Shown: positions 1 through 64,000 of the stretch, piece by piece
How the letters are laid out: the number at the start of each line of letters is the position of its first letter
Position numbering within the stretch: position 1 is the first letter of the stretch
Sequence record: PQ306574.1
From: Escherichia phage vB_EcoM_PTE-Eco09
Length of the DNA stretch: 64,000 nt
Reading direction: 5' to 3' (one strand)
The notes under the pieces: model-generated
The model's input: only the letters and a program-made list of their open reading frames with translations
Told to the model about the DNA's origin: nothing
Databases searched by the model: none
Program-made: the position numbers and the translations under genes

Positions 1-1
1 A

Positions 2-499
2 AAGCTAGTTCTTGAAAAATATCACCGTGGATTTGTAACAGAAATGTTGAAGGATTCCGGTGTTAAGGCGTCTATCGTCAAGAAATATATTCCATATTTC
101 AATGATCGGATTGCGTATTATCTTGATATCATGGAAGCGGATTATATCTTTACGCTAGATGAAGAGTTTAACGAAACAATCAAATCACGGGGGCGTGAAT
201 CGTTTTCGTATACATCGTTCAGTCAAGGCGAAAAAGCACGTATTGACCTTGCGATGCTCTTTACATGGCGTGATGTTGCTGGTAAAGTATCTGGTACTAA
301 CATTTCTTTGTTGGTACTCGACGAAATTTATGATGGGGCTACGGACGTTCAAGGCGTAAAAGCACTTGATTCCATCATTGACAAGTTAGATGATAACGTG
401 TATATTATCAGCCATCGTGACCATAACCCTGATGATTTTAGCCGTCATCTCAAGATGGTTAAACGTGGGCGATTCACTGAAATGAATGTTAACATTTGA
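2..499 (+). CDS. 46: C-terminal part of recombination endonuclease subunit gp46 (5' end outside window)
   Basis: Frame open from the window edge; sits immediately upstream of 45-44-62-regA-43 as in T4. Assignment mainly by synteny. Confidence 0.5.
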   Translation, partial: KLVLEKYHRGFVTEMLKDSGVKASIVKKYIPYFNDRIAYYLDIMEADYIFTLDEEFNETIKSRGRESFSYTSFSQGEKARIDLAMLFTWRDVAGKVSGTNISLLVLDEIYDGATDVQGVKALDSIIDKLDDNVYIISHRDHNPDDFSRHLKMVKRGRFTEMNVNI

Positions 500-716
500 C
501 AGAGTAACGCAGCCGGAGTTAGAATTGTATACCTTAATCAATCTATATTCCGGTGAAGAATATGTAGTTAGTATGGGGGATATGAAAAACAGCATATACA
601 GCGATGAAGACATAACAAAAATGTTGTCTTGTCGTCATCATGAGTTTATGCTGGTCCCAAACTTTGATAAACTTGATTACCCTGATGCTGGGGTTGCAAC
701 AAACTTTAGAACGTGA
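486..716 (+). CDS. hypothetical small protein
   Basis: 76-aa ORF between 46 and 45, where T4 has small 45.2-type ORFs. Confidence 0.4.
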   Translation: MLTFDRVTQPELELYTLINLYSGEEYVVSMGDMKNSIYSDEDITKMLSCRHHEFMLVPNFDKLDYPDAGVATNFRT

Positions 717-731
717 TATACTGATTTTATT

Positions 732-1124
732 TTGGAGATTAATATTATGACTACTTCCGCAAACCTGGCTAAAATTACTGTAGCAGACATTCAGAACAAG
801 AAAACCAGTCTCGAATTTGACCGAGCAATGAACAAGATCCGTAAAGCGTGGGTACTACAAATGCCGGAAAGCGAGAAAGCTAAAATGAAGGTTATCCCGC
901 AGCAAGCACGCTTTGAACTGTACGCGCATATTGATGATATGGTGCAAAAAGAATGGATCGCGGCAATGCGCAAGTATTACGATGATTCAATTGCTAAAGG
1001 CGCTAAAACTATTCGAGGTAAAGATATTCTCGAAAAGGGTTATCAGATTGATACTGATGAACTGCTGATTGAAGCCGCTAGCGTAGTAGTAACTCGTCTA
1101 ATCGCAATTGCTGATGGGAAGTGA
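732..1124 (+). CDS. hypothetical protein (size and position consistent with RpbA)
   Basis: 130-aa ORF upstream of gene 45; T4 rpbA occupies this position. No motif recognised. Confidence 0.45.
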   Translation: MEINIMTTSANLAKITVADIQNKKTSLEFDRAMNKIRKAWVLQMPESEKAKMKVIPQQARFELYAHIDDMVQKEWIAAMRKYYDDSIAKGAKTIRGKDILEKGYQIDTDELLIEAASVVVTRLIAIADGK

Positions 1125-1128
1125 TAGA

Positions 1129-1506
1129 ATGAAACGTATGAGCTTAAAAGAACAAATGCTATTCATCCTACAAAATAGTAAATTATGTCATATTCCGTTT
1201 GACTATATCAAAGATAATGATGTAATGAACTACCGTCACGGGATAGAGTGTATTGAGTGGTATTTTGTTCTAGATAAATTTGTTGATGATGTGATTCGTC
1301 GTAAACTTGCGTTTGATGTTCGTGGTGATCTGGTATATCTCGACGGCAAAAAGACCGCAAAGAATCCTGTTACTGTCTATGCTCTGCAACAATACTTGAC
1401 AGCTTACATTGGATTGAAGTATACTCACTCATCCGACAAGGAAGCCGAGAAAAAATTTATCGAAAGAATGCTAAAGATTCAAAATGAGCACGAAGTAAAC
1501 CCGTAA
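1129..1506 (+). CDS. hypothetical protein
   Basis: ORF with ATG at 1129; the track ORF 1108-1506 begins at a non-ATG codon. Confidence 0.45.
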   Translation: MKRMSLKEQMLFILQNSKLCHIPFDYIKDNDVMNYRHGIECIEWYFVLDKFVDDVIRRKLAFDVRGDLVYLDGKKTAKNPVTVYALQQYLTAYIGLKYTHSSDKEAEKKFIERMLKIQNEHEVNP

Positions 1507-1536
1507 TTAATTGATTAACATGATAAAGGTGATTTG

Positions 1537-2223
1537 ATGAAACTGACTAAAGAAACCATTGCTACCCTGAAAAACTTTTCCGCTATTAACCCAGGTATCA
1601 TCCTGAAAAAAGGAAACGTCCTAATCACCAAAAACATGACAAACGTTGTATATGGTGAAGCGACTCTGAATCAAGAACTGGAACACGAAATCGGGATCTA
1701 TGATCTTAACTCTTTCTTGGGTATTCTGAATCTGGTAGGCGATGAAGCAGATATTACGGTTGATGACCGCACTGGTAACATTCGTGTGTCTAATGATCGT
1801 CTGAAAATTAATTACCCTGGTGCTAGTGCTGCTGCTATCGTATCACCGAAAGGCCGAGTTACTCCACCTGCAAGCGATGTAGATTACGAACTGAGCAACG
1901 ACGATCTGAAACAGCTTATGAAAATGAGCAATCAGCTTAAAGTGGATCGCCTTGAATTTCTTCCGATTGATGGTCGTCTGATGATCAAAGGTTGGGAAGA
2001 GATTGACAAAAATAATCCTAATGAGATGTTTTGTCTTGATATGGGCGAATATACCGGAACCGCAGACTTCCATTTCTTTATTCGTAAAGATAACATGAAA
2101 CTGGTTGCTACTGACTTCGGCGATTACAAACTGAGCTTCACTCGCCGTAAGGCTGTATGGCTGGCAAGTGAAACCGTATCTTATATGATCGCGTGTGACC
2201 TTGACTCCAGCTACACCGACTAA
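1537..2223 (+). CDS. 45: sliding clamp gp45
   Basis: 228 aa starting MKLTKETIATLKNF, close to T4 gp45 (MKLSKDTTALLKNF); correct size and position upstream of gene 44. Confidence 0.85.
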   Translation: MKLTKETIATLKNFSAINPGIILKKGNVLITKNMTNVVYGEATLNQELEHEIGIYDLNSFLGILNLVGDEADITVDDRTGNIRVSNDRLKINYPGASAAAIVSPKGRVTPPASDVDYELSNDDLKQLMKMSNQLKVDRLEFLPIDGRLMIKGWEEIDKNNPNEMFCLDMGEYTGTADFHFFIRKDNMKLVATDFGDYKLSFTRRKAVWLASETVSYMIACDLDSSYTD

Positions 2224-2235
2224 TATAATGTTTGT

Positions 2236-2260
2236 GGGGAGTATAAATACTCCCCGTTTT
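2236..2260 (+). terminator. intrinsic terminator after gene 45; loop contains TATAAATA
   Basis: GGGGAGTA-TAAA-TACTCCCC perfect hairpin followed by GTTTT. Confidence 0.55.
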
Positions 2261-2288
2261 AATGATGTAATTTGTGAGAGGTGATTAT

Positions 2289-3263
2289 ATGCTGAGTGTT
2301 AATGAAAATGAGTTTCAGTGGGAACAGAAATACCGTCCGAAATCAATTTCTGAATGTATTCTGCCGGAAGCAGATAAAAAGATCTTCGCGCAGATTGTTA
2401 AGCAAGGCCGAATCCCTTCAATGATTCTGCATAGCCCATCGCCGGGTACTGGTAAAACAACCGTTGCTAAGGCGCTTTGCGAAGATGTGGGTGTTGATTA
2501 TCTGTTTGTTAACGGCGCAGATTGTAAGATTGATTTTATCCGCGATGAGATTACACGCTTTGCGCAGAGTGTATCACTCGATGAAGAAAAAAGAGAAAAA
2601 GGCAAAGTTGTTATTATCGATGAGTATGACCGAGCGGGGTTGGCTGACGCTCAAAGACACTTGCGTAGTTTCTCTGAGGCATACTCAAACAATGTGACAT
2701 TCATTATCACAGCAAACGATCTAGAAGGTATTATCCCAGCGTTACGATCTCGATTTGACCCCATAACGTTTGGATCTCCGACTAAAGATGATCAGCTTCG
2801 CATGATGAAAGAAATGATCGTCCGGTGTAAAGCAATTCTTGATAAAGAAGGTGTGCCAGTAGAAGAAATGCGCGTATTAGCGGAACTGGTTAAACAGAAC
2901 TTCCCAGACTTCCGACGCGTAATGAAACTTTTGGACCGCTACGCTAAACATGGTAAAATTGATGCTGGCGTATTGAGCATGGTTATCGAAAGTAGCAATA
3001 CCGAAGTAACCGATGTGGTGGAAGCACTTAAAACTAAACAGTTTGCTAATGTGCGTAAACTTGCGCCGCGATATACCAATACATACGCTCAATTTGTCAA
3101 GAAACTTTATAATGAGTTGTATACTCAAGTTAAGCCAGCGTCTATTATTCGTCTGACCGAGATTATTGGTGAAAATAATCAGATGTTTGCACACGCGGCT
3201 GATAAAGAGATTCACATTGTCTTTTTGTTAATGCAATTAATGGTTGAATTGGAGTTCGTATAA
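2289..3263 (+). CDS. 44: clamp loader large subunit gp44 (AAA+)
   Basis: Walker A SPSPGTGKTT, DEYDR box, SRF motif; ATG at 2289 with RBS. The track ORF starts at an upstream GTG. Confidence 0.9.
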   Translation: MLSVNENEFQWEQKYRPKSISECILPEADKKIFAQIVKQGRIPSMILHSPSPGTGKTTVAKALCEDVGVDYLFVNGADCKIDFIRDEITRFAQSVSLDEEKREKGKVVIIDEYDRAGLADAQRHLRSFSEAYSNNVTFIITANDLEGIIPALRSRFDPITFGSPTKDDQLRMMKEMIVRCKAILDKEGVPVEEMRVLAELVKQNFPDFRRVMKLLDRYAKHGKIDAGVLSMVIESSNTEVTDVVEALKTKQFANVRKLAPRYTNTYAQFVKKLYNELYTQVKPASIIRLTEIIGENNQMFAHAADKEIHIVFLLMQLMVELEFV

Positions 3264-3841
3264 TGTTAGGTCAATTTTTCGGTGAAGATGATACACAATT
3301 AAACGAGCATGAAATTGCATGGCGCTCTCGTGATTGGGAAAAGGTGTCTGAATTAGCGGATACATTCACCGAGAAAACCGACAATGCATTATTTGCTCTG
3401 ATGGATCATATCACCTTAGATAAACAGCGCGTTAATGTGGGAAACAATTCTGCATATAACCAGAGATGGATTAACACCGCTCTTTCCCAGCACGCAGATT
3501 GCCTATATAGCGCGTATGTGATGAATTTAATCGGTCATGGCCTCCCAGATCAAATGCATTTTGATTATCTCTTACAGAGTATTTCTAAGGGGAAACGATA
3601 CGGTAAATGGGCTAAACTAACAGAAGAATTGGACCAAAAATTGGTTTTAATGGCAGTGGCGAAAGCATATTGTGTAAATATGGATGACGCCCGGTTTTAT
3701 CTCGATTTGGCTAATGAAAAGGGATATATGGACAAGTTATTGAAGCACATTAAACCGTATGCGACCGATGAACTTTTGGCGGGTGTTACTAAGAATCAGA
3801 CAGAAAGGAAACGACTTAAAAAGATTATAGAAAGGTGGTAA
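3263..3841 (+). CDS. 62: clamp loader small subunit gp62
   Basis: 192 aa; TAATG overlap with gene 44; QLNEHEIAW and GKRYGKWAKL match remembered T4 gp62. Confidence 0.85.
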   Translation: MLGQFFGEDDTQLNEHEIAWRSRDWEKVSELADTFTEKTDNALFALMDHITLDKQRVNVGNNSAYNQRWINTALSQHADCLYSAYVMNLIGHGLPDQMHFDYLLQSISKGKRYGKWAKLTEELDQKLVLMAVAKAYCVNMDDARFYLDLANEKGYMDKLLKHIKPYATDELLAGVTKNQTERKRLKKIIERW

Positions 3842-3842
3842 A

Positions 3843-4205
3843 ATGATTGAAATTAATTTGATTAGTCCTGAAAACTTCCTTAAAATTAAGGAAACTTTAA
3901 CCCGCTGCGGCATTGCCAACAATCGAGACAAGACGCTGTATCAGTCTTGTCATATTCTCCAGAAGAAAGGGCGCTATTACATCGTTCATTTCAAGGAGTT
4001 GTTGAAATTAGATGGTCGTAGTGTTAAAATGACGTGGGAAGATGAATTACGCCGTAATAACATTGCAAAACTTCTTGCGCAGTGGAATCTGTGTACCCTG
4101 ATTGATAGTGATTTTGAAACTACCGAAGTTAATAATTTCCGTGTACTGTCTTTCAAACAGAAAGAAGAGTGGACGCTGATCGAGAAATATCAGATCGGGC
4201 GATAA
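3843..4205 (+). CDS. regA: translational repressor RegA
   Basis: 120 aa; MIEINL...KETLTRCGIANNRDKTLYQSCHILQKKG closely matches T4 RegA. Confidence 0.9.
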   Translation: MIEINLISPENFLKIKETLTRCGIANNRDKTLYQSCHILQKKGRYYIVHFKELLKLDGRSVKMTWEDELRRNNIAKLLAQWNLCTLIDSDFETTEVNNFRVLSFKQKEEWTLIEKYQIGR

Positions 4206-4226
4206 GATACTGATGGGATAGGGGTA

Positions 4227-4255
4227 TTGACAAACTAAGTCGATTCCCCTATAAT
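4227..4255 (+). promoter_or_regulatory. sigma70-like early promoter upstream of gene 43
   Basis: TTGACA-17 nt-TATAAT; inverted repeat ATAGGGG...CCCCTAT spans the -35/-10 region. Confidence 0.5.
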
Positions 4256-4287
4256 GAGTGTCTTTCGTAAGTGAAGGAGTTTATATT

Positions 4288-5489
4288 ATGTATTTTCTGT
4301 CATGTGAGCGAGTGGGTGATAAGATCTACGAGCGTTATATTGATGATGCTGGACAAGAACAAGAGCGTTACGTTGAATATACGCCAACTTTATTTCATCA
4401 TGCCGCGCCTGGTATGGTTACGAATTATAAAGATATCTATGGCAAGCCTTGCATTGCTAAAAAATTCCCATCTATGAACGAGGCCAACAAATGGCGTAAA
4501 AAGATGGGAGAAATGGGGCAGGAGGCACTAGGGATGGATGATTTTATCATCTCCTATCTGTCTGATACGTATAAAGGCGAGATTCGATATGACCGAAATA
4601 AAATCCGTGTAGCATGGGTTGATATCGAGGTCACTGCCCCAGAATTTCCTAAACCAGAAGAAGCGAAATATCCTATCGATGCAATTACGCATTATGATTC
4701 CGTACATGATCGTTTCTTTGTATTTGACTTGAAAGGAAAAAACGGTGAAATCTGGGAAGCAAGCAAGTCTATTCTTCGACCTGATATTGTAGAGCGCGTT
4801 GTTTATAACGTCTATGACACAGAAGATGAATTGCTGTTAGAATACATCCGATTCTTTGAGGAAAACCGACCCGTTGGTTTCACTGGCTGGAACACAGAAA
4901 CATTCGATATTCCATATATCATTAAACGTATCAGTAATAAGTTCGGAAGTAGAACCGCTAACCGTCTAAGCCCGTGCGGTAAGATTAAATCCAGAATCTC
5001 ACAGGATGATTTTGGCAACGAGCGTGAAGCATTTACGATCATGGGGATCGAAAGCCTTGATTATATTGACCTGTACAAGAAATTTAGCTTTACGACTCAA
5101 CCAACATATGCGTTAGATTATGTTGCTGAATATGAGACAGGAATCGGTAAGGTTGATTATGATGGTCCGTTAAAGAAATTGCGTGATGACAACCATCAAC
5201 TTTACATCGATTATAACATCGGCGACGTTGATCGTGTGCTGGCGATTGATAAAAAGCGTGGATTTATCGATCTTGTGTATAGTCTATGTTTCTATGCAAA
5301 GATTAAATTTAACCATGTTTATAACCCGATGAAAGTATGGGATGCTATTATCTTCGGATCTCTGAAAGCTGAGGGTAAAGTAGTACCGGAAAATAAGATA
5401 CAGCCTAAGCAGACTTATCCTGGCGCATTTGTAAAAGAACCTGTGCCGAATGCTTACCGCTGGATGATGAGTTTTGACCTTACTTCCCT
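4288..5489 (+). CDS. 43: DNA polymerase gp43, exon 1 (N-terminal/exonuclease half, ends within the SLYPS motif)
   Basis: MYFLSCERVGDKIYERYID matches the T4 gp43 N-terminus; FDIEV exo motif. The frame hits a stop 7 nt after the proposed 5' splice site. Confidence 0.9.
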
Positions 5490-6602
5490 AAACTGATATG
5501 GGGCTTTCACTGGTGACAGTGATCGAATAACCTGCTTAATTGCTGGGAAATCTCTAAGGAGACAATCAGCAGCAGTTGCATTTTGAGCTAACGTGTCTTA
5601 TAATGTATATAAATATTGATATACATTGGAGGCGCGAGATGAAAGACATTTTAAGAAAGTACGAAATACATAACGAGGAAGCATTAAACGACTACATTAA
5701 ACTGGTGTCTAATCCGTATCAGGGTGAAGAATATTCCGAGGTGCATCATATATGCCCGAAGTCAATGTTCCCTGAATATCTGTTAGATAAATGGAATCTT
5801 GTTAGGCTTAAGTTTGAAGACCACGTAGAGGCGCATCGGTTATTGTGATTAATATTCAATAACGGTGAATGCAAGAGAGCATATGCTTTCATCTCTAGAG
5901 GATCTTATGACGATAAAGTGAAGGCGTTAACCAAAGATGCATTCGCTGGAGACAATAACCCAGCCAAGCGAGAGGAAGTTAGACTGAAAATATCCGAAAA
6001 CAAGACCGGAAAAGCCAGAACCGATATGAGCGGAAAGAAGTATTTCGGGGCTGATGAGGACATTATACGAAAAGGTCTTGATTCTATGGCAGAAAAGCTA
6101 AAGAATACTGTTATCGTTAAGGATAAGGAAGGAAATCGGTTTAGAGTTAGTTGTGATGATCCTAGATATGTTTCCGGTGAGTTAGTATCATTTAATGCTG
6201 GAGAGAAGCGCGAAAATTCAGCGTCTAAACGACCGGAAGTTATGAGTAAAATAATGTCAAAACGTAATGAAACTTATGCTAAATTTGCAAGTTTCACATT
6301 TGATGAAATGGTGAATTTTCTTGTTGAAGCACATAATTCAGGAAAAGAGATCTTTGGTAAGAAGAAACCTTTTGCCAAGAATTATAGCGGATACTGTAAG
6401 AGAACCCCGTTTGATCAAAATGAGCTTAAAGATGCAGTTGTTCAACGACTATCGAAAGGGTAACGAACCGAGTAGAGTAGAATCAAGCGATTCGAAATGG
6501 CAGGATTCTCTATGAGAATGTGATATAGTCTGATCTACATGGTGACATGTAGCAGTTCGCAAGAGAACGGGCGCGGGAGTAGCGAACCGCGCTGAACATA
6601 TG
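5490..6602 (+). mobile_element. putative group I self-splicing intron in gene 43
   Basis: U at 5489 can pair with G5500 (P1: CCCU/GGGG); terminal G at 6602; P10 pairing GAUAU (5495-5499) with exon 2 GUAUC (6603-6607). Core-like elements AAUUGCUGGGAAA, AAUCAGCAG and GAUAUAGUC; GNRA hairpins. Joining the exons restores TSL-YPSIIRQVNISPETI. Confidence 0.65.
5639..6463 (+). pseudogene. intron-encoded HNH homing endonuclease with NUMOD3-like C-terminal region, interrupted by an in-frame TGA (5846-5848)
   Basis: HNH-like motif EVHHICPKS...NLVRL...HVEAH in the first 69 codons; the same frame continues after the TGA into NUMOD3-like NPAKREEVRLKISENKTGK. RBS GGAGG before ATG 5639. Confidence 0.6.
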
Positions 6603-8079
6603 GTATCCATCAATCATCCGTCAGGTTAATATTTCGCCGGAAACAATCGCCGGATCTTTTGATGCTGCACCGATGCACGAGTATATCAATAAAACTGCCC
6701 CGCGTCCGAGTGATGAGTATTCTTGCTCTCCTAACGGATGGATGTATAGAAAAGATATTCACGGTATCGTACCGATTGAGATTAAAAAGGTATTCGATCA
6801 GCGTAAGCAGTACAAAAACATGATGTTGGCATGTGATCGCAATGCTGAACTCTGTAAAGCGATTCTACACGATGAAAATCATGTTTATGGGGGAACCATT
6901 AGCTATAGCGTTGAAGTACGTCACGACTTTGATGAAGCGTTTAAATCGATGCTTTCTGAATTAAGTAAAGATGCCTTAGAGAAATTGCTGGAAGAATGTA
7001 AAGACGAGTCGATCTTGTGCAATACAAACCAGCTTTCTCGAAAAGTTTTGATCAACTCCCTTTATGGTGCGTTGGGGAATCCTAAATTCCGTTTTTATGA
7101 TCTCCGTAACGCTAGTGCGATCACCTTGTTTGGTCAGCTTGCAATTCAGTGGATTGAGCGTAAGATTAACGAATACTTAAACGAGCTTTGCGGAACAACC
7201 GATTTTGCATATGTTCGTTATTGTGATACTGACTCCGTTTATGTGCTGGTTAACAATGTTGTTGATAAGGTTGGCGGGGAAGACCGTTTCGACGATACCG
7301 AAAAACTTGTTGACTTCCTTGATAATTTCGGTAAACATCGAATGGAACCTATTATCGACAAGGGATATCGCGAGTTATGCGAGTACATGAACAACTATGA
7401 GCACTTGATGTTTATGGACCGTGAGGCAATTGCTGGTCCTCCGTTGAAATCTGCGGGTATCGGTGGATTCTGGACTGGCAAAAAGCGTTATGCTCTTAAT
7501 GTTTGGGATATGGAAGGAACGCGCTTTGCTGAACCTAAGCTAAAAATCATGGGCTTGGAAACGCAACGTAGCTCCACCCCTAAAGCATGTCAGAAATCAC
7601 TGAAAGAATGTATTCGCCGTATGTTGCAGGAAGGTGAAGAGTCATTGCAGGAATACTACGGTATTTTTGAGCAAGAATTTAGAAAACTTGATTATCTTGA
7701 GGTTGCTGCGGTATCATCTGCAAACAACCTACAGAAATACAGCGATTCAAACGGGTATCCGATTAAGGGTTGTCCGTATGCGGTTAAGAGTGTATTGTGT
7801 TATAATCGTAATGCTCGAAAATTCGGACTAGATCCAATTCGTGAGGGCGAGAAGGTTATGATTGTACCGCTGAAAGATCGAAATCCGTTTGGAGAAATCT
7901 GTTTTGGTTGGTTGTCCGGTACTCGTATTCCTCCAGAAATTGAATCAGAGGTGTTAAAGTGGTTAGACTGGCCTTTGTTGTTTAATAAGACTTTCGTCAA
8001 ACCACTGGAGAACATTACCACGGCTGCAAAGCTGCAATATGAGAAAGTTGCTTCTCTGACTGACCTGTTTGACATTTAA
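6603..8079 (+). CDS. 43: DNA polymerase gp43, exon 2 (polymerase half)
   Basis: Frame is open from 6583 and encodes YPSIIRQVNISPETIAG upstream of the first Met (6673). Contains YGALG, DTDS motifs; C-terminal SLTDLFDI resembles the clamp-binding tail. Confidence 0.9.
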
Positions 8080-8140
8080 GATAAAGTGTGTATAATGGCG
8101 GGTGTTGGGTGACGATACCCGCCAACGTGAGAAATATACG

Positions 8141-8329
8141 ATGAGAGACATTGAAAAGATTAAACGTGAACGTGAGGAAGGCATAGAGCATTTCAAGAAA
8201 GTTCACGGAAATCACAGCAACGAAGTATTTGTGACGATCGATGTTGATGCGATGAAAAAGTTAATTCAAGAGCACTACAAAGATCGAATAACAATGAAGC
8301 AATTAAAGTATTACGGATTAACTGAATAG
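8141..8329 (+). CDS. hypothetical protein
   Basis: 62-aa ORF with ATG at 8141 between 43 and uvsX. Confidence 0.4.
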   Translation: MRDIEKIKREREEGIEHFKKVHGNHSNEVFVTIDVDAMKKLIQEHYKDRITMKQLKYYGLTE

Positions 8330-8340
8330 AGGTATTAATA

Positions 8341-9411
8341 ATGTCTGTACTGGAAAAACTGAAAAAGAACTCTACCCTGAAAACTACTGCGGTACTGTCT
8401 AAATCCAGCTTCTTTAACGAAAAAACAAATACTCGCACTAAGATCCCGATGCTGAATATTGCGTTTTCAGGTGATCTTAAAAAAGGCTTTCAATCTGGTC
8501 TGATTTTCTTTGCTGGTCCGTCTAAGCACTTTAAATCAAACATGGGATTAACTTGCGTTAGTGCATACATGAAACAGAATCCTGATGCGGCGTGCTTGTT
8601 CTTTGATTCTGAGTTTGGTATTACGTCCGTTTATCTTGAATCTATGGGTGTAGATCCTGATCGCGTGGTGCATGTTCCAATCAAGAACATCGAAGAACTG
8701 AAATTTGAAATCATGAACCAGCTTGAGCAAATTACCCGTGAAGATAAAGTGATCATCTTTATTGACTCAATCGGTAACTTAGCAAGCAAAAAAGAAGTTG
8801 AAGACGCGATTAATGAGAAATCAGCGCAGGATATGACGCGAGCTAAAGCACTTAAAGGCTTGTTCCGTATGGTTACGCCGTATCTGACTATGAATGATAT
8901 CCCGTGCATCGCTATTAACCACACTTACGAAACGCAAGAAATGTTTAGTAAGACCGTTATGTCCGGCGGTACGGGCGCGATGTATTCAGCCAATGAAGTT
9001 TTCATTATTGGTCGTCGTCAGCAGAAAGAAGGAACCGAAATTACTGGTTATGATTTTATCCTGAATGCGGAAAAATCACGAACCGTTAAAGAAAAATCTA
9101 AGTTCCCGATTAGCGTAACATTTAGCGGTGGTATCGATCCTTATTCCGGGTTGCTGGAATTGGCTGTAGAGTTAGGCTGGGTAGTGAAACCGTCAAACGG
9201 CTGGTATTCTCGTTCAATCCTAAATACCGAGACCGGAGAGATGGAAACCGAAGAACGCAAGTTCCGTGCTAAAGAAACCAATAGCATTGAGTTCTGGAAA
9301 CCACTTCTGACAAACGATAAGTTTAACGAAGCAATCAACGATCATTATAAGCTGGGGCAAGTGATCAGCGACGAAGCAGTTGACAAAGAAATCGAAGATA
9401 TGTTAGCATAA
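8341..9411 (+). CDS. uvsX: recombinase UvsX (RecA-like)
   Basis: 356 aa; long colinear match to remembered T4 UvsX (GPSKHFKSN, IAINHTYETQEMFSKTVM, GGIDPYSGLL). Confidence 0.95.
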   Translation: MSVLEKLKKNSTLKTTAVLSKSSFFNEKTNTRTKIPMLNIAFSGDLKKGFQSGLIFFAGPSKHFKSNMGLTCVSAYMKQNPDAACLFFDSEFGITSVYLESMGVDPDRVVHVPIKNIEELKFEIMNQLEQITREDKVIIFIDSIGNLASKKEVEDAINEKSAQDMTRAKALKGLFRMVTPYLTMNDIPCIAINHTYETQEMFSKTVMSGGTGAMYSANEVFIIGRRQQKEGTEITGYDFILNAEKSRTVKEKSKFPISVTFSGGIDPYSGLLELAVELGWVVKPSNGWYSRSILNTETGEMETEERKFRAKETNSIEFWKPLLTNDKFNEAINDHYKLGQVISDEAVDKEIEDMLA

Positions 9412-9421
9412 CAATGGTAGT

Positions 9422-9446
9422 AAAGGGGCTACGTGCCCCTTTTTCA
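9422..9446 (+). terminator. intrinsic terminator after uvsX
   Basis: AAAGGGGC-TACG-TGCCCCTTT hairpin followed by TTTTTC. Confidence 0.5.
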
Positions 9447-9466
9447 TATCTAGAGAGGATTATATT

Positions 9467-9784
9467 ATGGATAAGAAACCAACAAGTTTAGAAGAAGCAC
9501 ACGGCTTGATTCAAGAAGCAATGAAGACAGTTATTCAGGAACTGATAATTGTTGATGAAGAGGGAGAACATCATATTGTCTATATTCATAATGTTGAATA
9601 CGATACAGACACTAAAGGTATTGTGGTCGACTACTCCACGCCGTCAGATCGTGATGTGGTATATCCACACGTCATTAAGGCGTTAACCGCGCAGATCAAA
9701 GAAGCAGAAGAAAAGTTGAAAAAAGAAACTTTCTGGTATAAACTCAAGACCTTTGTTATGCGTGTAGTTGGGGGCTATGTATGA
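9467..9784 (+). CDS. hypothetical protein; position matches gene 40
   Basis: 105 aa with hydrophobic C-terminus, located between uvsX and 41. Confidence 0.4.
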   Translation: MDKKPTSLEEAHGLIQEAMKTVIQELIIVDEEGEHHIVYIHNVEYDTDTKGIVVDYSTPSDRDVVYPHVIKALTAQIKEAEEKLKKETFWYKLKTFVMRVVGGYV

Positions 9785-11193
9785 TTAAAACTATCTTTTC
9801 ACAGTTGATTTACAATGGCGCATTCTTTACGAATGTATGGCCTCACCTTAAAGCGGACTACTTCACCGAAGACGAAGAAAAACTGATTTATAAGCTGATT
9901 AAAAAGCACGTAGACGAATATTCCAACATTCCTACGCCAACTGCATTACAGATTGCTTTAGACAAGGAGAGAGGCAATCAGACAACATATGAAGGGGCTA
10001 AAACTCTTCTTGATTCGCTTGAGAATACACCGGAAGACCTTGATTGGTTAATGAAGGAAACCGAAAAATTTATTCGTGACCGTGCCATGTATAATGCAAT
10101 GTCACGGGCGCTAGAGATTCAGGCGAACGCACAACTACCAAAAGAGAAACAGAATAAGAAATTGCCGAGTGAGGGTGCTATTCCTGAGATCATGCAGGAA
10201 GCACTATCCATTACGTTTGATTCTGATGTAGGTCATGACTGGTTTAATGACTTTGAAAAACGATTCTTGCTATATCAGACTAAGGCGAATAAGATCCCGT
10301 TTAAGCTGCCGATGTTGAATAAAATCACGAAAGGAGGTGCGGAAAGAAAAACGCTAAATGTGTTGCTTGCTGGTGTAAATGTTGGTAAATCGCTTGGATT
10401 ATGTTCTCTTGCTGCGGATTATATGGAATGTGGTTATGATGTATTGTATATCTCAATGGAGATGGCAGAGCATGTCGTAGCCAAACGTATCGACGCAAAC
10501 TTGCTTGACATTACATTAGATGAATTGGATAATGGTAATGTTTCTTTTGCGGAATATTCCGCACGTATGAAGCGTGTTAAGAATAAGAAGATCGGAGATC
10601 GTCCGGTTGGAAAATTGATGATCAAGCAGTATCCGACTGGTGGCGCGAACTCCAATCACTTTGAGGCGTTAATGAATGAATTGCGACTCAAGAAACAGTT
10701 TAAACCTGATGTTGTGATTGTTGACTATCTGGGGATTTGCGCATCGTCTCGCTTGCGTGTATACTCTGAGAATAGCTACACTCTCGTTAAAGCGATTGCG
10801 GAAGAACTTCGCGGATTTTTTGTTAAGTGGGATGTTGTTGGTTGGACTGCGGCACAAACTACCCGTGCTGGTTGGGATGCTTCCGACCTTAACATGAGTG
10901 ATACCGCTGAATCAGCAGGTCTTCCGGCTACTGCCGACTTTATGTTGGGTGTTATCGAAACCGAAGACCTGGCTAAAATGGGCGTCCAACTCATGAAGCA
11001 GATCAAGTCTCGTTACGGTGATAAGAACTATTATTCACGGTTTAACGTTGGTGTGAAAAAAGGCAATCAGCGTTGGTATGAAGTCCCAAACCAGATCGCA
11101 GATCAGGAGAATGCACAAGTTAAACCACAAAGCGCACAGCAAGCCGAGAAACGAGAAAAACTCGACGAGCTAGCAAATAACATGACTTTCTAA
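9781..11193 (+). CDS. 41: replicative DNA helicase gp41 (DnaB-like)
   Basis: 470 aa; Walker A AGVNVGKSLGL; long match to remembered T4 gp41. Confidence 0.9.
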   Translation: MIKTIFSQLIYNGAFFTNVWPHLKADYFTEDEEKLIYKLIKKHVDEYSNIPTPTALQIALDKERGNQTTYEGAKTLLDSLENTPEDLDWLMKETEKFIRDRAMYNAMSRALEIQANAQLPKEKQNKKLPSEGAIPEIMQEALSITFDSDVGHDWFNDFEKRFLLYQTKANKIPFKLPMLNKITKGGAERKTLNVLLAGVNVGKSLGLCSLAADYMECGYDVLYISMEMAEHVVAKRIDANLLDITLDELDNGNVSFAEYSARMKRVKNKKIGDRPVGKLMIKQYPTGGANSNHFEALMNELRLKKQFKPDVVIVDYLGICASSRLRVYSENSYTLVKAIAEELRGFFVKWDVVGWTAAQTTRAGWDASDLNMSDTAESAGLPATADFMLGVIETEDLAKMGVQLMKQIKSRYGDKNYYSRFNVGVKKGNQRWYEVPNQIADQENAQVKPQSAQQAEKREKLDELANNMTF

Positions 11194-11243
11194 TAAAATG
11201 CGCCCTACGGGGCGCTGGTGAATGATTTGATAGGAGATATAAC

Positions 11244-11879
11244 ATGATCGCTAATGCTTTACCGCCAAAATGGATCGTAAGTCGCTTTTATACTCTCAAG
11301 GAAGGTAACGCACCTGATGGTCGTCCGATCCGAGATCTGTTTCTGGAGATGACTACAGCCGAAGCACAGTTTTATAATGATCTGACAGACGATAAGCCAT
11401 TTCTCGTAAATTCGGTGGACCTTGATGGCAATGTCACATCAATCATCACACATGGTGGGGGAGTGAAAAATATTACTTCTCTGCGTGATCACGGTTGGGA
11501 AATTGCTTGTGTATTTCCTGCGGATGTACGCGGATTCTTTGATGAGGTATCTGATATTAAAGTAAATGCACTGGAACCATATGACGAGATCCCACCACTG
11601 AAAGAAGAAAAAGAGTTGACACCGGAAGATGTAGATAGTACACTACACCCCGACCTATTTAAGAAGATTAGCGGTTTATGGACTGTTACCCTGTATCCAA
11701 CCGCATTAGGTCTAGAATTGGGTATGCCAACTTATTCTGATATTGATAACTGGAATAAGAGCATTGATAAAGAGGTTACAAGAGAGCGAAATAATGCTAA
11801 AATGCAACTTAAAGAGAAACGCAAAGATCTTGAACGACAACTGAAAGAAACAAAACGTTTGCTTTCTACATTCGCTTGA
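11244..11879 (+). CDS. hypothetical protein
   Basis: 211-aa ORF with RBS; no motif recognised. Confidence 0.5.
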   Translation: MIANALPPKWIVSRFYTLKEGNAPDGRPIRDLFLEMTTAEAQFYNDLTDDKPFLVNSVDLDGNVTSIITHGGGVKNITSLRDHGWEIACVFPADVRGFFDEVSDIKVNALEPYDEIPPLKEEKELTPEDVDSTLHPDLFKKISGLWTVTLYPTALGLELGMPTYSDIDNWNKSIDKEVTRERNNAKMQLKEKRKDLERQLKETKRLLSTFA

Positions 11880-11909
11880 TCTATAATGAAACTCTAAGGA
11901 GACGATATT

Positions 11910-12287
11910 ATGAAAAATATGATTACGCCGGAAGATGTAGCATTCAAAACCGCATTCAACGGAGATATTCTTATTTTTATCGACGGTAAACACGCCGGAA
12001 TGATTGAACCGGAAGGTCGCTGGGGTGTTGCTGAACTATATAACGTGGCGGGTGTAGAAGGTCATAAAACAGCACTTGTTTTCTTGTCAGATAAAGATCA
12101 AATGCGTCGAAAAATTGCTGCGCTCTATAATGAAGCAGTATATTTCTACGAACCGTTTCATCGTATTAAAACGATCTCCCGCGTGACTCGAAAAGATGTT
12201 AATGCTTGTGTTATCAAGATTGTAGAGAATCAGGATAAACTGACGAAAGACCAGATTGTTGACTTACTGAAAGAGATTATTCTATGA
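11910..12287 (+). CDS. hypothetical protein
   Basis: 125-aa ORF with RBS. Confidence 0.5.
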   Translation: MKNMITPEDVAFKTAFNGDILIFIDGKHAGMIEPEGRWGVAELYNVAGVEGHKTALVFLSDKDQMRRKIAALYNEAVYFYEPFHRIKTISRVTRKDVNACVIKIVENQDKLTKDQIVDLLKEIIL

Positions 12288-12460
12288 TTGGATTTAAACA
12301 GTTTGTTGAAGAAAATAAACTCAAAGAAGATATGACCGCTGGCGATGCTGGCGGCAATCCTGAGAAGATCGCAGCAGGGGAAACGAGCGGATCTATTACC
12401 AATCGTGGACCTAGTGTAGCGGGTAAAGAAAAACGCAAAAAGGAGAAAGACGGTGCTTAG
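12284..12460 (+). CDS. hypothetical small protein
   Basis: 58-aa ORF, ATGA overlap with the upstream gene. Confidence 0.35.
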   Translation: MIGFKQFVEENKLKEDMTAGDAGGNPEKIAAGETSGSITNRGPSVAGKEKRKKEKDGA

Positions 12461-12467
12461 TATCATC

Positions 12468-12611
12468 ATGTTTATCGTTGGCTTGCTGTCCGCTATTATC
12501 GGTGTTGTTGTTTTCGGATTATCTGGACACAAAACAAAAACAGAAAAGTTATCCGAGATCACAATGTATGTTGGTGTAGTTCTCATTCTGTTGTCGGTGG
12601 CGCTTAAATGA
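12468..12611 (+). CDS. small membrane protein (two predicted TM helices)
   Basis: 47-aa ORF MFIVGLLSAIIGVVVFGL...YVGVVLILLSVALK; the antisense track ORF 12230-12586 is judged spurious. Confidence 0.35.
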   Translation: MFIVGLLSAIIGVVVFGLSGHKTKTEKLSEITMYVGVVLILLSVALK

Positions 12612-12811
12612 TTACGATGAAATGTCTTAAAAGCACATATGCACTTTTTGAAGCCGGAAAAGAATATGAATTTACAGAACTTGATTCGGTAGGCCGTTTT
12701 CGTGTATTCTCTTACACATCGCCAGATGGTAGTGTATACAAATTTGGCTTAGATGAAAACGGAGAGAATGAAAATGAAAGTGTAGGAACTTTCATGAAAT
12801 TTGAGCTATAA
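12608..12811 (+). CDS. hypothetical protein
   Basis: 67-aa ORF. Confidence 0.4.
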   Translation: MITMKCLKSTYALFEAGKEYEFTELDSVGRFRVFSYTSPDGSVYKFGLDENGENENESVGTFMKFEL

Positions 12812-12820
12812 GAGGTTATT

Positions 12821-13849
12821 ATGATTTACTACGCAGATTATGAAATAGCGGAAAAAGCCATATACGGCGAACGAAATTTTAAACGGTTGCATACTAGCTC
12901 ATTTACGCTGGTCTGTAGTTGTCCGATCTGCGGTGACTCAAAGAAAAATCATACTCAAGCGCGATTCCGTATCTATACCTATAAAGATAGTTTGCGTTGC
13001 GGCTGTTTCAACTGTAACTACAATCAGCCGTTAGGTGAATTTCTCAAACAGTATAAGCCGGACCTATTCAGGGAATGGCTTATGGAACGACGGAAGGAAC
13101 AAGGCGACCACAAGAACACCACGTTCAAGCCACTGAAAAAGGTAGAAAAGCCGGAGATTAAGAAAGTGCAAACATTGCCTTTCTGCGAGAGATTAGATAC
13201 TCTTCCGGCTAATCATCCTATAATAAAGTATGTCAGTGATCGTTGCATTCCCCACGATAAATGGGATCTTCTGTATTTCACGAGAGAATGGCAAAAGGTA
13301 GCAAATCACATTAAGGCTGATACTTTCAAGAATCCACAACCTGAACCGCGTTTAGTTATTCCTATCTTTAACCGCGAGAACAAGATAGAATCCGTTCAGG
13401 GGCGAGCATTGAGAAAGGATTACGGAAAGACCAAATATATGACGATTAAAACTCACGAGTTAGCGAGTAAGGTCTATGGTCTTGAACGCGCCGATCCGAG
13501 TAAACCAGTGTATTTCTTAGAAGGTCCGATCGATTCATTGTTTATTGATAACGGGTGTGCAATTACTGGCGGTACGTTGGGATTAGATGAAATCCCTTTC
13601 CCAGACCAGCGAGTGTTTGTACTTGATGCGGAACCACGGTCTGCCGATACAATGCACCGACTGGAAAAGTTTATCAATGCAGGGGAAAAGATTGTTTTGT
13701 GGGATCGCTGCCCGTGGCATTCTAAAGACGTTAACGCCATGATTCAGGACGAGGGCGCTACACGCGACCAGATCATGGAATACATCAAAGAGAACACCGT
13801 ACAAGGTCTGATGGCTAAAATGCGGTTTATGAAATATTGTAAATTTTAA
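12821..13849 (+). CDS. 61: DNA primase gp61
   Basis: 342 aa; N-terminal zinc finger CSCPICGDSKKN...CGCFNC; TOPRIM-like acidic motifs. Confidence 0.85.
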   Translation: MIYYADYEIAEKAIYGERNFKRLHTSSFTLVCSCPICGDSKKNHTQARFRIYTYKDSLRCGCFNCNYNQPLGEFLKQYKPDLFREWLMERRKEQGDHKNTTFKPLKKVEKPEIKKVQTLPFCERLDTLPANHPIIKYVSDRCIPHDKWDLLYFTREWQKVANHIKADTFKNPQPEPRLVIPIFNRENKIESVQGRALRKDYGKTKYMTIKTHELASKVYGLERADPSKPVYFLEGPIDSLFIDNGCAITGGTLGLDEIPFPDQRVFVLDAEPRSADTMHRLEKFINAGEKIVLWDRCPWHSKDVNAMIQDEGATRDQIMEYIKENTVQGLMAKMRFMKYCKF

Positions 13850-13863
13850 TTAATGAGGTGAAT

Positions 13864-14382
13864 ATGTCAGAATTTAATTCTTGTGCTGGTCTGGTTAACG
13901 AAAAAGATATTAACGCGGCTATCGCCGCATATCATCACGCTATTGCAGAAGGTAAAGATCCGTTTCAGGTGATGCTCGAAATGCAAACTGGTTTGCAGGT
14001 TGCATTATCCGAAAAATTTGATTGGGTCCCAAATCCAACTAAGCTAGAGACTTGCGGTGAAATGCTGGATTGGATGCAACGGATGGATGACGCTATCGCA
14101 GACGAAACACGAGAGCTTTACACATCGCTGGGTGGAATGTCCAATGGTAAAGATGCAAGTGCAATCTGGAAAATGTGGAAAAAGAACCACGGAGAAGCGC
14201 GAGCGCGTAAATTCTCTGAACTGTCACCGGAAGATCAGCTTGAAGTGAAATTTGAATTTGTGGACGCGATCCACTTCATTCTGTCAAAGATGATCCCGCT
14301 GGGTATTGACGCTCAAGAACTCTTTATTCTGTACTATCTGAAAAATGCTGAAAACTTCGCCCGTCAAGAACGCGGCTACTAA
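13864..14382 (+). CDS. putative dNTP pyrophosphatase (gp56 dCTPase-like)
   Basis: About 172 aa at the position where T4 has gene 56; acidic helical protein. Assignment tentative. Confidence 0.4.
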   Translation: MSEFNSCAGLVNEKDINAAIAAYHHAIAEGKDPFQVMLEMQTGLQVALSEKFDWVPNPTKLETCGEMLDWMQRMDDAIADETRELYTSLGGMSNGKDASAIWKMWKKNHGEARARKFSELSPEDQLEVKFEFVDAIHFILSKMIPLGIDAQELFILYYLKNAENFARQERGY

Positions 14383-14418
14383 AAATTAGTTGACACTACT
14401 CTATAATGGTTTTATTAT

Positions 14419-14442
14419 GCCTCCCGTCGAAAGATTGGAGGC
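14419..14442 (+). promoter_or_regulatory. 5' leader hairpin immediately upstream of the ADP-ribosyltransferase-like gene
   Basis: GCCTCC-CGTCGAAAGATT-GGAGGC followed by TTTTTTATT and ATG 14452. Confidence 0.4.
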
Positions 14443-14451
14443 TTTTTTATT

Positions 14452-14955
14452 ATGCAATTTACACCAGAAGAACTTAACATCATTGATGAAGTGATGAACT
14501 CTAAAGAAAATATCGATATGTCGATCCTTAATGGATTGATTGAAAAGACTGAGCGGTTAGTGCATCATGAAGCCTTGTATCGCGGTGTGAGCAAAAGAGA
14601 AGGCCGTAAGCTGGATACCTTAATTGTGGGTGATTCTTTCGTTGTAGAGCGTCCTATGAGCTTTACGCCACTACAATCAACAGCAGAGGACTTTGCAACC
14701 GATGTTTATGCAACAGGAAAGATTATTGCAATAAAACCTACCAAGCCTTGCATGAATTATTACGAACATGCTATTGACCGAGTGGTGTCTAAAGAGTATG
14801 ACAATCCGACTACTCGACTGTCTTTGTATGCTATGTTGGCAGATGAGCGCGAGTGCATATACAAGACAGGGACGACCATGATCCTTGATGAGATCGAGGA
14901 AGTTTACGCGTGTAACGGCGATCTGATAGAGATTTACAAATTTTCTTTAATTTAA
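14452..14955 (+). CDS. putative ADP-ribosyltransferase (Mod/Alt-like, R-S-ExE type)
   Basis: Ordered motifs LYRG (Arg), SFT (STS-like) and ERE (ExE); located near dda where T4 has modA/modB. Confidence 0.5.
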   Translation: MQFTPEELNIIDEVMNSKENIDMSILNGLIEKTERLVHHEALYRGVSKREGRKLDTLIVGDSFVVERPMSFTPLQSTAEDFATDVYATGKIIAIKPTKPCMNYYEHAIDRVVSKEYDNPTTRLSLYAMLADERECIYKTGTTMILDEIEEVYACNGDLIEIYKFSLI

Positions 14956-14958
14956 GTG

Positions 14959-14987
14959 TTGACAGCACAAACCAGATAGACAATAAT
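14959..14987 (+). promoter_or_regulatory. sigma70-like early promoter
   Basis: TTGACA with an A/T-rich -10 17 nt downstream. Confidence 0.45.
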
Positions 14988-15016
14988 ACACACATACCAA
15001 CTAAGGAGAATCAATT

Positions 15017-15772
15017 ATGAAACTGTTTGCTTTTAAATCTAACGAAGAATTGGCGCTGGTTGTTTTCCGGCTGAACTCTATCATGGCTGGTGCTTCACGT
15101 CGCAACAAAGACTTCTCTATGAGCTTAGTCACTGTTCGTAACATTTACCGTCAGACTCATTGTGCCTATTCAGGTGAGGCTTTCGGTGAAGGTGATGACG
15201 GACTCTCCTTAGAGCGCATTGATTGCAATCTGGGATATGTTGATGGCAATGTAATTCCGGTTAAACTGAAATACAATTCTTTCCGTGGAAATCACACTAT
15301 CGAATCTCTTAAAGAGATCCAGGAACTGGGAACTAACGGTAAACTTTCTGATGATGAAATTGCCCTACGTGCGAAGTACATCGAGTGGATCGAACTTAAC
15401 GAGAATCGCATCAAAAATCAGGAAATGGCAATCGAAGAAAAGAAATTAGCAATCGAGCGCCACAAAAAGCACAACGAACCGGAGAAAGCAGAGGCAGCCG
15501 AGCGAGCGATTAAAAATACTCTCTTCCGTATGGAAGAACGTTATCAGAAAATTGCAGATCTCAAGCAAGCACTTAGCGAAATCAACAAGAAAGAAGAAAA
15601 ACTTAAGGCTATTGCAAACAATACCGAAATCGTGCTAAAATATACCAGCGTTTTGATTGAATCTCTTTCTAAGTATGAGAACTTAACGCCAGCACAAAAA
15701 GAACGCGTGAAATACGGGCTTCCGATTGATGCGTCGTGGATTGAATTGATGAAAGCGAAGGTAGGTTTATAA
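15017..15772 (+). CDS. hypothetical protein with degenerate HNH-like motif and long coiled-coil C-terminus
   Basis: HCAYSGEAF...LERIDCNLGYVDGNVIPV...NSFRGN resembles an HNH core with the catalytic His replaced; remainder charged and helical. Confidence 0.45.
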   Translation: MKLFAFKSNEELALVVFRLNSIMAGASRRNKDFSMSLVTVRNIYRQTHCAYSGEAFGEGDDGLSLERIDCNLGYVDGNVIPVKLKYNSFRGNHTIESLKEIQELGTNGKLSDDEIALRAKYIEWIELNENRIKNQEMAIEEKKLAIERHKKHNEPEKAEAAERAIKNTLFRMEERYQKIADLKQALSEINKKEEKLKAIANNTEIVLKYTSVLIESLSKYENLTPAQKERVKYGLPIDASWIELMKAKVGL

Positions 15773-16086
15773 TGCATGTATTTGCTGTATGTTATCGTGA
15801 TAAAGACGGATTCTTTCAATACTCAGTGGACGCGAAAGGTCGCGTCCTAACTTGCGAAACACATGATGCTGCGTTAGCGTCAATGTGTGATCAGATAGAT
15901 TATTGTGAGAGTCTATTGGCTGGTGAACCGAAATACAAGGTTGTACCTAAACGAAAATTTGGCATAATCCGGTCTTCTGAAATTGTTCGGGATGGTATCG
16001 AATATAAAATTCCTGAATATGAAAAAGAACGGGTACGGCGAGAACTCAATACTATCTGTGTTCGCAAGGTGAGGATTTTAGGATAA
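15772..16086 (+). CDS. hypothetical protein
   Basis: 104-aa ORF, ATGA overlap with neighbours. Confidence 0.45.
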   Translation: MHVFAVCYRDKDGFFQYSVDAKGRVLTCETHDAALASMCDQIDYCESLLAGEPKYKVVPKRKFGIIRSSEIVRDGIEYKIPEYEKERVRRELNTICVRKVRILG

Positions 16087-17477
16087 TGAGCAGAGTATTA
16101 ACTTTCGATATGTTAACAGACGGGCAAAAACATGCTTTTGATGTTCTAATGAAACGTATTGAACAAAAGAAGCATACAACTGTCCGTGGTGCGGCGGGTA
16201 CTGGTAAAACCGCAATGATGAAATTCATTGTTCAGGAAATGGTCCGCCGTGGTGTAACTGGTGTGGTTTTGGCAACGCCTACCCACCAGGCTAAAAAAGT
16301 TTTGAGTAAAGCGGTAGGTCGTCAAGCATTTACTTTACATGCACTACTGCGACTAAACCCGACCAACTATGAAGATACTCAAGTATTTGAGCAAAAAGAT
16401 ACTCCTAAGCTAGATGATGTTCAGATCATCATTGTTGATGAAGCGAGTATGGTCGATAAGAAACTATTTGATATTCTCATGAAGAGTATCAACGGTCGAA
16501 TTGTTATTATTGCCGTGGGTGATCTGTACCAGTTACGACCAGTTGATCCGAGCGGTGCAACGTCGATCTCTCCTTTCTTCACCGATGAAAGGTTTCAGAA
16601 TGTAGAACTTACAGAGATTAAACGATCTAATGCGCCAATAATTGATGTGGCGACCGCTGTCCGTAATGGTAAATGGGTATTCGAAAAGCAGTGCGGCAAC
16701 GAGGGTGTATTCCATAGCTCAACTCTGCCGGAGTTTATGAAGCATTATTTCGAAACCGTTAAAACGCCGGAAGACCTTCTAGAAAACCGTATTCTGGCCT
16801 ACACTAACAAGAGCGTCGAAAAACTCAATGAAATTGTGCGTAAGCGCGTTTATAACACCGATGAACCAGTGATTGTAGATGAAATTCTGGTTACTCAGGA
16901 ACCATTGATCGAATATCTGCGAGATGAACGCGGGAAGAAGATCCCCAATGTTATTTTTAACAATGGTGAGATGATCCGAGTTAAAGAGGTTATACCGCGC
17001 GAATTTACATTACGTTGCACGGGGGTAGATCCGCAACCAGTTTTAGGCTATACTCTGAAAGTGGAAAGCGTCGATGATGACGAAGACAAAGAAATCCTAA
17101 ATCAGAAAGTCGGTTTAGATACAGTCGGAATCACTACAGATAAACCGGATTTGGTAGAAATCAACATTCTGACAGAACAACGTCAGAAGAACATTTTCTC
17201 TATCTATCTGAATACGGTTGCCGGACAATATCGCGAAATGAAGAAAGAGAATCCAAAATTTAAACCAGATTGGGATTCATTCTGGACGATGAAGCGTATG
17301 TTCTTGAATGTAAAAGCATTACCAGCTTGCACCATTCATAAGTCACAAGGGATCAGCGTAGACCGCGTGTTCCTGTATACTCCTTGCATGTGTACAGACA
17401 ATGTTGACTTTGAATTGGCAATGCAGTTATTATATGTTGGTGTTACCCGTGCGAGGTATCGAGTAGACTATATTTGA
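16086..17477 (+). CDS. dda: DNA helicase Dda (SF1)
   Basis: 463 aa; Walker A GAAGTGKT, DEASM, QGISVDRVFLY; long match to remembered T4 Dda. Confidence 0.95.
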   Translation: MSRVLTFDMLTDGQKHAFDVLMKRIEQKKHTTVRGAAGTGKTAMMKFIVQEMVRRGVTGVVLATPTHQAKKVLSKAVGRQAFTLHALLRLNPTNYEDTQVFEQKDTPKLDDVQIIIVDEASMVDKKLFDILMKSINGRIVIIAVGDLYQLRPVDPSGATSISPFFTDERFQNVELTEIKRSNAPIIDVATAVRNGKWVFEKQCGNEGVFHSSTLPEFMKHYFETVKTPEDLLENRILAYTNKSVEKLNEIVRKRVYNTDEPVIVDEILVTQEPLIEYLRDERGKKIPNVIFNNGEMIRVKEVIPREFTLRCTGVDPQPVLGYTLKVESVDDDEDKEILNQKVGLDTVGITTDKPDLVEINILTEQRQKNIFSIYLNTVAGQYREMKKENPKFKPDWDSFWTMKRMFLNVKALPACTIHKSQGISVDRVFLYTPCMCTDNVDFELAMQLLYVGVTRARYRVDYI

Positions 17478-17487
17478 GGAAATTATT

Positions 17488-17655
17488 ATGATTATGCGAA
17501 GTATCCCCGAATTTGACGAAGTGACGGTACGCCGTCACAATGGAACTGTTACCATGTGTTTTAGTTGGGGTCATTATGGATGGAACGTATCCGGCGACAG
17601 TGAAGCTGAATGTATCAATAAAATGATCGAATATTTCACTAAGCGAGGGTTTTGA
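17488..17655 (+). CDS. hypothetical small protein
   Basis: 55 aa; C-terminus encoded by the repeat at 17611-17660. Confidence 0.35.
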   Translation: MIMRSIPEFDEVTVRRHNGTVTMCFSWGHYGWNVSGDSEAECINKMIEYFTKRGF

Positions 17656-17838
17656 TATGGCTAATGAAGCTAGAAGAAAGAAGAGTTTAGATACGCGGTG
17701 TAAGCCAACAATGACAAACGAACAGTTACAGGATTTTTTGGCCGTAGCTCTTAATTCGTCAAAAAAATCTCGTGACTACCAAGCTGTATGTATCAATAAA
17801 ATGTCAGAACATTCCACTAAGCGAGGGTTTTGATATGG
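17611..17838 (+). repeat. two copies of an approx. 50-bp direct repeat (17611-17660 and 17789-17838)
   Basis: TGTATCAATAAAATG...CACTAAGCGAGGGTTTTGATATGG repeated with about 5 mismatches. Confidence 0.7.
17657..17833 (+). CDS. hypothetical small protein
   Basis: 58 aa; C-terminus ...CINKMSEHSTKRGF parallels the preceding ORF. Confidence 0.35.
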   Translation: MANEARRKKSLDTRCKPTMTNEQLQDFLAVALNSSKKSRDYQAVCINKMSEHSTKRGF

Positions 17839-18077
17839 TTGTTATTAATAATGTGGCTAATGTAATACATCTACAATCAATTGTCGCGTGGAACCGTCAA
17901 AAGATTCATTGTGACTATGCACAACATGTAATGAATTTTAACAACAAAGTACGCGCATACATGGCAACGGAACGACTGTTAACCGATAATTACGGTAACG
18001 GGATTATTGATTGTAGCGGTTTCATTCTGGATAAAAACGATCTGGAGTTGTTCCGGCATATCGCGGAGGATATTTAA
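17835..18077 (+). CDS. hypothetical protein
   Basis: 80-aa ORF from the ATG at 17835. Confidence 0.4.
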   Translation: MVVINNVANVIHLQSIVAWNRQKIHCDYAQHVMNFNNKVRAYMATERLLTDNYGNGIIDCSGFILDKNDLELFRHIAEDI

Positions 18078-18078
18078 A

Positions 18079-18747
18079 ATGCTTCCAGTGGATTTAATGA
18101 TTGACTTTGAAAGTTTAGGTTATCCGCCTGATGGGGCGGTTATCAATATGGCGGCAATCGGATTTAAAGAAGATCCGCACAACCCACCTACATTTAAAGA
18201 ACTGGTTGACAATTCCTTTCTGGTAAAATTTGATATTCCTTCCCAGAAAGGTGTAAGGGTGTTTGATCATGGTGTGGTTGAATGGTGGAAGAGTACCGCC
18301 TCAGAAGGCATGAGAAAGCAATTAATCACAAATGGTACGGAAGTATCAACTAAAGAAGGTTTAGCGCGTTTTAACGCATTCTGTGAAGCCGTAGGGGTAG
18401 ATCCGGTTAAATCCGTATTGTGGTCACGCGGTAATGCGTTTGATATTCCGTTACTAGTTGATATGATCCGCCGTGCACACAATACACGAGAGACGTTCAA
18501 TCTTGAACCTGTGCGATTCTGGAATATCCGAGATGTTCGCACCGCCATTGAGCGTACATTGATGCATCGCGGGATGTGTGAGTGTCCGTTACCAATGGGT
18601 ACGCTAGATGGTTTTATCGCACATGATGCAATTCATGATTGCGCTCGCGATATTCTTATGCTAATCTATGCACAACGTTATGCTATGGGTCTGGAAGACC
18701 TACCAGAAAATCCAGATCCAAATTCAGTTAAGAAACAAAGGGGATAA
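18079..18747 (+). CDS. dexA: exonuclease A (DexA, DEDD-type 3'-5' exonuclease)
   Basis: 222 aa; IDFES, GTLDGFIAHDAIHDCARDILM, YAMGLED closely match remembered T4 DexA; adjacent to dda. Confidence 0.85.
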   Translation: MLPVDLMIDFESLGYPPDGAVINMAAIGFKEDPHNPPTFKELVDNSFLVKFDIPSQKGVRVFDHGVVEWWKSTASEGMRKQLITNGTEVSTKEGLARFNAFCEAVGVDPVKSVLWSRGNAFDIPLLVDMIRRAHNTRETFNLEPVRFWNIRDVRTAIERTLMHRGMCECPLPMGTLDGFIAHDAIHDCARDILMLIYAQRYAMGLEDLPENPDPNSVKKQRG

Positions 18748-18748
18748 T

Positions 18749-18922
18749 ATGCCATTATACGATTATTCTTGTGAAGAACACGGTCAATTTCAGAAAATCC
18801 GCAAAATTTTCGAGCGTGAAAAGGCAGAATGCCCTGAATGTGGGAAAGAATGTAAACAGGGATTAACTGCCCCGCGCGGGATTAATGGCGGGTATTACGA
18901 TAAAAATGTGCGCGTGTCATGA
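18749..18922 (+). CDS. small zinc-ribbon protein (FmdB-like CxxC...CxxC)
   Basis: MPLYDYSCEEHG...CPECGKEC. Confidence 0.5.
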   Translation: MPLYDYSCEEHGQFQKIRKIFEREKAECPECGKECKQGLTAPRGINGGYYDKNVRVS

Positions 18923-18954
18923 GTCATATACTTGACAATCACTCAATTTTTAAT

Positions 18955-19029
18955 ATGATTGTTGCAGCCGTCTTTGTGGCGGTTGCAGTAAGTTATGGTT
19001 ATGTTATGAAGAGGTTTAATAATGAGTGA
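18955..19029 (+). CDS. tiny hydrophobic leader ORF overlapping the gene 39 start
   Basis: 24 codons (MIVAAVFVAVAVSYGYVMKRFNNE); its stop overlaps ATG 19022. Confidence 0.25.
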   Translation: MIVAAVFVAVAVSYGYVMKRFNNE

Positions 19030-20845
19030 GTTTCGCATTTTATCTGATCGTGAACATGTCCTTAAGCGTGCAGGAATGTATATAGGATCAACAACTTACG
19101 AAGAACACCAACGTTTCCTGTTCGGTAAATGGACAAAAATTTCATATGTTCCAGGACTGGTTAAAATCATTGATGAGATCATCGACAACTCTGTAGACGA
19201 GGCGATTCGCACTAATTTTGAATTTGCCAATGTGATTAGCGTCGATATCCAAAACAATATTGTTACGGTAACAGACAACGGTCGCGGTATTCCTCAACAT
19301 ATGGTTACTACCCCAGAGGGCACGCAGATTCCGCAACCTGTAGCCGCATGGACACGAACAAAAGCAGGGTCTAACTTTGATGATACCAATCGATTAACGC
19401 AAGGGATGAACGGTGTGGGGTCGTCGTTGTCAAATTTCTTTAGCGATTGGTTTACTGGTGTGACCTGTGACGGAGAAACAGAAATGACCGTTCAATGTAC
19501 AAACGGTGCTGAAAATATCACATGGTCATCGAAACCATCAAAATTGAAGGGAACAAAGGTTACATTTTGTCCAGACTTCGACCACTTCGAAGGTTATATG
19601 ATGGACAACTCTGTTTTAGATATTGTTCATGATCGTCTGCAATCATTGAGCGTAATCTTTCCTAAGATCACGTTTAAGTTTAATGGTAAACGTATTGTTA
19701 GTAAGTTCAAGGATTATGCTAAACTATACAATGATGATCCGTTTGTCATTGAAGATAAAAACTTTTCACTTGCCCTAGTTCCTGCGGTCGAGGGAGAAGG
19801 TTTTAAATCAGTATCCTTTGCTAATGGTCTGTTTACCAAAAACGGGGGAACACACGTAGACTACGTGACAGATGATCTTTGTGAAGAGATTGTAAAACGA
19901 ATCAAGAAAGAACATAAGGTTGATGTTACTAAAGCTGCGGTTAAGTCTGGATTGACCTGTATTCTTATTGTTCGTGAATTGCCTAACCTTCGTTTTGATT
20001 CACAGACAAAAGAACGATTGACTAATCCAACTGGTGATATCAAGCGTCATATTGATCTTGATTTTAAAAAGCTGGCTAAAGTCATTGCGAAGAAAGAAAA
20101 CATTATCATGCCTATTATTGCTGTAGTCCTGGCACGCAAAGAGGCAGCAGATAAAGCGGCAGCGACTAAGGCAGCCAAAGCAGCGAAACGGGCTAAGGTA
20201 GCAAAACACGTTAAAGCTAACCTTATTGGAACTGACGCAGAAACTACCCTGTTTTTGACGGAAGGTGATTCCGCGATCAACTATCTGGTCTCTGTACGTG
20301 ATCCAGATTTACATGGAGGTTTCCCGTTGCGAGGCAAAACTCTTACAACGTGGGAACAACCGGAGGCAAAGATCGTTAAGAACGCCGAAATTTTTAACAT
20401 CATGGCGATCACTGGTTTGCAATTTGGTGTTGATGCATTGGAAGTTATGCAATACAAAAATATTGCGATTATGACAGACGCTGATACTGACGGGATCGGG
20501 TCTATTAAACCTAGTCTGATCTCTTTCTTTGCACGTTGGCCTGAATTGTTCGAAGATGGACGAATCCGGTTTATCAAAACACCTATTATCATTGCGGAAC
20601 CAAAGAAAGGTGATGATGTTCGATGGTATTATGACCTAGAAGATTTCGAGAACGACCGAGATAATATCAAAGGTTATAGCATTCGATATATCAAAGGGTT
20701 AGCATCTCTTACAGAATCAGATTATCATCGCGTGATCAACGATCCTGTAATGGAAATCATCACGTTACCGGAAAACTATAAAGAGCTATTCGATTTGCTC
20801 TATAGCGAAGATTCAGACCGCCGCAAAATTTGGATGCAATCATAA
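19022..20845 (+). CDS. 39: topoisomerase II large subunit (GyrB-like), fused gp39/gp60-type
   Basis: 607 aa; GHKL ATPase motifs (IDNSVDE, DNGRGIP); Toprim region continuous with no gap. Confidence 0.85.
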   Translation: MSEFRILSDREHVLKRAGMYIGSTTYEEHQRFLFGKWTKISYVPGLVKIIDEIIDNSVDEAIRTNFEFANVISVDIQNNIVTVTDNGRGIPQHMVTTPEGTQIPQPVAAWTRTKAGSNFDDTNRLTQGMNGVGSSLSNFFSDWFTGVTCDGETEMTVQCTNGAENITWSSKPSKLKGTKVTFCPDFDHFEGYMMDNSVLDIVHDRLQSLSVIFPKITFKFNGKRIVSKFKDYAKLYNDDPFVIEDKNFSLALVPAVEGEGFKSVSFANGLFTKNGGTHVDYVTDDLCEEIVKRIKKEHKVDVTKAAVKSGLTCILIVRELPNLRFDSQTKERLTNPTGDIKRHIDLDFKKLAKVIAKKENIIMPIIAVVLARKEAADKAAATKAAKAAKRAKVAKHVKANLIGTDAETTLFLTEGDSAINYLVSVRDPDLHGGFPLRGKTLTTWEQPEAKIVKNAEIFNIMAITGLQFGVDALEVMQYKNIAIMTDADTDGIGSIKPSLISFFARWPELFEDGRIRFIKTPIIIAEPKKGDDVRWYYDLEDFENDRDNIKGYSIRYIKGLASLTESDYHRVINDPVMEIITLPENYKELFDLLYSEDSDRRKIWMQS

Positions 20846-20848
20846 CAC

Positions 20849-20891
20849 TTGACATACAAGGGAGATTCTCTATAATGGGAGTCTCCCTTTT
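20849..20891 (+). promoter_or_regulatory. sigma70-like promoter with the -10 element inside a GC-rich inverted repeat
   Basis: TTGACA-16 nt-TATAAT; GGGAGA...TCTCCC flank the -10, followed by TTTT. Confidence 0.5.
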
Positions 20892-20910
20892 CGTTTATGA
20901 GGATTTAATA

Positions 20911-21210
20911 ATGAGCAAAAAGAATAACATGATGATGAGTATGACAAAGTTCATGGAAGTAGACCTGATCAAAAATACAGTACAACATGAACGCCAGCGA
21001 GAAGCCGCAGTGATTGCAGAACAAGGTTTTCAGGTTATCCACAATCCACCTAAAGACACGGTTAAATCGAAATACAGAGACGATCTGAAAGACCATGAAG
21101 TACGGGAACTGGTTAATGATCTGCGTGACATTGCCATCAAATATCATGGTTATCAGTGCTTACGAGAACTGATCGCAGAGCGAGTAATGGATGCATTGAA
21201 AAAAGATTAA
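20911..21210 (+). CDS. hypothetical protein
   Basis: 99-aa ORF with RBS GAGGA. Confidence 0.45.
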   Translation: MSKKNNMMMSMTKFMEVDLIKNTVQHERQREAAVIAEQGFQVIHNPPKDTVKSKYRDDLKDHEVRELVNDLRDIAIKYHGYQCLRELIAERVMDALKKD

Positions 21211-21217
21211 AAATCTG

Positions 21218-21246
21218 TTGACACTGGATCGGGGATATATCATAAT
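21218..21246 (+). promoter_or_regulatory. sigma70-like early promoter
   Basis: TTGACA-17 nt-CATAAT; GGGGA...TCCCC flank the -10; CATCGAAAAC leader. Confidence 0.5.
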
Positions 21247-21267
21247 GTCCCCATCGAAAACAAAAGG

Positions 21268-21471
21268 TTGACTTATATGAAACCGTTTAAGAATGAAGAA
21301 ACTCAAAAATTTTGTGAAAAAATTGCAGAAATCTACTTGACAGGGGAGAAGGAAAAAGCTAATATTATGTTCAAAGAGTCAGTTTCCATGATGAAAGTAG
21401 CACGCTGGGAACTGATCGCAATGCAAGACCAAATTCGTTATCTAGTAACAAAGGAGAATCAAAATGCGTAA
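21268..21471 (+). CDS. hypothetical small protein
   Basis: 67-aa ORF. Confidence 0.4.
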   Translation: MTYMKPFKNEETQKFCEKIAEIYLTGEKEKANIMFKESVSMMKVARWELIAMQDQIRYLVTKENQNA

Positions 21472-21658
21472 CCATTACATCGAATTGGCAAGCCGTAAAG
21501 TTTCAGACCTGAAAGGCGTAATTGCTTACTATGAAGAAGTCCTGAAAAACGAAATTGCCGAGTGGGAACGTAAAGAATACAGCAAGTGCTTAGAGAAAAG
21601 CCGCGCTGAACTGGTTGACGCAGAAGCCCATCTGCAATGGGTAATTGAAAATGTATAA
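21464..21658 (+). CDS. hypothetical small protein
   Basis: 64-aa ORF. Confidence 0.4.
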   Translation: MRNHYIELASRKVSDLKGVIAYYEEVLKNEIAEWERKEYSKCLEKSRAELVDAEAHLQWVIENV

Positions 21659-21669
21659 GGAGTAGAAAA

Positions 21670-21927
21670 ATGAGTCGAAGTTTTGATTTTATGATCGCCA
21701 AGTGTCATCGAGAAAAGAAATCGATGGACCTGTTTATGAAATGTCTGAGATATGAATATGCGCACCTTCGTAAACACAAAATTGACCCGCAAGTTTCCTA
21801 CGAAAACATCAAGAAATATGCGAAAGAAGTGATTGACAACGATTGCACCGTGACATATAATGCGTTTATTGATTTATGGGCGTGGGATGTAATCTACGCA
21901 GAGATGGACAAAGAAGATTTTAATTAA
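21670..21927 (+). CDS. hypothetical small protein
   Basis: 85-aa ORF. Confidence 0.4.
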   Translation: MSRSFDFMIAKCHREKKSMDLFMKCLRYEYAHLRKHKIDPQVSYENIKKYAKEVIDNDCTVTYNAFIDLWAWDVIYAEMDKEDFN

Positions 21928-21941
21928 GTGAGGATTATATT

Positions 21942-24056
21942 ATGAAAATGCATATTGATAATGAAGAAGTATTTGGCAGTGACCTGAGCGGTGCGGTTGA
22001 TTTTTCACTGAAAGCAAGTAGCAAGGCTTTTATGGTGCTTTCTAAGAACACTTATCAATATTGTGAGCGTGCTTGCGTCCGTGAGTATTCGTGCAATGCT
22101 ACCGACACTCACAAAGAAGCCGGAACCTTAGATCGTCCGTTTGATATTCATTTACCGACTGCAATCGAACCGTATTTCTCTGTGCGTGATTATGGTACTG
22201 GTATTCCGTCTAAGAAAGAATTAGAACAACTGTTTACGGTTTACTTTGAATCAACAAAAGACCAGACTAATGACTATATCGGGTCTTTTGGTTTAGGTGC
22301 GAAATCTGCTTATAGCTACACTGACACCTTTACAATCGTAAACTATTACAATGGTCGCGCTTATGGCTTTACGGCATTTGTGCAAAACTCTATGCCGAAA
22401 ATGGTGCAGATTTTCGACGAACCGACCTATGAAGACAATGGTCTGAAAATCACTATTCCGGTGAAAGAAAAAGATATTCAGACATGGCATCGAGAAGCGC
22501 AATTTGTACTGCGTCATTTTGGGGAACACAAACCTAATATCAATGCAATCGAAATTAATTATTTCCCTAGCTTTGATAATTATTATGTTTGTAATGGGCG
22601 TGATAACGATTCCTATGTAGTATATGCAATCATGGGTAAGATCCAGTATCCGATCCCGTATGAATATGTTCGCGGAACATGGTTAGAAGCTGTAAACCGC
22701 CAGCACCAGACCATTTACATTAATTTTGAGTTGGGTGATCTGGACCTGATGCCATCGCGTGAAGAAGTTCACTTGTCAATTGAGACTAAAGCGAACATCG
22801 AAAAACGCATTGCAGAAATCAATGAAATGATGTTGGAAAAGGTCAAAGAGAAGATCGCCAACATTAAAACAGAGCGTAAACTTGCGCAATTTATGAGCGA
22901 GTATTCATCGACTCAACGCAATATTATTAGCAAGATGGGTAAGATCGGGCAGTGGGATGATCCGGTAGCAATCTATAATAAGTTTGTGAATGCGGGTAAA
23001 GATTCGCCTAATGACGTAGAAGGTCAGGTGTATACTCTGTATCGTACTCGTCACACAATCAGTAAATTGCGCCCTGCTTTCGTTAGCAGTCAATACAACA
23101 TTACGCATTTTGTATGGATGCATAAAGAAGATATTATGTGTCTTATTGATGATACCGATAAACCGAAACTACGCGCACTGACTCTTAACGGTATGGTCCA
23201 GGAATACGGCATCAATAAAAAGGTACTGGTGTTCCGTCAGCGCAACGAAAAACATATGGAAACTTTCGAGTACATCAAACAGTATTATGATGATTCTGAA
23301 ATGACCGTGATTAAAGTTTCTGAGGCCGATGATCTGCGTGCTAAAGCAGTTAAACCGGAGAAGACCGAGCGTACACGTACACAACGTGAAGCGACTCCTA
23401 AGCTGCCTAACGTGTATATCATGGAAAAGATTGGTGACAGTTGGCATAAAACCAGCCATCACATGAAAGCGGCAGAGATTCGCGAGTTATCAGGCTTGCA
23501 CATGTTCCGCGTAGGTGATGCATTCGAAAGCCGTAGTCGTAAATCGATCCATAGTGAAAATACATTACACACGGCGCTTGACTACTTCGGGGTAACAAAG
23601 TATATTATTACTCGAAACGAGACACAAAAATATCTCGTTGACGAACAATTGGAATGTGCGCTAGAATTTGTTCGCGGTAAGCTGGCTGGTCTGGCTAAGA
23701 AGGTTAAGACCAATCATCTGGGGTATGGCGAATATCTGGGTGTGATCACTATGTTGTTTCATGACGATGAACTAGAAAGCTGTGTTCCAGAATTTATTGA
23801 CAGACTGTACGGTCGTCATTATAATAAAGAGGTTTCCAAGTTACTCCTTCGTACTCGTTGGATTATGGACGAAGAAACTAAAAAGATTTGTGATGAAAAA
23901 TTCACGGTAGCAAACGAACGAATTAAAGCAGTTTGTGCGAAGTTTAAAGAGAATAGCCCGTTACTGTATGATATTGTAGATAACTGGTATCGTATTCTGC
24001 ATAATGACAAACGCGCACAAGACTTTATGAAACTGGTTAAGAATGTTAAATTTTAA
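21942..24056 (+). CDS. rIIA: rIIA-like protein with N-terminal GHKL-type ATPase fold
   Basis: 704 aa; Bergerat-fold motifs (DYGTGIP, GSFGLGAKSAYSY); position 39 -> rIIA -> rIIB as in T4. Confidence 0.7.
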   Translation: MKMHIDNEEVFGSDLSGAVDFSLKASSKAFMVLSKNTYQYCERACVREYSCNATDTHKEAGTLDRPFDIHLPTAIEPYFSVRDYGTGIPSKKELEQLFTVYFESTKDQTNDYIGSFGLGAKSAYSYTDTFTIVNYYNGRAYGFTAFVQNSMPKMVQIFDEPTYEDNGLKITIPVKEKDIQTWHREAQFVLRHFGEHKPNINAIEINYFPSFDNYYVCNGRDNDSYVVYAIMGKIQYPIPYEYVRGTWLEAVNRQHQTIYINFELGDLDLMPSREEVHLSIETKANIEKRIAEINEMMLEKVKEKIANIKTERKLAQFMSEYSSTQRNIISKMGKIGQWDDPVAIYNKFVNAGKDSPNDVEGQVYTLYRTRHTISKLRPAFVSSQYNITHFVWMHKEDIMCLIDDTDKPKLRALTLNGMVQEYGINKKVLVFRQRNEKHMETFEYIKQYYDDSEMTVIKVSEADDLRAKAVKPEKTERTRTQREATPKLPNVYIMEKIGDSWHKTSHHMKAAEIRELSGLHMFRVGDAFESRSRKSIHSENTLHTALDYFGVTKYIITRNETQKYLVDEQLECALEFVRGKLAGLAKKVKTNHLGYGEYLGVITMLFHDDELESCVPEFIDRLYGRHYNKEVSKLLLRTRWIMDEETKKICDEKFTVANERIKAVCAKFKENSPLLYDIVDNWYRILHNDKRAQDFMKLVKNVKF

Positions 24057-24067
24057 GAGGTGATATT

Positions 24068-24199
24068 ATGACTAAACTGACCGCTATCCAGAAAGAAACA
24101 ATCCGTAAACAATACGCTCGCGGCTTGACTAAAGGCGAACTGGCACGAATCTATAATGTATCAGACCGCACAATCCGCAAGGTTGTAGAAGCAAAATAA
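24068..24199 (+). CDS. stand-alone helix-turn-helix mini-protein, paralogous to the rIIB N-terminus
   Basis: 43 aa LTAIQKETIRKQYARGLTKGELARIYNVSDRTIRKVVEAK; similar to residues about 20-60 of the downstream ORF. Confidence 0.5.
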   Translation: MTKLTAIQKETIRKQYARGLTKGELARIYNVSDRTIRKVVEAK

Positions 24200-24252
24200 T
24201 TCTGGTATACTGATGTGAATCGGGCGGCGAGAGTCGCCCAACTAATAGAGGA

Positions 24253-25254
24253 ATGAATACTATGACTAAAGCAAAAATCACCGTCTCTGACCGTAACGTT
24301 CAATGCCTGGATTCTGAAAAACAAATCAAACTGGCTAAACAGTGGGGCGAAGGTAAGTTTACTACCCGCGAAGCACTTGCGGCAGCATTTGGGGTATCTC
24401 GTCGTACTGCCTCCCGTGTATTACTGATTCAGAAAGACGCAGTAGCGGAAGGTCGCAAGGCACTAGAAAAACGTAAAGCACGCCGTAAAACCAGTAAAGG
24501 AAAAGGCGGTGAACGCGCAAAAAAGCCCGTAACTACTTCCTCAAAAATCGTAGCCATAGCCTCAACTAAGTTTATTACTATTACATGTGGTGACATTGTT
24601 TATACTGCTGATCCATCACATGTTAACTTTAAGGAAGCACTGGAAGCGATTAAACATAATGATTTCATCAAAGCTATTACGCTGATTGACATTAAGAAAG
24701 CGGTTGAAGTATATTATCACGGCGCTTTCCGTATCGAAAATGGTATTGTGTATTATCATAATATTGTTCTTGATAATAATCTGACTCGTCGAGTTGTGGA
24801 GTCGATTAAAGAGAATAAGCCATATACGCACTATCTTAACTTCTTTGAGAAGTGCAAGAAAAACCCTAGCCGTAAGGCCGTAGATCGTCTATTTGACTTC
24901 TTAGAGCACAACGACATTGAGATCGTGGAAGATGGTTGTTTCTATGCATGGAAACGTGTTGATGTTGATTATAAAGATTTCTTTACGCATACGTTTGATA
25001 ATAGCCCAGGTCGCACGGTTAAAATGAAGCGTAAAGACGTGGACCCAGATGATGATCGCACTTGCTCTAATGGCCTCCACGTTGCAGCTAAACACTATAT
25101 TCCGCACTATGGCGGTGGACGAGGCCGAATCATTAAATGTAAAGTTGATCCGCGTCACGTTGTAAGTATCCCGAAAGATTATGCGAATGCCAAAATGCGC
25201 TGTCATCGTTACTATGTGGTTGAAGATGTAACCGAAGGTTTTAGACATTACTAA
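24253..25254 (+). CDS. rIIB: rIIB protein
   Basis: 333 aa; PSRKAVDRLFDFLEHNDIEIVEDGCFYAWKRV...FDNSPGRTVKMKRKDVDPDDDRTCSNGLH matches remembered T4 rIIB. Confidence 0.8.
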   Translation: MNTMTKAKITVSDRNVQCLDSEKQIKLAKQWGEGKFTTREALAAAFGVSRRTASRVLLIQKDAVAEGRKALEKRKARRKTSKGKGGERAKKPVTTSSKIVAIASTKFITITCGDIVYTADPSHVNFKEALEAIKHNDFIKAITLIDIKKAVEVYYHGAFRIENGIVYYHNIVLDNNLTRRVVESIKENKPYTHYLNFFEKCKKNPSRKAVDRLFDFLEHNDIEIVEDGCFYAWKRVDVDYKDFFTHTFDNSPGRTVKMKRKDVDPDDDRTCSNGLHVAAKHYIPHYGGGRGRIIKCKVDPRHVVSIPKDYANAKMRCHRYYVVEDVTEGFRHY

Positions 25255-25268
25255 CAGAGGAATTAATT

Positions 25269-25595
25269 ATGGTTGATATGAAAGTTACTTGCGAAAGTGC
25301 ACATGTTGAAGTTGAAAGTAGCCAATATTCATTGCGTCCGTCCGGTCGCGTTACTGTGACTATGGATGATGTTGATTTGGTTAATAATGTTAGTGTTGAA
25401 GATATCGTTAATGAGTATGATCATAGCGAACTACTAGACGCAATTCCTGAACATGTTGTGATCCAGCACGTAGTAAGCAATAATGATCCATCGACTTTCA
25501 TCAAAGAATATGGCTCTGATGAAATGCTCGATGAAATTGGCGAAAAGATTGTTATTGCATGGCTTGAAAACAACGGTTATACTGTAGAACAATAA
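25269..25595 (+). CDS. strongly acidic small protein (DNA-mimic candidate)
   Basis: 108 aa with about 24 Asp/Glu versus 5 Lys/Arg. Confidence 0.5.
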   Translation: MVDMKVTCESAHVEVESSQYSLRPSGRVTVTMDDVDLVNNVSVEDIVNEYDHSELLDAIPEHVVIQHVVSNNDPSTFIKEYGSDEMLDEIGEKIVIAWLENNGYTVEQ

Positions 25596-25640
25596 TCAAC
25601 ATAGGCCGCTTTGCGCGGCCTTTCTTAGAGGGAATACATT

Positions 25641-25934
25641 ATGACGGTCACGGTTATTACCAAATACGACGACGAAAATGTGATTTACGGTGACGTGGTT
25701 GTTGTTCACGGTCGTAGCATGAAAGTTACTGGTAATTGTAAAGATGGTGCTATTATTTGCGGTGAATTGGTGAGAACAGTCAATCCTATCACCGACGAAC
25801 AAAAGCGAGTCATTATCAGAAAACTTAAAGACAGTGGATATTGTAACGTCGTGGTGATTCAAGAAAAAATTGAAGTAGGCCACTTATACACAAATCAGAA
25901 AACAATTCCTGTATCAATGGTTAAAGGCGGTTAA
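25641..25934 (+). CDS. hypothetical protein
   Basis: 97-aa ORF following a hairpin. Confidence 0.45.
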   Translation: MTVTVITKYDDENVIYGDVVVVHGRSMKVTGNCKDGAIICGELVRTVNPITDEQKRVIIRKLKDSGYCNVVVIQEKIEVGHLYTNQKTIPVSMVKGG

Positions 25935-25936
25935 TA

Positions 25937-26299
25937 ATGCTAGGTCATTCTAAAATAGAAGATTGCTCATTCAGAGCAATGAAAGATGATTTTTCGGTCC
26001 TGTACGCGTCTATCCGAGAGTTGTTTGTAGATTTTAAGCAATTCAGAGAATACAAAGGCGTTAAGATGCGGGAGTGGGTATTCTGGCCTTTCTATATCAT
26101 TACTCTGTTTTCTATGGTATTTTGTTTTGTCGGGATCACTATCGCTAGTTTTGTCACTTGCGTTTTCCTGATTATCAGGTGTATCATGTTTGCTTTGATT
26201 GCTGCCCCGTTTATTGTGTCAATCCTTCCGTTAAAATGGCTATTGGATTGGGCTGATAAATCTGATAAAGTAAAGAATGTGATTTGTAAGCGTGTATGA
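25937..26299 (+). CDS. integral membrane protein (2-3 predicted TM helices)
   Basis: Hydrophobic stretches WVFWPFYIITLFSMVFCFVGITIASFVTCVFLII and MFALIAAPFIVSILPL. Confidence 0.5.
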   Translation: MLGHSKIEDCSFRAMKDDFSVLYASIRELFVDFKQFREYKGVKMREWVFWPFYIITLFSMVFCFVGITIASFVTCVFLIIRCIMFALIAAPFIVSILPLKWLLDWADKSDKVKNVICKRV

Positions 26300-26306
26300 G
26301 GTGAAG

Positions 26307-27653
26307 ATGAATAAATCAGTTACTTACCGCAGCCTTGAAAGCATTGTACATAATGAAGCTAAGGAATATGCGATCTATTCTGCCGAGGAACGCGGGATTC
26401 CTCAATTAGTGGATGGGCTTAAACCAGTGCAACGCTTTGTTATGGAATGTGCTTTGCAAAAGAGTAAAGGCGACCGTAAGAAATTCCGTAAGATGGCAGA
26501 TATTGGATCTGGTGTCGCTGAGTTGGGGTATCACCACGGCGAAACTAATGCCGTAGAAGCCGGATCACTCATGGCGAATACATGGAGCAATAATACTCCA
26601 CTGCTTGACGGTCAAGGTAACTTCGGATCGCGTTTAGTCCAGAAAGCAGGAGCGGCACGTTATATCTTTGCTCGTGTGCATGAAAACTTCTTTAAAATCT
26701 ATAAAGATATGAATTGCGCACCTAAGCACGAAGATCTGGAACACATCCCGCCAGCGTTCTACTTGCCAGTTGTGCCAATGGTATTGGCTAATGGTATTAG
26801 TGGTATTGCTTCAGGGTATAAAACTGACATTTTACCGCATTCACTGGAAAGCCTTATTGAATGCACAGAGCTAGCACTTGCCGGAAAACTGGATAAAGAA
26901 CCTAATGTTCAATTCCCGAAATTCACGGGTAAAGTTATCCCGCGAGATGATCGCGATGGTGTGATTCTTGAGGGTACATATGAACTAAACGGCAAGACTA
27001 AACTGACAATATCAGAAGTTCCTTATAAGTTCGACCGTGAAGAATATGTAGCGGTACTGGATGCACTGGAAGAAAAAGATCTGATTGTATCGTATAATGA
27101 CCGTTGCTCTAAGGACGGATTCAGATTTGAAGTAACACTGAAACGCGATTATTTCAAAAGCGAAGATGAATCCGCTCGACATGAGCAAATCATGAAGGAT
27201 TTTAAACTAACACAGTTAGTAGCCCAGAATATCGTAGTGGTTAATGAACGTGGTTTAGTAGAAGTATTCGAGAAAGCGAGCGATCTGATCCGTCGATTCG
27301 TCGAAATCCGATTAGGGTATGTCGATAAACGCATTGAATTGATGCAAGCGGAAACGCTGGAAGCATACAATTATGCAATGGCTAAAGCCGAATTTATCGA
27401 CCGCGTAATTAAGGGCGAAATCGAGCTACAGGGCAAGAAAAAGGCCGAGGTAATGCAATCCATCAATGGACATGAAAAACTGCGTCCATACGCCGATAAG
27501 CTAGTTTCTATGCCATTGTATAGCGTTACTCAAGAAGAGTATGATCGACTGGTCAAAGATGCCGATAAACATCATAGTGAATATGAGTATTGGACAAAGA
27601 CGACCGCAATGAAGGAATATAAGAAAGATCTTAAAGAACTTAAGAAGGGTTGA
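26307..27653 (+). CDS. 52: topoisomerase II medium subunit gp52 (GyrA-like)
   Basis: GLKPVQRF, ANTWSNNTPLLDGQGNFGSR, ARYIFARV; ATG 26307 with RBS. The track ORF begins at an upstream GTG. Confidence 0.9.
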   Translation: MNKSVTYRSLESIVHNEAKEYAIYSAEERGIPQLVDGLKPVQRFVMECALQKSKGDRKKFRKMADIGSGVAELGYHHGETNAVEAGSLMANTWSNNTPLLDGQGNFGSRLVQKAGAARYIFARVHENFFKIYKDMNCAPKHEDLEHIPPAFYLPVVPMVLANGISGIASGYKTDILPHSLESLIECTELALAGKLDKEPNVQFPKFTGKVIPRDDRDGVILEGTYELNGKTKLTISEVPYKFDREEYVAVLDALEEKDLIVSYNDRCSKDGFRFEVTLKRDYFKSEDESARHEQIMKDFKLTQLVAQNIVVVNERGLVEVFEKASDLIRRFVEIRLGYVDKRIELMQAETLEAYNYAMAKAEFIDRVIKGEIELQGKKKAEVMQSINGHEKLRPYADKLVSMPLYSVTQEEYDRLVKDADKHHSEYEYWTKTTAMKEYKKDLKELKKG

Positions 27654-27853
27654 TTATGAAAGAATATCCAGAAGGCGGTTATATTGCATTTGTGTACAAC
27701 AATAAAAAGATTGTGCCAATGGTCGTTGAGACTATGGAAGAAGCCAACCGGATCACTATTGAATCTCTGAGCAAATTAGCAGAGATGACAAACACACCAG
27801 AACACAGAGCAAAGATCGACAGCTTGATGAAAGAATTTTCAGAGAGGAAATAA
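27650..27853 (+). CDS. hypothetical small protein
   Basis: 67-aa ORF, ATGA overlap with gene 52. Confidence 0.4.
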   Translation: MIMKEYPEGGYIAFVYNNKKIVPMVVETMEEANRITIESLSKLAEMTNTPEHRAKIDSLMKEFSERK

Positions 27854-27856
27854 ATT

Positions 27857-28252
27857 ATGACTGAACGACGCATCACTTCAAATGGTTTGGGTACTCATCA
27901 TGCATGGATGGTTGACCCAGACAAAAATCCTTATAAACTTTACGACACAACGATTAAACCGTGGAATAATGGTGTATGGAAAACACCACCAACAACAGCA
28001 CCTATTATGACTGATCCGAAACCGATTAGCCCGATGGCTGAACCAGTACAGATCAAGCCGTTGCCTTACCAGATAACGACGAATAGCATCGCCAACAAAC
28101 AAGAAAATGATATTGATATGATCTACGAGATGATTAAACTTTGGCGTGATGTTTATCTGGGTGTTCTCTGCAACACAGATAAAAGTGCACATGCGGCAGC
28201 GGTGCTGGCATCTCATGCAGTAGACGAAGCCAAAAAGAAATTTAGTAAGTAA
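27857..28252 (+). CDS. hypothetical protein
   Basis: 131-aa ORF. Confidence 0.45.
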   Translation: MTERRITSNGLGTHHAWMVDPDKNPYKLYDTTIKPWNNGVWKTPPTTAPIMTDPKPISPMAEPVQIKPLPYQITTNSIANKQENDIDMIYEMIKLWRDVYLGVLCNTDKSAHAAAVLASHAVDEAKKKFSK

Positions 28253-28263
28253 CTGATTATTAA

Positions 28264-28290
28264 GCCGATCCTTGTGGTCGGCTTTTTTAT
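28264..28290 (+). terminator. intrinsic terminator
   Basis: GCCGATCC-TTG-TGGTCGGC hairpin followed by TTTTTTATTTT. Confidence 0.7.
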
Positions 28291-28302
28291 TTTAAAAAGT
28301 TG

Positions 28303-28331
28303 TTGACTTACAGAATCCAACATTGCATAAT
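28303..28331 (+). promoter_or_regulatory. sigma70-like early promoter
   Basis: TTGACT-17 nt-CATAAT; conserved leader CCAAACAAAAGGAGAATCA before the ATG. Confidence 0.55.
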
Positions 28332-28362
28332 ACACCCATACCAAACAAAAGGAGAATCAAAG

Positions 28363-28635
28363 ATGAACAACGAAAACAGCAAAGTGTTGGCAATTGCAGA
28401 TAAAGTATGTTACTGGAAATGCTGGGATGATATGGAGAAATTAGGCGGTCGCTATCTCGATAACTTAGAGTTGCATTATTGCCAAGCGCGTAATACAGAA
28501 GTTGCGGGAGTAGCAATTGAAGATATCCCGTCTAAGGTCTTCGGATTCTCTAAAGATGATACTTTAGAATATGTTTTCAAGGCTGTTATGGATCAAGCAT
28601 GGGAAGACGCAGAGACACGCGCTCTTGACTGGTGA
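28363..28635 (+). CDS. hypothetical protein
   Basis: 90-aa ORF with RBS AGGAG. Confidence 0.45.
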   Translation: MNNENSKVLAIADKVCYWKCWDDMEKLGGRYLDNLELHYCQARNTEVAGVAIEDIPSKVFGFSKDDTLEYVFKAVMDQAWEDAETRALDW

Positions 28636-28639
28636 TATT

Positions 28640-28810
28640 ATGAACTGGTATAAAATTTGGAAAAATCAGGTTGAGGCTTATCTAGGGTATAAGCCCACCG
28701 ACAAAGAATTACTTGATGCAATGTACGAAGACGGACTAAATCCGAAAGTAGCCGCACAAGAATACGCGGAATGGGTGAAGGTCGAAGATAACCTAAAGGG
28801 GAAACTATGA
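28640..28810 (+). CDS. hypothetical small protein
   Basis: 56-aa ORF from the ATG at 28640. Confidence 0.35.
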   Translation: MNWYKIWKNQVEAYLGYKPTDKELLDAMYEDGLNPKVAAQEYAEWVKVEDNLKGKL

Positions 28811-29031
28811 AGAAAATGATTGCGATTGCTTTGCTGGCTAGTGCATGTACGGTAAATGCTAATACCGCAGCGATGGTCGCGGCTGTAACTGCTGCAAATG
28901 CGTCTGTTATGGCATCTCAAGAGGCAGCACGCCAGCAAGCACAACAAGAAGCCCAGCGAAAAGCACATGAGGCGACGAAAAATTTTCACGAAAATAACAA
29001 AAAACTAGTTGACGCCAAAGGTCATCGGTAG
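28807..29031 (+). CDS. small secreted/periplasmic protein (signal peptide)
   Basis: MKKMIAIALLASACTVNA signal-like N-terminus, then an Ala/Gln-rich helix. Confidence 0.45.
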   Translation: MKKMIAIALLASACTVNANTAAMVAAVTAANASVMASQEAARQQAQQEAQRKAHEATKNFHENNKKLVDAKGHR

Positions 29032-29037
29032 TATTAT
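29009..29037 (+). promoter_or_regulatory. sigma70-like early promoter
   Basis: TTGACG-17 nt-TATTAT, then ACTCCCATACCGAAACGAA leader. Confidence 0.5.
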
Positions 29038-29071
29038 ACTCCCATACCGAAACGAACTGGAGGAAATAAAA

Positions 29072-29218
29072 ATGGTTAAAGTTAATGTTATCGAAGTTGC
29101 ACTGTACGACGCTGGAATCTTCCTGAATGAAAAAGAAGCTGCTGTGCTCGACGAACTGAAAACTGTTTTTGTTCCTGTAGTAGAAGACGTTGAAGCAATC
29201 AAAAATCGCTTCTCGTAA
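29072..29218 (+). CDS. hypothetical small protein
   Basis: 48-aa ORF with RBS GGAGG. Confidence 0.35.
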   Translation: MVKVNVIEVALYDAGIFLNEKEAAVLDELKTVFVPVVEDVEAIKNRFS

Positions 29219-29321
29219 ACTGTCCCGCGAAGCATTCGATATGATTGACCCGGTTTTCAAAGTTATGCACGAATGCGCGGTGATGATGACCGAAGAAGAA
29301 GCGAAAAATTTCTAAAACTGG

Positions 29322-29356
29322 TTGATGTAAAGAAATGGGAGTATTAACATACTCCC
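29322..29356 (+). promoter_or_regulatory. sigma70-like early promoter with palindrome around the -10
   Basis: TTGATG-17 nt-TAACAT; perfect inverted repeat GGGAGTA-N6-TACTCCC (29337-29356). Confidence 0.5.
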
Positions 29357-29383
29357 ACACAGAAACGAAAGAAGGAGAATCAC

Positions 29384-29596
29384 ATGAAATCTATTGAGCA
29401 AGTAGTGACCGAATTTATGAGCTACGAAGGAAACCGCATCTTTGGACGTTCTCAAGTTCGCGAGATCGTAGAAGAAGTTGCGGGAGAGTTTGCGGAATCT
29501 GGTCACGTTATCACGCAAGAACGTAAAGAAGAAGCTGTAAGCCAGATCATGGCTATGCAGAAAATGCGTATTAATGCACGAGCGGGTAAAAATTAA
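29384..29596 (+). CDS. hypothetical small protein
   Basis: 70-aa ORF with RBS. Confidence 0.45.
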   Translation: MKSIEQVVTEFMSYEGNRIFGRSQVREIVEEVAGEFAESGHVITQERKEEAVSQIMAMQKMRINARAGKN

Positions 29597-29603
29597 AAAG
29601 TAG

Positions 29604-29638
29604 TTGACACCGGATTAAGGGAGTAGTAAGATACTCCC
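29604..29638 (+). promoter_or_regulatory. sigma70-like early promoter with palindrome around the -10
   Basis: TTGACA-17 nt-TAAGAT; GGGAGTA-GTAAGA-TACTCCC (29619-29638). Confidence 0.55.
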
Positions 29639-29666
29639 ATCAAGACAAAACATTGAGGAATATATT

Positions 29667-30425
29667 ATGAAAAACATTATCGCTGCTATCGTTCTTTCCG
29701 CTACTGCTTTCGGTGCTAATGCTGCGTCCTTTGATTGCGCTAAAGCCACTACCAAATCAGAGAAGTTTATTTGTGCTAATGAGTCAATCTCCGCACTGGA
29801 TTCGAAACTTCATGAAGTATATGTTAAGGCTGTTAAGATTGATCCGTCTCTTAAACAAGAGCAACGTAACTGGAATAAAACTGTTCGTGATACAATGATC
29901 AATATCGGGCAGATTCAGCCACTGGAGGCTGTATATAACGCTCAAATCCAAAACTTGATGAATGTATTACCTAAAGAAGAAACCGCGTCAGAAAGCGATT
30001 CAGAGACTTCTGTGAAGGTTGAAGAAGAACAACCGAAACAGGAAGCAAAAGTGGTAGAAGAACCGAAGGTCGAAACTTTTACCTATCAATGCACCGTTCG
30101 TTATGAGTGGAGTATGAAAGATGGAATTTCTACCAAAATTAAAGAAGCGCCACTGTATGCCAAATATGGAAATCAACCAGGAGATCTTAAAGTAACCATT
30201 AAAAATGGGAAGATGGTTGATTTTGTATACATTGATGAATACAACGTACACAAAGCAAACGTACAAGAAACCGTTATGACTAAAGGCGGGTTTTATAAGA
30301 ATGTTGGCAAGAAAGATCTATATGAATACTCCGTTTTCGAACCAAACGACGGAACTATTCGATTTGAAAAACGTCATCCGACATTCGGTGGAGCAATTGA
30401 TGTAGATCAATACGTTTGCAAGTAA
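29667..30425 (+). CDS. secreted protein with DUF1311/LprI-like N-terminal domain
   Basis: Signal peptide MKNIIAAIVLSATAFGANA; then FDCAKATTKSEKFICANESISALDSKLHEVY, matching the DUF1311 pattern as remembered. Confidence 0.5.
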   Translation: MKNIIAAIVLSATAFGANAASFDCAKATTKSEKFICANESISALDSKLHEVYVKAVKIDPSLKQEQRNWNKTVRDTMINIGQIQPLEAVYNAQIQNLMNVLPKEETASESDSETSVKVEEEQPKQEAKVVEEPKVETFTYQCTVRYEWSMKDGISTKIKEAPLYAKYGNQPGDLKVTIKNGKMVDFVYIDEYNVHKANVQETVMTKGGFYKNVGKKDLYEYSVFEPNDGTIRFEKRHPTFGGAIDVDQYVCK

Positions 30426-30436
30426 GAGGTTAAATT

Positions 30437-30724
30437 ATGCAATTCAATAACATGAAGGTCACAAAAGATTGGTGGGATGCAATGCGAGATACTCCAGAAA
30501 CCAAATTGAATGAGACCACAACCACAATACAAGTTGATTACGAAGATCCTAAAGACATATACAGAGAGATTTTAATCAGAGAGCTTATAAAAGCTGGAAA
30601 CTATCAAACACCAGATGGCCTTATTGACATGATGGTTAAAGGTCTGTATAGTGGTAAAAATCCAGATATTTTACCGTGGTACGAGGGATATTTTAAAACA
30701 TATCGTGATCACAACCGAAAATAA
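30437..30724 (+). CDS. hypothetical protein
   Basis: 95-aa ORF. Confidence 0.45.
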   Translation: MQFNNMKVTKDWWDAMRDTPETKLNETTTTIQVDYEDPKDIYREILIRELIKAGNYQTPDGLIDMMVKGLYSGKNPDILPWYEGYFKTYRDHNRK

Positions 30725-30747
30725 GTTGTTGACGTGAGGATTATATT

Positions 30748-30939
30748 ATGGTAATTTTTAATCGTGATGGTATCATAGTTCGACAGCATCCATTCCTTGA
30801 ATACTATCAGGTTGAACAATGGGGATATGGAGATTGCAACCGCTCATACGGTCAAAGCTGGGGATACCGTACAGTTTTTGAATCAACTAATATTGACAAA
30901 GTACGACAGAAAGTTTTAGAACTTATTAACGATAAGTGA
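30748..30939 (+). CDS. hypothetical small protein
   Basis: 63-aa ORF. Confidence 0.4.
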   Translation: MVIFNRDGIIVRQHPFLEYYQVEQWGYGDCNRSYGQSWGYRTVFESTNIDKVRQKVLELINDK

Positions 30940-30949
30940 GGATTATATC

Positions 30950-31318
30950 ATGGAAATTCAAAACAATTACGAAAAATGTGTTATTATCAATGATCTGCAA
31001 CGTCAATTGCACAACTACGAAACCGATTATAAAACAGCAACCAAAACCGGAAAGTTGAAAGTGTGGGAAGTCTGGTATAACCGGAACTATCTAGGAAGCA
31101 TCCACAAACTTGATCGCAGTGATGTTTATACAATGCATGTAGGCGCGTGTGGTGAATCGGATGTAGCATCTAATTTCATGGAAGCACTTGCATTCTATGT
31201 AGAATATCTGGTAGACTATATCGAGTTGGAAGAGGAAGTGGTAGAATTGCTTCCTCCACCGGAAGAAGCGCCGGAAGCAACGATCTTGAAAGCATTAAAG
31301 AAAATCTTTGTTAAGTGA
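30950..31318 (+). CDS. hypothetical protein
   Basis: 122-aa ORF. Confidence 0.45.
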   Translation: MEIQNNYEKCVIINDLQRQLHNYETDYKTATKTGKLKVWEVWYNRNYLGSIHKLDRSDVYTMHVGACGESDVASNFMEALAFYVEYLVDYIELEEEVVELLPPPEEAPEATILKALKKIFVK

Positions 31319-31326
31319 GGTGAACT

Positions 31327-31659
31327 ATGAAAAATGTACTGATTGTGTGGGAACTGATTCCAGAAACTACTGAATTATACATGGTACAGGTTGACAATAA
31401 AGAATTTGAAATTCTGAAACGCGTCAACTGCAAATATATTAACATTGATGACATGACCCCAGAAATGGACTATGTAAACTATGCTCTCATGCAGCCTAGT
31501 TGGATTATGGATGAAACTAAAGCAGACGCCGAATCGCTGGGTGTACCGGAAGAAGTATTAGCGAAATGGCATCAATTCAAAGTTGAAATAAAAGAGGGCG
31601 AACCGTTTATTCCTAGCGGTATGATCGATGCGGTGATCGTAACAGGTTTTCATCTGTAA
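31327..31659 (+). CDS. hypothetical protein
   Basis: 110-aa ORF. Confidence 0.45.
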   Translation: MKNVLIVWELIPETTELYMVQVDNKEFEILKRVNCKYINIDDMTPEMDYVNYALMQPSWIMDETKADAESLGVPEEVLAKWHQFKVEIKEGEPFIPSGMIDAVIVTGFHL

Positions 31660-31671
31660 GGAGATTATACA

Positions 31672-32004
31672 ATGTTTAACTATGACAAATATGAATCATG
31701 GAAAGCGACTGAATTGAAAGAGGCAGCGCGGTTAATCACACCGCGTCTTTATCCGGTGTTGTTTAGCGCCGATAAAGTAACAAGGGAAGTAAACGAGGCG
31801 CTATCGGCTTTAGGCTATCTGATCGATAAAGTCGAGAAAACATCGGTATTCACAAATAGCGTAGAATATACCCGGTATCGAGTGTTTTTAGATTCCTTGC
31901 TCGTTGTTATTAAAGCACTAAATGATCATAACTACACCATGAACATGACGAAAATAATCGACGAAGCAAGAATTATGACAGAGAATATTTTCGGTAAATT
32001 TTGA
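31672..32004 (+). CDS. hypothetical protein (paralog of 32113-32442)
   Basis: 110 aa; shares size and the C-terminal motif EN(I/V)(F/Y)GKF with the next ORF. Confidence 0.45.
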   Translation: MFNYDKYESWKATELKEAARLITPRLYPVLFSADKVTREVNEALSALGYLIDKVEKTSVFTNSVEYTRYRVFLDSLLVVIKALNDHNYTMNMTKIIDEARIMTENIFGKF

Positions 32005-32112
32005 TTATGAAAGATGATGAATCATTGAAAATTGCACTGGTTATGCTATTACAAGGTATAGAATTAGCAAACCACGAAAAAATGTTGAAACAACAGCGTG
32101 AAATTATGAGAG

Positions 32113-32442
32113 GTGATTATGATCGAGTTTGAAATTGACAACTTTCACGAAAAAGCAGAAGACCTAACCAAAATTTTGATTAGTCGAGGTGCATATAATA
32201 CGAAAGATATTATAAAAGAAGTTAATGTAGCGATGGACGCGATCCGAAAGGAATTTAAACATATTTCAGCAATTGGAGAAAATGGTCATCTTGAAGATGT
32301 TGAGCTGGTAGCACTGCGACGCTATTACTTCTTTGTTGATTGCATCATTGATCTAGCTAAAAATTATAGTCATTACATGAAAGATATTGTAAAAGATGCA
32401 CGTAAGCTGGCAGAGAATGTTTACGGGAAGTTTCCAGAATGA
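32113..32442 (+). CDS. hypothetical protein (paralog of 31672-32004)
   Basis: 109 aa; see above. Confidence 0.45.
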   Translation: MIMIEFEIDNFHEKAEDLTKILISRGAYNTKDIIKEVNVAMDAIRKEFKHISAIGENGHLEDVELVALRRYYFFVDCIIDLAKNYSHYMKDIVKDARKLAENVYGKFPE

Positions 32443-32687
32443 AATTAGAACAAGCGATTGTTTATTTTGAGATGGGCTATGATATTGCTCGTGTAGAGTG
32501 GGAAGATGGTGATTTTGTCCGATTGATTGATCTTCCCGAAACAGCTATTGCACTGGTCAAAGTAGAAAACGGCATACAACGCAATTACGCGTTTTCTGAC
32601 GAAGACAAACAAGCCGATGACTGGTACGCTACCTGTTTTCATCATACAGCGTCAAAATGTGATTCAGGGGCTTCTATGCGCCAATAA
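32439..32687 (+). CDS. hypothetical protein
   Basis: 82-aa ORF, the last + strand gene before the convergent holin. Confidence 0.4.
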   Translation: MKLEQAIVYFEMGYDIARVEWEDGDFVRLIDLPETAIALVKVENGIQRNYAFSDEDKQADDWYATCFHHTASKCDSGASMRQ

Positions 32688-32720
32688 AAAAGAAGGGGAG
32701 GCCGAAAGGCTTCCCCTTTA
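32687..32720. terminator. bidirectional terminator between convergent genes
   Basis: AAAAAGAAGGGGAGGCC-GAAA-GGCTTCCCCTTTA hairpin with A-run and T-run on either side. Confidence 0.6.
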
Positions 32721-32722
32721 AG

Positions 32723-33379
32723 TTATCTAATCCTTCCGAGGATTCTGGCAGATTGATTGCAAAGAGTATCTAAATTCTCAATGTCAATATCCGGTTTATT
32801 CTTCCATGCAATGGCGATACTACCAGAATAGACATTATCGAGATTGAATATAGGGCAAGAATACATAAACCCTATATCGATACTCTCTAATTTCTTTTCT
32901 CTTGATGGAATATACTGGAAATCTTTATCGGTAAAATAGGATTTACCTAAAAGATGCCTACGATATTCTTCACTCGTTTTATTGATAGGGAATCCGCCTA
33001 AATTCTTTTCGTCGATTGTATGAGGTAACTTTCCTTCATATGCCACCAAATCAACAAAATAGTTTAGGTTTTTCGGACGAAAACTAAAAACAGCAGAAAA
33101 ATCGGCATCAGCCGACACATGAACTATCTGTAACTGCTCCTGTGCTGCATTATCAAAATTGCGGTCTTTCTCTACCTGGAGAACGTGAGCATAAGTCTCA
33201 TAACGAGTCTCTTTATAAAGCGCAAATAACTCGTTTTTACTATAAACGACAAATGCTAATATGGACAACACGACGGCAGCAAAAACACGAAGTACGAGCA
33301 ACTCCGTGCTTTTAGTTGTGAAAATAGCGCGCAGGACATTTGAGATAGCAAAGTCTTTCCCTTTTTCAGAAACTTGCAT
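32723..33379 (-). CDS. t: holin T (T4 t-type, single N-terminal TM plus periplasmic domain)
   Basis: 218 aa; EQLQIVHVSADADFSAVFSFRPKNLNYFVDLVAYEGKLP...ARILGRIR matches remembered T4 gp t. Confidence 0.9.
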   Translation of the reverse strand: MQVSEKGKDFAISNVLRAIFTTKSTELLVLRVFAAVVLSILAFVVYSKNELFALYKETRYETYAHVLQVEKDRNFDNAAQEQLQIVHVSADADFSAVFSFRPKNLNYFVDLVAYEGKLPHTIDEKNLGGFPINKTSEEYRRHLLGKSYFTDKDFQYIPSREKKLESIDIGFMYSCPIFNLDNVYSGSIAIAWKNKPDIDIENLDTLCNQSARILGRIR

Positions 33380-33412
33380 ATAATGCCCTAAGATAACTAT
33401 GACAGTGTACTC

Positions 33413-33652
33413 TTATTTAGGTAGTTGACTATCACTAGGGTTATCTTGCTCGTTACTATCTTCTGACTGATCTTTATTAAACTCCTTATAAAGTTCTTCC
33501 ACAAAACGATCATCAATTGGCGTATTGGTATAAGCCGCAAGACGACGAGCGCAATAGAAGAAAATTTTAGTGAGCATCTTTTCACTAATTAGCTTTGACA
33601 ATAATTTCATTCCGAAATTAGACAAAGCACCAATGACGATATTATAGACCAT
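33413..33652 (-). CDS. hypothetical small protein between fibre gene 37 and holin
   Basis: 79 aa; amphipathic N-terminus and acidic C-terminus; occupies the slot where T4 has gene 38. Confidence 0.4.
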   Translation of the reverse strand: MVYNIVIGALSNFGMKLLSKLISEKMLTKIFFYCARRLAAYTNTPIDDRFVEELYKEFNKDQSEDSNEQDNPSDSQLPK

Positions 33653-33692
33653 AGCCGTTTCTCCTTAGTAGTTCCCTTCCCTGGGAGTTTCC

Positions 33693-36635
33693 TTAATTCT
33701 TTTTAAGTTCCGCTAGTTCAGCTTTAACGGCTTTCAATTCTTCGCTCATTTCCTGAAACGCCTTAATTAAAAGAGCGTTGACAGCGGAGTTAGAAATTGT
33801 TAAGATCTCTTCTGGATTATCTGGATCGCCGATCTTAGAAGTTGTTACGGCTTCCGGCAATTCTTTTTCAAGATCCTGAGCAATAATACCAACTTCATGA
33901 GCAATGACAGTACGGTCGGTTAAAGATTTAACCTTGTCATAGGTGTATACCGTCAAGCGATTAACTTTATCGGTTGCATTCTCTTTATACTCTTCCTTGT
34001 TGATTTTAAGGCGAGCATCAGAACGAATATACACATCGTTAAAGTTACCATTGCGACCAGCTTGGAAATCACCGGAGGCGTTAAAGTCAAAGTTTGTGGT
34101 ATGAATATGAAGACGTGCCATAGCATTAGTAATAACACCACTAGGAACGTGTACACCCATTGCTGCGATGTGGTCGAAACCCCATTTGGTCGCTTTCCAT
34201 ACGTTATATGCGGAAGTTTGAGCATTAGGACAATCAACCAATAAGCCAGCAGCGCGAGTTTTCCATTCTGACCATGCACCACCTTGTACTTCTCCGCGAA
34301 TCAGGCCATTACCATCACCGGATACAGTGCCAGATTCCAACTGGATCATTTTATCCGCAAATTTCCACGCCTGGGCTTGTTTCTGACCACGGAAGCGAAT
34401 AACACCAGCATCATCGCAGTACATCAAGCCTAACTCTAAACCGTTTGGATCTCTAAACCAGATGTGCTTATTGCCAGTGCGTTTAAACTCAATATCAGCA
34501 CCGTTCAGGGTAATATTACCGCCAGTGTGAATTGCTTTAGGCTTAACAGTACCATTAATGCCAAACTCGATTAATTCAGTACCCGGACCACCCGCACGTT
34601 GAGTATACCAATGCCAGCCGCTTTCATCAGCACATTCAAATACTTGTTTACGAGCATCAGCGCCCCATGCACGAATATTGAAACTAGAAGTAGCTGTACC
34701 CTTACCCCAGCGAATCAGACCAGCAGATTCCAAATCACCGAAGAATTTAGTTTTAATCGCACCAGTTGCTAAAGTACGTTCAGTGGTGAAGTGAGCACCT
34801 TTACTATCTTCAAGCTGTATAACGTTATCACGAGCGTTATTGCTATCGCCCCAATGACTCAAACGGAAATAGTCGCGGGATTGTCCAGCACCAGCATCAA
34901 ATGTTAAATATTGGCCTTTAATGTATGTGTTTCCAGCAAAACGAGCAGCACGACTTGCACGTTCTAAGACTAATGCACCTTCTTTACCATCACCACCCAA
35001 AGTAACATTACCGCTACCCAGATTGTAAGTGAATGGACGATAGCCGTTCCAACCACCAAATTTATCATTTTCGGCAGTAGACAGAAGATATACGTTTTGA
35101 CCATCATTACGCCAGAATGCACCATAGTTACCGTAAATCATACGGAATGCATCACTGTTAGCAGCTACATATTGACCATTGGTGTATACAATTTTTGTTT
35201 TTCCTGTAGTCAAATTTACTTGTCCACTACCTTCCAAATCAAATGAGTTAGCACCAACATCATTACGCCACACAAAACCATCACTAGTACCATCCGCATG
35301 ACCGATATAACCACTACGTTGGTTTTTACCATCACGACGATCCCACCACGCCATATATGCAGCTTGACCAGTCTGTCGATGTAAAGTCATCGCATTACCA
35401 CCACCGTGCAATTCCATTTTACCAGTAATTACATATCCTTTATAATTACCCGGTATTGCACTATTAGAATCAATTCTAATAACTTCTGTAGAATCTGTAG
35501 CACCAGTAGCAAGACGATATACAGCACCCTGAACGGTTTCATGCCAGGTCATTTCATTATAGTTACTACGGAATTTACGAATATATTTTCGTCCAGTACC
35601 CCTATCATTACTCAAGTGAACAATATCATAACTGTTTTGTGTGTTATCGTCAAAACTCAACACACCTCGTTTGTTTTCGGTGTTGAAAAGAGTTACAGCA
35701 CGACCGCCAATAACATTATCACCAGCAGGACGTTCAGCAACAAAATCTGGAACGTCATGAACTACCAGATTAACACCAACACTTTTACCAAATTCAACAA
35801 TAACGTTATCAGTGTAACGCTGATATTTCACATAGATATCATAGTTATCACCAGAAGTATTAACAGCCAAAACATCAAATGATTTGTTTGTATTTCGGCG
35901 ATATGCAATAACGTTAACACCTTTAGGGCGACCATTTCCACTGCGAATAACAATTTCTACAATATCAACTTGATCGTATGCAGTAACGTTATATCCGTTA
36001 CCGCCATGAATACGGAAAAATACGCTAAGACCGTTTTGTGGAATCATTGCAGTTGCTAATTTAAAATAGCCTTCAACGATATCACTAGGAGATGTAGCAA
36101 GTTTAACGTTCTTAACAAACATACGGTCAACTTCTTGTTTGCTATAGACGTTCAATTCTCCTGGAGTTGGTTTATCACCTTCGTGATACATTTTATAGCT
36201 AAATGCTTTTTGACCTTCTCTATTATAGCCATAGGTTTCAACACGAGATCCAGCAGACGCATAACGGAAAGTAAATCCGCGACCGTGCGCTTTACCGGCA
36301 GAATGAGGAACGTTAAGAGTTAGATCCCTGAGTCCATCTTGACCATTGGTACGGAAAGCACCAAAGTAGTTAAGATCTCTCGCTGTCTGGTCTTCCAAAT
36401 AGTTAGCTGTTTTACTTAAGATATAATTATTACCTTTAACCTTACCCGCCATTGTAACATCGCGGTCATACACCGGAGGACAACTTAAATTGATAATATC
36501 ACCGGAATCATTTTTAGTAAGAAGATATTGATCCGCAAGGTTGATTGCCAATTCCCCCGGATTCATCGTACTAGCATCCGGTTTACGACCTTTAGTGCTA
36601 GTGCGTTTAAATTGGATTCTGCTTAAATCTGCCAT
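33693..36635 (-). CDS. 37: long tail fibre distal subunit gp37 with C-terminal intramolecular chaperone domain
   Basis: 980 aa; N-terminus MADLSRIQFKRTSTKGRKPDAS...GELAINLAD matches the T4 gp37 N-terminus; C-terminal SDARLKINKEEY plus coiled coil is typical of autoproteolytic chaperone domains. Confidence 0.8.
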   Translation of the reverse strand: MADLSRIQFKRTSTKGRKPDASTMNPGELAINLADQYLLTKNDSGDIINLSCPPVYDRDVTMAGKVKGNNYILSKTANYLEDQTARDLNYFGAFRTNGQDGLRDLTLNVPHSAGKAHGRGFTFRYASAGSRVETYGYNREGQKAFSYKMYHEGDKPTPGELNVYSKQEVDRMFVKNVKLATSPSDIVEGYFKLATAMIPQNGLSVFFRIHGGNGYNVTAYDQVDIVEIVIRSGNGRPKGVNVIAYRRNTNKSFDVLAVNTSGDNYDIYVKYQRYTDNVIVEFGKSVGVNLVVHDVPDFVAERPAGDNVIGGRAVTLFNTENKRGVLSFDDNTQNSYDIVHLSNDRGTGRKYIRKFRSNYNEMTWHETVQGAVYRLATGATDSTEVIRIDSNSAIPGNYKGYVITGKMELHGGGNAMTLHRQTGQAAYMAWWDRRDGKNQRSGYIGHADGTSDGFVWRNDVGANSFDLEGSGQVNLTTGKTKIVYTNGQYVAANSDAFRMIYGNYGAFWRNDGQNVYLLSTAENDKFGGWNGYRPFTYNLGSGNVTLGGDGKEGALVLERASRAARFAGNTYIKGQYLTFDAGAGQSRDYFRLSHWGDSNNARDNVIQLEDSKGAHFTTERTLATGAIKTKFFGDLESAGLIRWGKGTATSSFNIRAWGADARKQVFECADESGWHWYTQRAGGPGTELIEFGINGTVKPKAIHTGGNITLNGADIEFKRTGNKHIWFRDPNGLELGLMYCDDAGVIRFRGQKQAQAWKFADKMIQLESGTVSGDGNGLIRGEVQGGAWSEWKTRAAGLLVDCPNAQTSAYNVWKATKWGFDHIAAMGVHVPSGVITNAMARLHIHTTNFDFNASGDFQAGRNGNFNDVYIRSDARLKINKEEYKENATDKVNRLTVYTYDKVKSLTDRTVIAHEVGIIAQDLEKELPEAVTTSKIGDPDNPEEILTISNSAVNALLIKAFQEMSEELKAVKAELAELKKN

Positions 36636-36669
36636 TTTATAAAATCCTTAAACGGTTATTAGAATAATA

Positions 36670-36700
36670 TTATTTAGAAAAGCGGGGAGATAATCCCCGC
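36670..36700 (-). terminator. hairpin terminator between genes 36 and 37, with a late-promoter-like element for gene 37 nearby
   Basis: Minus strand GCGGGGATTATCTCCCCGC followed by TTTTCTAAATAAT. Confidence 0.45.
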
Positions 36701-36705
36701 TAAAA

Positions 36706-38196
36706 TTAGAAAGTACCAAAATCAATCACCGCATTAAGTGGAACCGCTCCAACATCAGCCGGAGTAGGTTTATTACCTTCATGATAAAGCTGATAGCGGT
36801 CCACGGTTTGAGTATTGTTTCGAGAACGGAAAAACACGACCTTTGAGTCGTGGGTGATCCCCAGCTTTTCGGTCCCTTTAATATCACTAATGCGGTGAAT
36901 CATAGCAGTACCATCAGCACCGCTTAACGCCGCATAACAGTTATCCCCGTTATAGTTAGTTTTAGCTGTTCTAACGCCATTTGCAGCCGGAACAGTTAAC
37001 GGTCCTGTCATGGTATCGCCAGTTACGTTAACATAGCGAATATCGGCTAATTTACGGTGATCTACATAGTTCCATGCAGTCCAGGATTCATTAGAACACG
37101 AACGCCAGCACATCGGATGGTCAATAGATTCAGGATAATACACCTGAACAATTCGACGAGTACCGACCGCATCTTCTGGTCGATATACCATCAAAACGCC
37201 GTTATAATAGCTATCAGACGGTTTATTAGTACCTGACCCAGCATTTTCCACACGATAGATACCGCGATTAATAAGAGTGTTCCAATCAACGTTTCCAATG
37301 ATGGTTGGATTTGCTACCATTGATTTTCGCTCAAAGTAGCTCAAACGAACCAATTCATTAGGACCAGCGGGATCGTTTGTCGCCAACATTCTAGGCGCTT
37401 GCAAGTTACCTTCCATAATATCACCAGCACGTTTAACCTGTGCATCATTGGTGACATTGCCTAGCCCAACATCGGCTTTAGTTGGTTTATTGTTGGTGTG
37501 ATAAAAACGACCTTCTCTGCCATTAACAAAAATGGTAGGCTCATCTTTACTTCGGAAGACCAACGTATCAAGAACGTTACCATAATAGATCTTAGTCGCA
37601 TCAAAATTAATTAAATCACGTTCCCTTGCAATTAATTTCGAATCAACCGATAGTTTAACAGTGACAGTGTTTAAATTATACGTTCCTGAGAGAGTATCAC
37701 CGCGACGGGAAACTAAATCCAAATCATTATTCGTTGGTTTATTAACAGGGCTATAGACACGTTGACCTGTGTCTTTAATGGTTGTCCCTTCGATAGTCCC
37801 TTTAGACTTAAATTCGCCCGTTGTGGTGTCAATATACGCCATAATAACGCCATCACGGGCATTAACAAAGCCGATTGACTTCCATGAATGCAAACCCCAG
37901 CTTACGCCGTCAAAATTAGCAGCGTCGCTCTGACCTTTAAAGATACCATTCTTTTTGGTTTCTCCAGCCGATGCGCTACCTACGCTTAAACCTTCCTCGA
38001 AATGAACTTGCTTTTGAAATGTGCCACCTTCGGATGCACTAACAGCATCAAAATCGGTAGCCGAAGGTCTATCAAAAGCGGTATAGATTTTATGACCTTT
38101 GTAGAAAAGCTGATCCCCCGCTGGCTGGATCGTCAAGTTTCCTTGCGTCCAAATGGGAGATCCACCTACAGTAGATCCATATTTCAAATCTGCCAT
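36706..38196 (-). CDS. 36: long tail fibre hinge/distal connector gp36 (enlarged)
   Basis: N-terminus MADLKYGSTVGGSPIWTQGNL matches T4 gp36 (MADLKVGSTTGGSVIWHQGNF), but 496 aa versus about 221 aa in T4. Confidence 0.75.
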   Translation of the reverse strand: MADLKYGSTVGGSPIWTQGNLTIQPAGDQLFYKGHKIYTAFDRPSATDFDAVSASEGGTFQKQVHFEEGLSVGSASAGETKKNGIFKGQSDAANFDGVSWGLHSWKSIGFVNARDGVIMAYIDTTTGEFKSKGTIEGTTIKDTGQRVYSPVNKPTNNDLDLVSRRGDTLSGTYNLNTVTVKLSVDSKLIARERDLINFDATKIYYGNVLDTLVFRSKDEPTIFVNGREGRFYHTNNKPTKADVGLGNVTNDAQVKRAGDIMEGNLQAPRMLATNDPAGPNELVRLSYFERKSMVANPTIIGNVDWNTLINRGIYRVENAGSGTNKPSDSYYNGVLMVYRPEDAVGTRRIVQVYYPESIDHPMCWRSCSNESWTAWNYVDHRKLADIRYVNVTGDTMTGPLTVPAANGVRTAKTNYNGDNCYAALSGADGTAMIHRISDIKGTEKLGITHDSKVVFFRSRNNTQTVDRYQLYHEGNKPTPADVGAVPLNAVIDFGTF

Positions 38197-38227
38197 AAAG
38201 TAACCTCAAAAATTAGTTATAGTTCCG

Positions 38228-38250
38228 AGTATTTATAGAATGTTAACAAA
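38228..38250 (-). promoter_or_regulatory. T4-type late promoter (TATAAATA) upstream of gene 36
   Basis: Minus strand reads CTATAAATACTC about 40 nt upstream of ATG 38196. Confidence 0.5.
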
Positions 38251-38355
38251 ATATCGCTTCGCGACGTGCCGTAGGCACTGGCTATTTTTTAACCGAAACA
38301 AATTTTCTATTATTCTAAAGATCTTTCTTCGTTTTGGTTACAATTTAACCAACTG

Positions 38356-38386
38356 TATAAAAATAAAGCCGACCACATGGATCGGC
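38356..38386 (-). terminator. intrinsic terminator after gene 35
   Basis: Minus strand GCCGATCC-ATG-TGGTCGGC followed by TTTATTTTTATA; same hairpin as the + strand terminator at 28264. Confidence 0.65.
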
Positions 38387-38398
38387 TTGTTAAAAATG

Positions 38399-39538
38399 TT
38401 AATCAACATCGAACTCTTTAAAGTTGTTGGATGTGATGTGTTTATTATCTCTGGGTAGTTTAAGAAGACTCATTACAGGGTTAGTAAAATCACCGTTATC
38501 CTGAATATGAGTTGTTCTAACACCATTAACACCAAATGAAGTAGGACCAGTAGTTTTGACGACTCCACTGATCGGCGTTATTAGTATGTTTCTAATTTTA
38601 ACCATACCTTCATTGGAGTTGGTTGGATATCTGATACAACCAGTTACTACACTATCAACTCCTTCCGGTACGGTATAGACGGCTTCAAACTTTTCCCATT
38701 GGTCTTTTTTGCTGGCATTGTATCGAACACCAGTTTGATATTGTCCATCGGTGAAGTAGTTGTGATAGAAACGCGCTGTTACGTTGGCTGCGGCTGCGGC
38801 ACTATCACGGAACAATTCAAAGGATATTGATAGTTTGTCACCTGCCTTTATGTTAAAATCCTCAAGTGGGGCGCTGGTCTCATCATGAGGCCATTGTATT
38901 AGCTCGAAATGTTCGGCATCTTCGCTAACATACTCAACCGGATAATCTAAAAATCGTTGTGGTGTTCCTGTTATAGCAAGATCATCTATAGTATCATAGA
39001 CTTTCTCAATTTGTATAGATGAATCTTGTCCTTCCCCGTGAGTTGCTTGCATCCCTTCGCACACAATTTTACCCATTTTAGTAGAATAAATTGCTGCATA
39101 TGATACACGAGGCATTTGCTGTAGCAAAATGTGATTCGGGAATGATACAGATCCCAGCTTAGAGAATACACCATCACTGATCGGATCTGCAAACAATTCT
39201 CCATGCGTTGCCATCGCAATGATATAGTCACCTTTCAGCAAAGAAAGATAATCACGCATTGCCAAAACAGCACCGCGACCATAGAATACCTTTTCTTCGT
39301 GTAGTTGTCCAGTTGGAGTAAGAACTTTAAAATTTAGGCCATTTTCATAGCCAGTGCCAACGATCTCCACTCCATTAAATCTAATCCTTGCTGGTTTGGT
39401 AGAATCCGCATTAGATCCGCGCACTTCCAGCTTATACATCACAGAGTTATTTTCTGAAATGCTGGTAAATGTCGCAGAGTCTTCGTCGAAATGCGCAAAC
39501 CTAATTCCAGTATTGCGTAATTCTATATCTTGTGTCAT
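38399..39538 (-). CDS. 35: long tail fibre hinge protein gp35
   Basis: 379 aa (T4 gp35 is about 372 aa); position between 34 and 36. Confidence 0.6.
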   Translation of the reverse strand: MTQDIELRNTGIRFAHFDEDSATFTSISENNSVMYKLEVRGSNADSTKPARIRFNGVEIVGTGYENGLNFKVLTPTGQLHEEKVFYGRGAVLAMRDYLSLLKGDYIIAMATHGELFADPISDGVFSKLGSVSFPNHILLQQMPRVSYAAIYSTKMGKIVCEGMQATHGEGQDSSIQIEKVYDTIDDLAITGTPQRFLDYPVEYVSEDAEHFELIQWPHDETSAPLEDFNIKAGDKLSISFELFRDSAAAAANVTARFYHNYFTDGQYQTGVRYNASKKDQWEKFEAVYTVPEGVDSVVTGCIRYPTNSNEGMVKIRNILITPISGVVKTTGPTSFGVNGVRTTHIQDNGDFTNPVMSLLKLPRDNKHITSNNFKEFDVD

Positions 39539-39571
39539 AATAACCCCATAGGGGGCTTTCGCCCCCTTTAA

Positions 39572-42500
39572 TTAGTCTTCCCAGATAAAGTCTACGGTAC
39601 GAGTCAGATTATTGGCGATGATTTTAACATTACCAACCTTGATCCAGTCACGAACCGTCATAGAGTTCATTAAACCACCTTCTGCAACAACTGCCCCGAT
39701 TTCCTGAGCGGTAGGCTTATTCTGTTTGGTGTAAATTTCACCCCATGCGGTCCATTGACCACCAGTACCGGAACGGATATAATGTTTATGAGTACCATCA
39801 GGGGACCAAAGCTGGGTAAGCCCGTCCGCGTCAGTACCCCATTGCATCAGAGTACCGTTTTTCTTCTCTGGATAAGTTTCTTTGATGTTCTGGGTAGTAA
39901 CTCGCATATTCCAGAAACCGATGTTACCGATTGCCGGAGCGGTTGCCGCGCTAGCTTCATGCTTAACAGAAACAATAGGCGCATTATCCATAGTCAGCTT
40001 GCCGACCATTGTATCGCCAGCATTCTTAACAAACCGACGGTTAAGAACTTCGTCGGCGTTTCCTGCGTGTACGATCTGATATTTCTGTCCGGCGATCTCT
40101 GTAGTTAACGTTTGAGAACCTGCCTTGATGTTAACACTTCCACCGTGACCGATATTCAGCGTACCATCTGGGGAACGAGTCATTGCCGGATTAGACTGGT
40201 CAACAATGTATAAACCGCCTTGTTTCGCATACAGGTTACGACCTGCAATAAAGTCTCTATATGCTGTCGCGTCGCCATTGTGTTTCATAGCAAAGGCGTA
40301 ATGCTCAACGACTCCACCATCATTGATTTTACCGAAAGAGATAGCATCACTATCAACAACTTGCGCTGTTCCAGTACCACCAACGATAATAGACCAAGAG
40401 TTTTTCATTCCTTCCGATGCGGTTGTGCCATGCAGAGTAATTCCGGTGTGACCGTCAACTCCACGATCACCCAACACCAGATGACCATTACTCGGAACAT
40501 CGGTCGAGTTCTTAGTCACAGACAGAGTTTCAAAGGAACCTGATTTTAAGCACTCTAAATCGCCCTTCACGTTAACGTTTTTATTAAACGTGTAATTGCT
40601 CTCTATGGTCTGATCAATGTCTCTACGCGCCCATTTAGAGGCCTCTACGTTACCCAATTTCAAACTATTCTGAGCGGTTGCCATCTTAGGTAAGAAATTA
40701 GCAAGTGCGTAGTTTAATCCTTTAGGGGTAACAGCAATTCCGTCATGCTGGTAGTTTCCTAGTTCTTGAGTAGAACCTTGCAGATTATCACCAACAAAAC
40801 AGTTTTCCTGAGTAGCAACTTTCAAGAATCCACGACGCGCTTCGGTTGCTTTCCATGTATCCTCTGTCTGAACAACATATTTGAAGTTCTTCGGAGAAAT
40901 TGCTACATTGTCCATAATACCAGCCACGGTTTCGGCGTGAGTACCAACTCGGATAATACCTTCTTTACCTTCGGTGGCCTTTTTGCCTTGCAGCTTTTTA
41001 GGCGTGATGATTGTAGTATCATCTTGACCAGCGTCAGTAAGCTGAGTAGTCGCAACTTTAGCGACACCTTTTGTATCTTCGGTTGCATCCAGACCGCTGA
41101 TCATGATACCTTGCCACAAATCACCAGTAAGGTTAAGCCCCTGAGTCGGATCTACTTTCAAACGCTGTGCATTCTCAAAGAAGGTTTTAATCTTCAATGG
41201 GGTAGAAATGCGATCATCGTCACGACCTGCGTCAAATTCCGGCTGAGTTGCAATTTCTGCTAAACCGTGTAAAGTTTCCGTTGCGCGGCGAGTATGCAAC
41301 TTTTTAGGCGTGATGATATGGTTATCACTTTGACCTAAGTTTGTTTCTTCCTGAGTTGCAATTTCAGCGATACCAGTGCGCGATTCGGTAGCAGTACGTT
41401 TCGTTAGCGTGCGAGTCGTGATTAGTAAAGCATCTTGCGGGGTTGATTCTGTAGCCCCTTGCACTTCCGCGTCAGTTGCCAGATAGCCAACACCACGGGA
41501 AGTTTCGGTCGCCTTGACTTCGTTGATGTTTTGTGGCGTAACAATTTTAGCATGGTCGTTGATGTTATAGATCCCTGTACCAGCTTCGCCACGTCGAGCG
41601 GCAGCACTACCGCCAACCTGAACAATTTCAGCAATACCAGCGAGATCTTCGGAAGCGCGACGTTCTTCTAATTTCTTAGGAGTTATTGCGCGAGTATCGT
41701 CTAAACCTTCATTGGTTTCGTGCTGGGTTGCAATTTCCATCACACCACGACGGGCTTCGGTAGCAACACAGTCATTTAACTTTTTGGGTGTAACGATAAC
41801 ATCATCCAGGAAGTTGGAACCAGTATCTTGATGCGTTTCCGCTTGAGTCGCAATGCGAGCAATACCGCGTCGAGTTTCGTTGGCTGTTTTATTAGACAGC
41901 ATTTTTGGTGTTACAGCAACTTCGTCGCTAGGATTCTCTTCATGGTTTTTATTCGTTTCAGTCTGGGTAGCCAGTGCAATTACACCAACACGATCTTTAC
42001 GAGTCGGATCTACTCGTTCTACAATCGGGTGAGCATGTGCCACCAACCAGTATTTCTTACCATCATCACCTTCTGAATAAGAGAACTCCAGATAAGGTAC
42101 ATAATCATTTGCAGCGTTGAAAGACAATTCAGACACTCCAGTCCATGTATCGGTCCCATTGAATGGGTACTCGCTACGCTTAGGAAACTGAACCATGTTT
42201 TTCTGCATAAGGATTTTTGTATCCTCTTCTGAGGTAATGATTCGGCAAGTCTGGTTTCCGTGCATATACTGCATAGAAACTTGAATACGATCACCCGGCT
42301 CGACATTGGTCGGCAGCGTCAGAGTAACATCACGACCACCAAATACAGCAACATAGCTATTAGGTTGCAAGCGAGTGTCATTGATGATCGGTTTAAGACG
42401 AACAGACTGATCACCATCCCACAAACGCCATAAGTTTTCCGTCTTGTCAAAGATGAATACACCATGACCGCTACGCTTACCGATAATCTCTTTTAGACCG

Positions 42501-43312
42501 GACGTGCCAATTGATTGTTCTTCTGCGTGCTCATGAACTTTAACCGTAACGTGGTTGGTTGCGGTTAATCCGTCAAGGTCTGTAGTCTGGATCATGTCGC
42601 CATTGTTGGCAAACTTAGGAAGCACTAAGGTAATATTACCCAACGAACTACGACGAAATACCTGATCACCATTCTGCATTTGAATAGCATCAATCGCTGG
42701 CTGTGCGTACACACCGCGTGGCTCTGTTCCTGTCTGATAAACATGCCAACGATTACGAACAAAGATGAAATAGTTCATTGCATACGGGGTAGTGCAATAC
42801 CATTTTCGGTTGTACACATTACCGTTATGGTAAAACTCATGTCCTGTACTCAAAAACGATAATTCGTTAACACCACACTTGCCACCGATATCTTTTACTG
42901 TTATAGTGTCTCCCTCTGCTGGTTTAGTTGGCATAGAGAAAGTCAAGTTTGCAAATTGACCATCTGCTGCGATATAATCACCAGACTGTAAAGGAGTATC
43001 ACCGGAAGTTGCTGCAATATAATCCCAACGTGGGTCCGTGCGCAGTGCTTGCCATTTAGTCGGGTCAAAATCACCTGCTGGCTTTGTGATATCTTCTTTT
43101 GCATAATACGGACGGTTTTGATAGATTGTAGTTCCGTATTGATCATAACCGCGAGTTGTGTCATACTGAGTAATGCCATTATGGTAATTGAAAAATTCAA
43201 CGTTGACCGCATCCGTTGATGTGTTTTTATCTGCGTATGCTACATTGACGACCTTTTCATTACCAGCGTCAAAGCCAAATGTGGCCTTGAAATGTTGAGA
43301 AAAATCTGCCAT
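39572..43312 (-). CDS. 34: long tail fibre proximal subunit gp34
   Basis: 1246 aa; repeated ATE(T/A)RRG(V/I)AEIATQ units; C-terminus GNVKIIANNLTRTVDFIWED matches the T4 gp34 C-terminus. Confidence 0.9.
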   Translation of the reverse strand: MADFSQHFKATFGFDAGNEKVVNVAYADKNTSTDAVNVEFFNYHNGITQYDTTRGYDQYGTTIYQNRPYYAKEDITKPAGDFDPTKWQALRTDPRWDYIAATSGDTPLQSGDYIAADGQFANLTFSMPTKPAEGDTITVKDIGGKCGVNELSFLSTGHEFYHNGNVYNRKWYCTTPYAMNYFIFVRNRWHVYQTGTEPRGVYAQPAIDAIQMQNGDQVFRRSSLGNITLVLPKFANNGDMIQTTDLDGLTATNHVTVKVHEHAEEQSIGTSGLKEIIGKRSGHGVFIFDKTENLWRLWDGDQSVRLKPIINDTRLQPNSYVAVFGGRDVTLTLPTNVEPGDRIQVSMQYMHGNQTCRIITSEEDTKILMQKNMVQFPKRSEYPFNGTDTWTGVSELSFNAANDYVPYLEFSYSEGDDGKKYWLVAHAHPIVERVDPTRKDRVGVIALATQTETNKNHEENPSDEVAVTPKMLSNKTANETRRGIARIATQAETHQDTGSNFLDDVIVTPKKLNDCVATEARRGVMEIATQHETNEGLDDTRAITPKKLEERRASEDLAGIAEIVQVGGSAAARRGEAGTGIYNINDHAKIVTPQNINEVKATETSRGVGYLATDAEVQGATESTPQDALLITTRTLTKRTATESRTGIAEIATQEETNLGQSDNHIITPKKLHTRRATETLHGLAEIATQPEFDAGRDDDRISTPLKIKTFFENAQRLKVDPTQGLNLTGDLWQGIMISGLDATEDTKGVAKVATTQLTDAGQDDTTIITPKKLQGKKATEGKEGIIRVGTHAETVAGIMDNVAISPKNFKYVVQTEDTWKATEARRGFLKVATQENCFVGDNLQGSTQELGNYQHDGIAVTPKGLNYALANFLPKMATAQNSLKLGNVEASKWARRDIDQTIESNYTFNKNVNVKGDLECLKSGSFETLSVTKNSTDVPSNGHLVLGDRGVDGHTGITLHGTTASEGMKNSWSIIVGGTGTAQVVDSDAISFGKINDGGVVEHYAFAMKHNGDATAYRDFIAGRNLYAKQGGLYIVDQSNPAMTRSPDGTLNIGHGGSVNIKAGSQTLTTEIAGQKYQIVHAGNADEVLNRRFVKNAGDTMVGKLTMDNAPIVSVKHEASAATAPAIGNIGFWNMRVTTQNIKETYPEKKNGTLMQWGTDADGLTQLWSPDGTHKHYIRSGTGGQWTAWGEIYTKQNKPTAQEIGAVVAEGGLMNSMTVRDWIKVGNVKIIANNLTRTVDFIWED

Positions 43313-43346
43313 TATTGGGTCTCCTGTTATAATATGAAATTATTTA

Positions 43347-43928
43347 TTGTGTGAGGTGTTTGTTGTGGCAAAAACAAAATTTTGGGATATCGAGACACAG
43401 AAAGCGATAAAAGGTAGATTCTATCATGTCGATGGAATATTATACCATTTAAAGGATTCTGTAGCTGCTGGATTCCGAAAAGAAGGGTCCATATACAAAA
43501 AAGGTGATGTGGTAAGGGTATGTCTCCATAAAGAAGGATATTTATACTTTACATTTTACAACAATGGTCATAAACTTAATCTGTTTGTACATAGAGTTGT
43601 CTGGTTTTTAGAGTATGGTACTCAGGTTGAACGAATAGATCACATAGACCAAGACAAAACTAACAATAGACCGTCAAACATGAGAGAAGCAACCGAACAG
43701 CAAAATCAGTTTAACGTCTCAAAGAAAAAGGCTTGCCATAGCAAATATAAAGGTGTATCATTATCACCAAGCAAGAAAAAGCCGTGGAAGGCGTATATTG
43801 TTATCAATCGAAAGAATATACATCTAGGATACTTTGAGACAGAAGTTGAGGCGGCTAAGGCTTATGACCGTGCAGCACATGAAATAGTTGGCGAGTATGC
43901 TTATTTAAATTTTCCAAAAAGAGGATGA
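43347..43928 (+). CDS. free-standing HNH homing endonuclease with C-terminal AP2-type DNA-binding domain
   Basis: HNH_3-like HRVVWFLEYG...ERIDHIDQDKTNNRPSNM; AP2-like YKGVSLSPSKKKPWKAYIVINRKNIHLGYFETEVEAAKAYDRAA. No in-frame ATG; start is TTG 43347 or GTG 43356/43365. Confidence 0.7.
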   Translation: MCEVFVVAKTKFWDIETQKAIKGRFYHVDGILYHLKDSVAAGFRKEGSIYKKGDVVRVCLHKEGYLYFTFYNNGHKLNLFVHRVVWFLEYGTQVERIDHIDQDKTNNRPSNMREATEQQNQFNVSKKKACHSKYKGVSLSPSKKKPWKAYIVINRKNIHLGYFETEVEAAKAYDRAAHEIVGEYAYLNFPKRG

Positions 43929-43934
43929 TATATT

Positions 43935-44120
43935 ATGGTTAAAGTTGATTTGTCAGAAGGTGCAAAATGGGTAGTTGACAGAATCCCTGATAAGGATTAC
44001 AATTATTTCCGCGCCGAATTAAACAATGCAATTCTGCGAGTTATGGAGAAGTACGGGTATGACCGTGAAGTATCTAACTCGTTTGGCGAATATGTTGTTG
44101 TGAGAGTGGAGAGAACTTAA
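43935..44120 (+). CDS. hypothetical small protein
   Basis: 61-aa ORF. Confidence 0.4.
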   Translation: MVKVDLSEGAKWVVDRIPDKDYNYFRAELNNAILRVMEKYGYDREVSNSFGEYVVVRVERT

Positions 44121-44122
44121 TT

Positions 44123-45070
44123 ATGACGTATAACCCATTTACAAAAACGACCGCTACACTTAATGATTTCTTCGATGATCCAGAAGATAAACTGCCGGAA
44201 GGTGTGCATTTGATTGATATGTCGCAGCTTATGATTGCTACTATCTCACATACCTTTAAACCGGAAGATCCTATTAATGAAGGTATGATCCGTCATCTTA
44301 TCCTTGACACCATGCGTTATAATATGACAAAATTCAAAGAGCAATACCCAATTACGGTACTTGCCTTTGATTCAAGCAAAGGTTACTGGCGACGTGATAT
44401 CGCCCCTTACTATAAACGCAACCGTAAGGAAAAACGAGACGCAGATCCGCGTGATTGGGAGATGATCTTTGCTGCGATCAATAAGATCACCGAAGAGTTT
44501 AAAGAGAACATGCCTTATCACGTTATTAAGGTTGACAAAGTTGAAGCGGATGATATAATCGCTGTATTAACTAAAAAGTTTTCTGTAGAAGGTCGCCAGG
44601 TGCTAATCAACTCCGGCGATGGTGACTACACACAGTTGCACAAATACAAAAATGTGAAACAGTGGGCACCAGTACAGAAAGCGTGGAAGAAATGCAAATA
44701 TGGTAGCCCTTACAAAGACCTTATGGTAAAATGTGTTAAGGGTGACGCAAAAGACGGTGTAGCTTCTATCAAGTGCCGTAGTGATTTCATTATCTCACGA
44801 CTGGAAGGAGAACGAGCTAAACCAATTGCAACCAAATGGTTAGAGCAAATTTTCGATGCCGAAGATCCAAAGTCTTTGATGACAGAGGAAGAAGCACGAC
44901 GCTTTGACGAAAACCGCGAACTTATTGATTTTGAATTTATTCCTGATAACATCGAATATGAAATTTTGTTAGCATGGGAAAAATCTAAACCAGCACCACG
45001 CGGTAAAATTTATAACTATTTTGTAACAAATGCGTTAGTTAAAATGTTGCAGAAAATTGGTGAGTTCTAA
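44123..45070 (+). CDS. rnh: RNase H / 5'-3' exonuclease (FEN-1 family)
   Basis: 315 aa; GYWRRD, ADDIIAVL, SGDGDYTQLHKY, RGKIYNYF match remembered T4 RNase H. Confidence 0.9.
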   Translation: MTYNPFTKTTATLNDFFDDPEDKLPEGVHLIDMSQLMIATISHTFKPEDPINEGMIRHLILDTMRYNMTKFKEQYPITVLAFDSSKGYWRRDIAPYYKRNRKEKRDADPRDWEMIFAAINKITEEFKENMPYHVIKVDKVEADDIIAVLTKKFSVEGRQVLINSGDGDYTQLHKYKNVKQWAPVQKAWKKCKYGSPYKDLMVKCVKGDAKDGVASIKCRSDFIISRLEGERAKPIATKWLEQIFDAEDPKSLMTEEEARRFDENRELIDFEFIPDNIEYEILLAWEKSKPAPRGKIYNYFVTNALVKMLQKIGEF

Positions 45071-45080
45071 GGGTTGACAC

Positions 45081-45680
45081 ATGAAAGAACTTGAATTAAA
45101 ATACTATGCACACTCACAAATTGGCGTCGAAACCATCTGTGATTTGTGGGTGGCAATGTATGACGGGTACAATCTCTTAGACCGAGATAACATATTAAAA
45201 CACGAATTTTATTATGATACCGAAGATCATGCGCTACGTCAAAAAGGAATTTATGCACGACTTGACTGTAGAAAATCAGAGATCATGGTCAAAATGGGTG
45301 ATAATGAATCTGGACTATTCAACCGCGAGGAAATGACATTTTCAAATTGGGATGAGTTCGTCCATTTTATTGATAGTCTAGGGGTAAACTCCGACTATAT
45401 CACTGCAATAATGCAAGTAATGACATATCGCAAGTCATTGACTCTAGATATGGGTTGTGGTATAGTGGAAATGTGCAAAGACACTTTCTATTATGGCAAA
45501 GTAGGCGAAGGATTGGGAAACACTGCTCATTATGAACTTGAGTTCGAGTTAAAATCAGGTGATGAAAAAGCACTTGACATTATCCGAGAAATGATGCTAG
45601 AATATGTTGGTGACGATTTAAGTCCTAGCGAAATTTCAAAAGCTGAACGTGGTTTTCAATTAATGACGAAAGAGGGTTAA
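45081..45680 (+). CDS. CYTH-like (triphosphate tunnel metalloenzyme) domain protein
   Basis: N-terminal ExExK (MKELELKYY) and C-terminal ExExExK (HYELEFELK) signatures; 199 aa. Confidence 0.5.
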   Translation: MKELELKYYAHSQIGVETICDLWVAMYDGYNLLDRDNILKHEFYYDTEDHALRQKGIYARLDCRKSEIMVKMGDNESGLFNREEMTFSNWDEFVHFIDSLGVNSDYITAIMQVMTYRKSLTLDMGCGIVEMCKDTFYYGKVGEGLGNTAHYELEFELKSGDEKALDIIREMMLEYVGDDLSPSEISKAERGFQLMTKEG

Positions 45681-45685
45681 ATATT

Positions 45686-45961
45686 ATGACTGAACAGAAA
45701 AAAGAAAAAGTAGTATTCGATGAAAATGTACACGGAAATACCCTGGCACAACTGATTAAAGAAGCCAGCGATCAGAAAACCATTCAAGAAGCATATGGCG
45801 ATAAGATCAAAGAGATCAAACAGCGTGCTAAAGAAGAATTAGGCGTAGATGGTAAAATGTGGGGCATTCTGTTTAAACTGTATCACCAGCAACAGCGCGA
45901 AACCTTCGAAGCAGAACGCGACGAAGCGGTAGAACTCTATGATCGGGTGTTCAATGCTTAA
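45686..45961 (+). CDS. hypothetical protein (dsbA/33-region)
   Basis: 91-aa charged helical ORF. Confidence 0.4.
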   Translation: MTEQKKEKVVFDENVHGNTLAQLIKEASDQKTIQEAYGDKIKEIKQRAKEELGVDGKMWGILFKLYHQQQRETFEAERDEAVELYDRVFNA

Positions 45962-46208
45962 TGAACATGCGGTAAAAGCCGCGAATAAAACAGCAAACGG
46001 TCTTGCAATCGAAAAACTGGTTGTTGAAGAGGGATTGACTTATCTTGAAGCGACAACGCAGTTTGTAGAGGAAAACTCTATCGAATATGGTCACTATCAG
46101 AAGTATATTCCGGTGTCCATTATTGACAAGATCACACAAGAATGTATAGTAAATAGAACACTCAGGAAGGGAGTGATCGACGAACCAACCAACACTCTCG
46201 ATATTTAA
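45939..46208 (+). CDS. hypothetical protein (possible gp33-like late transcription co-activator)
   Basis: 89 aa; C-terminal ...EPTNTLDI resembles clamp-binding tails; position between rnh and 59. Tentative. Confidence 0.35.
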   Translation: MIGCSMLNEHAVKAANKTANGLAIEKLVVEEGLTYLEATTQFVEENSIEYGHYQKYIPVSIIDKITQECIVNRTLRKGVIDEPTNTLDI

Positions 46209-46217
46209 GGGGTATGT

Positions 46218-46898
46218 ATGATCAGAAACCGTCTTCCTCCAGATCCAGATATGCGAATTAATGCTAAATCTGTGTATATGTTATATTGCATGATGAAAGC
46301 TCATATGAACGGGCGTTATGATTGCGTAAAATACAATTGGAGGATGCGGTTGTCTGATGCCGCATTCAATAAACGCAGAGATAAGTATTATTTCGCAAAA
46401 TTAGCGGAAAAGTACAATCTAAGAGAATTATACTTCCTATTCCTAAGCAATCTGGTAGCTAATACCGATGCATGGGTAGGTGAAATCACCGATGTTGACG
46501 CATACGGGTTTTACATGGAGTACATCGGTAAAATCACTGATGCGGCAACACGATTTGACGATGACATTAAAAGTCTTGTATACTTCTCAGAGAAACGCGG
46601 GGTTACTCTTAAAGAGCTAATTACATATAATCCCGCAACCGAAACTAGCGGTATCTTTAAACTACTGCAAAATCGGATTATATCGTTTGAGTCGTTTATG
46701 TTGTTAGATAGCTTTCTAAATATAATCGACGAACACGACAAGGTAGCCAAAGACTTGATTTGGCAAACTTATAGTGTTAAAATGAAGGCGTACAAGAAAC
46801 TACTTGTTATTGACGCCGCAAAAGCAAGAGCATTATTTGTTAAAGTAGTTAAAGAGTGTAAAGAAATATCTCAATTAAAAGCCGAAACAAATAGTTGA
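46218..46898 (+). CDS. 59: helicase loader gp59
   Basis: 226 aa; SVYMLYCMMKAHMNGRYDCVKYNWRMRLSDAAFNKRRDKYYF and FLSNLVAN match remembered T4 gp59. Confidence 0.9.
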   Translation: MIRNRLPPDPDMRINAKSVYMLYCMMKAHMNGRYDCVKYNWRMRLSDAAFNKRRDKYYFAKLAEKYNLRELYFLFLSNLVANTDAWVGEITDVDAYGFYMEYIGKITDAATRFDDDIKSLVYFSEKRGVTLKELITYNPATETSGIFKLLQNRIISFESFMLLDSFLNIIDEHDKVAKDLIWQTYSVKMKAYKKLLVIDAAKARALFVKVVKECKEISQLKAETNS

Positions 46899-46958
46899 CA
46901 AGTAAATTTAAATCTGTATAATAGTCTAGTAAATTAATCAAAAGAAGGAATAGTGAAT

Positions 46959-47927
46959 ATGTTTAAACGCCAAGATTCTTCCAAACTGCAAGCTCAACTG
47001 GCCGCACTGAAAGGTGGCAACGGTTTCTCCAAAGAAGATCCGAAAGAGTGGAAGATTAAGACTGATGCAGCAGGTAACGGTGAAGCCCTGATTCGCTTCC
47101 TGCCGTCTAAGACAGAAGACGGTCTGCCGATTGTGAAACTGGTAAACCATTCCTTCAAAGTTAATGGCAAATGGTATTGGGAAAACTGCTCCAGCACCCA
47201 CGGTGATTTTGATTCTTGCCCTGTGTGCAAATATATTAACGAAAAAGACTTGTACAATACCGATAAAACCGAATGGCAACTGATTAAGCGTAAAGCGTCT
47301 TACTACGCAAACATTCTGGTACTGAAAGATCCTCAAGCACCAGAAAATGAAGGTAAGGTATTCAAATTCCGCTTCGGTCAGAAAATTTATGATAAGATCG
47401 TTGCAATGGTGAACGTGAATACCGATATGGGCGAAGTTCCGGTCGATGTAACTTGTGTGTTCTCTGGTGCTAACTTCCTCCTGAAAGCTAAGAAGGTTGA
47501 TAAACACCAGAACTATGATGATTCTCGTTTCATGCAGCAATCACAGCTTCCGAAAATTGAAGACGAAGCATATCAGAAATATCTGATGGAAAACATGGTT
47601 GATCTGAGTGAGATTGTAGCGCCTAGCCAGTTTAAACCGTTCGATGAACTGGAAACCAAATTTAAGAAAACTATGGGCGTTTCTATGGTAGCTGGTGCTG
47701 CGGCTTCCAGTGCTGCGGCAGCGATTAACAGCCAGCTTGACGATTTTGACGCACAGATGAATGCATTCGATTCTGGTATGACCGCAGCTAACACTGTAGT
47801 TGGTATTAACGCAGCTAGCACGGCGTTAGATTCTTCCGCTGATGACCTGATGGCATCTCTGGACCTGGGTGGCGGTACTTCCTCCGCTTCTGATCTGGAT
47901 GATCTTGACGCTCTGTTAGGGATGTAA
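46959..47927 (+). CDS. 32: single-stranded DNA-binding protein gp32
   Basis: MFKRQ...IRFLPSK...[17 protein letters not shown]...[12 protein letters not shown]; acidic C-terminal tail; long match to remembered T4 gp32. Confidence 0.95.
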
Positions 47928-47936
47928 TGAATTTTA

Positions 47937-47965
47937 CAGCCTCCCTCCGGGAGGCTTTTTTATTG
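47937..47965 (+). terminator. intrinsic terminator after gene 32
   Basis: AGCCTCCC-TCCG-GGAGGCT followed by TTTTTTATT. Confidence 0.7.
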
Positions 47966-47987
47966 CCTAAAATTTTATGAAAAGGTG

Positions 47988-48015
47988 TTGACATGCTTAT
48001 GTGGTAATGTATAAT
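47988..48015 (+). promoter_or_regulatory. sigma70-like early promoter
   Basis: TTGACA-16 nt-TATAAT, then CATCGAAACAATGGAGGA leader. Confidence 0.55.
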
Positions 48016-48045
48016 GCACACATCGAAACAATGGAGGATAAAAAT

Positions 48046-49260
48046 ATGTTAGTACGTCAAGCGCATGAAATTGAATGGACTAAGGAGAAACATAATTGTA
48101 GAGCGAAAAGCCCAACAGATTTTTATGGTAAAATTTTAGAAATATGTAAAACAGAAAATTTAGTTTTTGTCGGCTTTGTTGGGGAATGGGAAGGAAACAA
48201 AACAAAAATAAAACTTATCTGCGAACATGGTCATGAATGGATATGTTCGATAGATAAATTTGTAAGTAAAGGAACAAGATGTTCTCATAAACAATGTAAA
48301 GGTAAACGAATATCTAAAAAATTGTCTATATCCGAAACGGAATACAAAACGAGAATTTTAGAAATATGTGAAACTGAAAATCTAATTTTCTTAGGTTTTG
48401 TTGGTGAATGGAAAGGGTGTGATACTAAAATTCGCATAAAATGCAAATACGGTCATGAATGGGATGTATCTATATATAGCTTCACAAAAATGAATACCAG
48501 ATGCCCTACATGCGCAGGACAGAACAGGACAAAAGACGAATACAAAACGAGAATTTTAGAAATATGTGAAACTGAAAATATAATTTTCTTAGGTTTTGTT
48601 GGTGAATGGAAAGGATGCCGCACAAAAATAAAACTTAGCTGCAAACACGGTCATGAATGGATATCTTCCATATTATGTTTTGTGTATCAAAATACTCGCT
48701 GTCCTGTATGTGTTGGTAGATTGTCTATCGACGATAGAATGATACAGATTAATCAAGTTTGCAATTCTTTAGGTTATGTAATAATTAAGATCCACGAAGA
48801 ATGGAAAAACACAGAAACTAAAATTGATGTTAAATGTTTATGTGATTATATATGGACAACAACAATACATAGAGTCATACATGGGACTACAGGTTGCAGA
48901 AAGTGTGCTACACATGGATACAATACAAAAAAATCGGGGACTCTTTATATACAGAAATTAACCAACGATGATTCCTTTGTTGGTGTGAAATTTGGAATAA
49001 CAAACAGAGACACGAATGAACGAATGAAAAACCAATCATCAAAGTCTAAATTCGACCATGAGATCTTTTATGAATTGACTTTACAAGACGGTCAAAAGAT
49101 CTTAGAATTAGAGAACAAGATCAAGAAAGCGATGAAAGGTAAAACTTCCTATATCTCAAAAGAAGATATGCCGGATGGCTGGACCGAAACAGTAGCGCCG
49201 TCTGAATTGAGCACTATCATGTATATCGTAAAAACTTTTGAAAAAGAGTTGACAGCGTAA
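48046..49260 (+). CDS. protein with three tandem zinc-ribbon repeats and a C-terminal T5orf172/GIY-YIG-like domain
   Basis: Repeats FxGFVGEW.G..TKI...C..GHEW......F......RCP.C; C-terminal GTLYIQKLTNDDSFVGVKFGITNRDTNERM. Confidence 0.55.
   Translation: MLVRQAHEIEWTKEKHNCRAKSPTDFYGKILEICKTENLVFVGFVGEWEGNKTKIKLICEHGHEWICSIDKFVSKGTRCSHKQCKGKRISKKLSISETEYKTRILEICETENLIFLGFVGEWKGCDTKIRIKCKYGHEWDVSIYSFTKMNTRCPTCAGQNRTKDEYKTRILEICETENIIFLGFVGEWKGCRTKIKLSCKHGHEWISSILCFVYQNTRCPVCVGRLSIDDRMIQINQVCNSLGYVIIKIHEEWKNTETKIDVKCLCDYIWTTTIHRVIHGTTGCRKCATHGYNTKKSGTLYIQKLTNDDSFVGVKFGITNRDTNERMKNQSSKSKFDHEIFYELTLQDGQKILELENKIKKAMKGKTSYISKEDMPDGWTETVAPSELSTIMYIVKTFEKELTA
48340..48735 (+). repeat. 198-bp tandem duplication inside the 48046-49260 CDS
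   Basis: About 78 bp from 48340 and from 48538 are identical apart from one mismatch; a more diverged third unit lies upstream near 48121. Confidence 0.75.
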
Positions 49261-49276
49261 CGCAATAGTGTATAAT
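49249..49276 (+). promoter_or_regulatory. sigma70-like early promoter
   Basis: TTGACA-16 nt-TATAAT, then ATCGAAACAACGGAGGA. Confidence 0.55.
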
Positions 49277-49305
49277 GCACATATCGAAACAACGGAGGAT
49301 TAACA

Positions 49306-49635
49306 ATGTTTTTGAATGCCACCCTTTCCCAGAAAAGTGATAAAATCGAACTTCTGTATGTCATTGCTGATGTGGACGTACAACGAAGAAATATAGATTT
49401 AAAAATTCACAAATATTATACTATGAGCGAATATCATGAAATAGAGATCCCACATAGTGTGTATCCTGCATTATTGTTAGGAAAAGGAAATCTAAGTGAA
49501 TATTCTTTGAAAGTCATCAAAGATTCTAAATCAATGCTTGCTCATATGGAAAAAGATTTTCTTGATGAAGTTTCCGCGCTAGTTATTAAACTGAAAGAAG
49601 AAACAGCACCGCTTTTCATGGAACAAAAAGGTTGA
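49306..49635 (+). CDS. hypothetical protein
   Basis: 109-aa ORF. Confidence 0.45.
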   Translation: MFLNATLSQKSDKIELLYVIADVDVQRRNIDLKIHKYYTMSEYHEIEIPHSVYPALLLGKGNLSEYSLKVIKDSKSMLAHMEKDFLDEVSALVIKLKEETAPLFMEQKG

Positions 49636-49659
49636 CGCCGAACACAGATGATGTATAAT
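49632..49659 (+). promoter_or_regulatory. sigma70-like early promoter
   Basis: TTGACG-16 nt-TATAAT, then CATCGAAACAAAGAGAGGA. Confidence 0.55.
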
Positions 49660-49690
49660 ACAAACATCGAAACAAAGAGAGGACTATATT

Positions 49691-50020
49691 ATGTGGACAG
49701 TAGAAAAAATCGTTGACGAATCAACCGAAATTGTCTCGTGTGGCACTATTGAAGAATGTCTTAAAGCCGCTAACCGTGAATGTATTACGGTTTATGAATC
49801 CCGTCGCGGTGATGGTAGCTTGATTCAAAGTGATTATCGTTACACCGCACATAAAATTGTATTCCGTTTCTGGGAAAACGGTGTCAATGTCGGTGTCAGC
49901 TTACTGAAAATGTGGCGTGATTATTCCGAACGCTACTATGTTTCTCCTGATGATGGTAATGAATTTAAGACAGCAATCACAGAAGAAAATGTAAACGAAA
50001 ACTATTTCAAACTGATTTGA
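49691..50020 (+). CDS. hypothetical protein
   Basis: 109-aa ORF. Confidence 0.45.
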   Translation: MWTVEKIVDESTEIVSCGTIEECLKAANRECITVYESRRGDGSLIQSDYRYTAHKIVFRFWENGVNVGVSLLKMWRDYSERYYVSPDDGNEFKTAITEENVNENYFKLI

Positions 50021-50035
50021 TGGGAGATTTATATT

Positions 50036-50605
50036 ATGATTCAATGTGTATTTGCTATTGGTGACACTAAAATGTCAGATGAAAATTGGGCTTTTGGTTT
50101 TAAAGGCGGTTTACCGTGGGGGCGTCCAATTAAAAAGGACATGGAAAACTTTAAAATGCGCACTATGGGAGATGTTGATCTTGCGGCGGTTGTAATGGGA
50201 CGTAATACCTTTGAAAGTCTGCCTAAAGCACTGGAAGGTCGTCTTAATGTGGTTATTAGTACCGATGCCAGCAAGCCGACACCGAAAGCCAAAAACGGCG
50301 ACCAGCCTAATGTGTATACTGGAATTGAATTAAAGGATCTGTTAAAAGTCCTGGAGAAAACGCAAGGTTTGGTAAGTGTTATCGGTGGACCTTCCCTGAT
50401 TGAAAAAGCGGTTGACTTTGCGGATCGTATTGTGTTAACATATGTTCAACGAGCAGGAATTAATGATCCGTTCGAATATGATGTTGGTATCTCTAAGGAA
50501 ATGATTCAGGAATTATATTTTGACTTTGCAACAAAAGAAGAACATAATTACTTCCTTGATGATTACCTGATCAGCGAACAAATTTTAGAACGTAAGAAGG
50601 CGTAA
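50036..50605 (+). CDS. frd: dihydrofolate reductase
   Basis: 189 aa; GGLPWGRPIKKD, AVVMGRNTFESLP, VIGGPSLIEKA are DHFR motifs; position before td. Confidence 0.8.
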   Translation: MIQCVFAIGDTKMSDENWAFGFKGGLPWGRPIKKDMENFKMRTMGDVDLAAVVMGRNTFESLPKALEGRLNVVISTDASKPTPKAKNGDQPNVYTGIELKDLLKVLEKTQGLVSVIGGPSLIEKAVDFADRIVLTYVQRAGINDPFEYDVGISKEMIQELYFDFATKEEHNYFLDDYLISEQILERKKA

Positions 50606-50606
50606 C

Positions 50607-50699
50607 ATGAAAATTCTGACAGATTATGAGTGCAAACATTGTGGTGAATCTTTGATGTTTGCTGGTAGTCGGTGCTTACATTGCGGACGGGAACAATAA
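50607..50699 (+). CDS. tiny zinc-ribbon peptide
   Basis: 30 codons with CxxC...CxxC (YECKHCG...RCLHCG); TAATG overlaps on both sides. Confidence 0.3.
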   Translation: MKILTDYECKHCGESLMFAGSRCLHCGREQ

Positions 50700-50968
50700 T
50701 GAAAGTCGGTATTATTCAATTATGGACGGCTACCAGTGAAAACTACGCAGTAGCCGTAGATTATTACGGTTTACAATATCTCTATGATGAAGCGAGCGCA
50801 TCATGGCTTCCTGTGCAAGAAAATAGCGATATCTCAAGACCTGCTACTATATTCGACCGTGGCGTTGTCTTTATCGATATTGACGAGACAGTAGCAAAAC
50901 TGCGTAAGAAAGCAATCAACAAGAAAAAGGTGATGTGGGATGAAAGAATATTTGAAACTATTGCGTGA
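50699..50968 (+). CDS. hypothetical protein
   Basis: 89-aa ORF from ATG 50699; overlaps the td start. Confidence 0.4.
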   Translation: MKVGIIQLWTATSENYAVAVDYYGLQYLYDEASASWLPVQENSDISRPATIFDRGVVFIDIDETVAKLRKKAINKKKVMWDERIFETIA

Positions 50969-52160
50969 TGTTCTCGATAATGGCTGGCCTCGTGAAGATC
51001 GAACGGGGGTAGGTACGCTCTCTAAATTCGGCGCAGAGATGCGAATTGACTTAAGCAAGGGTTTCCCATTACTGACCACTAAAAAGATGGCTACAGCCTC
51101 TGTAATTGGCGAATTGCTATGGTTTATGGAGGGATCACTTGACCGCCGTCGCTTACAGGAAATTACACGCGGTAAGTTTGACGAAGAAGCCTTCGACATT
51201 TGGCGCGGCAACTGTCTTGATATGAAAGAAAAGAATCCTTTGCGATTCAATGGTTATAATGTCGGCAATATGTATGGTATGGCGTGGCGACGCAAACCGA
51301 TTCATCCACACGGTGAAATCAAAATTAAGCGCGTTAAGAGCAAATATACACATACATTTAAGCACCCGTGGGTAGAAGACTTTACGCCAACCAATGAAAC
51401 AGAAGACCGTTTATGTGCTATCTGGCGTGGTATGCGTTATGAAGAGTTTGATTATATTCTGGTAGCAGACCACTGGAAGACTCAATCTAATTTTGTTAAT
51501 GATGCATATTGCTTGTGGGGATTCCAGGAATGGGTAGATGATGGTTATTTCGGTTATCTGCTTGATAGTGATTATCTGGGTGGGGATATTATAGCACCGG
51601 ATACCACGATGTTTGTTAGTATGGACGTAGACACATCAAGCACTAAAGACGATGAAGAATATGTCTATCGCCCGAAGATTTGGGAAGACCAGTTACAAAA
51701 CGTGATCGAACAAATTAAAAACAATCCAACGGATCGCCGGATCATTATTGACTCATGGAACGTACAAGGAACACATAATGCTGTATTAGGTGTATGTCAT
51801 CCTTTCGTGCAATTCTACGTCAATGAAGGTAAACTGTCTTGTATGTGGTTTCAGCGAAGCGTAGACAGCTTTTTAGGCTTGCCCTTTAACGTCGCCAGCT
51901 ATGCGCTGTTAACTCACATCATAGCGAAAATGTGTGATCTTGAGGTAGGAGAACTGATTTTCTCTGGTGGAGATACTCACATTTACAAAAACCATTTTGA
52001 TCAAGTCATGGAACAGTTAAGCCGTGTTCCGTTTGATAAACCAACAATTGAGTTGCCGGAATTTAAATCTTTAGATGAGGTATTGACAAAGACTCCGAAA
52101 GACTTTAAAATTCACAACTATCAAAGCCATCCAGCGATCACCGCTCAAATGGCAGTATAA
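50940..52160 (+). CDS. td: thymidylate synthase with a large internal insertion
   Basis: TS motifs DRTGVGT, YGMAWRR, DRRIIIDSWN, LGVCHPFVQFYV, LSCMWFQRSVDSFLGLPFNVASYALLT; 406 aa with extra residues between WRR and DQL. Confidence 0.9.
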   Translation: MKEYLKLLRDVLDNGWPREDRTGVGTLSKFGAEMRIDLSKGFPLLTTKKMATASVIGELLWFMEGSLDRRRLQEITRGKFDEEAFDIWRGNCLDMKEKNPLRFNGYNVGNMYGMAWRRKPIHPHGEIKIKRVKSKYTHTFKHPWVEDFTPTNETEDRLCAIWRGMRYEEFDYILVADHWKTQSNFVNDAYCLWGFQEWVDDGYFGYLLDSDYLGGDIIAPDTTMFVSMDVDTSSTKDDEEYVYRPKIWEDQLQNVIEQIKNNPTDRRIIIDSWNVQGTHNAVLGVCHPFVQFYVNEGKLSCMWFQRSVDSFLGLPFNVASYALLTHIIAKMCDLEVGELIFSGGDTHIYKNHFDQVMEQLSRVPFDKPTIELPEFKSLDEVLTKTPKDFKIHNYQSHPAITAQMAV

Positions 52161-52165
52161 ACAAA

Positions 52166-52181
52166 GGGGGCGAAAGCCCCC
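52166..52181 (+). other. GNRA-loop hairpin after td
   Basis: GGGGGC-GAAA-GCCCCC with no U-tract; the same hairpin occurs at 39551-39566. Confidence 0.4.
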
Positions 52182-52228
52182 AATATGGAGGATAAACTTG
52201 TTCCTGCTAAAATATGAAGTGAGGTAAT

Positions 52229-54472
52229 ATGATTAAAAATGTTGTTAAGTCTTCCGGTCTGACTGTTCCGTTTGAAAAAGAAAAAGTAATGAAAATTCTG
52301 GAAGCGGCAGCCGAAGGTCATAACGTTGATCCATATGAATTGTTTGATATGGTTGAACCACTTCTGACAGAAGGTATGTCTACCAATGATATCCAGAAAG
52401 TATTGATTAAGGTCGCCGCAGATAACATCACGGTAGAAACACCCGATTATCAATATGTAGCAAGTAACCTTGCAATGTTCGCGCTTCGTAAATCAGTATA
52501 CGGTCAATTCCAACCTATTGATTTTTATAGCCATATTGAGCGTAATATTGCAACCGGAAAATATGATCGCGAAATTCTGCAAAAATATTCCCGTGAAGAA
52601 GTGGAATATCTGGAGAAATTCATCGACCATAAACTTGATTTTAAAATGACCTATGCTGGTGCGATGCAGTTAAAAGAGAAATATCTTGTTCAGGATCGCA
52701 GCACTAAGAAAATCATCGAAACACCGCAATTTGCGTATATGCTGATCGGTATGTGCTTGCATCAAGAAGAGACCGAAAATCGACTTGAACATGTGATTGA
52801 TTTTTATAATGCGGTTGCGAATAAGCAAATCTCTCTGCCTACTCCGATTATGGCAGGTGTGCGTACCCCAACACGCCAATTTAGTTCGTGTGTGGTGATT
52901 GAAAGTGATGACTCATTGCAGGGTATTAATGAAACCGCAAATGCAATCATCAAGTATATTAGCAAGCGTGCTGGTATCGGTATCAACGCTGGCATGATTC
53001 GCGCGGAAGGATCTAAGATCGGGCATGGTGAAGTTCGTCATACTGGAGTTATCCCATTCTGGAAACATTTTCAGACTGCCGTTAAGTCATGCTCACAAGG
53101 CGGTATTCGTGGCGGGGCGGCGACTCTCTATTACCCAATGTGGCATTTAGAGTTTGAAAGTCTGATTGTGTTAAAGAACAATAAGGGGGTGGAAGATAAC
53201 CGCATTCGTCATCTTGATTACGGCGTACAGATTAATAACCTGATGGTAGAGCGATTCCTTAAACGGGATTACATTACTCTGTTTAGTCCAGATGTTGCAG
53301 GTGGCTTGTTGTGGGATCTATACTTCCGAGATGAGGAAGGTTTCCGCCAGCTTTACGAAAAACTGGAAAAAGATCCGAGTGTTCGTAAAACTCGTGTTAA
53401 AGCCGAAGACCTGTTTTTAGCGGTGGCAATTGAACGTTTTAACACTGGTCGAATCTACCCAACGTTCACAGACAACATGAACAATCACGGGGCGTTTATT
53501 CGTAATGTAGCACCGATTAAACAATCTAACCTGTGTTGTGAAATTGCTCTGCCAACAAAACCGATGGGTCGTGATGATTCAGAGATCAGCCTATGCACTT
53601 TGGCAGCATATGTTTTAGGTAATTTCGATATCGAAAATATGGAAGAAGTAGAACGCATTGCTATGGTTATGGTGCGTGCACTTGACAACCTGTTAGATTA
53701 TCAGGATTATCCTGTAGAACAAGCTCTGACAGCCAAAAAACGTCGCTCTCTGGGTGTTGGTGTGACTAACTTTGCATCGTATCTAGCAGATAATTTCTTC
53801 ACATATGAAGACGCTAGCGAGTTTACGCATAAAACGTTTGAACGCTTGCAATATGCTCTGATTAAGGCTAGTGTGCGACTGGCTAAAGAGAAGGGTGCTT
53901 GCGAACTGATGCACGAAACACGCTATGGTCGCGGTGAACTTCCTATCGACTGGTACAAAAAGACAGTAGATGAACTGGTTGATCCGGTGTATGAGATGGA
54001 TTGGGAAGAACTGCGCGAAGACCTGAAAAAATATGGCATTCGTAACAGTACGCTTTCGGCGCTGATGCCCTGTGAGTCATCTTCTCAGGTGTCTAACAGC
54101 ACAAACGGTATTGAACCGCCTCGCGGGATTGTATCGGTTAAAGGATCGAAAGAAGGGCAATTTAATCAGGTTATTCCGAACGTAGAGAATAATGCTGATG
54201 TTATTGACCTGCTTTGGACACTGATCAAGAAAGGTAACAAGCCCTATCTGACACTGGCAGCGATCATGCAGAAGTTTGTAGATCAGGCGATTAGTTCCAA
54301 TACATCCTATGATCCAAGCACTTATAAGACTGGTAAAGTCGATATTGCTGATGTGTTAGATGATATGTTGTTCGCTCAACATTACGGTCTGAAAACCCTG
54401 TATTATGCGAACGTTCGCGACGGTGCAGATGGTACGGAAGACGCTAGCGAGTGCTCATCTTGCAAGCTGTAA
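52229..54472 (+). CDS. nrdA: ribonucleotide reductase large subunit NrdA
   Basis: 747 aa; N-terminal ATP-cone, class I RNR core; C-terminal CSSCKL-type tail. Confidence 0.9.
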   Translation: MIKNVVKSSGLTVPFEKEKVMKILEAAAEGHNVDPYELFDMVEPLLTEGMSTNDIQKVLIKVAADNITVETPDYQYVASNLAMFALRKSVYGQFQPIDFYSHIERNIATGKYDREILQKYSREEVEYLEKFIDHKLDFKMTYAGAMQLKEKYLVQDRSTKKIIETPQFAYMLIGMCLHQEETENRLEHVIDFYNAVANKQISLPTPIMAGVRTPTRQFSSCVVIESDDSLQGINETANAIIKYISKRAGIGINAGMIRAEGSKIGHGEVRHTGVIPFWKHFQTAVKSCSQGGIRGGAATLYYPMWHLEFESLIVLKNNKGVEDNRIRHLDYGVQINNLMVERFLKRDYITLFSPDVAGGLLWDLYFRDEEGFRQLYEKLEKDPSVRKTRVKAEDLFLAVAIERFNTGRIYPTFTDNMNNHGAFIRNVAPIKQSNLCCEIALPTKPMGRDDSEISLCTLAAYVLGNFDIENMEEVERIAMVMVRALDNLLDYQDYPVEQALTAKKRRSLGVGVTNFASYLADNFFTYEDASEFTHKTFERLQYALIKASVRLAKEKGACELMHETRYGRGELPIDWYKKTVDELVDPVYEMDWEELREDLKKYGIRNSTLSALMPCESSSQVSNSTNGIEPPRGIVSVKGSKEGQFNQVIPNVENNADVIDLLWTLIKKGNKPYLTLAAIMQKFVDQAISSNTSYDPSTYKTGKVDIADVLDDMLFAQHYGLKTLYYANVRDGADGTEDASECSSCKL

Positions 54473-54480
54473 AATAAGTG

Positions 54481-54509
54481 TTGACGCGGGGAGAAATCCC
54501 CGCTATAAT
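54481..54509 (+). promoter_or_regulatory. sigma70-like early promoter with hairpin in the spacer
   Basis: TTGACG-17 nt-TATAAT; GCGGGGA-GAAA-TCCCCGC lies between -35 and -10. Confidence 0.5.
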
Positions 54510-54540
54510 ACAACCATCAAAAACAAGTGAGGATTTTATT

Positions 54541-54708
54541 ATGACCAAATTAAAATGTGTTGCTGTAGATTTTGAGCTAGCTGATAGCTTTGTTGTTGGT
54601 GATGAATATGATGCTCGACATGATGGGACTTGCTACTACGTCGAGGATGAATACGGTGTAGAATGGGCGATTCTTCCTGATGATAAATGTTTTGAGGTTG
54701 TCGGATAA
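54541..54708 (+). CDS. hypothetical small protein
   Basis: 55-aa ORF. Confidence 0.35.
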   Translation: MTKLKCVAVDFELADSFVVGDEYDARHDGTCYYVEDEYGVEWAILPDDKCFEVVG

Positions 54709-54881
54709 TGGCTACTGTATGGTTATTGATTGCAATAAGCAATTCAATGTATAATTACGGAAATATGTCAAGCATTGAGTTTGCAACAAAGCAGGATTGC
54801 GTTAAAGCTCGCGAGATTATCCGCGAAGACAATAAACGCTTTATGAATCTATATTGCGTTGAAAAACAAAAGGTGAACTAA
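54708..54881 (+). CDS. small hydrophobic-N-terminus protein (tandem paralog 1)
   Basis: 57 aa MATVWLLIAISNSMYNYGNMSSIEF...; TAATG overlap. Confidence 0.4.
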   Translation: MATVWLLIAISNSMYNYGNMSSIEFATKQDCVKAREIIREDNKRFMNLYCVEKQKVN

Positions 54882-55048
54882 TGGCTACATTATGGTTATT
54901 GCTTTCCGTTAGCGTAGGCGTATATAATAAAGGAACTGTTACCAGCGTAGAGTTTTCATCATATCAAAATTGTTTTGAAGCTGTGCAGGAATTGCAGCAG
55001 GATAGCGAAATAAACAGAAATACTAAGTTCTTTTGTGTTAAAAAGTGA
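54881..55048 (+). CDS. small hydrophobic-N-terminus protein (tandem paralog 2)
   Basis: 55 aa MATLWLLLSVSVGVYNKGTVTSVEF...; similar to the preceding ORF. Confidence 0.4.
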   Translation: MATLWLLLSVSVGVYNKGTVTSVEFSSYQNCFEAVQELQQDSEINRNTKFFCVKK

Positions 55049-55057
55049 TAGTGAGGT

Positions 55058-55117
55058 GAATTAATCCTTCTTCTGGATACCTGATAAATAATGGTATACA
55101 GAAAAGAGGATTAATTC
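55058..55117 (+). promoter_or_regulatory. RBS-sequestering inverted repeat with late-promoter-like element upstream of the mobE-like gene
   Basis: Perfect 11-bp inverted repeat GAATTAATCCT (55058-55068) / AGGATTAATTC (55107-55117); the 3' arm covers the RBS; loop contains GATAAATAAT. Confidence 0.55.
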
Positions 55118-55765
55118 ATGAACTTACAAAAACTACATGACGCAATCATAGAAAAAGCAAAGACGAGAGGAACCGTTGAAGGGTATAAGGAAACACATCA
55201 TATTTTACCGCGATCTATGGGTGGCGGTGATGAAGTTGATAACCTGATTGAGTTGACAGCAAAAGAACATTTCGTGATTCATCATCTGCTAGCAAAAATT
55301 CATGGTGGACCTATGGCACAAGCATTTGGTATGATGTGTTTAGCAAAAAATGCGAAGACCAATAAAAGAGATTATATTGTTTCGTCTAGGGTATATGAAC
55401 AAGCTAGGGTACTTATCTCTGAACAAAGAAAGGGCAAACCTATGAAAGAAGAAACGCGAAGAAAGATTAGCGAATCTTCGAAAGGTGTGTTGAAATCAGA
55501 AGAGACAAAAGCTAAAATGCGTAAGCCAAAAACAAAGGAGCACGCGTTAAACATTTCAAAAGCTAGAATGGGCAGTAAAAATCCTATGTTTGGGAAACCA
55601 TCGCCAACTAAAGGAATACCACATAGTGAGGAAATGAGAAAGCTGATTGCACAAAGGACAAAGGAAGCAACAATGGCAGATCCTTGTCCGCATTGCGGTA
55701 AAATTACCAATAAAGGCAATTCTCTACGATGGCACTTTGATAACTGTAAAATGAGGAATATGTGA
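55118..55765 (+). CDS. mobE: HNH homing endonuclease with NUMOD3-like repeats (MobE-like)
   Basis: HNH motif HHILPRSMGGGDEVDNLIELTAKEHFVIHH; repeated ...R.KIS.S.KG... NUMOD3-like units; located between nrdA and nrdB like T4 mobE. Confidence 0.75.
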   Translation: MNLQKLHDAIIEKAKTRGTVEGYKETHHILPRSMGGGDEVDNLIELTAKEHFVIHHLLAKIHGGPMAQAFGMMCLAKNAKTNKRDYIVSSRVYEQARVLISEQRKGKPMKEETRRKISESSKGVLKSEETKAKMRKPKTKEHALNISKARMGSKNPMFGKPSPTKGIPHSEEMRKLIAQRTKEATMADPCPHCGKITNKGNSLRWHFDNCKMRNM

Positions 55766-56932
55766 ATGGGAAATACGGTATTTAATCGTGAACACGTTGA
55801 TATTATGAATGAACCGATGTTTCTGGGCAGCGGTTTAGGTATCGCTCGTTATGACATTCAGCGTCATCAAGTATTTGAAGAATTAATTGAAAAATCTCTG
55901 TCATTTTTTTGGCGCCCCGAAGAAATTTCACTTGCAACCGACCGCATTCAATATCTTAATATGGGTGACGTTGAAAAGCGTTTCTTTACTGAAAACTTGA
56001 AGTATCAGACATTACTTGATTCTATTCAAGGTCGCGCACCGTCCGCAGCATTTGGTCCAATTGTATCTGATCCAACTCTCGATACATGGTTGCAAACATG
56101 GACATTCAGCGAAACGATTCATAGCCGAAGCTATACACACATTATGCGTAACTGTTTCATTGATCCGGCTAGTGAGTTCGACCAGATCATCGATAACCCT
56201 GCTATCATGAAGCGAGCGGAATCTATCGGGAAATATTATGATGATGTTCTTTATTGGATTCGTAAGTATGAGAATGCAAAAGAAGATCTCCGCTATTGGG
56301 AAGAACGAGACGACCAGACAGCATTAGATGATGCAAGAAGATTTTTTGAAGATACAAAACGAGATCTGATGGCTTCGATTTATCTGTGTGCACACTGCGT
56401 AAATGCACTGGAAGCAATCCGTTTTTATGTGTCCTTTGCATGTACTTTCAGCTTTGCCGAACGTGGTTTACTGGAAGGTAACGCGAAGATCATGAAATTT
56501 ATTGCGCGTGATGAACAACTTCACTTAAAAGGAACACAATACATTATTCGTCAATGGCAAACGGGGGTTGATGGTGATGAGTGGAAACAGATTGCGGAAG
56601 AACTTGAAGGCGAAGCAACGAAAATCTTTCTGGATGTTGTCGAGCAAGAAAAAGAATGGGTAGACCACCTATTCGCAATGGGGGCAATTCCTAACCTGTC
56701 ACCGGAAATTCTGAAAACCTATGTAGAATACCTGGCAGATTCCCGTATGCGTGCTGCCGGACTGAAAAGCCCGTTTAGTGTTCGTCGTCATCCGTTACCG
56801 TGGATGCGTAAATGGTTGAACTCTGACGAAGTACAGAATGCAGCGCAGGAAGTAGAGATTATGTATCTGGTATCTCAGGTTAATACCGATTTAACAGACG
56901 ACGACTACAACCGATTCGGGAAATATCTATGA
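55766..56932 (+). CDS. nrdB: ribonucleotide reductase small subunit NrdB (uninterrupted)
   Basis: 388 aa; di-iron ligand regions (SETIHSRSYTHI, EAIRFYVSF, DEQLHLKG); continuous ORF. Confidence 0.85.
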   Translation: MGNTVFNREHVDIMNEPMFLGSGLGIARYDIQRHQVFEELIEKSLSFFWRPEEISLATDRIQYLNMGDVEKRFFTENLKYQTLLDSIQGRAPSAAFGPIVSDPTLDTWLQTWTFSETIHSRSYTHIMRNCFIDPASEFDQIIDNPAIMKRAESIGKYYDDVLYWIRKYENAKEDLRYWEERDDQTALDDARRFFEDTKRDLMASIYLCAHCVNALEAIRFYVSFACTFSFAERGLLEGNAKIMKFIARDEQLHLKGTQYIIRQWQTGVDGDEWKQIAEELEGEATKIFLDVVEQEKEWVDHLFAMGAIPNLSPEILKTYVEYLADSRMRAAGLKSPFSVRRHPLPWMRKWLNSDEVQNAAQEVEIMYLVSQVNTDLTDDDYNRFGKYL

Positions 56933-57405
56933 TATATTTTGTCGATTTAGATTTTACGATCACAGATCCAACGCATCGACTAGCAAAGATGCCAACCGAA
57001 AATCTTGATAAAGTCGAGTCATGGATCGAATATAACAAAGCATGTGGGGGAGATTCCCCCATTTACGATGTAATTCGTGTTATTAATGCTCTTTCCGACA
57101 ACGGGCATTTGATTTACATCCTCACAGGACGAAGTTCACATGCTTACATGGAAACAATTGATTGGTTAATTTCTAACGGGGTGTGTTTTGATAAAATCTT
57201 TATGAGAGGCCGTACCGATTCCCGTAAAGACTATCACATCAAATTAGAGGTAATTAAATCCTTTGATAAAGATGAAGTTGTCGGAGTCTTTGAGGATAAC
57301 CCAGAAGTGATTAAAGTTTTGCGTGAAAATGGTTATCGTGTCTTTGACGTAGGAAATCACAAAGATAAGACGCGAGCGGATATTGCAAATCACGGTCATG
57401 ATTAA
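56929..57405 (+). CDS. HAD-superfamily phosphatase/nucleotidase-like protein
   Basis: HAD motif I FVDLDFTIT; later DN-type acidic motif; ATGA overlap with nrdB. Confidence 0.5.
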   Translation: MIYFVDLDFTITDPTHRLAKMPTENLDKVESWIEYNKACGGDSPIYDVIRVINALSDNGHLIYILTGRSSHAYMETIDWLISNGVCFDKIFMRGRTDSRKDYHIKLEVIKSFDKDEVVGVFEDNPEVIKVLRENGYRVFDVGNHKDKTRADIANHGHD

Positions 57406-57417
57406 TGTTTGTTCAAA

Positions 57418-57441
57418 GTCGCCCATAGTGGCGACTTTTTT
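57418..57441 (+). terminator. intrinsic terminator
   Basis: GTCGCC-CATAGT-GGCGAC followed by TTTTTTG. Confidence 0.7.
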
Positions 57442-57452
57442 GTTATTGGGTG

Positions 57453-57481
57453 TTGACAATCGGATCGGGGTATAGCATAAT
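57453..57481 (+). promoter_or_regulatory. sigma70-like early promoter
   Basis: TTGACA-17 nt-CATAAT, then GCACCCATCGAAACGGAGGA. Confidence 0.55.
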
Positions 57482-57505
57482 GCACCCATCGAAACGGAGG
57501 AACAT

Positions 57506-57724
57506 ATGGAAACAGAAGAACAAGTCATTGCATATTTTCATCGTAAAAAGATGAAACTTAGAATCGAAAAGCAGTACATCAATCACTACATTGACCGAGT
57601 TCACTTAACAAGTACACCTTACCTATTCCGGTTGATAAACCCTAGAAAACGGTGGGAGAAGTTGGATAGAAACACAAAAATAATTGATAAGCTCACCCAG
57701 TGGTGGAATGAATACAACAAGTAA
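57506..57724 (+). CDS. hypothetical small protein
   Basis: 72-aa ORF. Confidence 0.45.
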   Translation: METEEQVIAYFHRKKMKLRIEKQYINHYIDRVHLTSTPYLFRLINPRKRWEKLDRNTKIIDKLTQWWNEYNK

Positions 57725-57731
57725 AAAGTAG

Positions 57732-57766
57732 TTGACACTGAATAACTGGGGTAGTAAGATACTCCC
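57732..57766 (+). promoter_or_regulatory. sigma70-like early promoter with palindrome around the -10
   Basis: TTGACA-17 nt-TAAGAT; GGGGTAG-TAAGA-TACTCCC; CATCGAAACGAAACAAAGGAGAATCA leader. Confidence 0.55.
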
Positions 57767-57793
57767 ATCGAAACGAAACAAAGGAGAATCAAA

Positions 57794-58012
57794 ATGAAAT
57801 TTACTTGCACCGACTCTATCAGCAAGCACTTTGTAGTAGGCGAAGTATACGAATCTACTACCATTCGCCAGCGTGACCTGATGGGTCGCCTTTACAATCA
57901 GCCAGTATTCATTATTGGCGAAGAATTGTTCTACATTGAAAACCGTCCGTGGGTTGCTTTCAATAAACGAGGACGCAAGGTAGCAAAATTCGAACTTGTC
58001 ATTAAAAAGTAG
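57794..58012 (+). CDS. hypothetical small protein
   Basis: 72-aa ORF. Confidence 0.45.
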   Translation: MKFTCTDSISKHFVVGEVYESTTIRQRDLMGRLYNQPVFIIGEELFYIENRPWVAFNKRGRKVAKFELVIKK

Positions 58013-58047
58013 TTGACAGCATGAAACGGGGGTAGTAATATACCCCC
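58013..58047 (+). promoter_or_regulatory. sigma70-like early promoter with palindrome around the -10
   Basis: TTGACA-17 nt-TAATAT; perfect inverted repeat GGGGGTA-GTAATA-TACCCCC; CATCGAAACGAAA leader. Confidence 0.55.
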
Positions 58048-58079
58048 ATCGAAACGAAATACACTTTAAGGAGAATCAA

Positions 58080-58229
58080 ATGAACAACTTTGACGCGGTA
58101 CTGAAAATGGCAATCGAAACTTACGCGGAGATCTCCGGCGAGAAAGTAGAGGACATTATCAAAGAATGTCAGAACTTTGAAAGCCAGACAGCCAAGAATG
58201 TTCAAATGTTGATGTTTGCGGTTGCATAA
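58080..58229 (+). CDS. hypothetical small protein
   Basis: 49-aa ORF with RBS AGGAG. Confidence 0.4.
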   Translation: MNNFDAVLKMAIETYAEISGEKVEDIIKECQNFESQTAKNVQMLMFAVA

Positions 58230-58237
58230 AAAAGCAG

Positions 58238-58272
58238 TTGACAGCATATCACGGGAGTAGTAAGATACTCCC
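58238..58272 (+). promoter_or_regulatory. sigma70-like early promoter with palindrome around the -10
   Basis: TTGACA-17 nt-TAAGAT; GGGAGTA-GTAAGA-TACTCCC. Confidence 0.55.
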
Positions 58273-58299
58273 ATCCCAAAACAACTAAGGAGTATCAAG

Positions 58300-58698
58300 A
58301 TGATTAAATTTCAAACTCGCAAAGACGTTCTGGACTTCGTTAAAGTTTTCGGTTACGCTGCATTGCAACATGCAATGGACAAAATGACCATCTCCCCAGA
58401 TCAGACTATGCTGATCCGTATGGTTAAAGCAACCGCCTACAAAAACGACATTACCCTCTCAGAAATCAACGACGGTAATACTGTCCGCGAGGTAATTGTT
58501 TCTTTCGAATCACCGAAAATTGGAGGTTTTCATACCACGATGTTAGGTGAAATCACTGTCACTGTATACGGGCAAGGTGGCGGAGTGTTTACCGTCAAAG
58601 AAGCAATGGAAAACGGAACACTGAACAAAGAAAAACTGGAATTTGTCCTGAAAATCATCAATGAGCGTAACGAAGCTCGCGATATTCTGGAAAGTTAA
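58300..58698 (+). CDS. hypothetical protein
   Basis: 132-aa ORF with RBS AGGAG. Confidence 0.5.
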   Translation: MIKFQTRKDVLDFVKVFGYAALQHAMDKMTISPDQTMLIRMVKATAYKNDITLSEINDGNTVREVIVSFESPKIGGFHTTMLGEITVTVYGQGGGVFTVKEAMENGTLNKEKLEFVLKIINERNEARDILES

Positions 58699-58705
58699 TA
58701 AGGTG

Positions 58706-58730
58706 GGCGGGAGAAATCCCGCCTTTGTTG
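58706..58730 (+). terminator. intrinsic terminator
   Basis: GGCGGGA-GAAA-TCCCGCC followed by TTTGTTG. Confidence 0.6.
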
Positions 58731-58748
58731 TGACGTGAGGAAAGGATA

Positions 58749-59210
58749 ATGATTAATGAGCTAATAGAAAACTATGGATTCGTTAAATATTCATGTTTAG
58801 AGTGTAAAGATGGTGACGTGATTCTACCGCCTCAGAAGAACCGTTTAAATGTTCTTTACGCTATTTCGGTTGATGATGAACTGGTATACATTGGTCAGAC
58901 TGTCAATCTCAGAAAGCGGATCAATTATTAACGGACTAGCATTAACAGACAAACACCAACAGCGGATACTCGCAAGAGTAAGAATATTCATAAGGCGCTA
59001 GAGGAAGGTAAGACAGTAACATTCTATTACCGCCAGTGCTTTGAGTTATATATTGAGAATCCAACGGGTAAAGATATTATAAGCACTGCCGATATCGAAG
59101 AACCTGTTTTGATCACCAAATTTAAACCAGAATGGAACACAAATTATGTCAACAAAAGAAAACAACAAAAAAGTTTTAGCATTGTTCAAAAATCTGATGG
59201 CACTATGTGA
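58749..59210 (+). pseudogene. GIY-YIG nuclease-like reading frame interrupted by an in-frame TAA (58929-58931)
   Basis: N-terminal VLYAISVDDELVYIGQTVNLRKRI (GIY...YIG...R); the same frame continues after the TAA through ...EEPVLITKFKPEWNTNY and overlaps the rnlA start. Confidence 0.5.
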
Positions 59211-60315
59211 CGGATCTGATACGTTCTATTACAAAGATGAAATTACGGCGATGCAAACCCGTATGCGCATTTTTAGCTATCTGTACTTGAGCAAACCTGA
59301 AATGTGGAATAAACCAGATGCGTTAGAGTGTCGCGGGATCATGTTTGAAATTGACGATAAAGGTCGTCCGGTCCGCATCGCATCTCGTCCTATGGAGAAG
59401 TTTTTTAATTTGGGTGAGAATGATCGCGCTCGCTTTAAGCCGGAAGATGTGGAAATGGTCATGGACAAAATGGACGGTAGTCTAGTAAGCACATACATTG
59501 ATAACGGCTATGTTCAGTTGAAGTCTAAAGCGGCCTTGTACTCAAGCCAGGCAGAGAGAGCAAACGGTCTTCTGTATTCAGAGAAGTATGCGGATCTACG
59601 CGCTAAGATTGCTGATATTGGGTCTGATTATACTTTCAACTTTGAATATACAGCGCCCAGCAACCGAATTGTTGTAGAATATTCTGAACCGTCGCTAACA
59701 CTTCTGAATGTACGCCATAACGTCACAGGAGAGTACGTACCGCATCAAATGCTATTTTCTGACGCAATCCTACGTCCTCATCTGGTAAATGCGTTACAGG
59801 TTGATTCAGCGCGTTTTAGCAATATTCTTGATGAAGTTCGGACCGCAGAAGGTATCGAAGGAATTGTTGCACGCACTAAAGACGGTCAAATGTTCAAAGT
59901 GAAGAGTGAATGGTATATTGGTGTGCATAACATTAAAAACACATCGATGTTTCCTAATAACCTGATCTACTATGTCGTAGAAAGCGAAACCGATGATTTG
60001 CGTGCTGCATATGAAGGCGAACCGGAAGCACTGGAACGAATCGAGCTATTCGAGGAAGCATTCAGGTCTATTCTTCGCAATGCCTTCACGACAGCAACAG
60101 AATTTTATAACGCACACGCGGGAGAAGACAGAAAGACATATGCATCAAATGCGACTATCGAATCACGTAAACATGGTGATGCACAAGCATATATTTTCAT
60201 GTGTCTGATGATTGCATTTGATGGTCTTGATTATGACCGTATTCTGGATTCAATGAAAACTTACTATCTACGGAATTATAAGAAACTTATTCCGGCTGAT
60301 AAGATTGATTGGTAA
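59146..60315 (+). CDS. rnlA: RNA ligase 1 (gene 63-type)
   Basis: 389 aa; LECRGIMFE, IASRPMEKFFNL, KMDGSLVS, FEYTAPSNRIV match remembered T4 Rnl1. Confidence 0.9.
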   Translation: MSTKENNKKVLALFKNLMALCDGSDTFYYKDEITAMQTRMRIFSYLYLSKPEMWNKPDALECRGIMFEIDDKGRPVRIASRPMEKFFNLGENDRARFKPEDVEMVMDKMDGSLVSTYIDNGYVQLKSKAALYSSQAERANGLLYSEKYADLRAKIADIGSDYTFNFEYTAPSNRIVVEYSEPSLTLLNVRHNVTGEYVPHQMLFSDAILRPHLVNALQVDSARFSNILDEVRTAEGIEGIVARTKDGQMFKVKSEWYIGVHNIKNTSMFPNNLIYYVVESETDDLRAAYEGEPEALERIELFEEAFRSILRNAFTTATEFYNAHAGEDRKTYASNATIESRKHGDAQAYIFMCLMIAFDGLDYDRILDSMKTYYLRNYKKLIPADKIDW

Positions 60316-60321
60316 TAATAA

Positions 60322-60344
60322 GCGGGGCTAGTTCCCCGCCTTTT
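60322..60344 (+). terminator. intrinsic terminator after rnlA
   Basis: GCGGGG-CTAGTT-CCCCGC followed by CTTTTG. Confidence 0.6.
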
Positions 60345-60359
60345 GTCGTTGGGGGTAAT

Positions 60360-60683
60360 ATGTCAAAGCTGATATACATTGTTATCATCTCTGTGTTGCT
60401 AGGGGTAGGTGGTAATATGTGGTGGGAAAATAAAAAGGAGGTAGATCGACTGAATCAGGAATTTACAGAGTATAAGAAAAAGACAGATGAAAAGATGAAG
60501 GTCGTAGACTCACTACAAAAGGAGATGTACGGAATAAGAACTAAGTTTGCAGAAGAACAAAACAAAGCAATGAAAGACGCTACACGAGGCTATGTAGTAG
60601 CACAAAAACCAAAGTTGGTAGAGAAACAGCTTAATGATTCATTTAAGGAGTTTACCGAAGAATTAAAGGAGGCTACTAAATGA
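60360..60683 (+). CDS. putative i-spanin (N-terminal TM plus coiled coil)
   Basis: 107 aa; TM LIYIVIISVLLGVGGNMWW then charged coiled coil; directly upstream of pseT, like T4 pseT.3. Confidence 0.55.
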   Translation: MSKLIYIVIISVLLGVGGNMWWENKKEVDRLNQEFTEYKKKTDEKMKVVDSLQKEMYGIRTKFAEEQNKAMKDATRGYVVAQKPKLVEKQLNDSFKEFTEELKEATK

Positions 60684-60799
60684 GCATAGAAATATTGCCT
60701 ACACAAGAGCAGATAAGCAATTTTAATCTGGTTGATTATCTGTGGATAGGTGCAAGCATTATTATCCTGATGGTGTTTTCAATTTTCGTGATACACTGG

Positions 60800-61132
60800 A
60801 TGTTTAAGAAAGCACATAAGAATTTTCAGACCTCCATAATCCATGTCTTCGCTTTGCCTATTGTATTTGCGCTTTCTTCGTGTACAATGGACCATTATTC
60901 ACAGGAACCGAAAGTACATCCTCCACTACCAGCACCAATAGAAAAAGTTGACATTGACCTGAAAGTGGATACAATAGACGGTAAACCTAGAGTTTCTATG
61001 TCGTGGGAGGACTCCCAAAAATTCAGAGTCTGGCTTGCGGATATTAAGAGATATACACTTGAAAGTAAGTTGATCATGTGTTATTATCGAAAAGAACTTA
61101 ATGAGGAACGGTGCAAACCGAAGGAGAAATAA
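60800..61132 (+). CDS. putative o-spanin lipoprotein (in-frame start within track ORF 60680-61132)
   Basis: MFKKAHKNFQTSIIHVFALPIVFALSSC looks like a lipoprotein signal with a lipobox; TAATG overlap with pseT. Confidence 0.45.
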   Translation: MFKKAHKNFQTSIIHVFALPIVFALSSCTMDHYSQEPKVHPPLPAPIEKVDIDLKVDTIDGKPRVSMSWEDSQKFRVWLADIKRYTLESKLIMCYYRKELNEERCKPKEK

Positions 61133-62010
61133 TGCCGAAATGTGAAGTGATTTTAACCGTTGGTTGTTCTGGGTCCGGTAAAACTACATGGGCGATGGAA
61201 ACATGTAAACGGTTTAGTAATTATCGTAATGTGAATCGTGATGATCTTCGTCTTATGTTGTTTGGTGTTGACTCACATTTGAAATACAAGTATACTAAGG
61301 AAAAAGAAAAGCTGGTAGAGTCTATTCAGAGAATGATTGCTCGTGAGACTCTATCACGCGGATTGAGTATCATTATCTCCGATACCAACCTGAAAGAAAA
61401 ACATCGTGTATTCTACAAAGAACTTGCAAAAGAATTTAACGCGGTGTATACTGAACAAGTGTTCAATGAATCATTTGAGACACTAAAGAAACGTAATTTC
61501 TATCGCGGTGAGAAAGCAATTCCACTTTCTCATTTGCGCAACCAATTTTATCTGATGCAGGAATATATGGGTCAAGAAGTATACAAACCGAATACCATGC
61601 TGCCAAAGGCAGTGATCTTTGATATTGATGGGACATTAGCGGATAAGGGCGGTCGTCATCCGTTTGACTGGACAAAGGTCAAAGAAGATAAACCTCGTCC
61701 GCAAGTGGTCGAAATGCTTAAACTGTATCGTGATAATGGTTATCGTATCATTACATGCTCAGGGCGTGAGGATGTTTGCGAAGAAGATACTCTGCAATGG
61801 TTGCGTGAACAGGGTATTGAACCGAGTGATCACTTTCAACGTGAAACTAATGATCGTCGTCCTGATCATGAAGTGAAGAAAGAGATCTTCTTCTCTGAAA
61901 TTGCACCGCGTTATCATGTTGTTTTGGCGGTAGATGACCGTGATCAAGTGGTTGACATGTATCGCTCAATTGGTGTAGAATGTTTTCAGGTTAACTACGG
62001 AGACTTTTAA
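61132..62010 (+). CDS. pseT: polynucleotide 5'-kinase/3'-phosphatase
   Basis: Walker A GCSGSGKTTWA; HAD phosphatase motif VIFDIDGTLA; C-terminus IGVECFQVNYGDF matches remembered T4 Pnk. Confidence 0.9.
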   Translation: MPKCEVILTVGCSGSGKTTWAMETCKRFSNYRNVNRDDLRLMLFGVDSHLKYKYTKEKEKLVESIQRMIARETLSRGLSIIISDTNLKEKHRVFYKELAKEFNAVYTEQVFNESFETLKKRNFYRGEKAIPLSHLRNQFYLMQEYMGQEVYKPNTMLPKAVIFDIDGTLADKGGRHPFDWTKVKEDKPRPQVVEMLKLYRDNGYRIITCSGREDVCEEDTLQWLREQGIEPSDHFQRETNDRRPDHEVKKEIFFSEIAPRYHVVLAVDDRDQVVDMYRSIGVECFQVNYGDF

Positions 62011-62213
62011 TGTTTACCGATAAACTCAAGCAATTAGGCGAAGCACTTGCTAAACGTGGTTTTAGTGTTGATATTGAACCAGCGCCAGTTATGCCGTTTA
62101 GCGATGAACGTCGCAGTGTATATGTCATCATGAGAAATAATCATGGTGTGAATACATTCAATGTAAAACAGTATAGCGACGGATCAGTAGAATACTTTCG
62201 CGTATACGGTTAA
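62010..62213 (+). CDS. hypothetical small protein
   Basis: 67-aa ORF, TAATG overlap with pseT. Confidence 0.4.
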   Translation: MFTDKLKQLGEALAKRGFSVDIEPAPVMPFSDERRSVYVIMRNNHGVNTFNVKQYSDGSVEYFRVYG

Positions 62214-62234
62214 TTAATATGTGAGGATTATATT

Positions 62235-62741
62235 ATGTTGTCACAAACTTACATGCAGATCGCCTATCTGATCGCAAAGAACTCTAAATGTGTTTCGTGG
62301 AAGGTAGGCGCACTGATCGAAAAAGACGGGCGAATCATTTCTACTGGATTTAACGGAACTCCAGCAGGGCAAGTAAATTGTAGCTGTCATGCACATAAAA
62401 ACGGTTGGCTGGATGATGACGGCAAAATGATCCCAGAAAAACGACCAGAGCATAGTGCATGGTCACAGAAAAACGAGATCCACGCTGAATTAAATGCTAT
62501 TTTGTTTGCTGCCCGTAGCGGTGTATCGATTGAAGGCGCTAGTATGTGGTGTACTGCTTCACCGTGTCCAGATTGCGCTAAAGCAATTGCAAACAGTGGA
62601 ATTAAATATCTATACTATTGCGACACATATGATCGAAATGGTGGGCGTGATTGGGCTGATATTCTGAATAATGCAGATATTACAATCACGCGTATTCCAA
62701 AAGCATTATTGACTGATTTGAAGGGTATTGATAATGACTGA
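62235..62741 (+). CDS. cd: dCMP deaminase
   Basis: Zinc-binding deaminase motifs HAELNAI and CTASPCPDCAKAI; 168 aa. Confidence 0.85.
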   Translation: MLSQTYMQIAYLIAKNSKCVSWKVGALIEKDGRIISTGFNGTPAGQVNCSCHAHKNGWLDDDGKMIPEKRPEHSAWSQKNEIHAELNAILFAARSGVSIEGASMWCTASPCPDCAKAIANSGIKYLYYCDTYDRNGGRDWADILNNADITITRIPKALLTDLKGIDND

Positions 62742-63048
62742 ACAAGTTGATAATATCGCACTTCGTGAAGCACTAAAGAAAATGTTTTCGGTCGGTACTC
62801 ACTCTTTTCAGTTTACTAAGAAAGATGGTACTGTCCGTGAGATGATCGCCACGCGAGATCCGGCACTGATGCCGTTTGAAACATACGAAAAGTGGTTAGT
62901 TCCGAATGTTGAAAAACCGCGTAAAGAATCAGAAACATCTTTGCCAGTATATGAAATTGCAGTTGAAGGTTTCCGTAGTTTTGGGCTTGATAGTCTGATT
63001 AATGTAGACGGGCTGACTCCAGCGCAGATCGTCGAAATTTATAAATAA
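62728..63048 (+). CDS. hypothetical protein
   Basis: 106-aa ORF. Confidence 0.45.
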   Translation: MIMTEQVDNIALREALKKMFSVGTHSFQFTKKDGTVREMIATRDPALMPFETYEKWLVPNVEKPRKESETSLPVYEIAVEGFRSFGLDSLINVDGLTPAQIVEIYK

Positions 63049-63089
63049 TTCATCATTAAACTGTATTGATTTGAAGAGGTAATAAAATT

Positions 63090-63413
63090 ATGACCGTTAA
63101 AACTCCTAAAGCACTTGGTGACTATGTGATCATTGAAGCTAAAGCAGAAAGCGCAGGGACAGAAGTAAAAAGCTCTATGGGGATCATTATTGAGCAAAAG
63201 CGCACTATGGGCGAGATTCCGCTGGTAGGTAAGATTATTGATATCGGTGAAACGGTAGATAAAGAATTGCTGGGTAAAACTGTTTTACTGCCACATGGCA
63301 AGATGAATAAAGTTCCTCATCCAGACGTTATTAACGGCGTTAAGAAGGAAGAAGAGATCGACCTGAAATGGACTGTAACACACAAACAGAATATTGTGGT
63401 AGTTTACGGTTAA
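63090..63413 (+). CDS. 31: GroES-like co-chaperonin (gp31-like)
   Basis: 107 aa; GDYVIIEA...GIII...VGKIIDIG...VLLPHGKMNKVPHPDV fits a GroES/gp31-like pattern; position after cd as in T4. Confidence 0.55.
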   Translation: MTVKTPKALGDYVIIEAKAESAGTEVKSSMGIIIEQKRTMGEIPLVGKIIDIGETVDKELLGKTVLLPHGKMNKVPHPDVINGVKKEEEIDLKWTVTHKQNIVVVYG

Positions 63414-63423
63414 TGATTTTAAA

Positions 63424-63449
63424 CGGCGGGAAATAATCCCGCCTATATT
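63424..63449 (+). terminator. intrinsic terminator
   Basis: GGCGGGA-AATAA-TCCCGCC followed by TATATTTT. Confidence 0.55.
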
Positions 63450-63495
63450 TTGGCTATATGATTTTGTAAGTTATTGATTATTAAGGAATTTTATT

Positions 63496-63660
63496 ATGAA
63501 AACTATGAATGTAAACATCCACGAAATCCATACCGAAGTATTCACCGAAGAAGACCAGTTTGGTGTATGGGTAAATCCTCATTCGATTACTATCGATATT
63601 CCTAATGACGATTATGATCCGTTCTCTCTGATTAGCGAGATTAGTTTTAATGACTTCTGA
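63496..63660 (+). CDS. hypothetical small acidic protein
   Basis: 54-aa ORF. Confidence 0.35.
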   Translation: MKTMNVNIHEIHTEVFTEEDQFGVWVNPHSITIDIPNDDYDPFSLISEISFNDF

Positions 63661-64000
63661 AATTGATATCTATGCGGGTGGACCTTATCCATCGGGTGAA
63701 TTGAGTAATTTCAATAAAAGACCATTCCGTCTATTTGGTTGCGATATTAACAGCACAGAAGGATTTTTACAGGGGCTAAGATTTAAGAACCCTCAGAGAC
63801 AAAGAGAAATCTTTTTGATGCACGGTGGCAAAGCAAAAAGAACCGGAAGAACTGAAAAGATTGAGAATCACCTGTTATATTTTCAGGGTCGCCAGATTCA
63901 TCGAATGAGTGAGCATTATTACAGACTGGTACATCTGGCATTTGTTACGATGGCACGGAATAACCCAGAATTTTGTAAAGCATTACTCGCTACCGGAAAT
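63650..64000 (+). CDS. NADAR/YbiA-like domain protein (3' end outside window)
   Basis: GGPYPSGELSNF, STEGFLQGLRF, KAKRTGR, ALLATGN resemble the NADAR pattern; ORF runs off the window end. Confidence 0.45.
   Translation, partial: MTSEIDIYAGGPYPSGELSNFNKRPFRLFGCDINSTEGFLQGLRFKNPQRQREIFLMHGGKAKRTGRTEKIENHLLYFQGRQIHRMSEHYYRLVHLAFVTMARNNPEFCKALLATGN

Follow-up and report, generated by a model that had tools for sequence, protein, structure and literature searches.

A conserved 43-residue helix-turn-helix gene between rIIA and rIIB of Krischvirus phages, probably a detached copy of the rIIB N-terminal module

The DNA analysed here (the window) is a stretch of 64,000 nucleotides from Escherichia phage vB_EcoM_PTE-Eco09 (PQ306574.1) and matches RB49-like phages (genus Krischvirus, family Straboviridae, T4-type) at 98-99% identity. 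Its gp39 topoisomerase gene (19022-20845) is followed by several small ORFs and then by rIIA (21942-24056, plus strand, 704 aa), which was taken from the ORF list, is annotated as RIIA in Krischvirus records of 99% identity and ends with a TAA stop at 24054-24056. The match of rIIA to GHKL ATPase families was weak and below threshold (HATPase_c_3, 17.7 bits), and agrees with the published GHKL domain of RIIA. Between rIIA and rIIB lies a mini-ORF of 43 aa (24068-24199, plus strand), which encodes a stand-alone tri-helical helix-turn-helix (HTH) and corresponds to RB49p274 and phrog_15481. It is followed by rIIB (24262-25254, plus strand, 330 aa), identified by phrog_609 (E = 3e-106) and by public annotation, and downstream of rIIB by three small ORFs and the gp52 topoisomerase gene (26292-27653). 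Public records label RB49p274 as "hypothetical protein" only, PHROG places it in a family of its own (phrog_15481) with function unknown, and a literature search found no paper on the Krischvirus mini-ORF.

The mini-ORF product is MTKLTAIQKETIRKQYARGLTKGELARIYNVSDRTIRKVVEAK. Its ATG stands 11 nt past the rIIA stop codon, and the Shine-Dalgarno sequence GAGGTGA (24057-24063, plus strand) abuts that stop. The reading frame differs from the frames of both rIIA and rIIB. The mini-ORF, its sequence, its own ribosome-binding site and its separate frame are all as the initial annotation had described them. The same annotation had argued that the mini-ORF is not a simple frameshift of rIIB, and this holds: the frames differ, and there is no frame continuity between the two genes because a stop codon at 24211-24213 closes the rIIB frame upstream. 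A fusion of the mini-ORF to rIIB by frameshifting or readthrough was likewise considered and rejected on the grounds of the differing frames, the stop at 24211-24213 and the lack of any conserved arrangement of that kind. The start of rIIB itself needed correction. It had been placed at 24253, the in-frame ATG that gives the longest rIIB ORF, but this codon directly abuts the AGAGGA Shine-Dalgarno sequence (24247-24252), whereas the ATG at 24262 is correctly spaced from it and is the start annotated in public records. With the start at 24262, 62 nt separate the mini-ORF stop from the rIIB ATG.

Several candidate expression signals surround the two genes. A perfect sigma-70 promoter-like site, TTGACA-17-TATAAT (23797-23825, plus strand; 12/12 consensus matches), lies within the 3' end of rIIA, approximately 240 nt upstream of the mini-ORF, and similar sites occur at the same relative place in three uncultured relatives (L003, L008 and L010); we regard it as a candidate promoter for the mini-ORF and rIIB. 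The spacer between the mini-ORF and rIIB carries an extended -10-like element (TGGTATACT, 24203-24211, plus strand), whose TAYAMT hexamer could be aligned in 5/5 lineages and is part of a full TTGACA-17/18-TAYAAT in L004 and L010, making it a candidate second promoter for rIIB. Farther along the spacer is a GC-rich hairpin of 7 bp with a GAGA loop (24222-24239, plus strand). A GC hairpin stands between the mini-ORF and rIIB in 5/5 lineages, with differing stem sequences and a slightly varying position; the -10-like hexamer of L004 and L010 lies inside the hairpin. The window's hairpin has no T-run, and no intrinsic terminator was found between the mini-ORF and rIIB; candidate roles for the hairpin include an RNA 3'-end or stability element, an attenuator and a promoter modulator. 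Given the sigma-70 consensus inside rIIA and the signals in the spacer, the mini-ORF is probably expressed both together with rIIA and from the internal promoter, and rIIB may have an additional promoter of its own. Under this arrangement the mini-ORF would be transcribed with rIIA and from the sigma-70-type promoter in the rIIA 3' end, its translation would start 11 nt past the rIIA stop, directed by the gene's own strong Shine-Dalgarno sequence, and the putative -10-like element and the GC hairpin would follow before rIIB.

The AlphaFold2 model of the mini-ORF product (pLDDT 87.6) has helices at residues 6-18, 22-29 and 33-41. In Foldseek searches the best PDB folds were the IstA N-terminal HTH, the DNA-binding domains of Hin and gamma-delta resolvase, and CENP-B N, with TM scores of ~0.8. 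The Pfam family CENP-B_N (PF04218) matched at 26.0 bits, above its cut-off of 21.2, while HTH_7 (18.3 bits; threshold 23.8), Mor (17.6; 24.9) and Sigma70_r4 (21.1; 24.1) remained below their gathering thresholds; the generic HTH Pfam families matched by the mini-ORF are also matched by canonical rIIB N-termini. As modelled, the mini-ORF product is a minimal three-helix HTH protein. The RIIB C-terminal domains (PF26926 / phrog_609) are absent from it, the ORF ending at residue 43, and the protein is a module of the rIIB N-terminal (rIIB-N) family and not a RIIB protein. The window's rIIB carries a diverged HTH of its own at residues 11-54 of 330 (RNVQCLD...SRVL; 24292-24423, plus strand), located by HMM, hhalign and AlphaFold2. 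In the rIIB model (overall pLDDT 85.8), the HTH helices span residues 18-29, 36-42 and 47-56 with pLDDT above 94; beyond them, a long helix and a disordered linker (79-92) lead to the C-terminal domains. A Foldseek search of full-length rIIB against the PDB returned partners for the HTH only, with no significant match for the confidently modelled body (residues ~95-330).

The claim from which this analysis started was that the mini-ORF parallels residues of approximately 20-60 of rIIB. The optimal local alignment (Smith-Waterman) pairs IRKQYARG--LTKGELARIYNVSDRTIRKVV with LAKQWGEGKFTTREALAAAFGVSRRTASRVL (rIIB residues ~26-57) and is the same one that had been noticed by eye. Its score of 40 compares with 24.2 +/- 4.4 for shuffled sequences (p ~0.007 for rIIB residues 1-80 and 0.017 for the full-length protein), and BLASTP between the mini-ORF and the rIIB of the same phage reported no HTH alignment; the pairwise match is therefore marginal when taken alone. 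The shared pattern that had been proposed, KQ(W/Y)..G..T..ELA.....VS.RT..RV, reflects this alignment faithfully except that "ELA" reads E-A-L-A in rIIB.

Comparison of both segments with rIIB homologues, the check proposed at the outset, gave a much clearer result. We collected 71 rIIB homologues in addition to T4 rIIB, and found that most T4-like rIIBs start with a module of the form M..VK.L...QK..I......G..K..LA..F.VS.RTIGRV..E. We then trained a rIIB-N HMM on 47 N-termini, those of T4 and of 46 homologues, all from outside the Krischvirus clade. The mini-ORF scored 40.4 bits on this HMM (E = 9e-12 against the window ORFs), its homologues 38.7-47.7 bits, and the attached HTH region at the N-terminus of rIIB 29 bits; of the remaining six-frame ORFs in the window (1043 in all), none scored above 9 bits. 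The scan was extended to a whole Krischvirus genome, composed of the window and the rest of a 99%-identical genome (164.8 kb, 3393 segments), and gave no further match, the next best score being 11.3 bits. The mini-ORF and rIIB thus hold the sole two modules of the family in the ~165 kb Krischvirus genome, and they are neighbours. Profile-profile comparison by hhalign aligned the mini-ORF family with canonical rIIB-N at 99.0% probability (E = 6.7e-18, 39 columns), the attached HTH with canonical rIIB-N at 97.9% (E = 3.5e-13, 43 columns), and the mini-ORF family with the attached HTH at 90.5% (E = 1.3e-6, 20 columns). Aligned jointly, the modules have invariant residues at S32 and T35 and nearly invariant ones at Q8, K9, A26, I36 and V39; the mini-ORF conforms to all of these, whereas the attached Krischvirus HTH deviates at the QK and TI positions. 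By these sequence comparisons the free and the attached HTH belong to one family. Mean identity to the canonical modules is 38% for the mini-ORF and 31% for the attached copy, the canonical modules being 39% identical among themselves, and the mini-ORF is only 28% identical to the attached HTH of its own rIIB. Of the two copies, the free one is thus closer to the canonical module.

An intact mini-ORF was present between rIIA and rIIB in all matching Krischvirus records (58/58). Its homologues are 43 aa long, except for 45 aa in L008, and share 69-98% identity with the protein of the window, and the gene stands in the same place in four divergent metagenomic lineages (L003, L004/L005, L008/L009 and L010/L011), with 4-11 nt between the rIIA stop and the ATG and a Shine-Dalgarno sequence of the GAGGTGA type. 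Over the five lineages the amino acid identity of the mini-ORF product was 73-93%, compared with 64-71% for the attached HTH (92% in the close pair L004/L011), 53-64% for rIIB and 33-45% for rIIA. Synonymous sites in the mini-ORF are near saturation (pS 0.5-0.86), with dN of 0.08-0.28 and dN/dS of 0.02-0.33. Of the proteins encoded at the locus, the mini-ORF product is the most conserved, and purifying selection on it is strong.

The junction between rIIA and rIIB is variable in other phages. In T4 the distance from the rIIA stop to the rIIB ATG is 11 nt, the same gap as for the Krischvirus mini-ORF, and in a Klebsiella phage rIIB directly follows rIIA with a gap of 0 nt. The number of fused modules at the locus is 0, 1, 2 or 3. 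An uncultured relative has a rIIB of 459 aa (L003, 4685-6064; 54% identical) with three in-frame tandem N-terminal HTH repeats (54.7, 49.9 and 39.1 bits), which together with the free mini-ORF upstream makes four modules at that locus, and a rIIB-like protein of 775 aa (P0137) has two N-terminal HTHs, an insert of several hundred residues and the rIIB C-domain. Near distant rIIBs that have no HTH, no compensating free HTH gene was found in the three loci examined. Free HTH ORFs between rIIA and rIIB have arisen independently at least twice more. In two contigs (L020, 4001-4910, and L021, 2008-2917) a 10-nt tandem duplication (CGCAAGTTAG, present twice) in the linker splits an otherwise canonical rIIB, yielding a 61-aa HTH ORF (71 bits) and a 233-aa body that starts at the conserved MIGS motif, and a protein from another, related contig (P0226) has a different frameshift at the same spot; such loci may represent functional splits or naturally occurring frameshift variants of rII. 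In a T4-like contig from a separate, deep branch (L022, 3960-5103), an 80-aa free HTH (46.6 bits) overlaps the start of a rIIB that carries its own diverged HTH (21.7 bits), repeating the Krischvirus pattern of a canonical free copy and a derived fused copy. Upstream of this free HTH is a TTGACC-17-TATAAT site with a GGGGG/CCCCC hairpin within its spacer.

Searches beyond the rII locus placed the mini-ORF within a broad HTH class. In tblastn searches outside Krischvirus, the best matches were residues 3-42 of rIIB from Klebsiella, Enterobacter, Serratia and other T4-like phages, with up to 52.5% identity over 39 aa, and the best-matching rIIBs (P0044, P0042, P0031, P0012, P0011 and P0015) belong to the clade that is sister to Krischvirus in a tree of the C-domain. 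When 1.84 billion representative proteins were searched with a profile of the mini-ORF family, 304 matches were obtained at E <= 1e-3; multi-HTH repeat proteins, small free HTH proteins and HTHs from the C-termini of HNH endonucleases ranked highest. The rIIB N-termini were not the nearest relatives in that set, a rIIB C-domain being found in only 1 of the 150 best of the 304 matches, and approximately 20 non-rIIB single domains scored 38-49 bits on the mini-ORF profile, compared with 33.5 bits for the best rIIB N-terminus. In the reverse direction, the rIIB-N HMM scored the mini-ORF's best-matching proteins at a median of 23 bits; the mini-ORF lineages (39-48 bits) fall in the top 3% of this group, but several non-rIIB proteins reach 37-41 bits, so that sequence alone cannot prove descent from rIIB. 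The matches of the mini-ORF to generic DNA-binding families in PHROG were stronger than its match to phrog_609 (RIIB), and two of the small free HTHs (P0204 and P0148) occur in contexts unrelated to rII.

Taken together, these data favour, with a probability of roughly 0.7, the interpretation that the mini-ORF is a detached copy of the rIIB HTH module, produced by duplication and fission, and a trans-acting partner of rII. The narrower statement that the mini-ORF arose locally from rIIB, at the level of the family and of the locus, is at least as probable; the case for it rests jointly on profile membership, position, adjacency and the plasticity of the junction. The initial annotation had read the mini-ORF as a duplicate of the rIIB N-terminal HTH, and the profile matches, the sole adjacent pair in the genome and the T4-like start position all bear that reading out. 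As a sequence of events, the 5'-terminal HTH module of rIIB would have been duplicated and the gene split, so that the first copy would have retained the ancestral rIIB start site just past rIIA, while the second copy would have stayed fused to the rIIB body and diverged. At 28% identity the copies are old and divergent, and the mini-ORF is therefore no recent duplicate. The DNA at the two start codons showed no visible in-register duplication. A recent tandem duplication at the DNA level was considered and found to be unsupported, the sole notable repeat being 13/14 nt (ATAYTATGACTAAA) common to the mini-ORF start (24063-24076) and the rIIB start (24257-24270), where both proteins begin MTK. 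Since this repeat is absent from relatives, chance, gene conversion or a translation signal are possible sources of it.

The principal competitor to local origin by duplication is independent acquisition, in which the mini-ORF would be a generic small phage HTH of the class KLT..Q...I...Y..G.T...LA..Y.VS..TI..V, brought in between the two rII genes as a moron-like cassette together with its hairpin, or remaining from a homing endonuclease, and its likeness to rIIB-N would reflect nothing beyond shared membership of a superfamily. Such an origin would account for the finding that the best overall matches of the mini-ORF are non-rIIB proteins, among them the C-termini of HNH proteins (P0095, P0113, P0171 and P0179) and the small free HTHs, as well as for the lead of the generic DNA-binding PHROGs over the RIIB family; an ORF followed by a hairpin also resembles a moron cassette. 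It does not readily explain why the genome's sole two modules of the family adjoin one another, why the mini-ORF starts at the ancestral rIIB position, with an 11-nt gap that leaves no room for endonuclease remnants, or why its lineages score so high on the rIIB-N HMM relative to their own best-matching proteins. The best rIIB matches, moreover, sit in the sister clade of Krischvirus, and fissions and duplications of the rIIB module are demonstrable at the same junction in other lineages. We consider independent acquisition unlikely. Far less probable still is a non-functional leftover, be it the decaying 5' part of a former rIIB or an ORF that arose by chance and is untranslated. The rII genes are dispensable in many hosts, and the L020/L021 split has the appearance of a fresh frameshift that could be a mere rII mutant, yet the Krischvirus mini-ORF is intact in every matching record, keeps its length at 43-45 aa and its strong Shine-Dalgarno sequence, has low dN/dS at saturated synonymous sites, and is better conserved over five lineages than rIIA, rIIB or the attached HTH. 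The same observations speak against the "remnant of recombination" that had been suggested for it; judged from its pattern of sequence conservation, the mini-ORF is a real gene, and a decaying remnant or chance ORF is excluded.

A further proposal concerns what the detached module does and is a functional refinement of the duplication-and-fission interpretation, not a true alternative to it. Here the free HTH would share a target, either a DNA site or a partner, with the rIIB HTH, acting as a competitive regulator or autoregulator of rII or as a decoy against host systems that sense RIIB. The mini-ORF and rIIB-N are of one module family, and the mini-ORF lies upstream of rIIB with a promoter-like site and a hairpin in between. 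In addition, RIIA and RIIB counter RexAB, and expression of RIIB triggers a bacterial gasdermin system (PMC10312443; bioRxiv 10.1101/2025.11.20.689424), which makes selection on RIIB architecture plausible. The recognition helices differ, however (DRTIRKVV in the mini-ORF and RRTASRVL in rIIB), and with an overall identity of 28% a shared target is not obvious; any link of the HTH to sensing or to Rex would be conjectural. We consider a decoy or competitor role unlikely.

Under the preferred interpretation of a detached, trans-acting rIIB module, the mini-ORF protein would bind nucleic acid, most likely DNA, through helix 3, by analogy with the HTHs of Hin and resolvase, IstA and CENP-B. It would supply in trans what the N-terminal module of rIIB gives in cis in T4 and most relatives, and would work beside the rIIA/rIIB counter-defence pair. 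The two copies may have become sub-functionalised, with the free copy retaining the canonical sequence and the fused copy being derived. The rIIB N-terminal HTH region presumably corresponds to the "B1 segment" of T4. In the Crick-Brenner experiments on that segment, and in the r1589 deletion, the first part of T4 rIIB was reportedly scrambled or deleted with retention of rIIB function on K(lambda), and such tolerance fits an accessory, separable module. A bolder generalisation, which we hold to be doubtful, is that the rIIB HTH is an autonomous trans-acting unit that has been repeatedly detached, multiplied (0-4 copies per locus) and retuned among T4-like phages, and that the Krischvirus 43-aa protein is the real carrier of the ancestral activity. 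If this were true, that activity might be, for example, that of a DNA-binding regulator or of a tether working with RIIA and RIIB in counter-defence; alternatively, the detached protein would uncouple the HTH activity from a RIIB body that is recognised by host sensors.

The rIIA and rIIB genes are among the most famous in genetics and are seen today as counter-defence factors and gasdermin triggers, and RIIB is listed among phage-specific transcription factors by Iyer and colleagues (PMC7824862). The split, multi-copy architecture of the rIIB N-terminal HTH is previously undescribed and is a modest variant of this famous locus; the result is incremental comparative genomics and reveals no new kind of system. 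A separable HTH of variable copy number, together with a highly conserved free 43-aa form in one well-sampled genus and independent splits, nevertheless amounts to a natural "domain dissection" of RIIB, and the mini-protein offers a simple handle on the role of the rIIB HTH. The analysis also puts a name to a gene that is labelled hypothetical in dozens of coliphages that are candidates for therapy.

Among known systems, the DNA-binding domains of Hin and gamma-delta resolvase, the IstA HTH and CENP-B N have in common with the mini-ORF a similar size, a three-helix fold (TM ~0.8) and a similar sequence pattern, but no recombinase or transposase context surrounds the mini-ORF, and the short length of the domain keeps the E-values of the fold matches weak. 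When isolated, the Hin domain (~52 aa) binds DNA by itself, and a free HTH of 43 aa is therefore a plausible binder. The highest single-domain scores on the mini-ORF profile belong to the C-terminal HTHs of HNH homing endonucleases and to small free phage HTHs. Unlike the endonuclease HTHs, the mini-ORF has no adjoining nuclease domain or remnant of one, the flanking DNA amounting to 11 nt upstream to the rIIA stop and 62 nt downstream to rIIB. At the rII locus itself, the closest parallels come from uncultured T4-like phages and are the free HTH ORFs between rIIA and rIIB in L020/L021 and L022 and, on RIIB, the two to three tandem HTHs of P0137 and L003. The L020/L021 case is a very recent frameshift split that has left no attached HTH, unlike Krischvirus, and the L022 free ORF, at 80 aa and overlapping rIIB, is not orthologous to the mini-ORF by sequence (16 bits on the mini-ORF profile); compared with these splits the Krischvirus mini-ORF is old, compact and highly conserved. 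A close known counterpart is the N-terminal HTH of T4-type RIIB, which shares with the mini-ORF the family (HMM 40 bits, hhalign 99%), the tri-helical fold and the position after rIIA. The mini-ORF differs from it in being unfused and in encoding, up to a stop codon of its own, a 43-aa protein separate from the RIIB body, while a second, diverged HTH remains on RIIB.

Follow-up and report, generated by a model that had tools for sequence, protein, structure and literature searches.

Directly behind rIIB in Escherichia phage vB_EcoM_PTE-Eco09 (record PQ306574.1; the window is the whole stretch of 64,000 nucleotides that was analysed) lies a real gene, under constraint, for a strongly acidic protein of 108 aa whose family is shared by prophages and T4-like phages and is undescribed until now. 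Acidity is a conserved trait throughout this family, and the insertion that distinguishes its 103–108-aa form is a duplication of one helix pair. With regard to function, we consider it plausible rather than probable that the protein is a stoichiometric binder or inhibitor of a host protein that has a basic, probably nucleic-acid-binding surface and works in DNA-end processing, repair or defence. True DNA mimicry, which is a subset of this reading, seems unlikely to us.

The acidic gene, its neighbours and its constraint

The gene and the elements around it are the following (coordinates in the window):

21833..21861, + strand: perfect TTGACA-17-TATAAT promoter-like site 5' of rIIA (consensus match only)
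21942..24056, + strand: rIIA (phrog_612, 2e-187)
23797..23825, + strand: second perfect TTGACA-17-TATAAT promoter-like site, within the rIIA 3' end and directed towards the 43-aa ORF, rIIB and the acidic gene (consensus match only)
24068..24199, + strand: helix-turn-helix (HTH) ORF of 43 aa between rIIA and rIIB (CENP-B_N type HTH, E 7e-6; phrog_15481)
24253..25254, + strand: rIIB, immediately 5' of the acidic gene and co-directional with it (phrog_609, 3e-106; RB49 annotation)
25257..25260, + strand: Shine-Dalgarno sequence GAGG, 8 nt 5' of the ATG, read from the sequence (the Makalu_003 record annotates an RBS here)
25269..25595, + strand: acidic gene, 108 aa, stop codon included (RB49p272 orthologue; phrog_14049)
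25603..25621, + strand: GC-rich stem-loop (7-bp stem, 5-nt loop) followed by UUCUU, a weak terminator-like element
25937..26299, + strand: multi-pass membrane ORF of 120 aa, its end overlapping the start of gp52 (36% identity in the relative L004)
26292..27653, + strand: gp52, DNA topoisomerase II medium subunit, used as synteny anchor (Pfam DNA_topoisoIV, 2e-68)

The 108 codons of the ORF, beginning with ATG, specify 10 Asp and 13 Glu (23 acidic residues, 21%) and only 3 Lys and 2 Arg (5 basic residues). The initial annotation, made from the sequence alone, had given about 24 Asp/Glu, one more than we counted, and exactly the 5 Lys/Arg; the stretches it quoted (VEVESS, MDDVDL, SVEDIVNEYDHSELLDAIPEH and SDEMLDEIGEK) are all found in the translation, and the position that it described as directly after rIIB corresponds to a gap of 14 nt between the rIIB stop codon and the ATG. 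With a net charge of -18 and a pI of 4.09, the protein has the lowest pI of all 97 ORFs in the window that start with ATG on the + strand and reach 60 aa, and its charge per residue (-0.167) is about 1.7 times that of the next most negative ORFs (~-0.10). Such a high density of Asp/Glu, together with the low pI, is the composition of the DNA-mimic class; as sole support for DNA mimicry, composition is weak evidence, and the DNA-mimic label for this protein is a guess from it. The nested minus-strand ORFs 25421..25573 and 25434..25592 received no support.

The stem-loop behind the gene has a predicted centroid structure of -13.6 kcal/mol (z-score -2.4), and a terminator is annotated at this place in the Makalu_003 GenBank record. 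Our terminator scan listed this palindrome for the minus strand and not for the + strand, which means that its T-tract is weak. Most simply, the acidic ORF is the last gene of an early unit formed by rIIA, the 43-aa ORF and rIIB. Since it is read in the same direction as rIIA and rIIB, with sigma-70 consensus promoters ahead of them, it would probably be made early. The 43-aa HTH ORF in the same unit is conserved in RB49, Skers and SSG23; the idea that it might be a copy of the rIIB N-terminus was rejected on comparison.

The window comes from an RB49-like (Krischvirus) genome: this region is 98–99.5% identical to other Krischvirus genomes such as FL38, kaaroe and RB49, and the RB49 counterpart of the acidic ORF, RB49p272 (also RB49ORF270c), is annotated "hypothetical protein". 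Each of the 58 Krischvirus records matching the 3-kb region holds an intact copy, with 85–99% protein identity, and a tblastn search of 50,697 phage records with the window protein gave no match outside these 58. Pairwise dN/dS is 0.12–0.19 (five alleles; eight pairs with dS of at least 0.15; dS up to 0.58), which indicates that the gene is under purifying selection and is not a chance ORF. The constraint is uneven along the protein: the C-terminal two thirds show a dN of 0.006–0.026 and a dN/dS of ~0.05, while the N-terminal 42 codons are more variable than the remainder (dN 0.15–0.18), and the 2–3-residue indels seen within Krischvirus lie in one N-terminal loop (residues 17–26). That the ORF arose by chance, or is a decaying gene devoid of function, might be suggested by the lack of functional annotation anywhere and by two metagenomic variants, P0007 and P0008, that are frameshifted or truncated. 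This explanation, to which we assign practically no chance, is refuted by the selection and conservation data: dN/dS of 0.12–0.19, intact copies in 58 of 58 records, a good RBS and relatives detected at E-values as low as 1e-30.

Purifying selection within Krischvirus goes together with fast divergence outside it. In L004, a Krischvirus relative, the homologue of the acidic protein is only 40% identical to ours and the homologue of the 120-aa membrane ORF 36%, against 85% for the flanking rIIB and 84% for gp52, which marks both small ORFs as fast-diverging accessory genes. Fast divergence between relatives, purifying selection and presence in 58 of 58 records fit a gene that tracks a host partner.

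Two further ORFs of the window showed domain matches of their own:

29667..30425, + strand: ORF of 252 aa with an LprI (lysozyme inhibitor) domain (E 3.3e-5; 24.7 bits, cut-off 22) and a signal-peptide-like N-terminus
32439..32687, + strand: Tad2-like (Thoeris anti-defence 2-like) acidic ORF, 82 aa, pI 4.46 (Pfam 27.9 bits, cut-off 25; E 3.4e-6)

The former may be an exported phage protein, judging by its N-terminus. The latter places a Tad2-like anti-Thoeris domain in the same accessory block as the acidic gene. It closes the run of + strand genes ahead of a series of long minus-strand ORFs (32723..43312), which by analogy with L004 are taken as holin t and the tail-fibre genes; L004 has a Tad2-like ORF at the corresponding position, beside its holin gene.

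The protein family and its internal duplication

The window protein matches phrog_14049 over its full length (residues 1–108, E 9.8e-66) and, more weakly, phrog_7311, which was matched by all 25 family members tested; by this full-length profile match and by the signature described below it belongs with these two groups, neither of which carries a functional annotation. A word-indexed search retrieved close Krischvirus alleles only. Exhaustive HMM searching followed by two profile iterations brought in some 100 relatives, every one of them annotated hypothetical; in prophages of Enterobacterales and Vibrio their E-values go as low as 1e-30. Most are 69–79 aa long and come from Enterobacter, Klebsiella, Citrobacter, E. 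coli, Yersinia, Serratia, Pantoea and Vibrio; two, of 103 aa each, are from other T4-like phage contigs.

Searches for more distant kin were negative. Pfam gave no family for the window protein at E<=0.1 and, for 25 relatives at E<=1, just weak matches to five unrelated families, and NCBIfam assigned no functional family. A sequence profile search of the PDB returned only bacterioferritin (E 0.05), through a short LLxxI...WLE stretch that we judged a chance match. With tblastn, the short-form members found nothing in the phage collection and a family member found no copies among 72,556 plasmids; the short-form members likewise had no blastn match in complete E. coli genomes. We found no mention of the gene in the literature by locus tag, PHROG ids or peptide strings, and these peptide strings are absent from the supplements of two accessory-gene screens. 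Among the candidates recovered, P0015 (1156 aa, seven matched stretches) proved to be a DUF11 repeat protein and was discarded as a repeat-driven false positive. P0052 and P0053 (80 aa, metagenomic) are chimeras that join the N-terminal 40 residues of the family to a tail, TVGTNIVNALTSHTSLTREQAIEVL, which is the C-terminus of a ~330-aa coiled-coil protein normally found a few genes downstream; they probably arose through a deletion inside the prophage operon.

An N-terminal beta-hairpin-like segment followed by V.(E/D)EIV.EY(G/D)...LLD.IG...VI.WLE..GYTV forms the family signature. Across 25 members, 26–93% identical to the window protein, the net charge is -5 to -20 and the pI 4.05–4.7, with six columns acidic in at least 80% of members (D36, E44, E49, D88, E92 and E100). 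Conservation of the hydrophobic positions L37, I46, Y50, L87, W98, L99 and V106 points to a folded domain. An extreme charge is not obligatory: certain Vibrio members, at net -5 to -6, are mildly acidic, and a paralogue of about 65 aa has some 10 Asp/Glu against 5 Lys/Arg by hand count. This less acidic paralogue (65–67 aa) lacks the first helix and occurs in some of the same lambdoid early-left operons:

L026 7276..7473: short paralogue (HMM E 4e-7)
L039 5748..5951: short paralogue (HMM E 4e-4)

Within the window protein three segments can be distinguished:

25269..25394, + strand: predicted beta-hairpin region, residues 1–42, with strands at 10–15 and 28–33 and the variable loop at 17–26 (AlphaFold2 model, low confidence)
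25407..25481, + strand: internal repeat copy 1, residues 47–71, VNEYDHSELLDAIPEHVVIQHVVSN, part of the 31-residue insertion
25500..25574, + strand: internal repeat copy 2, residues 78–102, IKEYGSDEMLDEIGEKIVIAWLENN, holding the signature LLDxIGxxxVIxWLExxGYxV

The two repeat copies are identical at 10 of 25 positions and align with a BLOSUM62 score of 49, a value reached by none of 2000 shuffles (18.5 +/- 3.7). The 103–108-aa proteins carry the 31-residue insertion (residues 52–82), which is absent from the ~75-aa form; it is the duplication of one helix pair. AlphaFold2 models of the acidic protein are of low confidence (pLDDT 47, later 61.5 with a pTM of 0.30), and fold searches started from them returned nothing and no link to any known inhibitor.

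The picture that emerges would be that of a folded, strongly acidic accessory protein, probably synthesised early in infection. Its family core would consist of the N-terminal beta-hairpin and the C-terminal LLDxIGxxxVIxWLExxGYxV helix-strand, with a variable number of short acidic helices in between. The family comprises the 65-aa paralogue and the 72–79-aa standard of prophages, and the 103–108-aa form of T4-like phages, which the helix-pair duplication produced.

Genomic contexts and the possible kinds of target

The homologue in L004 lies one gene 5' of gp52, directly before the counterpart of the membrane ORF:

L004 1215..1586: homologue of the 120-aa membrane ORF, adjoining the homologue of the acidic protein and 36% identical to the window version

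In L002, a 135-kb phage contig, the 103-aa form is found among small early ORFs near a DNA ligase and RdgC. The short form has a characteristic place in lambdoid prophages of Enterobacter, Yersinia and Vibrio, namely the early-left operon, after cI/N and before cIII, GamL, RecT/Erf/Rad52 and an exonuclease; in Rac-like elements it precedes RecE and RecT, and in one other element a family member stands first in an operon that also encodes an Rv2179c-like exonuclease, DUF2800 and an ssDNA-binding protein. Clustering of the neighbours at 33 loci revealed no constant neighbour or conserved partner gene, and the frequent neighbours had no Pfam match. The site 5' of recombination genes may just follow from the general layout of lambdoid early-left operons. 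In two of the Vibrio prophages the exonuclease beside RecT (L011 5515..7254 and L012 5568..7256, 560–580 aa) has precomputed Pfam matches to both the YqaJ and the T7 Gp5.9 (RecBCD inhibitor) families, as if a nuclease had been fused to an anti-RecBCD module.

These contexts invite the view that the protein is internal to the phage, an adaptor for its own recombination, replication or topoisomerase proteins. Family members indeed have gp52 close by in Krischvirus and L004, ligase and RdgC in L002, and RecT, Erf, Rad52 or RecE in prophages. But the adjoining recombinases belong to unrelated families (RecT, Erf, Rad52, RecE, Enc34), so that no single phage partner is conserved; no neighbour gene is constant; and 40% identity beside core genes at 84–85% is unlike a subunit of the core machinery. 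We therefore regard an adaptor role as quite unlikely.

A host target is suggested by the presence of relatives in the early operons of unrelated phage types. In our preferred explanation, the acidic surface would attach to a positively charged face of a host protein, probably one that contacts nucleic acid, and the action would be stoichiometric, in that binding itself would block the host protein. Candidates are host proteins that deal with phage DNA on entry or during replication, for example nucleases, complexes for restriction or repair, and nucleoid proteins. Early expression, binding to a protein, the class of target and any DNA mimicry are what we infer.

The target could also be a host protein that does not bind DNA, for instance a protease, the cell-division machinery, RNA polymerase or a toxin, which the phage protein would inhibit or modulate, its acidity serving solubility or a specific interface. 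Among the products of lambdoid early-left operons are Kil, with FtsZ as its target, and cIII, with FtsH as its target; many small early proteins of T4 have targets of this sort. Apart from the precedents of Kil and cIII in the very same operons, the least acidic members and the 65-aa paralogue keep the core and not the high charge, and the most conserved positions of the family are hydrophobic, not acidic. Against this, every member examined has a net negative charge, and the recurrent association with recombination and nuclease modules points to DNA transactions. On balance we take a target of this kind to be doubtful.

A more far-reaching version of the host-protein inhibitor, speculative and unlikely, would be a new, modular class of acidic, DNA-mimic-like decoys common to temperate lambdoid and Rac-like phages and to virulent T4-like phages. 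On their conserved scaffold of beta-hairpin and C-terminal helix, one, two or more acidic helix pairs would be mounted, duplication setting the length of the mimic surface. Their target would be a conserved enterobacterial protein other than BREX, active in DNA-end processing or in DNA-sensing defence.

The anti-restriction question and the known inhibitors

T7 Ocr (gp0.3) is a DNA-mimic inhibitor of type I RM and BREX, and T4 Arn is such a DNA mimic directed at McrBC. The initial annotation had proposed a DNA mimic with an anti-restriction role for the acidic protein, in the manner of Ocr, Arn and ArdA-type proteins. The strong acidity behind that proposal holds, and further support comes from the probable early expression and from the relatives in early accessory slots of other phages, a frequent place for counter-defence genes; sequence kinship to Ocr, ArdA, Arn, Gam or Gp5.9 is lacking. 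Neither the window protein (Pfam, E<=0.1) nor the 25 relatives (E<=1) match the Ocr family; ArdA, which is carried in the leading regions of plasmids and integrative conjugative elements, gave no Pfam match and the 72,556 plasmids no copies; tblastn disclosed no homology to T4 Arn, its matches being the 58 Krischvirus records only (T4 is presumed to be among the 50,697 records); and PF06064, PF28165 and PF25708 (Gam/GamL/Gp5.9) had no match in the family scan.

A mimic of the Ocr/ArdA/Arn type would block type I or IV restriction, and also BREX, through the DNA-binding grooves of these systems. The 21% Asp/Glu, the net charge of -18 and the pI of 4.09 resemble those of known DNA mimics, and expression is probably early. 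On the lambda map ral lies in the segment between N and cIII/gam, the very segment that the lambdoid family members occupy. Moreover, Krischvirus DNA often has unmodified cytosine, as in TB34 (PMC13390438), and anti-restriction would benefit such phages. On the other side, scans at E<=1 linked no member to the Pfam models of Ocr, ArdA, Gam or Gp5.9, the PDB searches gave no sequence or fold match, plasmid copies are lacking, and the behaviour of Krischvirus phages towards restriction, set out below, runs counter to it. Altogether we hold a mimic of this type to be very unlikely.

TB34, itself a Krischvirus, carries a full-length copy of the acidic protein, 97.2% identical to ours, and its cytosines are canonical (PMC13390438). 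Salmonella type I BREX restricts this phage 100-fold, and far more strongly in a brxL deletion, while T7 Ocr or Sp6 Gp5 supplied in trans fully abolishes the restriction (PMC11341690). An EPEC island in which type I RM and DarTG2 were tested jointly restricts it ~10^4-fold (PMC12255303). SAP, a sister Krischvirus with modified DNA, is cleaved and restricted by the type IV enzyme BrxU (PMC13390438). TB34 is thus restricted by BREX in spite of its own near-identical copy and is rescued by Ocr or Gp5 in trans, so the naturally present gene gives no Ocr-type protection from BREX. This evidence is indirect, coming from phages with the gene in place, and makes Ocr-like anti-BREX activity of the protein unlikely. 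Nor do the data on the RM-containing island give any sign of strong protection from the naturally present gene. If the protein is a counter-defence factor, BREX, the type I RM and DarTG2 island and BrxU are not its targets.

The present gain is a hypothetical protein that is better described, by its family, internal duplication, contexts and constraint, and a narrower set of options, from which Ocr-like anti-BREX activity has now largely receded. Should the family act in counter-defence or host takeover as an inhibitor, it would be a new and easily recognised module for the anti-defence catalogue and would tie T4-like phages to temperate ones through their early accessory regions. Knowing the target could be of value in itself, since Krischvirus phages, often with unmodified DNA, must survive by means besides base modification.

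Several known systems invite comparison. Lambda Ral and the further accessory genes of the N–cIII interval occupy the same early-left operon segment and are of similar size; the sequence of Ral is unrelated, and function is not transferable from position alone. T4 Arn is likewise a small acidic early protein of a T4-type phage, but the window protein has no homologue outside the Krischvirus records, T4 included if it is in the collection, and what Arn does with respect to McrBC relates to DNA containing hydroxymethylcytosine, which is absent from several Krischvirus phages. T7 Ocr is also similar, both proteins being of about 110 aa, very acidic, early (probably so in the present case) and largely helical, here in the C-terminal part. 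Yet there is no sequence similarity, Ocr is an elongated, all-helical dimer with surface carboxylates placed like the phosphates of bent B-DNA whereas a beta-hairpin N-terminus is predicted here (at low confidence), and Ocr blocks BREX, while TB34 with this gene needs Ocr in trans to escape it. T7 Gp5.9, likewise acidic, and lambda Gam/GamL are small and lie beside recombinase and exonuclease genes, as the prophage members of our family do. They differ in that the family matches neither PF25708 nor GamL, and in many prophage operons a GamL or Gp5.9 domain is encoded separately alongside the family member, so that the family is not a simple replacement for either.

Follow-up and report, generated by a model that had tools for sequence, protein, structure and literature searches.

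Promoter-early stem-loop elements (PeSLs) were first described in the coliphages RB49 and phi1 (Arbiol et al. 2010, Genome Biol Evol 2:140; PMC2839356). They lie in hyperplastic regions, where most of them precede ORFans, and they are also found around plastic loci, for example gene 43. Their stem, of the form G(n)-loop-C(n), occupies one of five positions, most often the spacer or over the -10, and some PeSLs have no hairpin (PMC2839356). Fusions to lacZ revealed strong promoter activity of PeSL206/205. In the same type of assay, the stem of PeSL211/210 caused a reduction comparable to that obtained with rrnB T1, which the authors read as termination or attenuation; it is the only stem devoid of U-tract to have been tested, in a reporter (PMC2839356). 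Furthermore, mini-circles were detected by inverse PCR for the ORF192 and ORF210 regions of RB49 (PMC2839356). The RB49 early consensus, in which C occupies -3 to -1, is reported to be consistent with mapped 5' ends.

Composite elements associating an early promoter and a stem-loop are also known from hyperplastic regions of PST/T4 and nt-1/KVP40, where they accompany differential ORFs (Comeau, Arbiol, Krisch 2014; PMC4122927). Their promoters (TTTACW.../TTGYVH...) and stems (AGNA-loop-TCNT; A3-4G3-loop-C3T3-4) differ from the RB49-type ones examined here (PMC4122927). Two more distant systems can be compared. The morons of lambdoid phages are, as cited in the PeSL paper, single accessory genes with their own promoter and terminator and are transcriptionally insulated (Hendrix et al. 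2000, via PMC2839356). However, their flanks do not consist of conserved repeats and no role in insertion is ascribed to them, whereas in PeSL cassettes crossover takes place in the conserved regulatory repeat. Integrons likewise hold arrays of small promoter-dependent ORF cassettes between imperfect palindromic repeats (attC) and involve circular intermediates, but they require an integrase that acts on the folded attC and most of their cassettes are promoterless, while PeSL crossovers are spread over the repeat. To our knowledge, no integrase is associated with the PeSL system.

Identification of the cassettes as RB49-type PeSLs

The window (the whole 64-kb stretch of DNA analysed, from Escherichia phage vB_EcoM_PTE-Eco09, record PQ306574.1) belongs to a Krischvirus, i.e. 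an RB49-like T4-type coliphage, with ~97% identity to kaaroe, MIZ4 and RB49 and 96-97% identity to genomes of the RB49 group. It carries 21 cassettes, all on the + strand (Table 1), that successively comprise an AT-rich tract, TTGACA, N16/17, TAnnAT, a C-rich discriminator, an A-rich leader, GGAG and ATG. These cassettes are very probably (probability of about 0.85) PeSLs of the RB49 type, in which an early promoter is combined with a GC-rich hairpin and which are used for ORF exchange. The preliminary description had already likened them to the PeSL cassettes of T4-type phages, and this likeness holds: their anatomy agrees with the published one, and PeSLs were originally defined in the genus Krischvirus (PMC2839356). 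They share with the PeSLs of RB49 and phi1 their syntenic positions, the near-consensus TTGACA-N17-TATAAT promoter preceded by an AT-rich tract, a G(n)-loop-C(n) stem that occupies the same range of positions and a 3' Shine-Dalgarno followed by ATG. Like them, they lie upstream of ORFans of hyperplastic regions and around gene 43 and are tied to ORF indels (PMC2839356). A cassette profile finds 16-20 syntenic cassettes in each of RB49, phi1, kaaroe and SSG23. Moreover, hypothetical early promoters are annotated in RB49 where the orthologues of cassettes 2201, 4227 and 8069 lie, and the RB49 record labels the orthologue of the gene 32 cassette as 'early RB49 promoter'.

Nothing essential separates the two sets. 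The combination of cassettes and ORFs is particular to vB_EcoM_PTE-Eco09, the stems of two of its cassettes (29009 and 57732) are degenerate, and the PeSLs tested experimentally (193/192, 206/205 and 211/210) are located outside the window. Since PeSLs are already published, the window re-finds a known element and leaves what is known of it unchanged.

No Rfam family matched the cassettes. Scanning IMG/VR with the UP/-35 15-mer AAAAAGTAGTTGACA returned at least 120 unrelated contigs with a single chance match each and was useless for collecting cassettes. A protein-anchored locus search of IMG/VR yielded only two Krischvirus contigs; the others were unrelated contigs of ~35 kb with a homologue of a 252-aa ORF.

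Table 1. Cassettes and associated hairpins in the window. Each cassette is named after the first position of its -35; z, folding z value.
Feature	Position	Strand	-35	-10	ATG	Remarks
Cassette 2201, gene 45/44 junction	2179-2291	+	2201-2206	2224-2229	2289 (gene 44)	
Hairpin of 2201, GGGGAGTA-TAAA-TACTCCCC	2235-2256	+				GTTTT directly after; z = -4.1
Cassette 4227, upstream of gene 43	4205-4290	+	4227-4232	4250-4255	4288	
Stem of 4227	4218-4252	+				brackets -35 and spacer
Cassette 8069, after gene 43	8047-8143	+	8069-8074	8091-8096	~8141	
Hairpin of 8069, 12 bp	8096-8124	+				just 3' of -10; z = -4.3
Cassette 14390, upstream of modB	14368-14454	+	14390	14413-14418	14452	
Hairpin of 14390, GCCTCC...GGAGGC	14419-14442	+				followed by T6; 3' arm is the Shine-Dalgarno; z = -4.7
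Cassette 14959, upstream of srd	14937-15019	+	14959	14982-14987	15017	no hairpin
Cassette 18932, upstream of gene 39	18910-19024	+	18932	18954-18959	19022	
Hairpin of 18932	18962-18988	+				z = -5.1
Cassette 20849	20827-20913	+	20849	TATAAT 20871-20876	20911	
Stem of 20849, 13 bp	20858-20889	+				loop is exactly the -10; TTTTCGTTT after; z = -5.0
Cassette 21218	21196-21279	+	21218	CATAAT 21241-21246	21277	
Hairpin of 21218, GGGGATAT...ATGTCCCC	21231-21252	+				brackets -10; z = -2.8
Cassette 28303	28262-28365	+	28303	28326-28331	28363	
Canonical terminator of 28303	28262-28284	+				within AT-rich tract; followed by T6; z = -4.0
Cassette 29009	28987-29074	+	29009	29032-29037	29072	
Degenerate stem of 29009, GGTAGTA...TACTCCC		+				z = -0.7
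Cassette 29322	29300-29386	+	TTGATG 29322	TAACAT 29345-29350	29384	
Hairpin of 29322, 9 bp	29336-29357	+				brackets -10; z = -5.2
Cassette 29604	29582-29669	+	29604	TAAGAT 29627-29632	29667	
Hairpin of 29604, GGGAGTA-N6-TACTCCC	29619-29638	+				z = -3.7
Cassette 46895, upstream of gene 32	46873-46955	+	46895	46917-46922	46953	no hairpin
Cassette 47988	47938-48048	+	47988	48010-48015	48046	
Upstream terminator of 47988	47938-47956	+				followed by T6; z = -3.9
Cassette 49249	49227-49308	+	49249	49271-49276	49306	no hairpin
Cassette 49632	49610-49693	+	49632	49654-49659	49691	no hairpin
Cassette 54481	54459-54543	+	54481	54504-54509	54541	
Spacer hairpin of 54481, GCGGGGA-GAAA-TCCCCGC	54486-54503	+				invariant in 5 genomes; z = -6.0
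Cassette 57453	57415-57508	+	57453	57476-57481	57506	
Upstream terminator of 57453	57415-57438	+				followed by T6; z = -4.1
Cassette 57732	57710-57796	+	57732	TAAGAT 57755-57760	57794	
Weakened stem of 57732, TGGGGTA...TACTCCC	57747-57766	+				z = -1.2
Cassette 58013	57991-58082	+	58013	TAATAT 58036-58041	58080	
Hairpin of 58013, GGGGGTA-N6-TACCCCC	58028-58047	+				z = -3.3
Cassette 58238	58216-58302	+	58238	TAAGAT 58261-58266	58300	
Hairpin of 58238, GGGAGTA-N6-TACTCCC	58253-58272	+				z = -4.6

Anatomy and distribution of the cassettes

The initial estimate of at least 15 sites proved sound: 15 cassettes align over ~85 nt, and the profile built from them recovers all of these plus cassette 14390, with matches in the window on the + strand only. 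Five further sites (2201, 4227, 8069, 18932 and 20849) associate a promoter and a hairpin with other leaders. The motif TTGAC-N18-TAnnAT is found 19 times in the window for 1.1 expected, 17 of these matches being on the + strand. A loose generic promoter scan gave 44 promoter-like sites versus 39 in shuffles, i.e. no enrichment at its threshold, and the strict matches alone stand out.

All 21 cassettes have at most two mismatches in their hexamers, cassette 29322 having two in each. The 22 nt upstream have an AT content of 0.66 versus a background of 0.595 (p = 0.002), and the core cassettes share the upstream consensus AAAAAGnnG. Start codons are located 23-62 nt 3' of the -10. In 20 of the 21 cassettes, a Shine-Dalgarno (GGAG/GAGG/AGGA-type) precedes an ATG from which an ORF of 48-607 aa begins; the Shine-Dalgarno of cassette 8069 is weak. 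The leader had been described as conserved. It is indeed present, but the exact CATCGAAAC occurs in only five cassettes and is replaced elsewhere by variants such as CATACCAAAC, CATCAAGAC and CATCAAAAAC. Allowing one mismatch, the leader motif has 29 matches in the window versus 20 expected and is uninformative alone. Two other exact copies of CATCGAAAC, at 19527 and 52714, lie within coding sequence and are chance matches, not cassettes. Site 61059 (TTGAAA-N17-TATTAT), which is inside pseT.2 with neither hairpin nor profile match, was omitted as doubtful.

Clusters of cassettes occupy 28.3-29.7 kb, on the downstream side of gene 52, as well as 47.9-49.7 and 57.4-58.3 kb, in all cases upstream of hypothetical ORFs. 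Gene 43 is flanked by cassettes 4227 and 8069.

Hairpins associated with the cassettes

A GC-rich hairpin is found in 16 of the 21 cassettes and is lacking in five. It is located upstream of the -35 in three cases, in the spacer or over the -35 in two, around the -10 in seven and just after the -10 in four. All the palindromes quoted in the preliminary description are present (including those at 20860-20887, 54486-54503, 2236-2255 and 58028-58047), but two of its coordinates were 1-2 nt off: 58251-58270 should read 58253-58272, and 54487 should read 54486. The sequence GGGAGTA-N6-TACTCCC, with at most two mismatches, has five matches, all on the + strand (29337, 29619, 57747, 58028 and 58253), whereas 0.07 are expected from shuffling and none of 100 shuffles reaches five. 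Among the strict + strand hairpins, nine of 53 are within the cassettes, which represent 3.6% of the window (p = 1e-4). These hairpins are stable, with a folding z of -3.3 or less in 13 of the 16 hairpin regions folded.

Pairing is mostly kept among related genomes. In total, 98.4% of the stem cells are paired, versus 46-75% when the partner is slid. In orthologues of cassette 57732, GGGGGTA is paired with TACTCCC (G·U) or with TACCCCC, and the ATCCCC/GTCCCC variation in orthologues of cassette 21218 corresponds to a U·G wobble. One stem pair covaries (A-U 24, G-C 7, G·U 4, A·C 0). Covariation is thin, both sides being changed in only one of seven pairs, and four stem cells are unpaired, of which two are internal and come from one unannotated assembly. 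Therefore, these data leave room for a sequence-specific conservation of the stems.

Some of the hairpins have the canonical form of an intrinsic terminator, with a U-tract directly after those at 2236, 14419, 20858, 28262, 47938 and 57415. The one at 2236 corresponds to the terminator previously noticed after gene 45, and it does lie between gene 45 (1537-2223) and gene 44 (from 2289), as mapped via kaaroe coordinates. The seven hairpins bracketing the -10, the spacer hairpin 54486 and hairpins 8096 and 18962 have no U-tract; the first seven and the spacer hairpin are therefore not canonical intrinsic terminators. A loose generic terminator scan of the window gave no enrichment (10 terminator-like sites versus 9.8 in shuffles).

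Proposed role of the hairpins in transcription

On the early-gene strand, each cassette constitutes an intergenic module of ~90 bp combining a UP-like A-rich tract, a near-consensus sigma70 promoter and a C-rich discriminator. Transcription would start ~7 nt past the -10, a position that we infer from that of the hexamer, and would give an unstructured A-rich leader followed by a GGAG-type Shine-Dalgarno and a start codon, that of a usually small downstream gene with no assigned function. In the roughly three quarters of cassettes that have a G(n)-loop-C(n) hairpin, the cassette's own transcript would begin inside or after it. As deduced from -10 positions, 15 of 16 cassettes have their predicted start inside the hairpin or 3' of it; cassette 2201 is the sole one in which it falls at the hairpin base, so that its own transcript would contain the entire hairpin. 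Since the own transcript would begin in or after the hairpin, the latter would form only in RNA reading through from upstream, where it may stop or attenuate transcription or block 3' decay. If read-through is stopped at this point, each gene would be insulated and driven by its own promoter. Promoter and terminator activities, as well as mini-circles, were demonstrated for sister cassettes of RB49 and phi1. Termination by the -10-bracketing hairpins without U-tract is presumed.

The preliminary description also considered that the palindromes could be operators, i.e. that a dimeric regulator from the phage or the host binds over the -10 or the spacer and shuts off early promoters. Promoter occlusion would suit the -10-bracketing palindrome GGGRGTA/TACYCCC, which is highly conserved and in a fixed register (-20 to -1), and both MotA and middle promoters are absent from RB49-type phages, so that early shut-off calls for an explanation. 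However, this proposal is weakened by varied loop lengths and promoter positions: the GGGAGTA...TACTCCC arms are N4 apart at 2236-2255, where they follow the -10 instead of surrounding it, and N6 apart elsewhere, and those of the spacer palindrome GGGGATC...GATCCCC are 3-5 nt apart from copy to copy. Moreover, unrelated stems occur at other cassettes (GCGGGGA, GGGAGATTCTC, GCCTCC, GGCGGGTG), and the palindromes are found only in the sense orientation of the transcribed strand. Most stem variants keep the RNA pairing through G·U on the + strand; the opposite strand would then have A·C, and the dyad symmetry of duplex DNA would be broken. The palindromes thus have neither the fixed half-site spacing nor the duplex symmetry of operators, and this role appears most improbable. 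Because stem changes mostly keep pairing and identical arms enclose loops of different lengths, an RNA hairpin on read-through transcripts is favoured over the operator of a dimeric protein.

Another possibility concerns the fate of this RNA. The promoter-embedded hairpins without U-tract may not terminate transcription but act post-transcriptionally on the read-through mRNA, as a barrier to 3' exonucleases or a processing signal. The -10-bracketing and spacer hairpins are not followed by a T-run, while in three other cassettes a separate canonical terminator precedes the promoter. Early mRNAs of T4-type phages are strongly controlled by decay, for example through RegB, which cuts at GGAG followed by A-rich sites; the cassette Shine-Dalgarno AAGGAGAAUCAAA resembles a RegB site, and the regB gene of RB49 is divergent. 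If so, the lacZ decrease observed with PeSL211/210 would reflect RNA fate and not polymerase release. Against this, that decrease is comparable to the effect of rrnB T1 and was read as termination or attenuation (PMC2839356). The PeSL211/210 stem is a spacer hairpin without U-tract, of the same class as 54486-54503. The present data fit both readings, although a post-transcriptional role is rather unlikely.

Cassettes as crossover sites

Since the same ~90 bp are present ~20 times in the window, general homologous recombination would be able to cross over at pairs of cassettes, and such crossovers would delete, insert or swap the intervening ORFs. Comparison of gene content between the window and eight related genomes revealed 17 indel events. 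As had been predicted, cassettes are linked to breakpoints of gene content: a boundary lies inside a cassette in eight of the 17 events (p = 6e-6 versus random position; p = 0.0016 versus the 23% of gene junctions).

Five clean cassette-by-cassette chimeras were found (28303, 29604, 47988x49249, 49249x49632 and 58013x58238). Cassette 28303 is the breakpoint, with a chimeric junction, of an indel of 235-243 bp in four genomes. At 29586-29615, seven comparators have an extra ORF and cassette (196-491 bp); cassette 29604 of the window combines parts of RB49 cassettes 31050 and 31273, and the ORF261 module of RB49 is absent from the window at 29588. Cassette 47988 is the left breakpoint (48045-48050) in seven genomes, again with a chimeric junction. 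Cassette 49249 is involved in two indels (48050/49229 and 49302/49625). The crossover responsible for the 49249x49632 ORF indel maps to the -10 in RB49 and phi1; that of kaaroe maps to the leader, which implies that the events were independent. In SSG23 and Brandy, the 49-aa ORF between cassettes 58013 and 58238 is deleted, with an HSP overlap of 95 bp. Furthermore, RB49 and phi1 lack a 506-bp module (28797-29304) that includes cassette 29009 and whose right breakpoint (29304) is at cassette 29322.

Two of the eight cassette-associated events (20849 and 46895) correspond to HNH-type genes landing beside a cassette, with no cassette-by-cassette exchange. In LF73P4, a 588-bp gene resembling HNH/AP2 endonuclease genes in sequence is inserted directly upstream of cassette 20849; in Makalu_002, the gene 32 cassette is replaced by an HNH gene. 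Indel 17660/17781 used a 58-bp coding/SD repeat devoid of promoter and stem, which suggests that no particular junction repeat is required.

Alternatively, a dedicated recombination protein could recognise the sequence or structure of the G(n)...C(n) stem, so that exchanges would be site-specific and not a by-product of general homologous recombination. This was raised by the original authors, who referred to GGGC/GCCC motifs found where T4 deletions end (PMC2839356), and the stems are more conserved than the loops they enclose and the -10 hexamers within. However, crossovers are scattered over the AT-rich tract (29604), the -10 (RB49/phi1) and the leader (kaaroe; 28303; 47988x49249). Cassettes 49249 and 49632 have recombined at least twice without any hairpin, the indel at the 58-bp repeat required no stem, and recombination of the T4 type needs only short homology according to the same authors' discussion (PMC2839356). 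A dedicated protein is thus very unlikely, and general homologous recombination between cassettes is the reading that we retain. More broadly, a protein-binding role of the GGGG...CCCC stem was already raised in the original work (PMC2839356). Recognition of the GGGRGTA...TACYCCC and GGGGATC...GATCCCC stems (as DNA, extruded or single-stranded) by a phage protein, either for recombination targeting or for early promoter shut-off, seems quite unlikely. If it did occur, PeSLs would constitute a protein-guided gene-cassette system, nearer to integrons than to passive homology.

Significance for T4-type phages

The eight further genomes add independent support to the PeSL model, with chimeric cassettes where indels join, two or more separate crossover points for a single ORF and stem variants that mostly preserve pairing. 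Few concrete mechanisms have been proposed for the shuffling of small accessory genes in T4-type phages, and PeSLs are among them; the pool of these genes is large and includes candidates for host takeover and anti-defence functions.

Promoter cassettes in the window

Repeated early promoter cassettes, as claimed in the preliminary description, are real: TTGAC-N18-TAnnAT has 19 matches in the window for 1.1 expected. The sites counted there (at least 15) can be aligned over about 85 nt for 15 of them, with a common layout (aaaaAGnnG, TTGACA, N16/17, TAtAAT, aCnCCC, ATCGAAAC..., (A)GGAG and ATG). A profile built from these 15 sites recovers them and cassette 14390 (each cassette being named by the window coordinate of its -35 start), with significant matches on the + strand only. 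Five further sites (2201, 4227, 8069, 18932 and 20849) share the promoter and hairpin and have another leader. Just five cassettes have the exact leader CATCGAAAC, which also matches exactly at two places in coding sequence by chance. The palindrome GGGAGTA-N6-TACTCCC is also genuine, with five copies (at most two mismatches), all on the + strand, for 0.07 expected. All sequences quoted in the preliminary description are present; two coordinates were wrong by 1-2 nt. As it also stated, the same arms form a hairpin after gene 45 (1537-2223), at 2236-2255, with GTTTT directly 3' and gene 44 starting from 2289.

Relationship with the PeSL elements of RB49 and phi1

A 4-kb query around cassettes matched 58 GenBank phage records, all of them (58/58) from Escherichia or Shigella Krischvirus, which are RB49-like T4-type myoviruses; the top matches were kaaroe, MIZ4/5 and RB49 (97% identity). 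According to annotated relatives, the window spans the gene 46 to gene 30 region. Early genes for replication and nucleotide metabolism lie on its + strand. Tail-fibre genes 34-37 and a holin gene are on the - strand, at about 32.7-43.4 kb, in agreement with the reversal of GC skew in that interval.

In RB49 and phi1, 51-52 promoter-early stem-loop (PeSL) motifs have been described (Arbiol et al. 2010, PMC2839356). Their promoters are identical to the sigma70 consensus, and their 3' end consists of a Shine-Dalgarno sequence and start codon. The stems are divided into five subclasses by position, of which those between the boxes or over the -10 are the commonest. The motifs are concentrated in hyperplastic regions, upstream of ORFans, and on either side of gene 43. 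Every described feature is also observed in the window cassettes, which supports the PeSL reading already proposed: the cassettes are an element known in exactly the same phage group. RB49-type PeSLs have been summarised as 'GN-loop-CN' with TTGACA...N17...TATAAT (Comeau et al. 2014, PMC4122927), and RB49 early promoters are C-rich at -3 to -1, consistent with 5' end mapping (Nolan et al. 2006). Rfam has no family for this element.

Functional evidence has been published for these elements (PMC2839356). PeSL206/205 gave high lacZ expression, the PeSL211/210 stem caused a terminator-like reduction, 10 of 14 differential ORFans adjoin a PeSL, and inverse PCR detected circular ORF-plus-PeSL molecules. 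The tested PeSL211/210 stem of RB49 (TTGACA-GGGGATCACGTATCCCC-TATACT) is a spacer hairpin without U-tract, of the same type as that at window 54486-54503. Hairpins without a U-tract may work by termination or through RNA stability or processing.

Position and nature of the hairpins

The + strand of the window has 53 strict hairpins (at least 6 bp, at least four G-C pairs, at most one G·U pair), nine of which lie within cassettes (3.6% of the window; p = 1e-4). RNA folding gave z <= -3.3 in 13 of 16 hairpin regions, with equal stability in at most 1 of 200 shuffles. Stems of cassettes 29009 and 57732 are degenerate in the window phage. In cassette 20849, TATAAT is the entire loop; a 13-bp stem closes it, and TTTTCGTTT comes next. 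With transcript starts set about 7 nt 3' of the -10, 15 of 16 cassettes have their predicted start within the hairpin or 3' of it, the exception being 2201. Therefore, apart from 2201, the hairpin would be present only in RNA arriving from upstream.

Upstream of modB (14413-14454), a terminator-like hairpin GCCTCC...GGAGGC is followed by U6; its 3' arm is the modB Shine-Dalgarno sequence, and the adjacent promoter's predicted start lies just 3' of its 5' arm. In read-through RNA this Shine-Dalgarno sequence would be masked and termination would follow, while in RNA started at the cassette itself it would stay accessible. The GGAG-plus-A-rich Shine-Dalgarno sequences bear a possible resemblance to RegB sites.

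The palindromes had also been viewed as potential operators for a dimeric regulator. Among 166 cassettes from 13 sources placed in fixed register, the arms bracketing the -10 are GGGAGTA/TACTCCC (33), GGGGGTA/TACCCCC (12) or GGGGGTA/TACTCCC, with a G·U pair (5); GGGAGTA/TACCCCC, which would give A·C, is never found. Over 35 distinct stem sequences, 98.4% of cells are paired, against 46-75% with the partner slid. The four unpaired cells are two at stem ends and two internal mismatches confined to one unannotated assembly. One stem pair covaries (A-U 24, G-C 7, G·U 4), and pairing is kept by wobble on the + strand only in phi1 TACTCTC, in GTCCCC at 21218 and by two G·U pairs at 20849. Furthermore, identical arms enclose loops of either 4 or 6 nt and sit at differing promoter positions (2236 vs 29619), the arms of the spacer palindrome are 3-5 nt apart, and other cassettes have stems of unrelated sequence. 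Preserved pairing, + strand wobble, variable loops and positions and unrelated stems thus argue for a single-stranded + sense RNA structure rather than a rigid dimeric operator. Recognition by a sequence-reading protein, already raised by the original authors (PMC2839356), keeps some plausibility, since conservation is higher in the stems than in the -10 hexamers that they enclose and RNA covariation is thin (1 of 7 pairs).

The spacer palindrome GGGGATC-N3-5-GATCCCC (e.g. RB49 cassettes 31050, 66725 and 67138) places one or two GATC (Dam) sites in the promoter spacer; this class has no copy in the window.

Gene gain and loss at cassettes

Indels were called by chaining BLAST HSPs against eight genomes (kaaroe, RB49, phi1, SSG23, Brandy, Makalu_002, LF73P4 and a second RB49 assembly). 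The proposed coincidence of cassettes with gene-content breakpoints was borne out: 8 of 17 distinct events have a boundary inside a cassette (p = 6e-6 vs random position; p = 0.0016 vs the cassette-bearing share of gene junctions, about 23%). In five events, the HSPs on the two sides overlap by 18-96 bp; aligned directly, the cassettes proved chimeric (chimeric-cassette and cassette x cassette rows of the table). The two crossover points found for 49249 x 49632 imply independent events.

Cassette hairpins and indel events, by window coordinate
Feature	Window position	Genome(s)	Detail
Canonical terminator in AT-rich tract upstream of -35	28303, 47988, 57453		
Hairpin in spacer or around -35	54481, 4227		
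Hairpin bracketing -10	20849, 21218, 29322, 29604, 57732, 58013, 58238		
Hairpin just after -10	2201, 8069, 14390, 18932		
Degenerate remnant only	29009		-10-bracketing stem
No hairpin	14959, 46895, 49249, 49632		
Chimeric cassette	29604	RB49	window cassette with flank of RB49 cassette 31050, core of RB49 31273; crossover in AT-rich tract
Chimeric cassette	28303	SSG23	window cassette with left from SSG23 cassette 29894, right from SSG23 30167; crossover in leader
Cassette x cassette	47988 x 49249	four genomes	404-aa ORF removed; crossover in leader
Cassette x cassette	49249 x 49632	RB49/phi1; kaaroe	109-aa ORF removed; crossover at -10 (RB49/phi1) or in leader (kaaroe)
Cassette x cassette	58013 x 58238	SSG23, Brandy	49-aa ORF removed
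Replacement inside ORF	30068-30711	phi1	
Replacement inside ORF	31659-32320	Makalu_002, Brandy	
311-320 bp insert	52173-52212	SSG23, Makalu_002	
890-bp insert	33705-33731	LF73P4	
Duplication	17660/17781		via 58-bp coding/Shine-Dalgarno repeat

HNH-type endonuclease genes that adjoin or replace a cassette account for two of the eight cassette-associated events (LF73P4 at 20849; Makalu_002 at 46895). The LF73P4 insert (588 bp) immediately precedes the -35 of cassette 20849 (window 20818/20849), and its ORF shows sequence resemblance to the HNH_3 + AP2 protein of the window. In Makalu_002 (window 46887-46954), a gene annotated as putative HNH endonuclease takes the place of the gene 32 cassette.

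The 252-aa ORF 3' of cassette 29604 (29667-30422) has a signal-peptide-like N-terminus. Its homologues in nine non-Krischvirus IMG/VR contigs (about 23-36 kb; 58-65% identity, with 79% in two contigs where the match is partial) suggest exchange of this gene with other mobile elements.

Events outside cassettes

Non-cassette events include three homing-endonuclease-type inserts specific to the window among the comparators, and swaps in the tail-fibre protein gp37. Gene 37 (- strand, 34052-36508), encoding the distal tail fibre, has segments swapped relative to kaaroe, LF73P4, Makalu_002 and Brandy, which is the usual receptor-binding domain mosaicism.

A 1124-bp insert (5479-6602) splits gene 43, encoding DNA polymerase, into ORFs 4288-5496 and about 6603-8079. 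It contains ORFs with an HNH-like motif (EVHHICPKS), for which a Pfam scan gave no match, and a group I intron match at 6292-6552 (33 bits, E = 2e-6, below the gathering score of 50). RB49, phi1, kaaroe and SSG23 lack this insert; 11 other Krischvirus genomes (ECD7, MIZ4/5, Cognac, ELT4 and others) have it at 98-99% identity, JSE has part of it, and fragments occur in Acinetobacter, Proteus, Providencia and Erwinia phages. A 569-bp insert (43347-43917), absent from all seven comparators covering the locus, codes for a 196-aa homing-endonuclease-type protein (HNH_3 + AP2). Its site is the divergent intergenic region that separates gene 34 (- strand) from the rnh-side genes. The third, of 712 bp (55065-55778), is absent from six comparators. 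Its 216-aa product combines an HNH-like N-terminus with a NUMOD3 motif, and in SSG23 a homing endonuclease is annotated at the same place. The position of this insert upstream of nrdB recalls that of mobE, located between nrdA and nrdB in T4.

Moreover, a small ORF of 178 bp resembling phi1 ORF009.1 (17602-17840) is shared by the window phage and phi1, while kaaroe, RB49, SSG23 and LF73P4 lack it. The 58-bp direct repeat on either side of it comprises the final codons, Shine-Dalgarno sequence and ATG of neighbouring paralogous ORFs. Hence, non-promoter junction repeats also drive ORF gain and loss.

Proposed role of the cassettes

The best-supported reading is the published PeSL one, slightly sharpened. 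Each cassette would begin a new early transcript and its hairpin would stop, attenuate or cap RNA from the preceding unit, while the repeated 90 bp would serve as portable homology for phage general recombination.

Follow-up and report, generated by a model that had tools for sequence, protein, structure and literature searches.

Here we report that a 252-residue protein encoded by Escherichia phage vB_EcoM_PTE-Eco09 joins an invariant N-terminal module to a C-terminal beta-barrel that is swapped as a cassette, an arrangement that is common to lytic phages and prophages and is new here. The gene lies in the 64,000-nucleotide stretch of sequence record PQ306574.1 that we analysed (hereafter the window), where it has its own promoter and encodes an exported product of two domains. 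A known domain family, DUF1311, is thereby placed in an undescribed polymorphic two-module phage architecture, for which we tentatively favour a role as an exclusion or immunity factor.

The open reading frame occupies 29667..30425 on the plus strand, from an ATG at 29667 to a stop codon at 30423-30425 (252 aa plus stop), and is the orthologue of RB49 ORF260c (UniProt Q7Y3G7) and phi1 ORF262. The initial annotation of this region had reported a 252-aa reading frame containing the peptide FDCAKATTKSEKFICANESISALDSKLHEVY; both are real, and the peptide corresponds exactly to residues 22-52. A Shine-Dalgarno sequence, GAGGA, can be read from the plus strand at 29655..29659, 7 nt before the ATG. 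The genome around the gene is that of a Krischvirus (RB49-like, T4-related), with 96-98% DNA identity to MIZ4, Cognac and RB49. Locally, the gene sits among small plus-strand genes that are flanked by gene 52 (topoisomerase II; 26292-27653) on one side and by the minus-strand holin gene t (32723-33379) on the other, with the tail-fibre genes 37, 36 and 35 beyond t; a region of this kind has been termed a hyperplastic region by Arbiol et al. (PMC2839356). Altogether 58 Krischvirus records keep the gene, and each of five comparisons of codons 1-124 shows more synonymous than non-synonymous differences (8:1 to 12:5). Given this synonymous excess and the conservation in Krischvirus, it is therefore a real gene under purifying selection. 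The protein matches PHROG 14799, which is annotated as function unknown, and the RB49 protein bears the UniProt name [quoted passage not shown]. NCBIfam and PADLOC searches gave no significant match for the open reading frame, and phmmer with its protein gave none against PDB sequences.

A promoter scan placed a PeSL (promoter-early stem-loop) cassette at 29604..29637 on the plus strand. Its sigma-70-like promoter (29604-29632), 33 nt upstream of the gene, consists of TTGACA, a 17-nt spacer and TAAGAT, matches the consensus at 10 of 12 positions, and has its -10 hexamer inside the hairpin GGGAGTA-gtaaga-TACTCCC. The promoter forms part of a composite motif, TTGACA-N9-GGGAGTAGTAAGATACTCCC, of which the window holds an identical copy at 58238 and a variant at 58013. 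In RB49 and phi1, PeSLs have been described as strong sigma-70-like promoters with stem-loops that mediate gene shuffling (PMC2839356), and DNA homology between the window and Phi1 and JSE begins just before the cassette, at 29589-29590. The placement of the gene in an early region, proposed in the initial annotation, is borne out by this strong early-type promoter directly before the gene and by its location within the variable early region. The accompanying mention of several strong promoters is reasonable: in addition to the site at 29604, promoter-like sites with 10-11 of 12 matches are present at 28303, 29009 and 30624, but the total number of promoter-like sites in the region does not rise above that in shuffled sequence (19 versus 22.3 +/- 5.1).

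Residues 1-19 (29667..29723, plus strand) form the signal peptide. The N-terminus consists of MK, a hydrophobic run (NIIAAIVLSATAFG) and then ANA followed by A, which reads as a Sec signal peptide with a predicted signal peptidase I cleavage site between ANA and ASFDC; in an AlphaFold2 model this segment is disordered. The AxA/ASFDC junction is kept in homologues of 40% identity from Klebsiella and Aeromonas T4-like phages, so that the signal peptide originally proposed is upheld both by the AxA site read from the sequence and by the conservation of the junction in distant relatives. An L-x-x-C lipobox was sought in GANA/ASFDC and is absent, the first cysteine lying five residues past the predicted cleavage site.

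The mature protein begins with a constant helical DUF1311/LprI-N domain (residues 20-100; 29724..29966, plus strand). The initial annotation had recognised this domain from its sequence pattern, and the Pfam profile PF07007 (LprI/DUF1311) now matches residues 24-76 over profile positions 1-71 of 106 at 24.7 bits (E = 3.3e-5), exceeding the curated gathering cut-off of 22; PF07007 matches are also precomputed for many homologues. The assignment is right yet not new, because a weak DUF1311 similarity of RB49 ORF260c (E = 0.2) was tabulated in 2006 (PMC1524935) and the UniProt name already gives it. Cys24 and Cys36 are invariant across the aligned homologues, and conserved cysteines have been noted for the DUF1311 family (PMC7933661). 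The domain is predicted to fold as a small helical bundle resembling 3gi7. Most of its closest wider relatives are DUF1311 proteins that stand alone at 100-150 aa, and the module is therefore a complete unit by itself, to which phages have joined varied second modules. PHROG 4675 likewise matches residues 1-132 only.

An acidic, flexible linker rich in E, K, P and S follows (residues 101-135; 29967..30071, plus strand). Its sequence, LPKEETASESDSETSVKVEEEQPKQEAKVVEEPKV, has a pI of 4.4, residues 104-132 are modelled with pLDDT below 50 (AlphaFold2), and its length differs between alleles through indels seen in the homologue alignment. The remainder of the protein is the variable C-terminal domain (residues 136-252; 30072..30422, plus strand), predicted to be an 8-stranded antiparallel beta-barrel with Cys142 and Cys251 at its ends. 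In the full-length model the signal peptide and residues 104-132 are disordered, the first domain is helical and residues 135-251 form an all-beta domain with good confidence, and the C-terminal domain modelled alone reached a pLDDT of 88 and a pTM of 0.81 with eight strands. Cys142 on the first strand and Cys251 on the last are invariant in all alleles, from which we infer that a disulfide would form in the periplasm and probably closes the barrel. A barrel profile run against 1.84 billion representative proteins retrieved its own family only, plus a few low-complexity matches. Charge calculations were uninformative, with an N-domain near neutral, an acidic linker and barrels ranging from pI 4.9 to 8.0.

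The constant module gives way to the exchanged one at the linker. In an alignment of 15 homologues, residues 1 to ~130 are almost invariant, and past residue ~130 only Cys142, Gly153 and Cys251 are nearly constant; in the alignment of the C-domain itself the sole invariant positions are Cys10, Gly21 and Cys119. The DNA encoding the N-module (signal peptide, DUF1311 domain and linker) is 95-96% identical among Krischvirus phages and 26 E. coli chromosomes. With Phi1 and JSE the window keeps 96% DNA identity as far as nt 30068 and 30074, close to codon 135, and across the comparisons DNA homology stops at 30037-30074, which puts the recombination breakpoints within the linker. In JSE the barrel has been exchanged exactly from nt ~30070 to the stop codon, homology returning at 30424, within that codon; in Phi1 the next gene shows a weak return (70%), and full homology is restored at 30711. 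The exchanged segments fall into two classes. Class A barrels are 26-40% identical to the window allele, class B barrels are 37-73% identical to a class B reference sequence, and the two classes can be aligned with each other over the first 25 residues only (hhalign probability 6%); overall, barrel alleles are either 17-40% identical or not alignable beyond 25 residues. The window allele is the one present in 44 of the 58 sequenced Krischvirus records. Homologues occur also in many other T4-like lytic phages, and those of Klebsiella Marfavirus (250 aa) and Aeromonas phage CC2 (239 aa) have the same layout of signal peptide, AASFDC DUF1311 domain and charged linker, with C-terminal domains unrelated to the barrel of the window.

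The same N-module is found in prophages. The first 371-408 nt of the gene have a 95-96% identical copy in 26 of 5426 complete E. coli genomes, as the last prophage gene, adjoining a truncated hicB that marks the attachment site, and homology between prophage and phage starts 6 nt upstream of the ATG and stops in the linker. Two prophages with 92-99% identical flanks carry different barrels. IMG/VR yielded 11 further loci, nine of them on prophage-like contigs of 24-36 kb and two on T4-like contigs; the gene stands at the contig end in all nine prophage-like contigs, which have three barrel types among them. A near-constant N-module combined with wholesale replacement of barrels fits the signature of an arms race. 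The initial annotation had missed this two-module swapping, in our view the most striking feature of the gene.

Having recognised DUF1311, the initial annotation had gone on to suggest a lysozyme inhibitor, a step that follows the family name and is not supported in that form. M. tuberculosis LprI, like the phage protein, couples DUF1311 to a second domain, and it is this second domain, MliC, that is credited with, and is sufficient for, lysozyme resistance; for the LprI domain there is "yet no experimental evidence" of lysozyme inhibition, and Salmonella gains no protection from lysozyme through its DUF1311 protein ScwA (PMC7933661). The label "lysozyme inhibitor LprI family", attached by RefSeq to the E. 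coli prophage copies and in similar form by UniProt to the RB49 protein, is thus an inference from a neighbouring domain. Because LprI consists of DUF1311 plus MliC (PMC7933661), membership of the barrel in the MliC family was tested directly. The MliC profile PF09864 had no match in the full protein at E <= 10 and none in any of 12 C-domain variants, and hhalign of the barrel against an MliC alignment (verified E. coli MliC together with P. aeruginosa and Brucella sequences) gave a probability of 0.7%. A barrel profile search of PDB sequences returned a spurious PhoU-like match only. The SGxxY loop, which defines lysozyme binding in MliC/PliC (PMC8334348), is absent from the window protein, and no loop motif is conserved across alleles. 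In contrast to the LprI lipoprotein, the phage protein lacks a lipobox, a Pfam MliC match and SGxxY, and its barrel is hypervariable, in contrast to the conserved lysozyme-binding loops of MliC. Descent from MliC was rejected at the sequence level on the strength of the Pfam and hhalign results, leaving a generic likeness of fold: MliC-family domains are 8-stranded barrels (PMC8334348), and the phage domain, which is similar in size to MliC, is predicted to be a flattened 8-stranded antiparallel barrel, as in the MliC/PliC family, whose structures the model superposes on at 2.6-2.8 A. We also observed that an x-Y-x-C first strand and a C-terminal cysteine are common to the barrel and MliC, a resemblance that is suggestive only; in PhiA a disulfide links Cys76 and Cys154 (PMC8334348).

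We tentatively prefer the explanation that the protein is a periplasmic exclusion or immunity factor whose constant DUF1311 module, tethered to the exchangeable barrel, would probably bind a protein of the peptidoglycan-hydrolase type. A soluble periplasmic protein would be made early by the lytic phage from its own PeSL promoter, and would probably be expressed by the prophage as an end-of-prophage "moron" gene; both the promoter timing and the prophage-end position fit what is expected of exclusion genes. Its three parts would be the constant helical DUF1311 domain, a flexible acidic tether of ~35 residues and the exchangeable beta-barrel. The partner of the DUF1311 module would be a conserved protein of this type, either arriving in the periplasm or active there. 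Superinfecting T4-like phages would provide the strongest candidate in the T4-lysozyme-type domain of their tail spike, gp5; a similar muramidase toxin is the alternative. The barrel would supply a second binding specificity, placed under diversifying selection and reshuffled by recombination at the linker. Precedent for the first module comes from the E. coli O157 DUF1311 protein Etsi4, which neutralises the periplasm-acting, cell-wall-targeting effector Etse4 and rescues cells (PMC12981562), and from signal-peptide LprI-domain proteins that are predicted orphan immunities beside lysozyme-like T6SS effectors (PMC9796082, PMC12135965). A literature search found no paper addressing the function or phenotype of the phage protein.

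The case for gp5 as the target begins with its presence: Krischvirus (RB49) has a gp5 tail lysozyme with the T4-lysozyme-type domain and motif. In T4 the early protein Spackle (gp61.3) is, like the protein described here, a small, Sec-exported periplasmic phage protein, and it is a disulfide-containing helical bundle (PMC7677548), as the phage DUF1311 domain is also helical and has a conserved cysteine pair. The initial annotation had judged the two to be unrelated in sequence, correctly, since a Spackle profile (T4 plus Klebsiella phage sequences, the T4 query verified against 6x6o) scores the protein at E = 8.3. The same profile matched no open reading frame in the window or in RB49 positions 24,000-124,000 (best E 0.09), although Spackle has homologues in 927 other phage records; a tblastn Spackle match at 10846-11040 (E 0.019) was discarded as spurious, being in frame inside the gp41 helicase gene. 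With a gp5 and no detectable Spackle, the genome could accommodate a functional analogue. In Klebsiella Marfavirus phages, however, a two-module DUF1311 protein coexists with a Spackle homologue, and the protein is therefore not simply a Spackle substitute.

Comparison of gp5 with the barrels bears on which module would do the binding. The gp5 proteins of RB49, Phi1 and JSE, which carry the T4-lysozyme motif, share at least 99% identity over their length and are 100% identical in the lysozyme domain. Three different barrels accompany them, so that the idea of the barrel tracking gp5 was rejected. Being invariant in these phages, gp5 cannot explain the hypervariability of the barrel, and should gp5 be a target, its better candidate binder would for the same reason be the constant DUF1311 module; an invariant N-module would match a conserved target such as the gp5 lysozyme domain. 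The RB49 endolysin is annotated as putative and was matched to the D-Ala-D-Ala carboxypeptidase family by Nolan et al. in 2006 (PMC1524935), and a muramidase inhibitor would therefore not obviously disturb the phage's own lysis. The narrower proposal that the protein inhibits the gp5 tail lysozyme is plausible as a hypothesis, yet we rate it as unlikely in that specific form.

An exclusion or immunity factor of the kind we favour must be weighed against a protein directed at bacterial weapons, one that would shield the lysogen or infected cell from T6SS effectors or bacteriocins that act in the periplasm and degrade peptidoglycan; its two domains, DUF1311 and barrel, could then be immunity modules fused together. 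Neutralisation of Etse4 by Etsi4 is the only experimentally supported role of DUF1311 in E. coli (PMC12981562), and LprI-domain orphan immunities have been described in Pantoea (PMC9796082) and beside WHIX effectors (PMC12135965). Stand-alone DUF1311/LprI-N proteins of the Etsi4 type (PF07007; Etsi4, 3gi7) share with the phage protein a signal peptide, the N-terminal C-x11-C and a periplasmic location, and are implicated in neutralising cell-wall-targeting proteins (PMC12981562). A gene at the edge of a prophage also suits lysogenic conversion, and polymorphic C-termini would mirror polymorphic effectors. However, these relatives are single domains of 100-150 aa, whereas the phage protein continues into an acidic tether of 35 residues and a variable barrel of 117 residues, and the phage-borne gene has no adjacent effector gene: its neighbours are small phage ORFs in Krischvirus, and prophage genes plus hicAB in E. 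coli. The gain to a lytic phage in a cell that will soon lyse is doubtful, yet 58 Krischvirus records retain the gene and homologues are present in many other T4-like lytic phages. A toxin-immunity pair with the downstream 95-aa gene was rejected for want of co-variation: JSE has a class B barrel, yet its DNA past the stop codon is homologous to the window (89% over the aligned 4.8 kb), and Phi1 has a class A barrel, yet its downstream gene is only 70% identical. Overall we regard immunity to bacterial weapons as decidedly unlikely.

A very unlikely alternative is that the protein modulates host cell-wall enzymes in the manner of Salmonella ScwA, its DUF1311 domain binding or stabilising a lytic transglycosylase or other peptidoglycan enzyme so as to condition the sacculus during infection, for example by setting the timing of lysis or resisting premature lysis. 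ScwA resembles the phage protein in being a soluble, periplasmic, horizontally acquired DUF1311 protein with conserved cysteines; its disulfides are essential, it raises MltD, and its prolonged over-production led to lysis (PMC7933661). The phage gene, for its part, lies ~2.3 kb from the holin gene t (32723-33379). ScwA differs in carrying DUF1311 at the C-terminus of a 275-aa all-helical protein and in being chromosomal, not polymorphic and a regulator of MltD. Conserved host peptidoglycan enzymes would leave the hypervariable second domain of the phage protein unexplained, early expression and a prophage moron position are atypical of lysis genes, and in RB49 lysis is already controlled by rI, rIIB and t.

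Receptor masking after the fashion of T5 Llp or Cor, with the barrel binding the periplasmic face of the phage's outer-membrane receptor and so stopping re-adsorption or superinfection, is highly improbable. Small, disulfide-containing, early envelope proteins act in this way in T5, and Llp and other envelope exclusion proteins share with the protein described here a small size, expression early or from a prophage, and a phage origin (PMC9586334); the tail-fibre genes lie close by, and in variability the barrel compares with adhesins. Llp, however, is an outer-membrane lipoprotein that blocks its phage's own receptor, whereas the protein described here has no lipobox, and therefore is not anchored to the outer membrane, and has no link to a receptor-binding protein. 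All three gp38 adhesin classes, with identities to RB49 of at least 93%, about 82% and about 78%, include RB49-type as well as Phi1-type barrels, JSE pairs an RB49-type gp38 with a class B barrel, and the mosaic pattern of gp37 in the four genomes compared is unrelated to barrel type; it is this failure of the barrel to co-vary with gp37 or gp38 that disfavours the idea. Least probable of all is a lipocalin/YceI-like carrier barrel that binds a small molecule or lipid and has no role in conflict, since the structural matches are generic among 8-stranded barrels (2-13% identity) and such families seldom show allele replacement at 17-40% identity within genomes that are otherwise 95% identical.

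Krischvirus phages are used in therapy cocktails. To our knowledge, few envelope-level superinfection-exclusion proteins of coliphages are understood besides Spackle, Imm, Llp and Cor, and we know of none in Krischvirus. If the protein is indeed an exclusion or immunity factor, it would account for some of the phage-phage interference in cocktails, give DUF1311 a testable function and offer natural alleles with which specificity could be mapped. A broader proposition, doubtful at present, is that the homologues make up a polymorphic periplasmic exclusion family, with DUF1311 as a "handle" and interchangeable barrels as "warheads" traded, through recombination at the linker, between virulent T4-like phages and temperate E. 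coli prophages, each allele blocking a different competitor, be it a phage entry protein or a periplasmic toxin; if true, this would be a phage-borne counterpart of polymorphic immunity loci. On the question of exchange between the two kinds of genome, one of the two prophages with near-identical flanks has ~65 nt past the stop codon with 81% identity to the beginning of the gene that lies downstream in Krischvirus, and a Krischvirus-type segment may have moved into this prophage.

The RB49 loci for the endolysin and for gp5 lie outside the window, at 54719-55108 and 65150-66952 of the RB49 sequence. The 129-aa endolysin of RB49 matched a D-Ala-D-Ala carboxypeptidase family and not a T4 gpe-type lysozyme (Nolan et al. 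2006, PMC1524935), and RB49 gp5 retains a T4-lysozyme-type domain. On this basis, a muramidase inhibitor in this genus would have no obvious action on the phage's own endolysin.

In the Klebsiella phage VAC36 (Marfavirus), a homologue of Spackle, the periplasmic inhibitor of gp5 lysozyme in T4, is separated by 2 kb from a DUF1311 two-module gene (1607-1921 and 4001-4753 of the VAC36 locus, respectively), both within one early region flanked by helicase/primase genes and a dCTPase. Several product names in the VAC36 record appear to be mis-annotated, for example “major capsid protein” on a 55-aa ORF. Within the window itself, tblastn with T4 Spackle gave one weak hit, at 10846-11040 (27% over 74 aa, E 0.019). 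The hit shares the reading frame of the gp41 helicase gene (9781-11193), within which it falls, and was judged to be due to chance.

Three copies of the composite motif TTGACA-N9-GGGAGTAGTAAGATACTCCC, in which a 7-bp hairpin encloses the -10 hexamer, are found in the window, at 29604-29637 preceding the DUF1311 gene, at 58238-58271 and, as the variant GGGGGTAGTAATATACCCCC, at 58013-58046. This motif is the promoter/stem-loop cassette (PeSL) known from RB49-like phages. A related hairpin without a -35 box is present at 29335-29358.

Upstream of the DUF1311 gene, a segment of ∼500 bp (28798-29303) is common to the window and phage W115 and is replaced by different DNA in Phi1 and JSE. It contains a 74-aa ORF (28807-29031) with an A/Q-rich body, the start of which, MKKMIAIALLASACTVNA, resembles a signal peptide or lipoprotein; this is a predicted second small exported protein, 0.6 kb upstream of the DUF1311 gene. 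Directly downstream, a 95-aa gene (30437-30724) is kept in JSE, has DNA identity of just 70% in Phi1, and differs in the length of a threonine run in W115. In one of the E. coli prophages that carry the DUF1311 gene, ∼65 nt beyond the stop codon of that gene match the start of the 95-aa gene, a possible sign that the prophage acquired DNA from a Krischvirus-like phage. Two loci from E. coli chromosomes, L002 (12001-13324) and L003 (12001-13296), show a ∼35-kb prophage that has integrated into hicB, an antitoxin gene. This leaves hicB truncated and the neighbouring hicA intact, and no other prophage gene lies closer to the truncated-hicB junction than the DUF1311 gene.

Strong mosaicism among the window, W115, Phi1 and JSE was also seen in the distal tail-fibre protein gp37 (gene 37, 33693-36635, minus strand), for which comparison in blocks of 50 residues gave identities between 36% and 100%; the ends are conserved, and the variation lies in the middle, at approximately residues 300-500 and 600-850.
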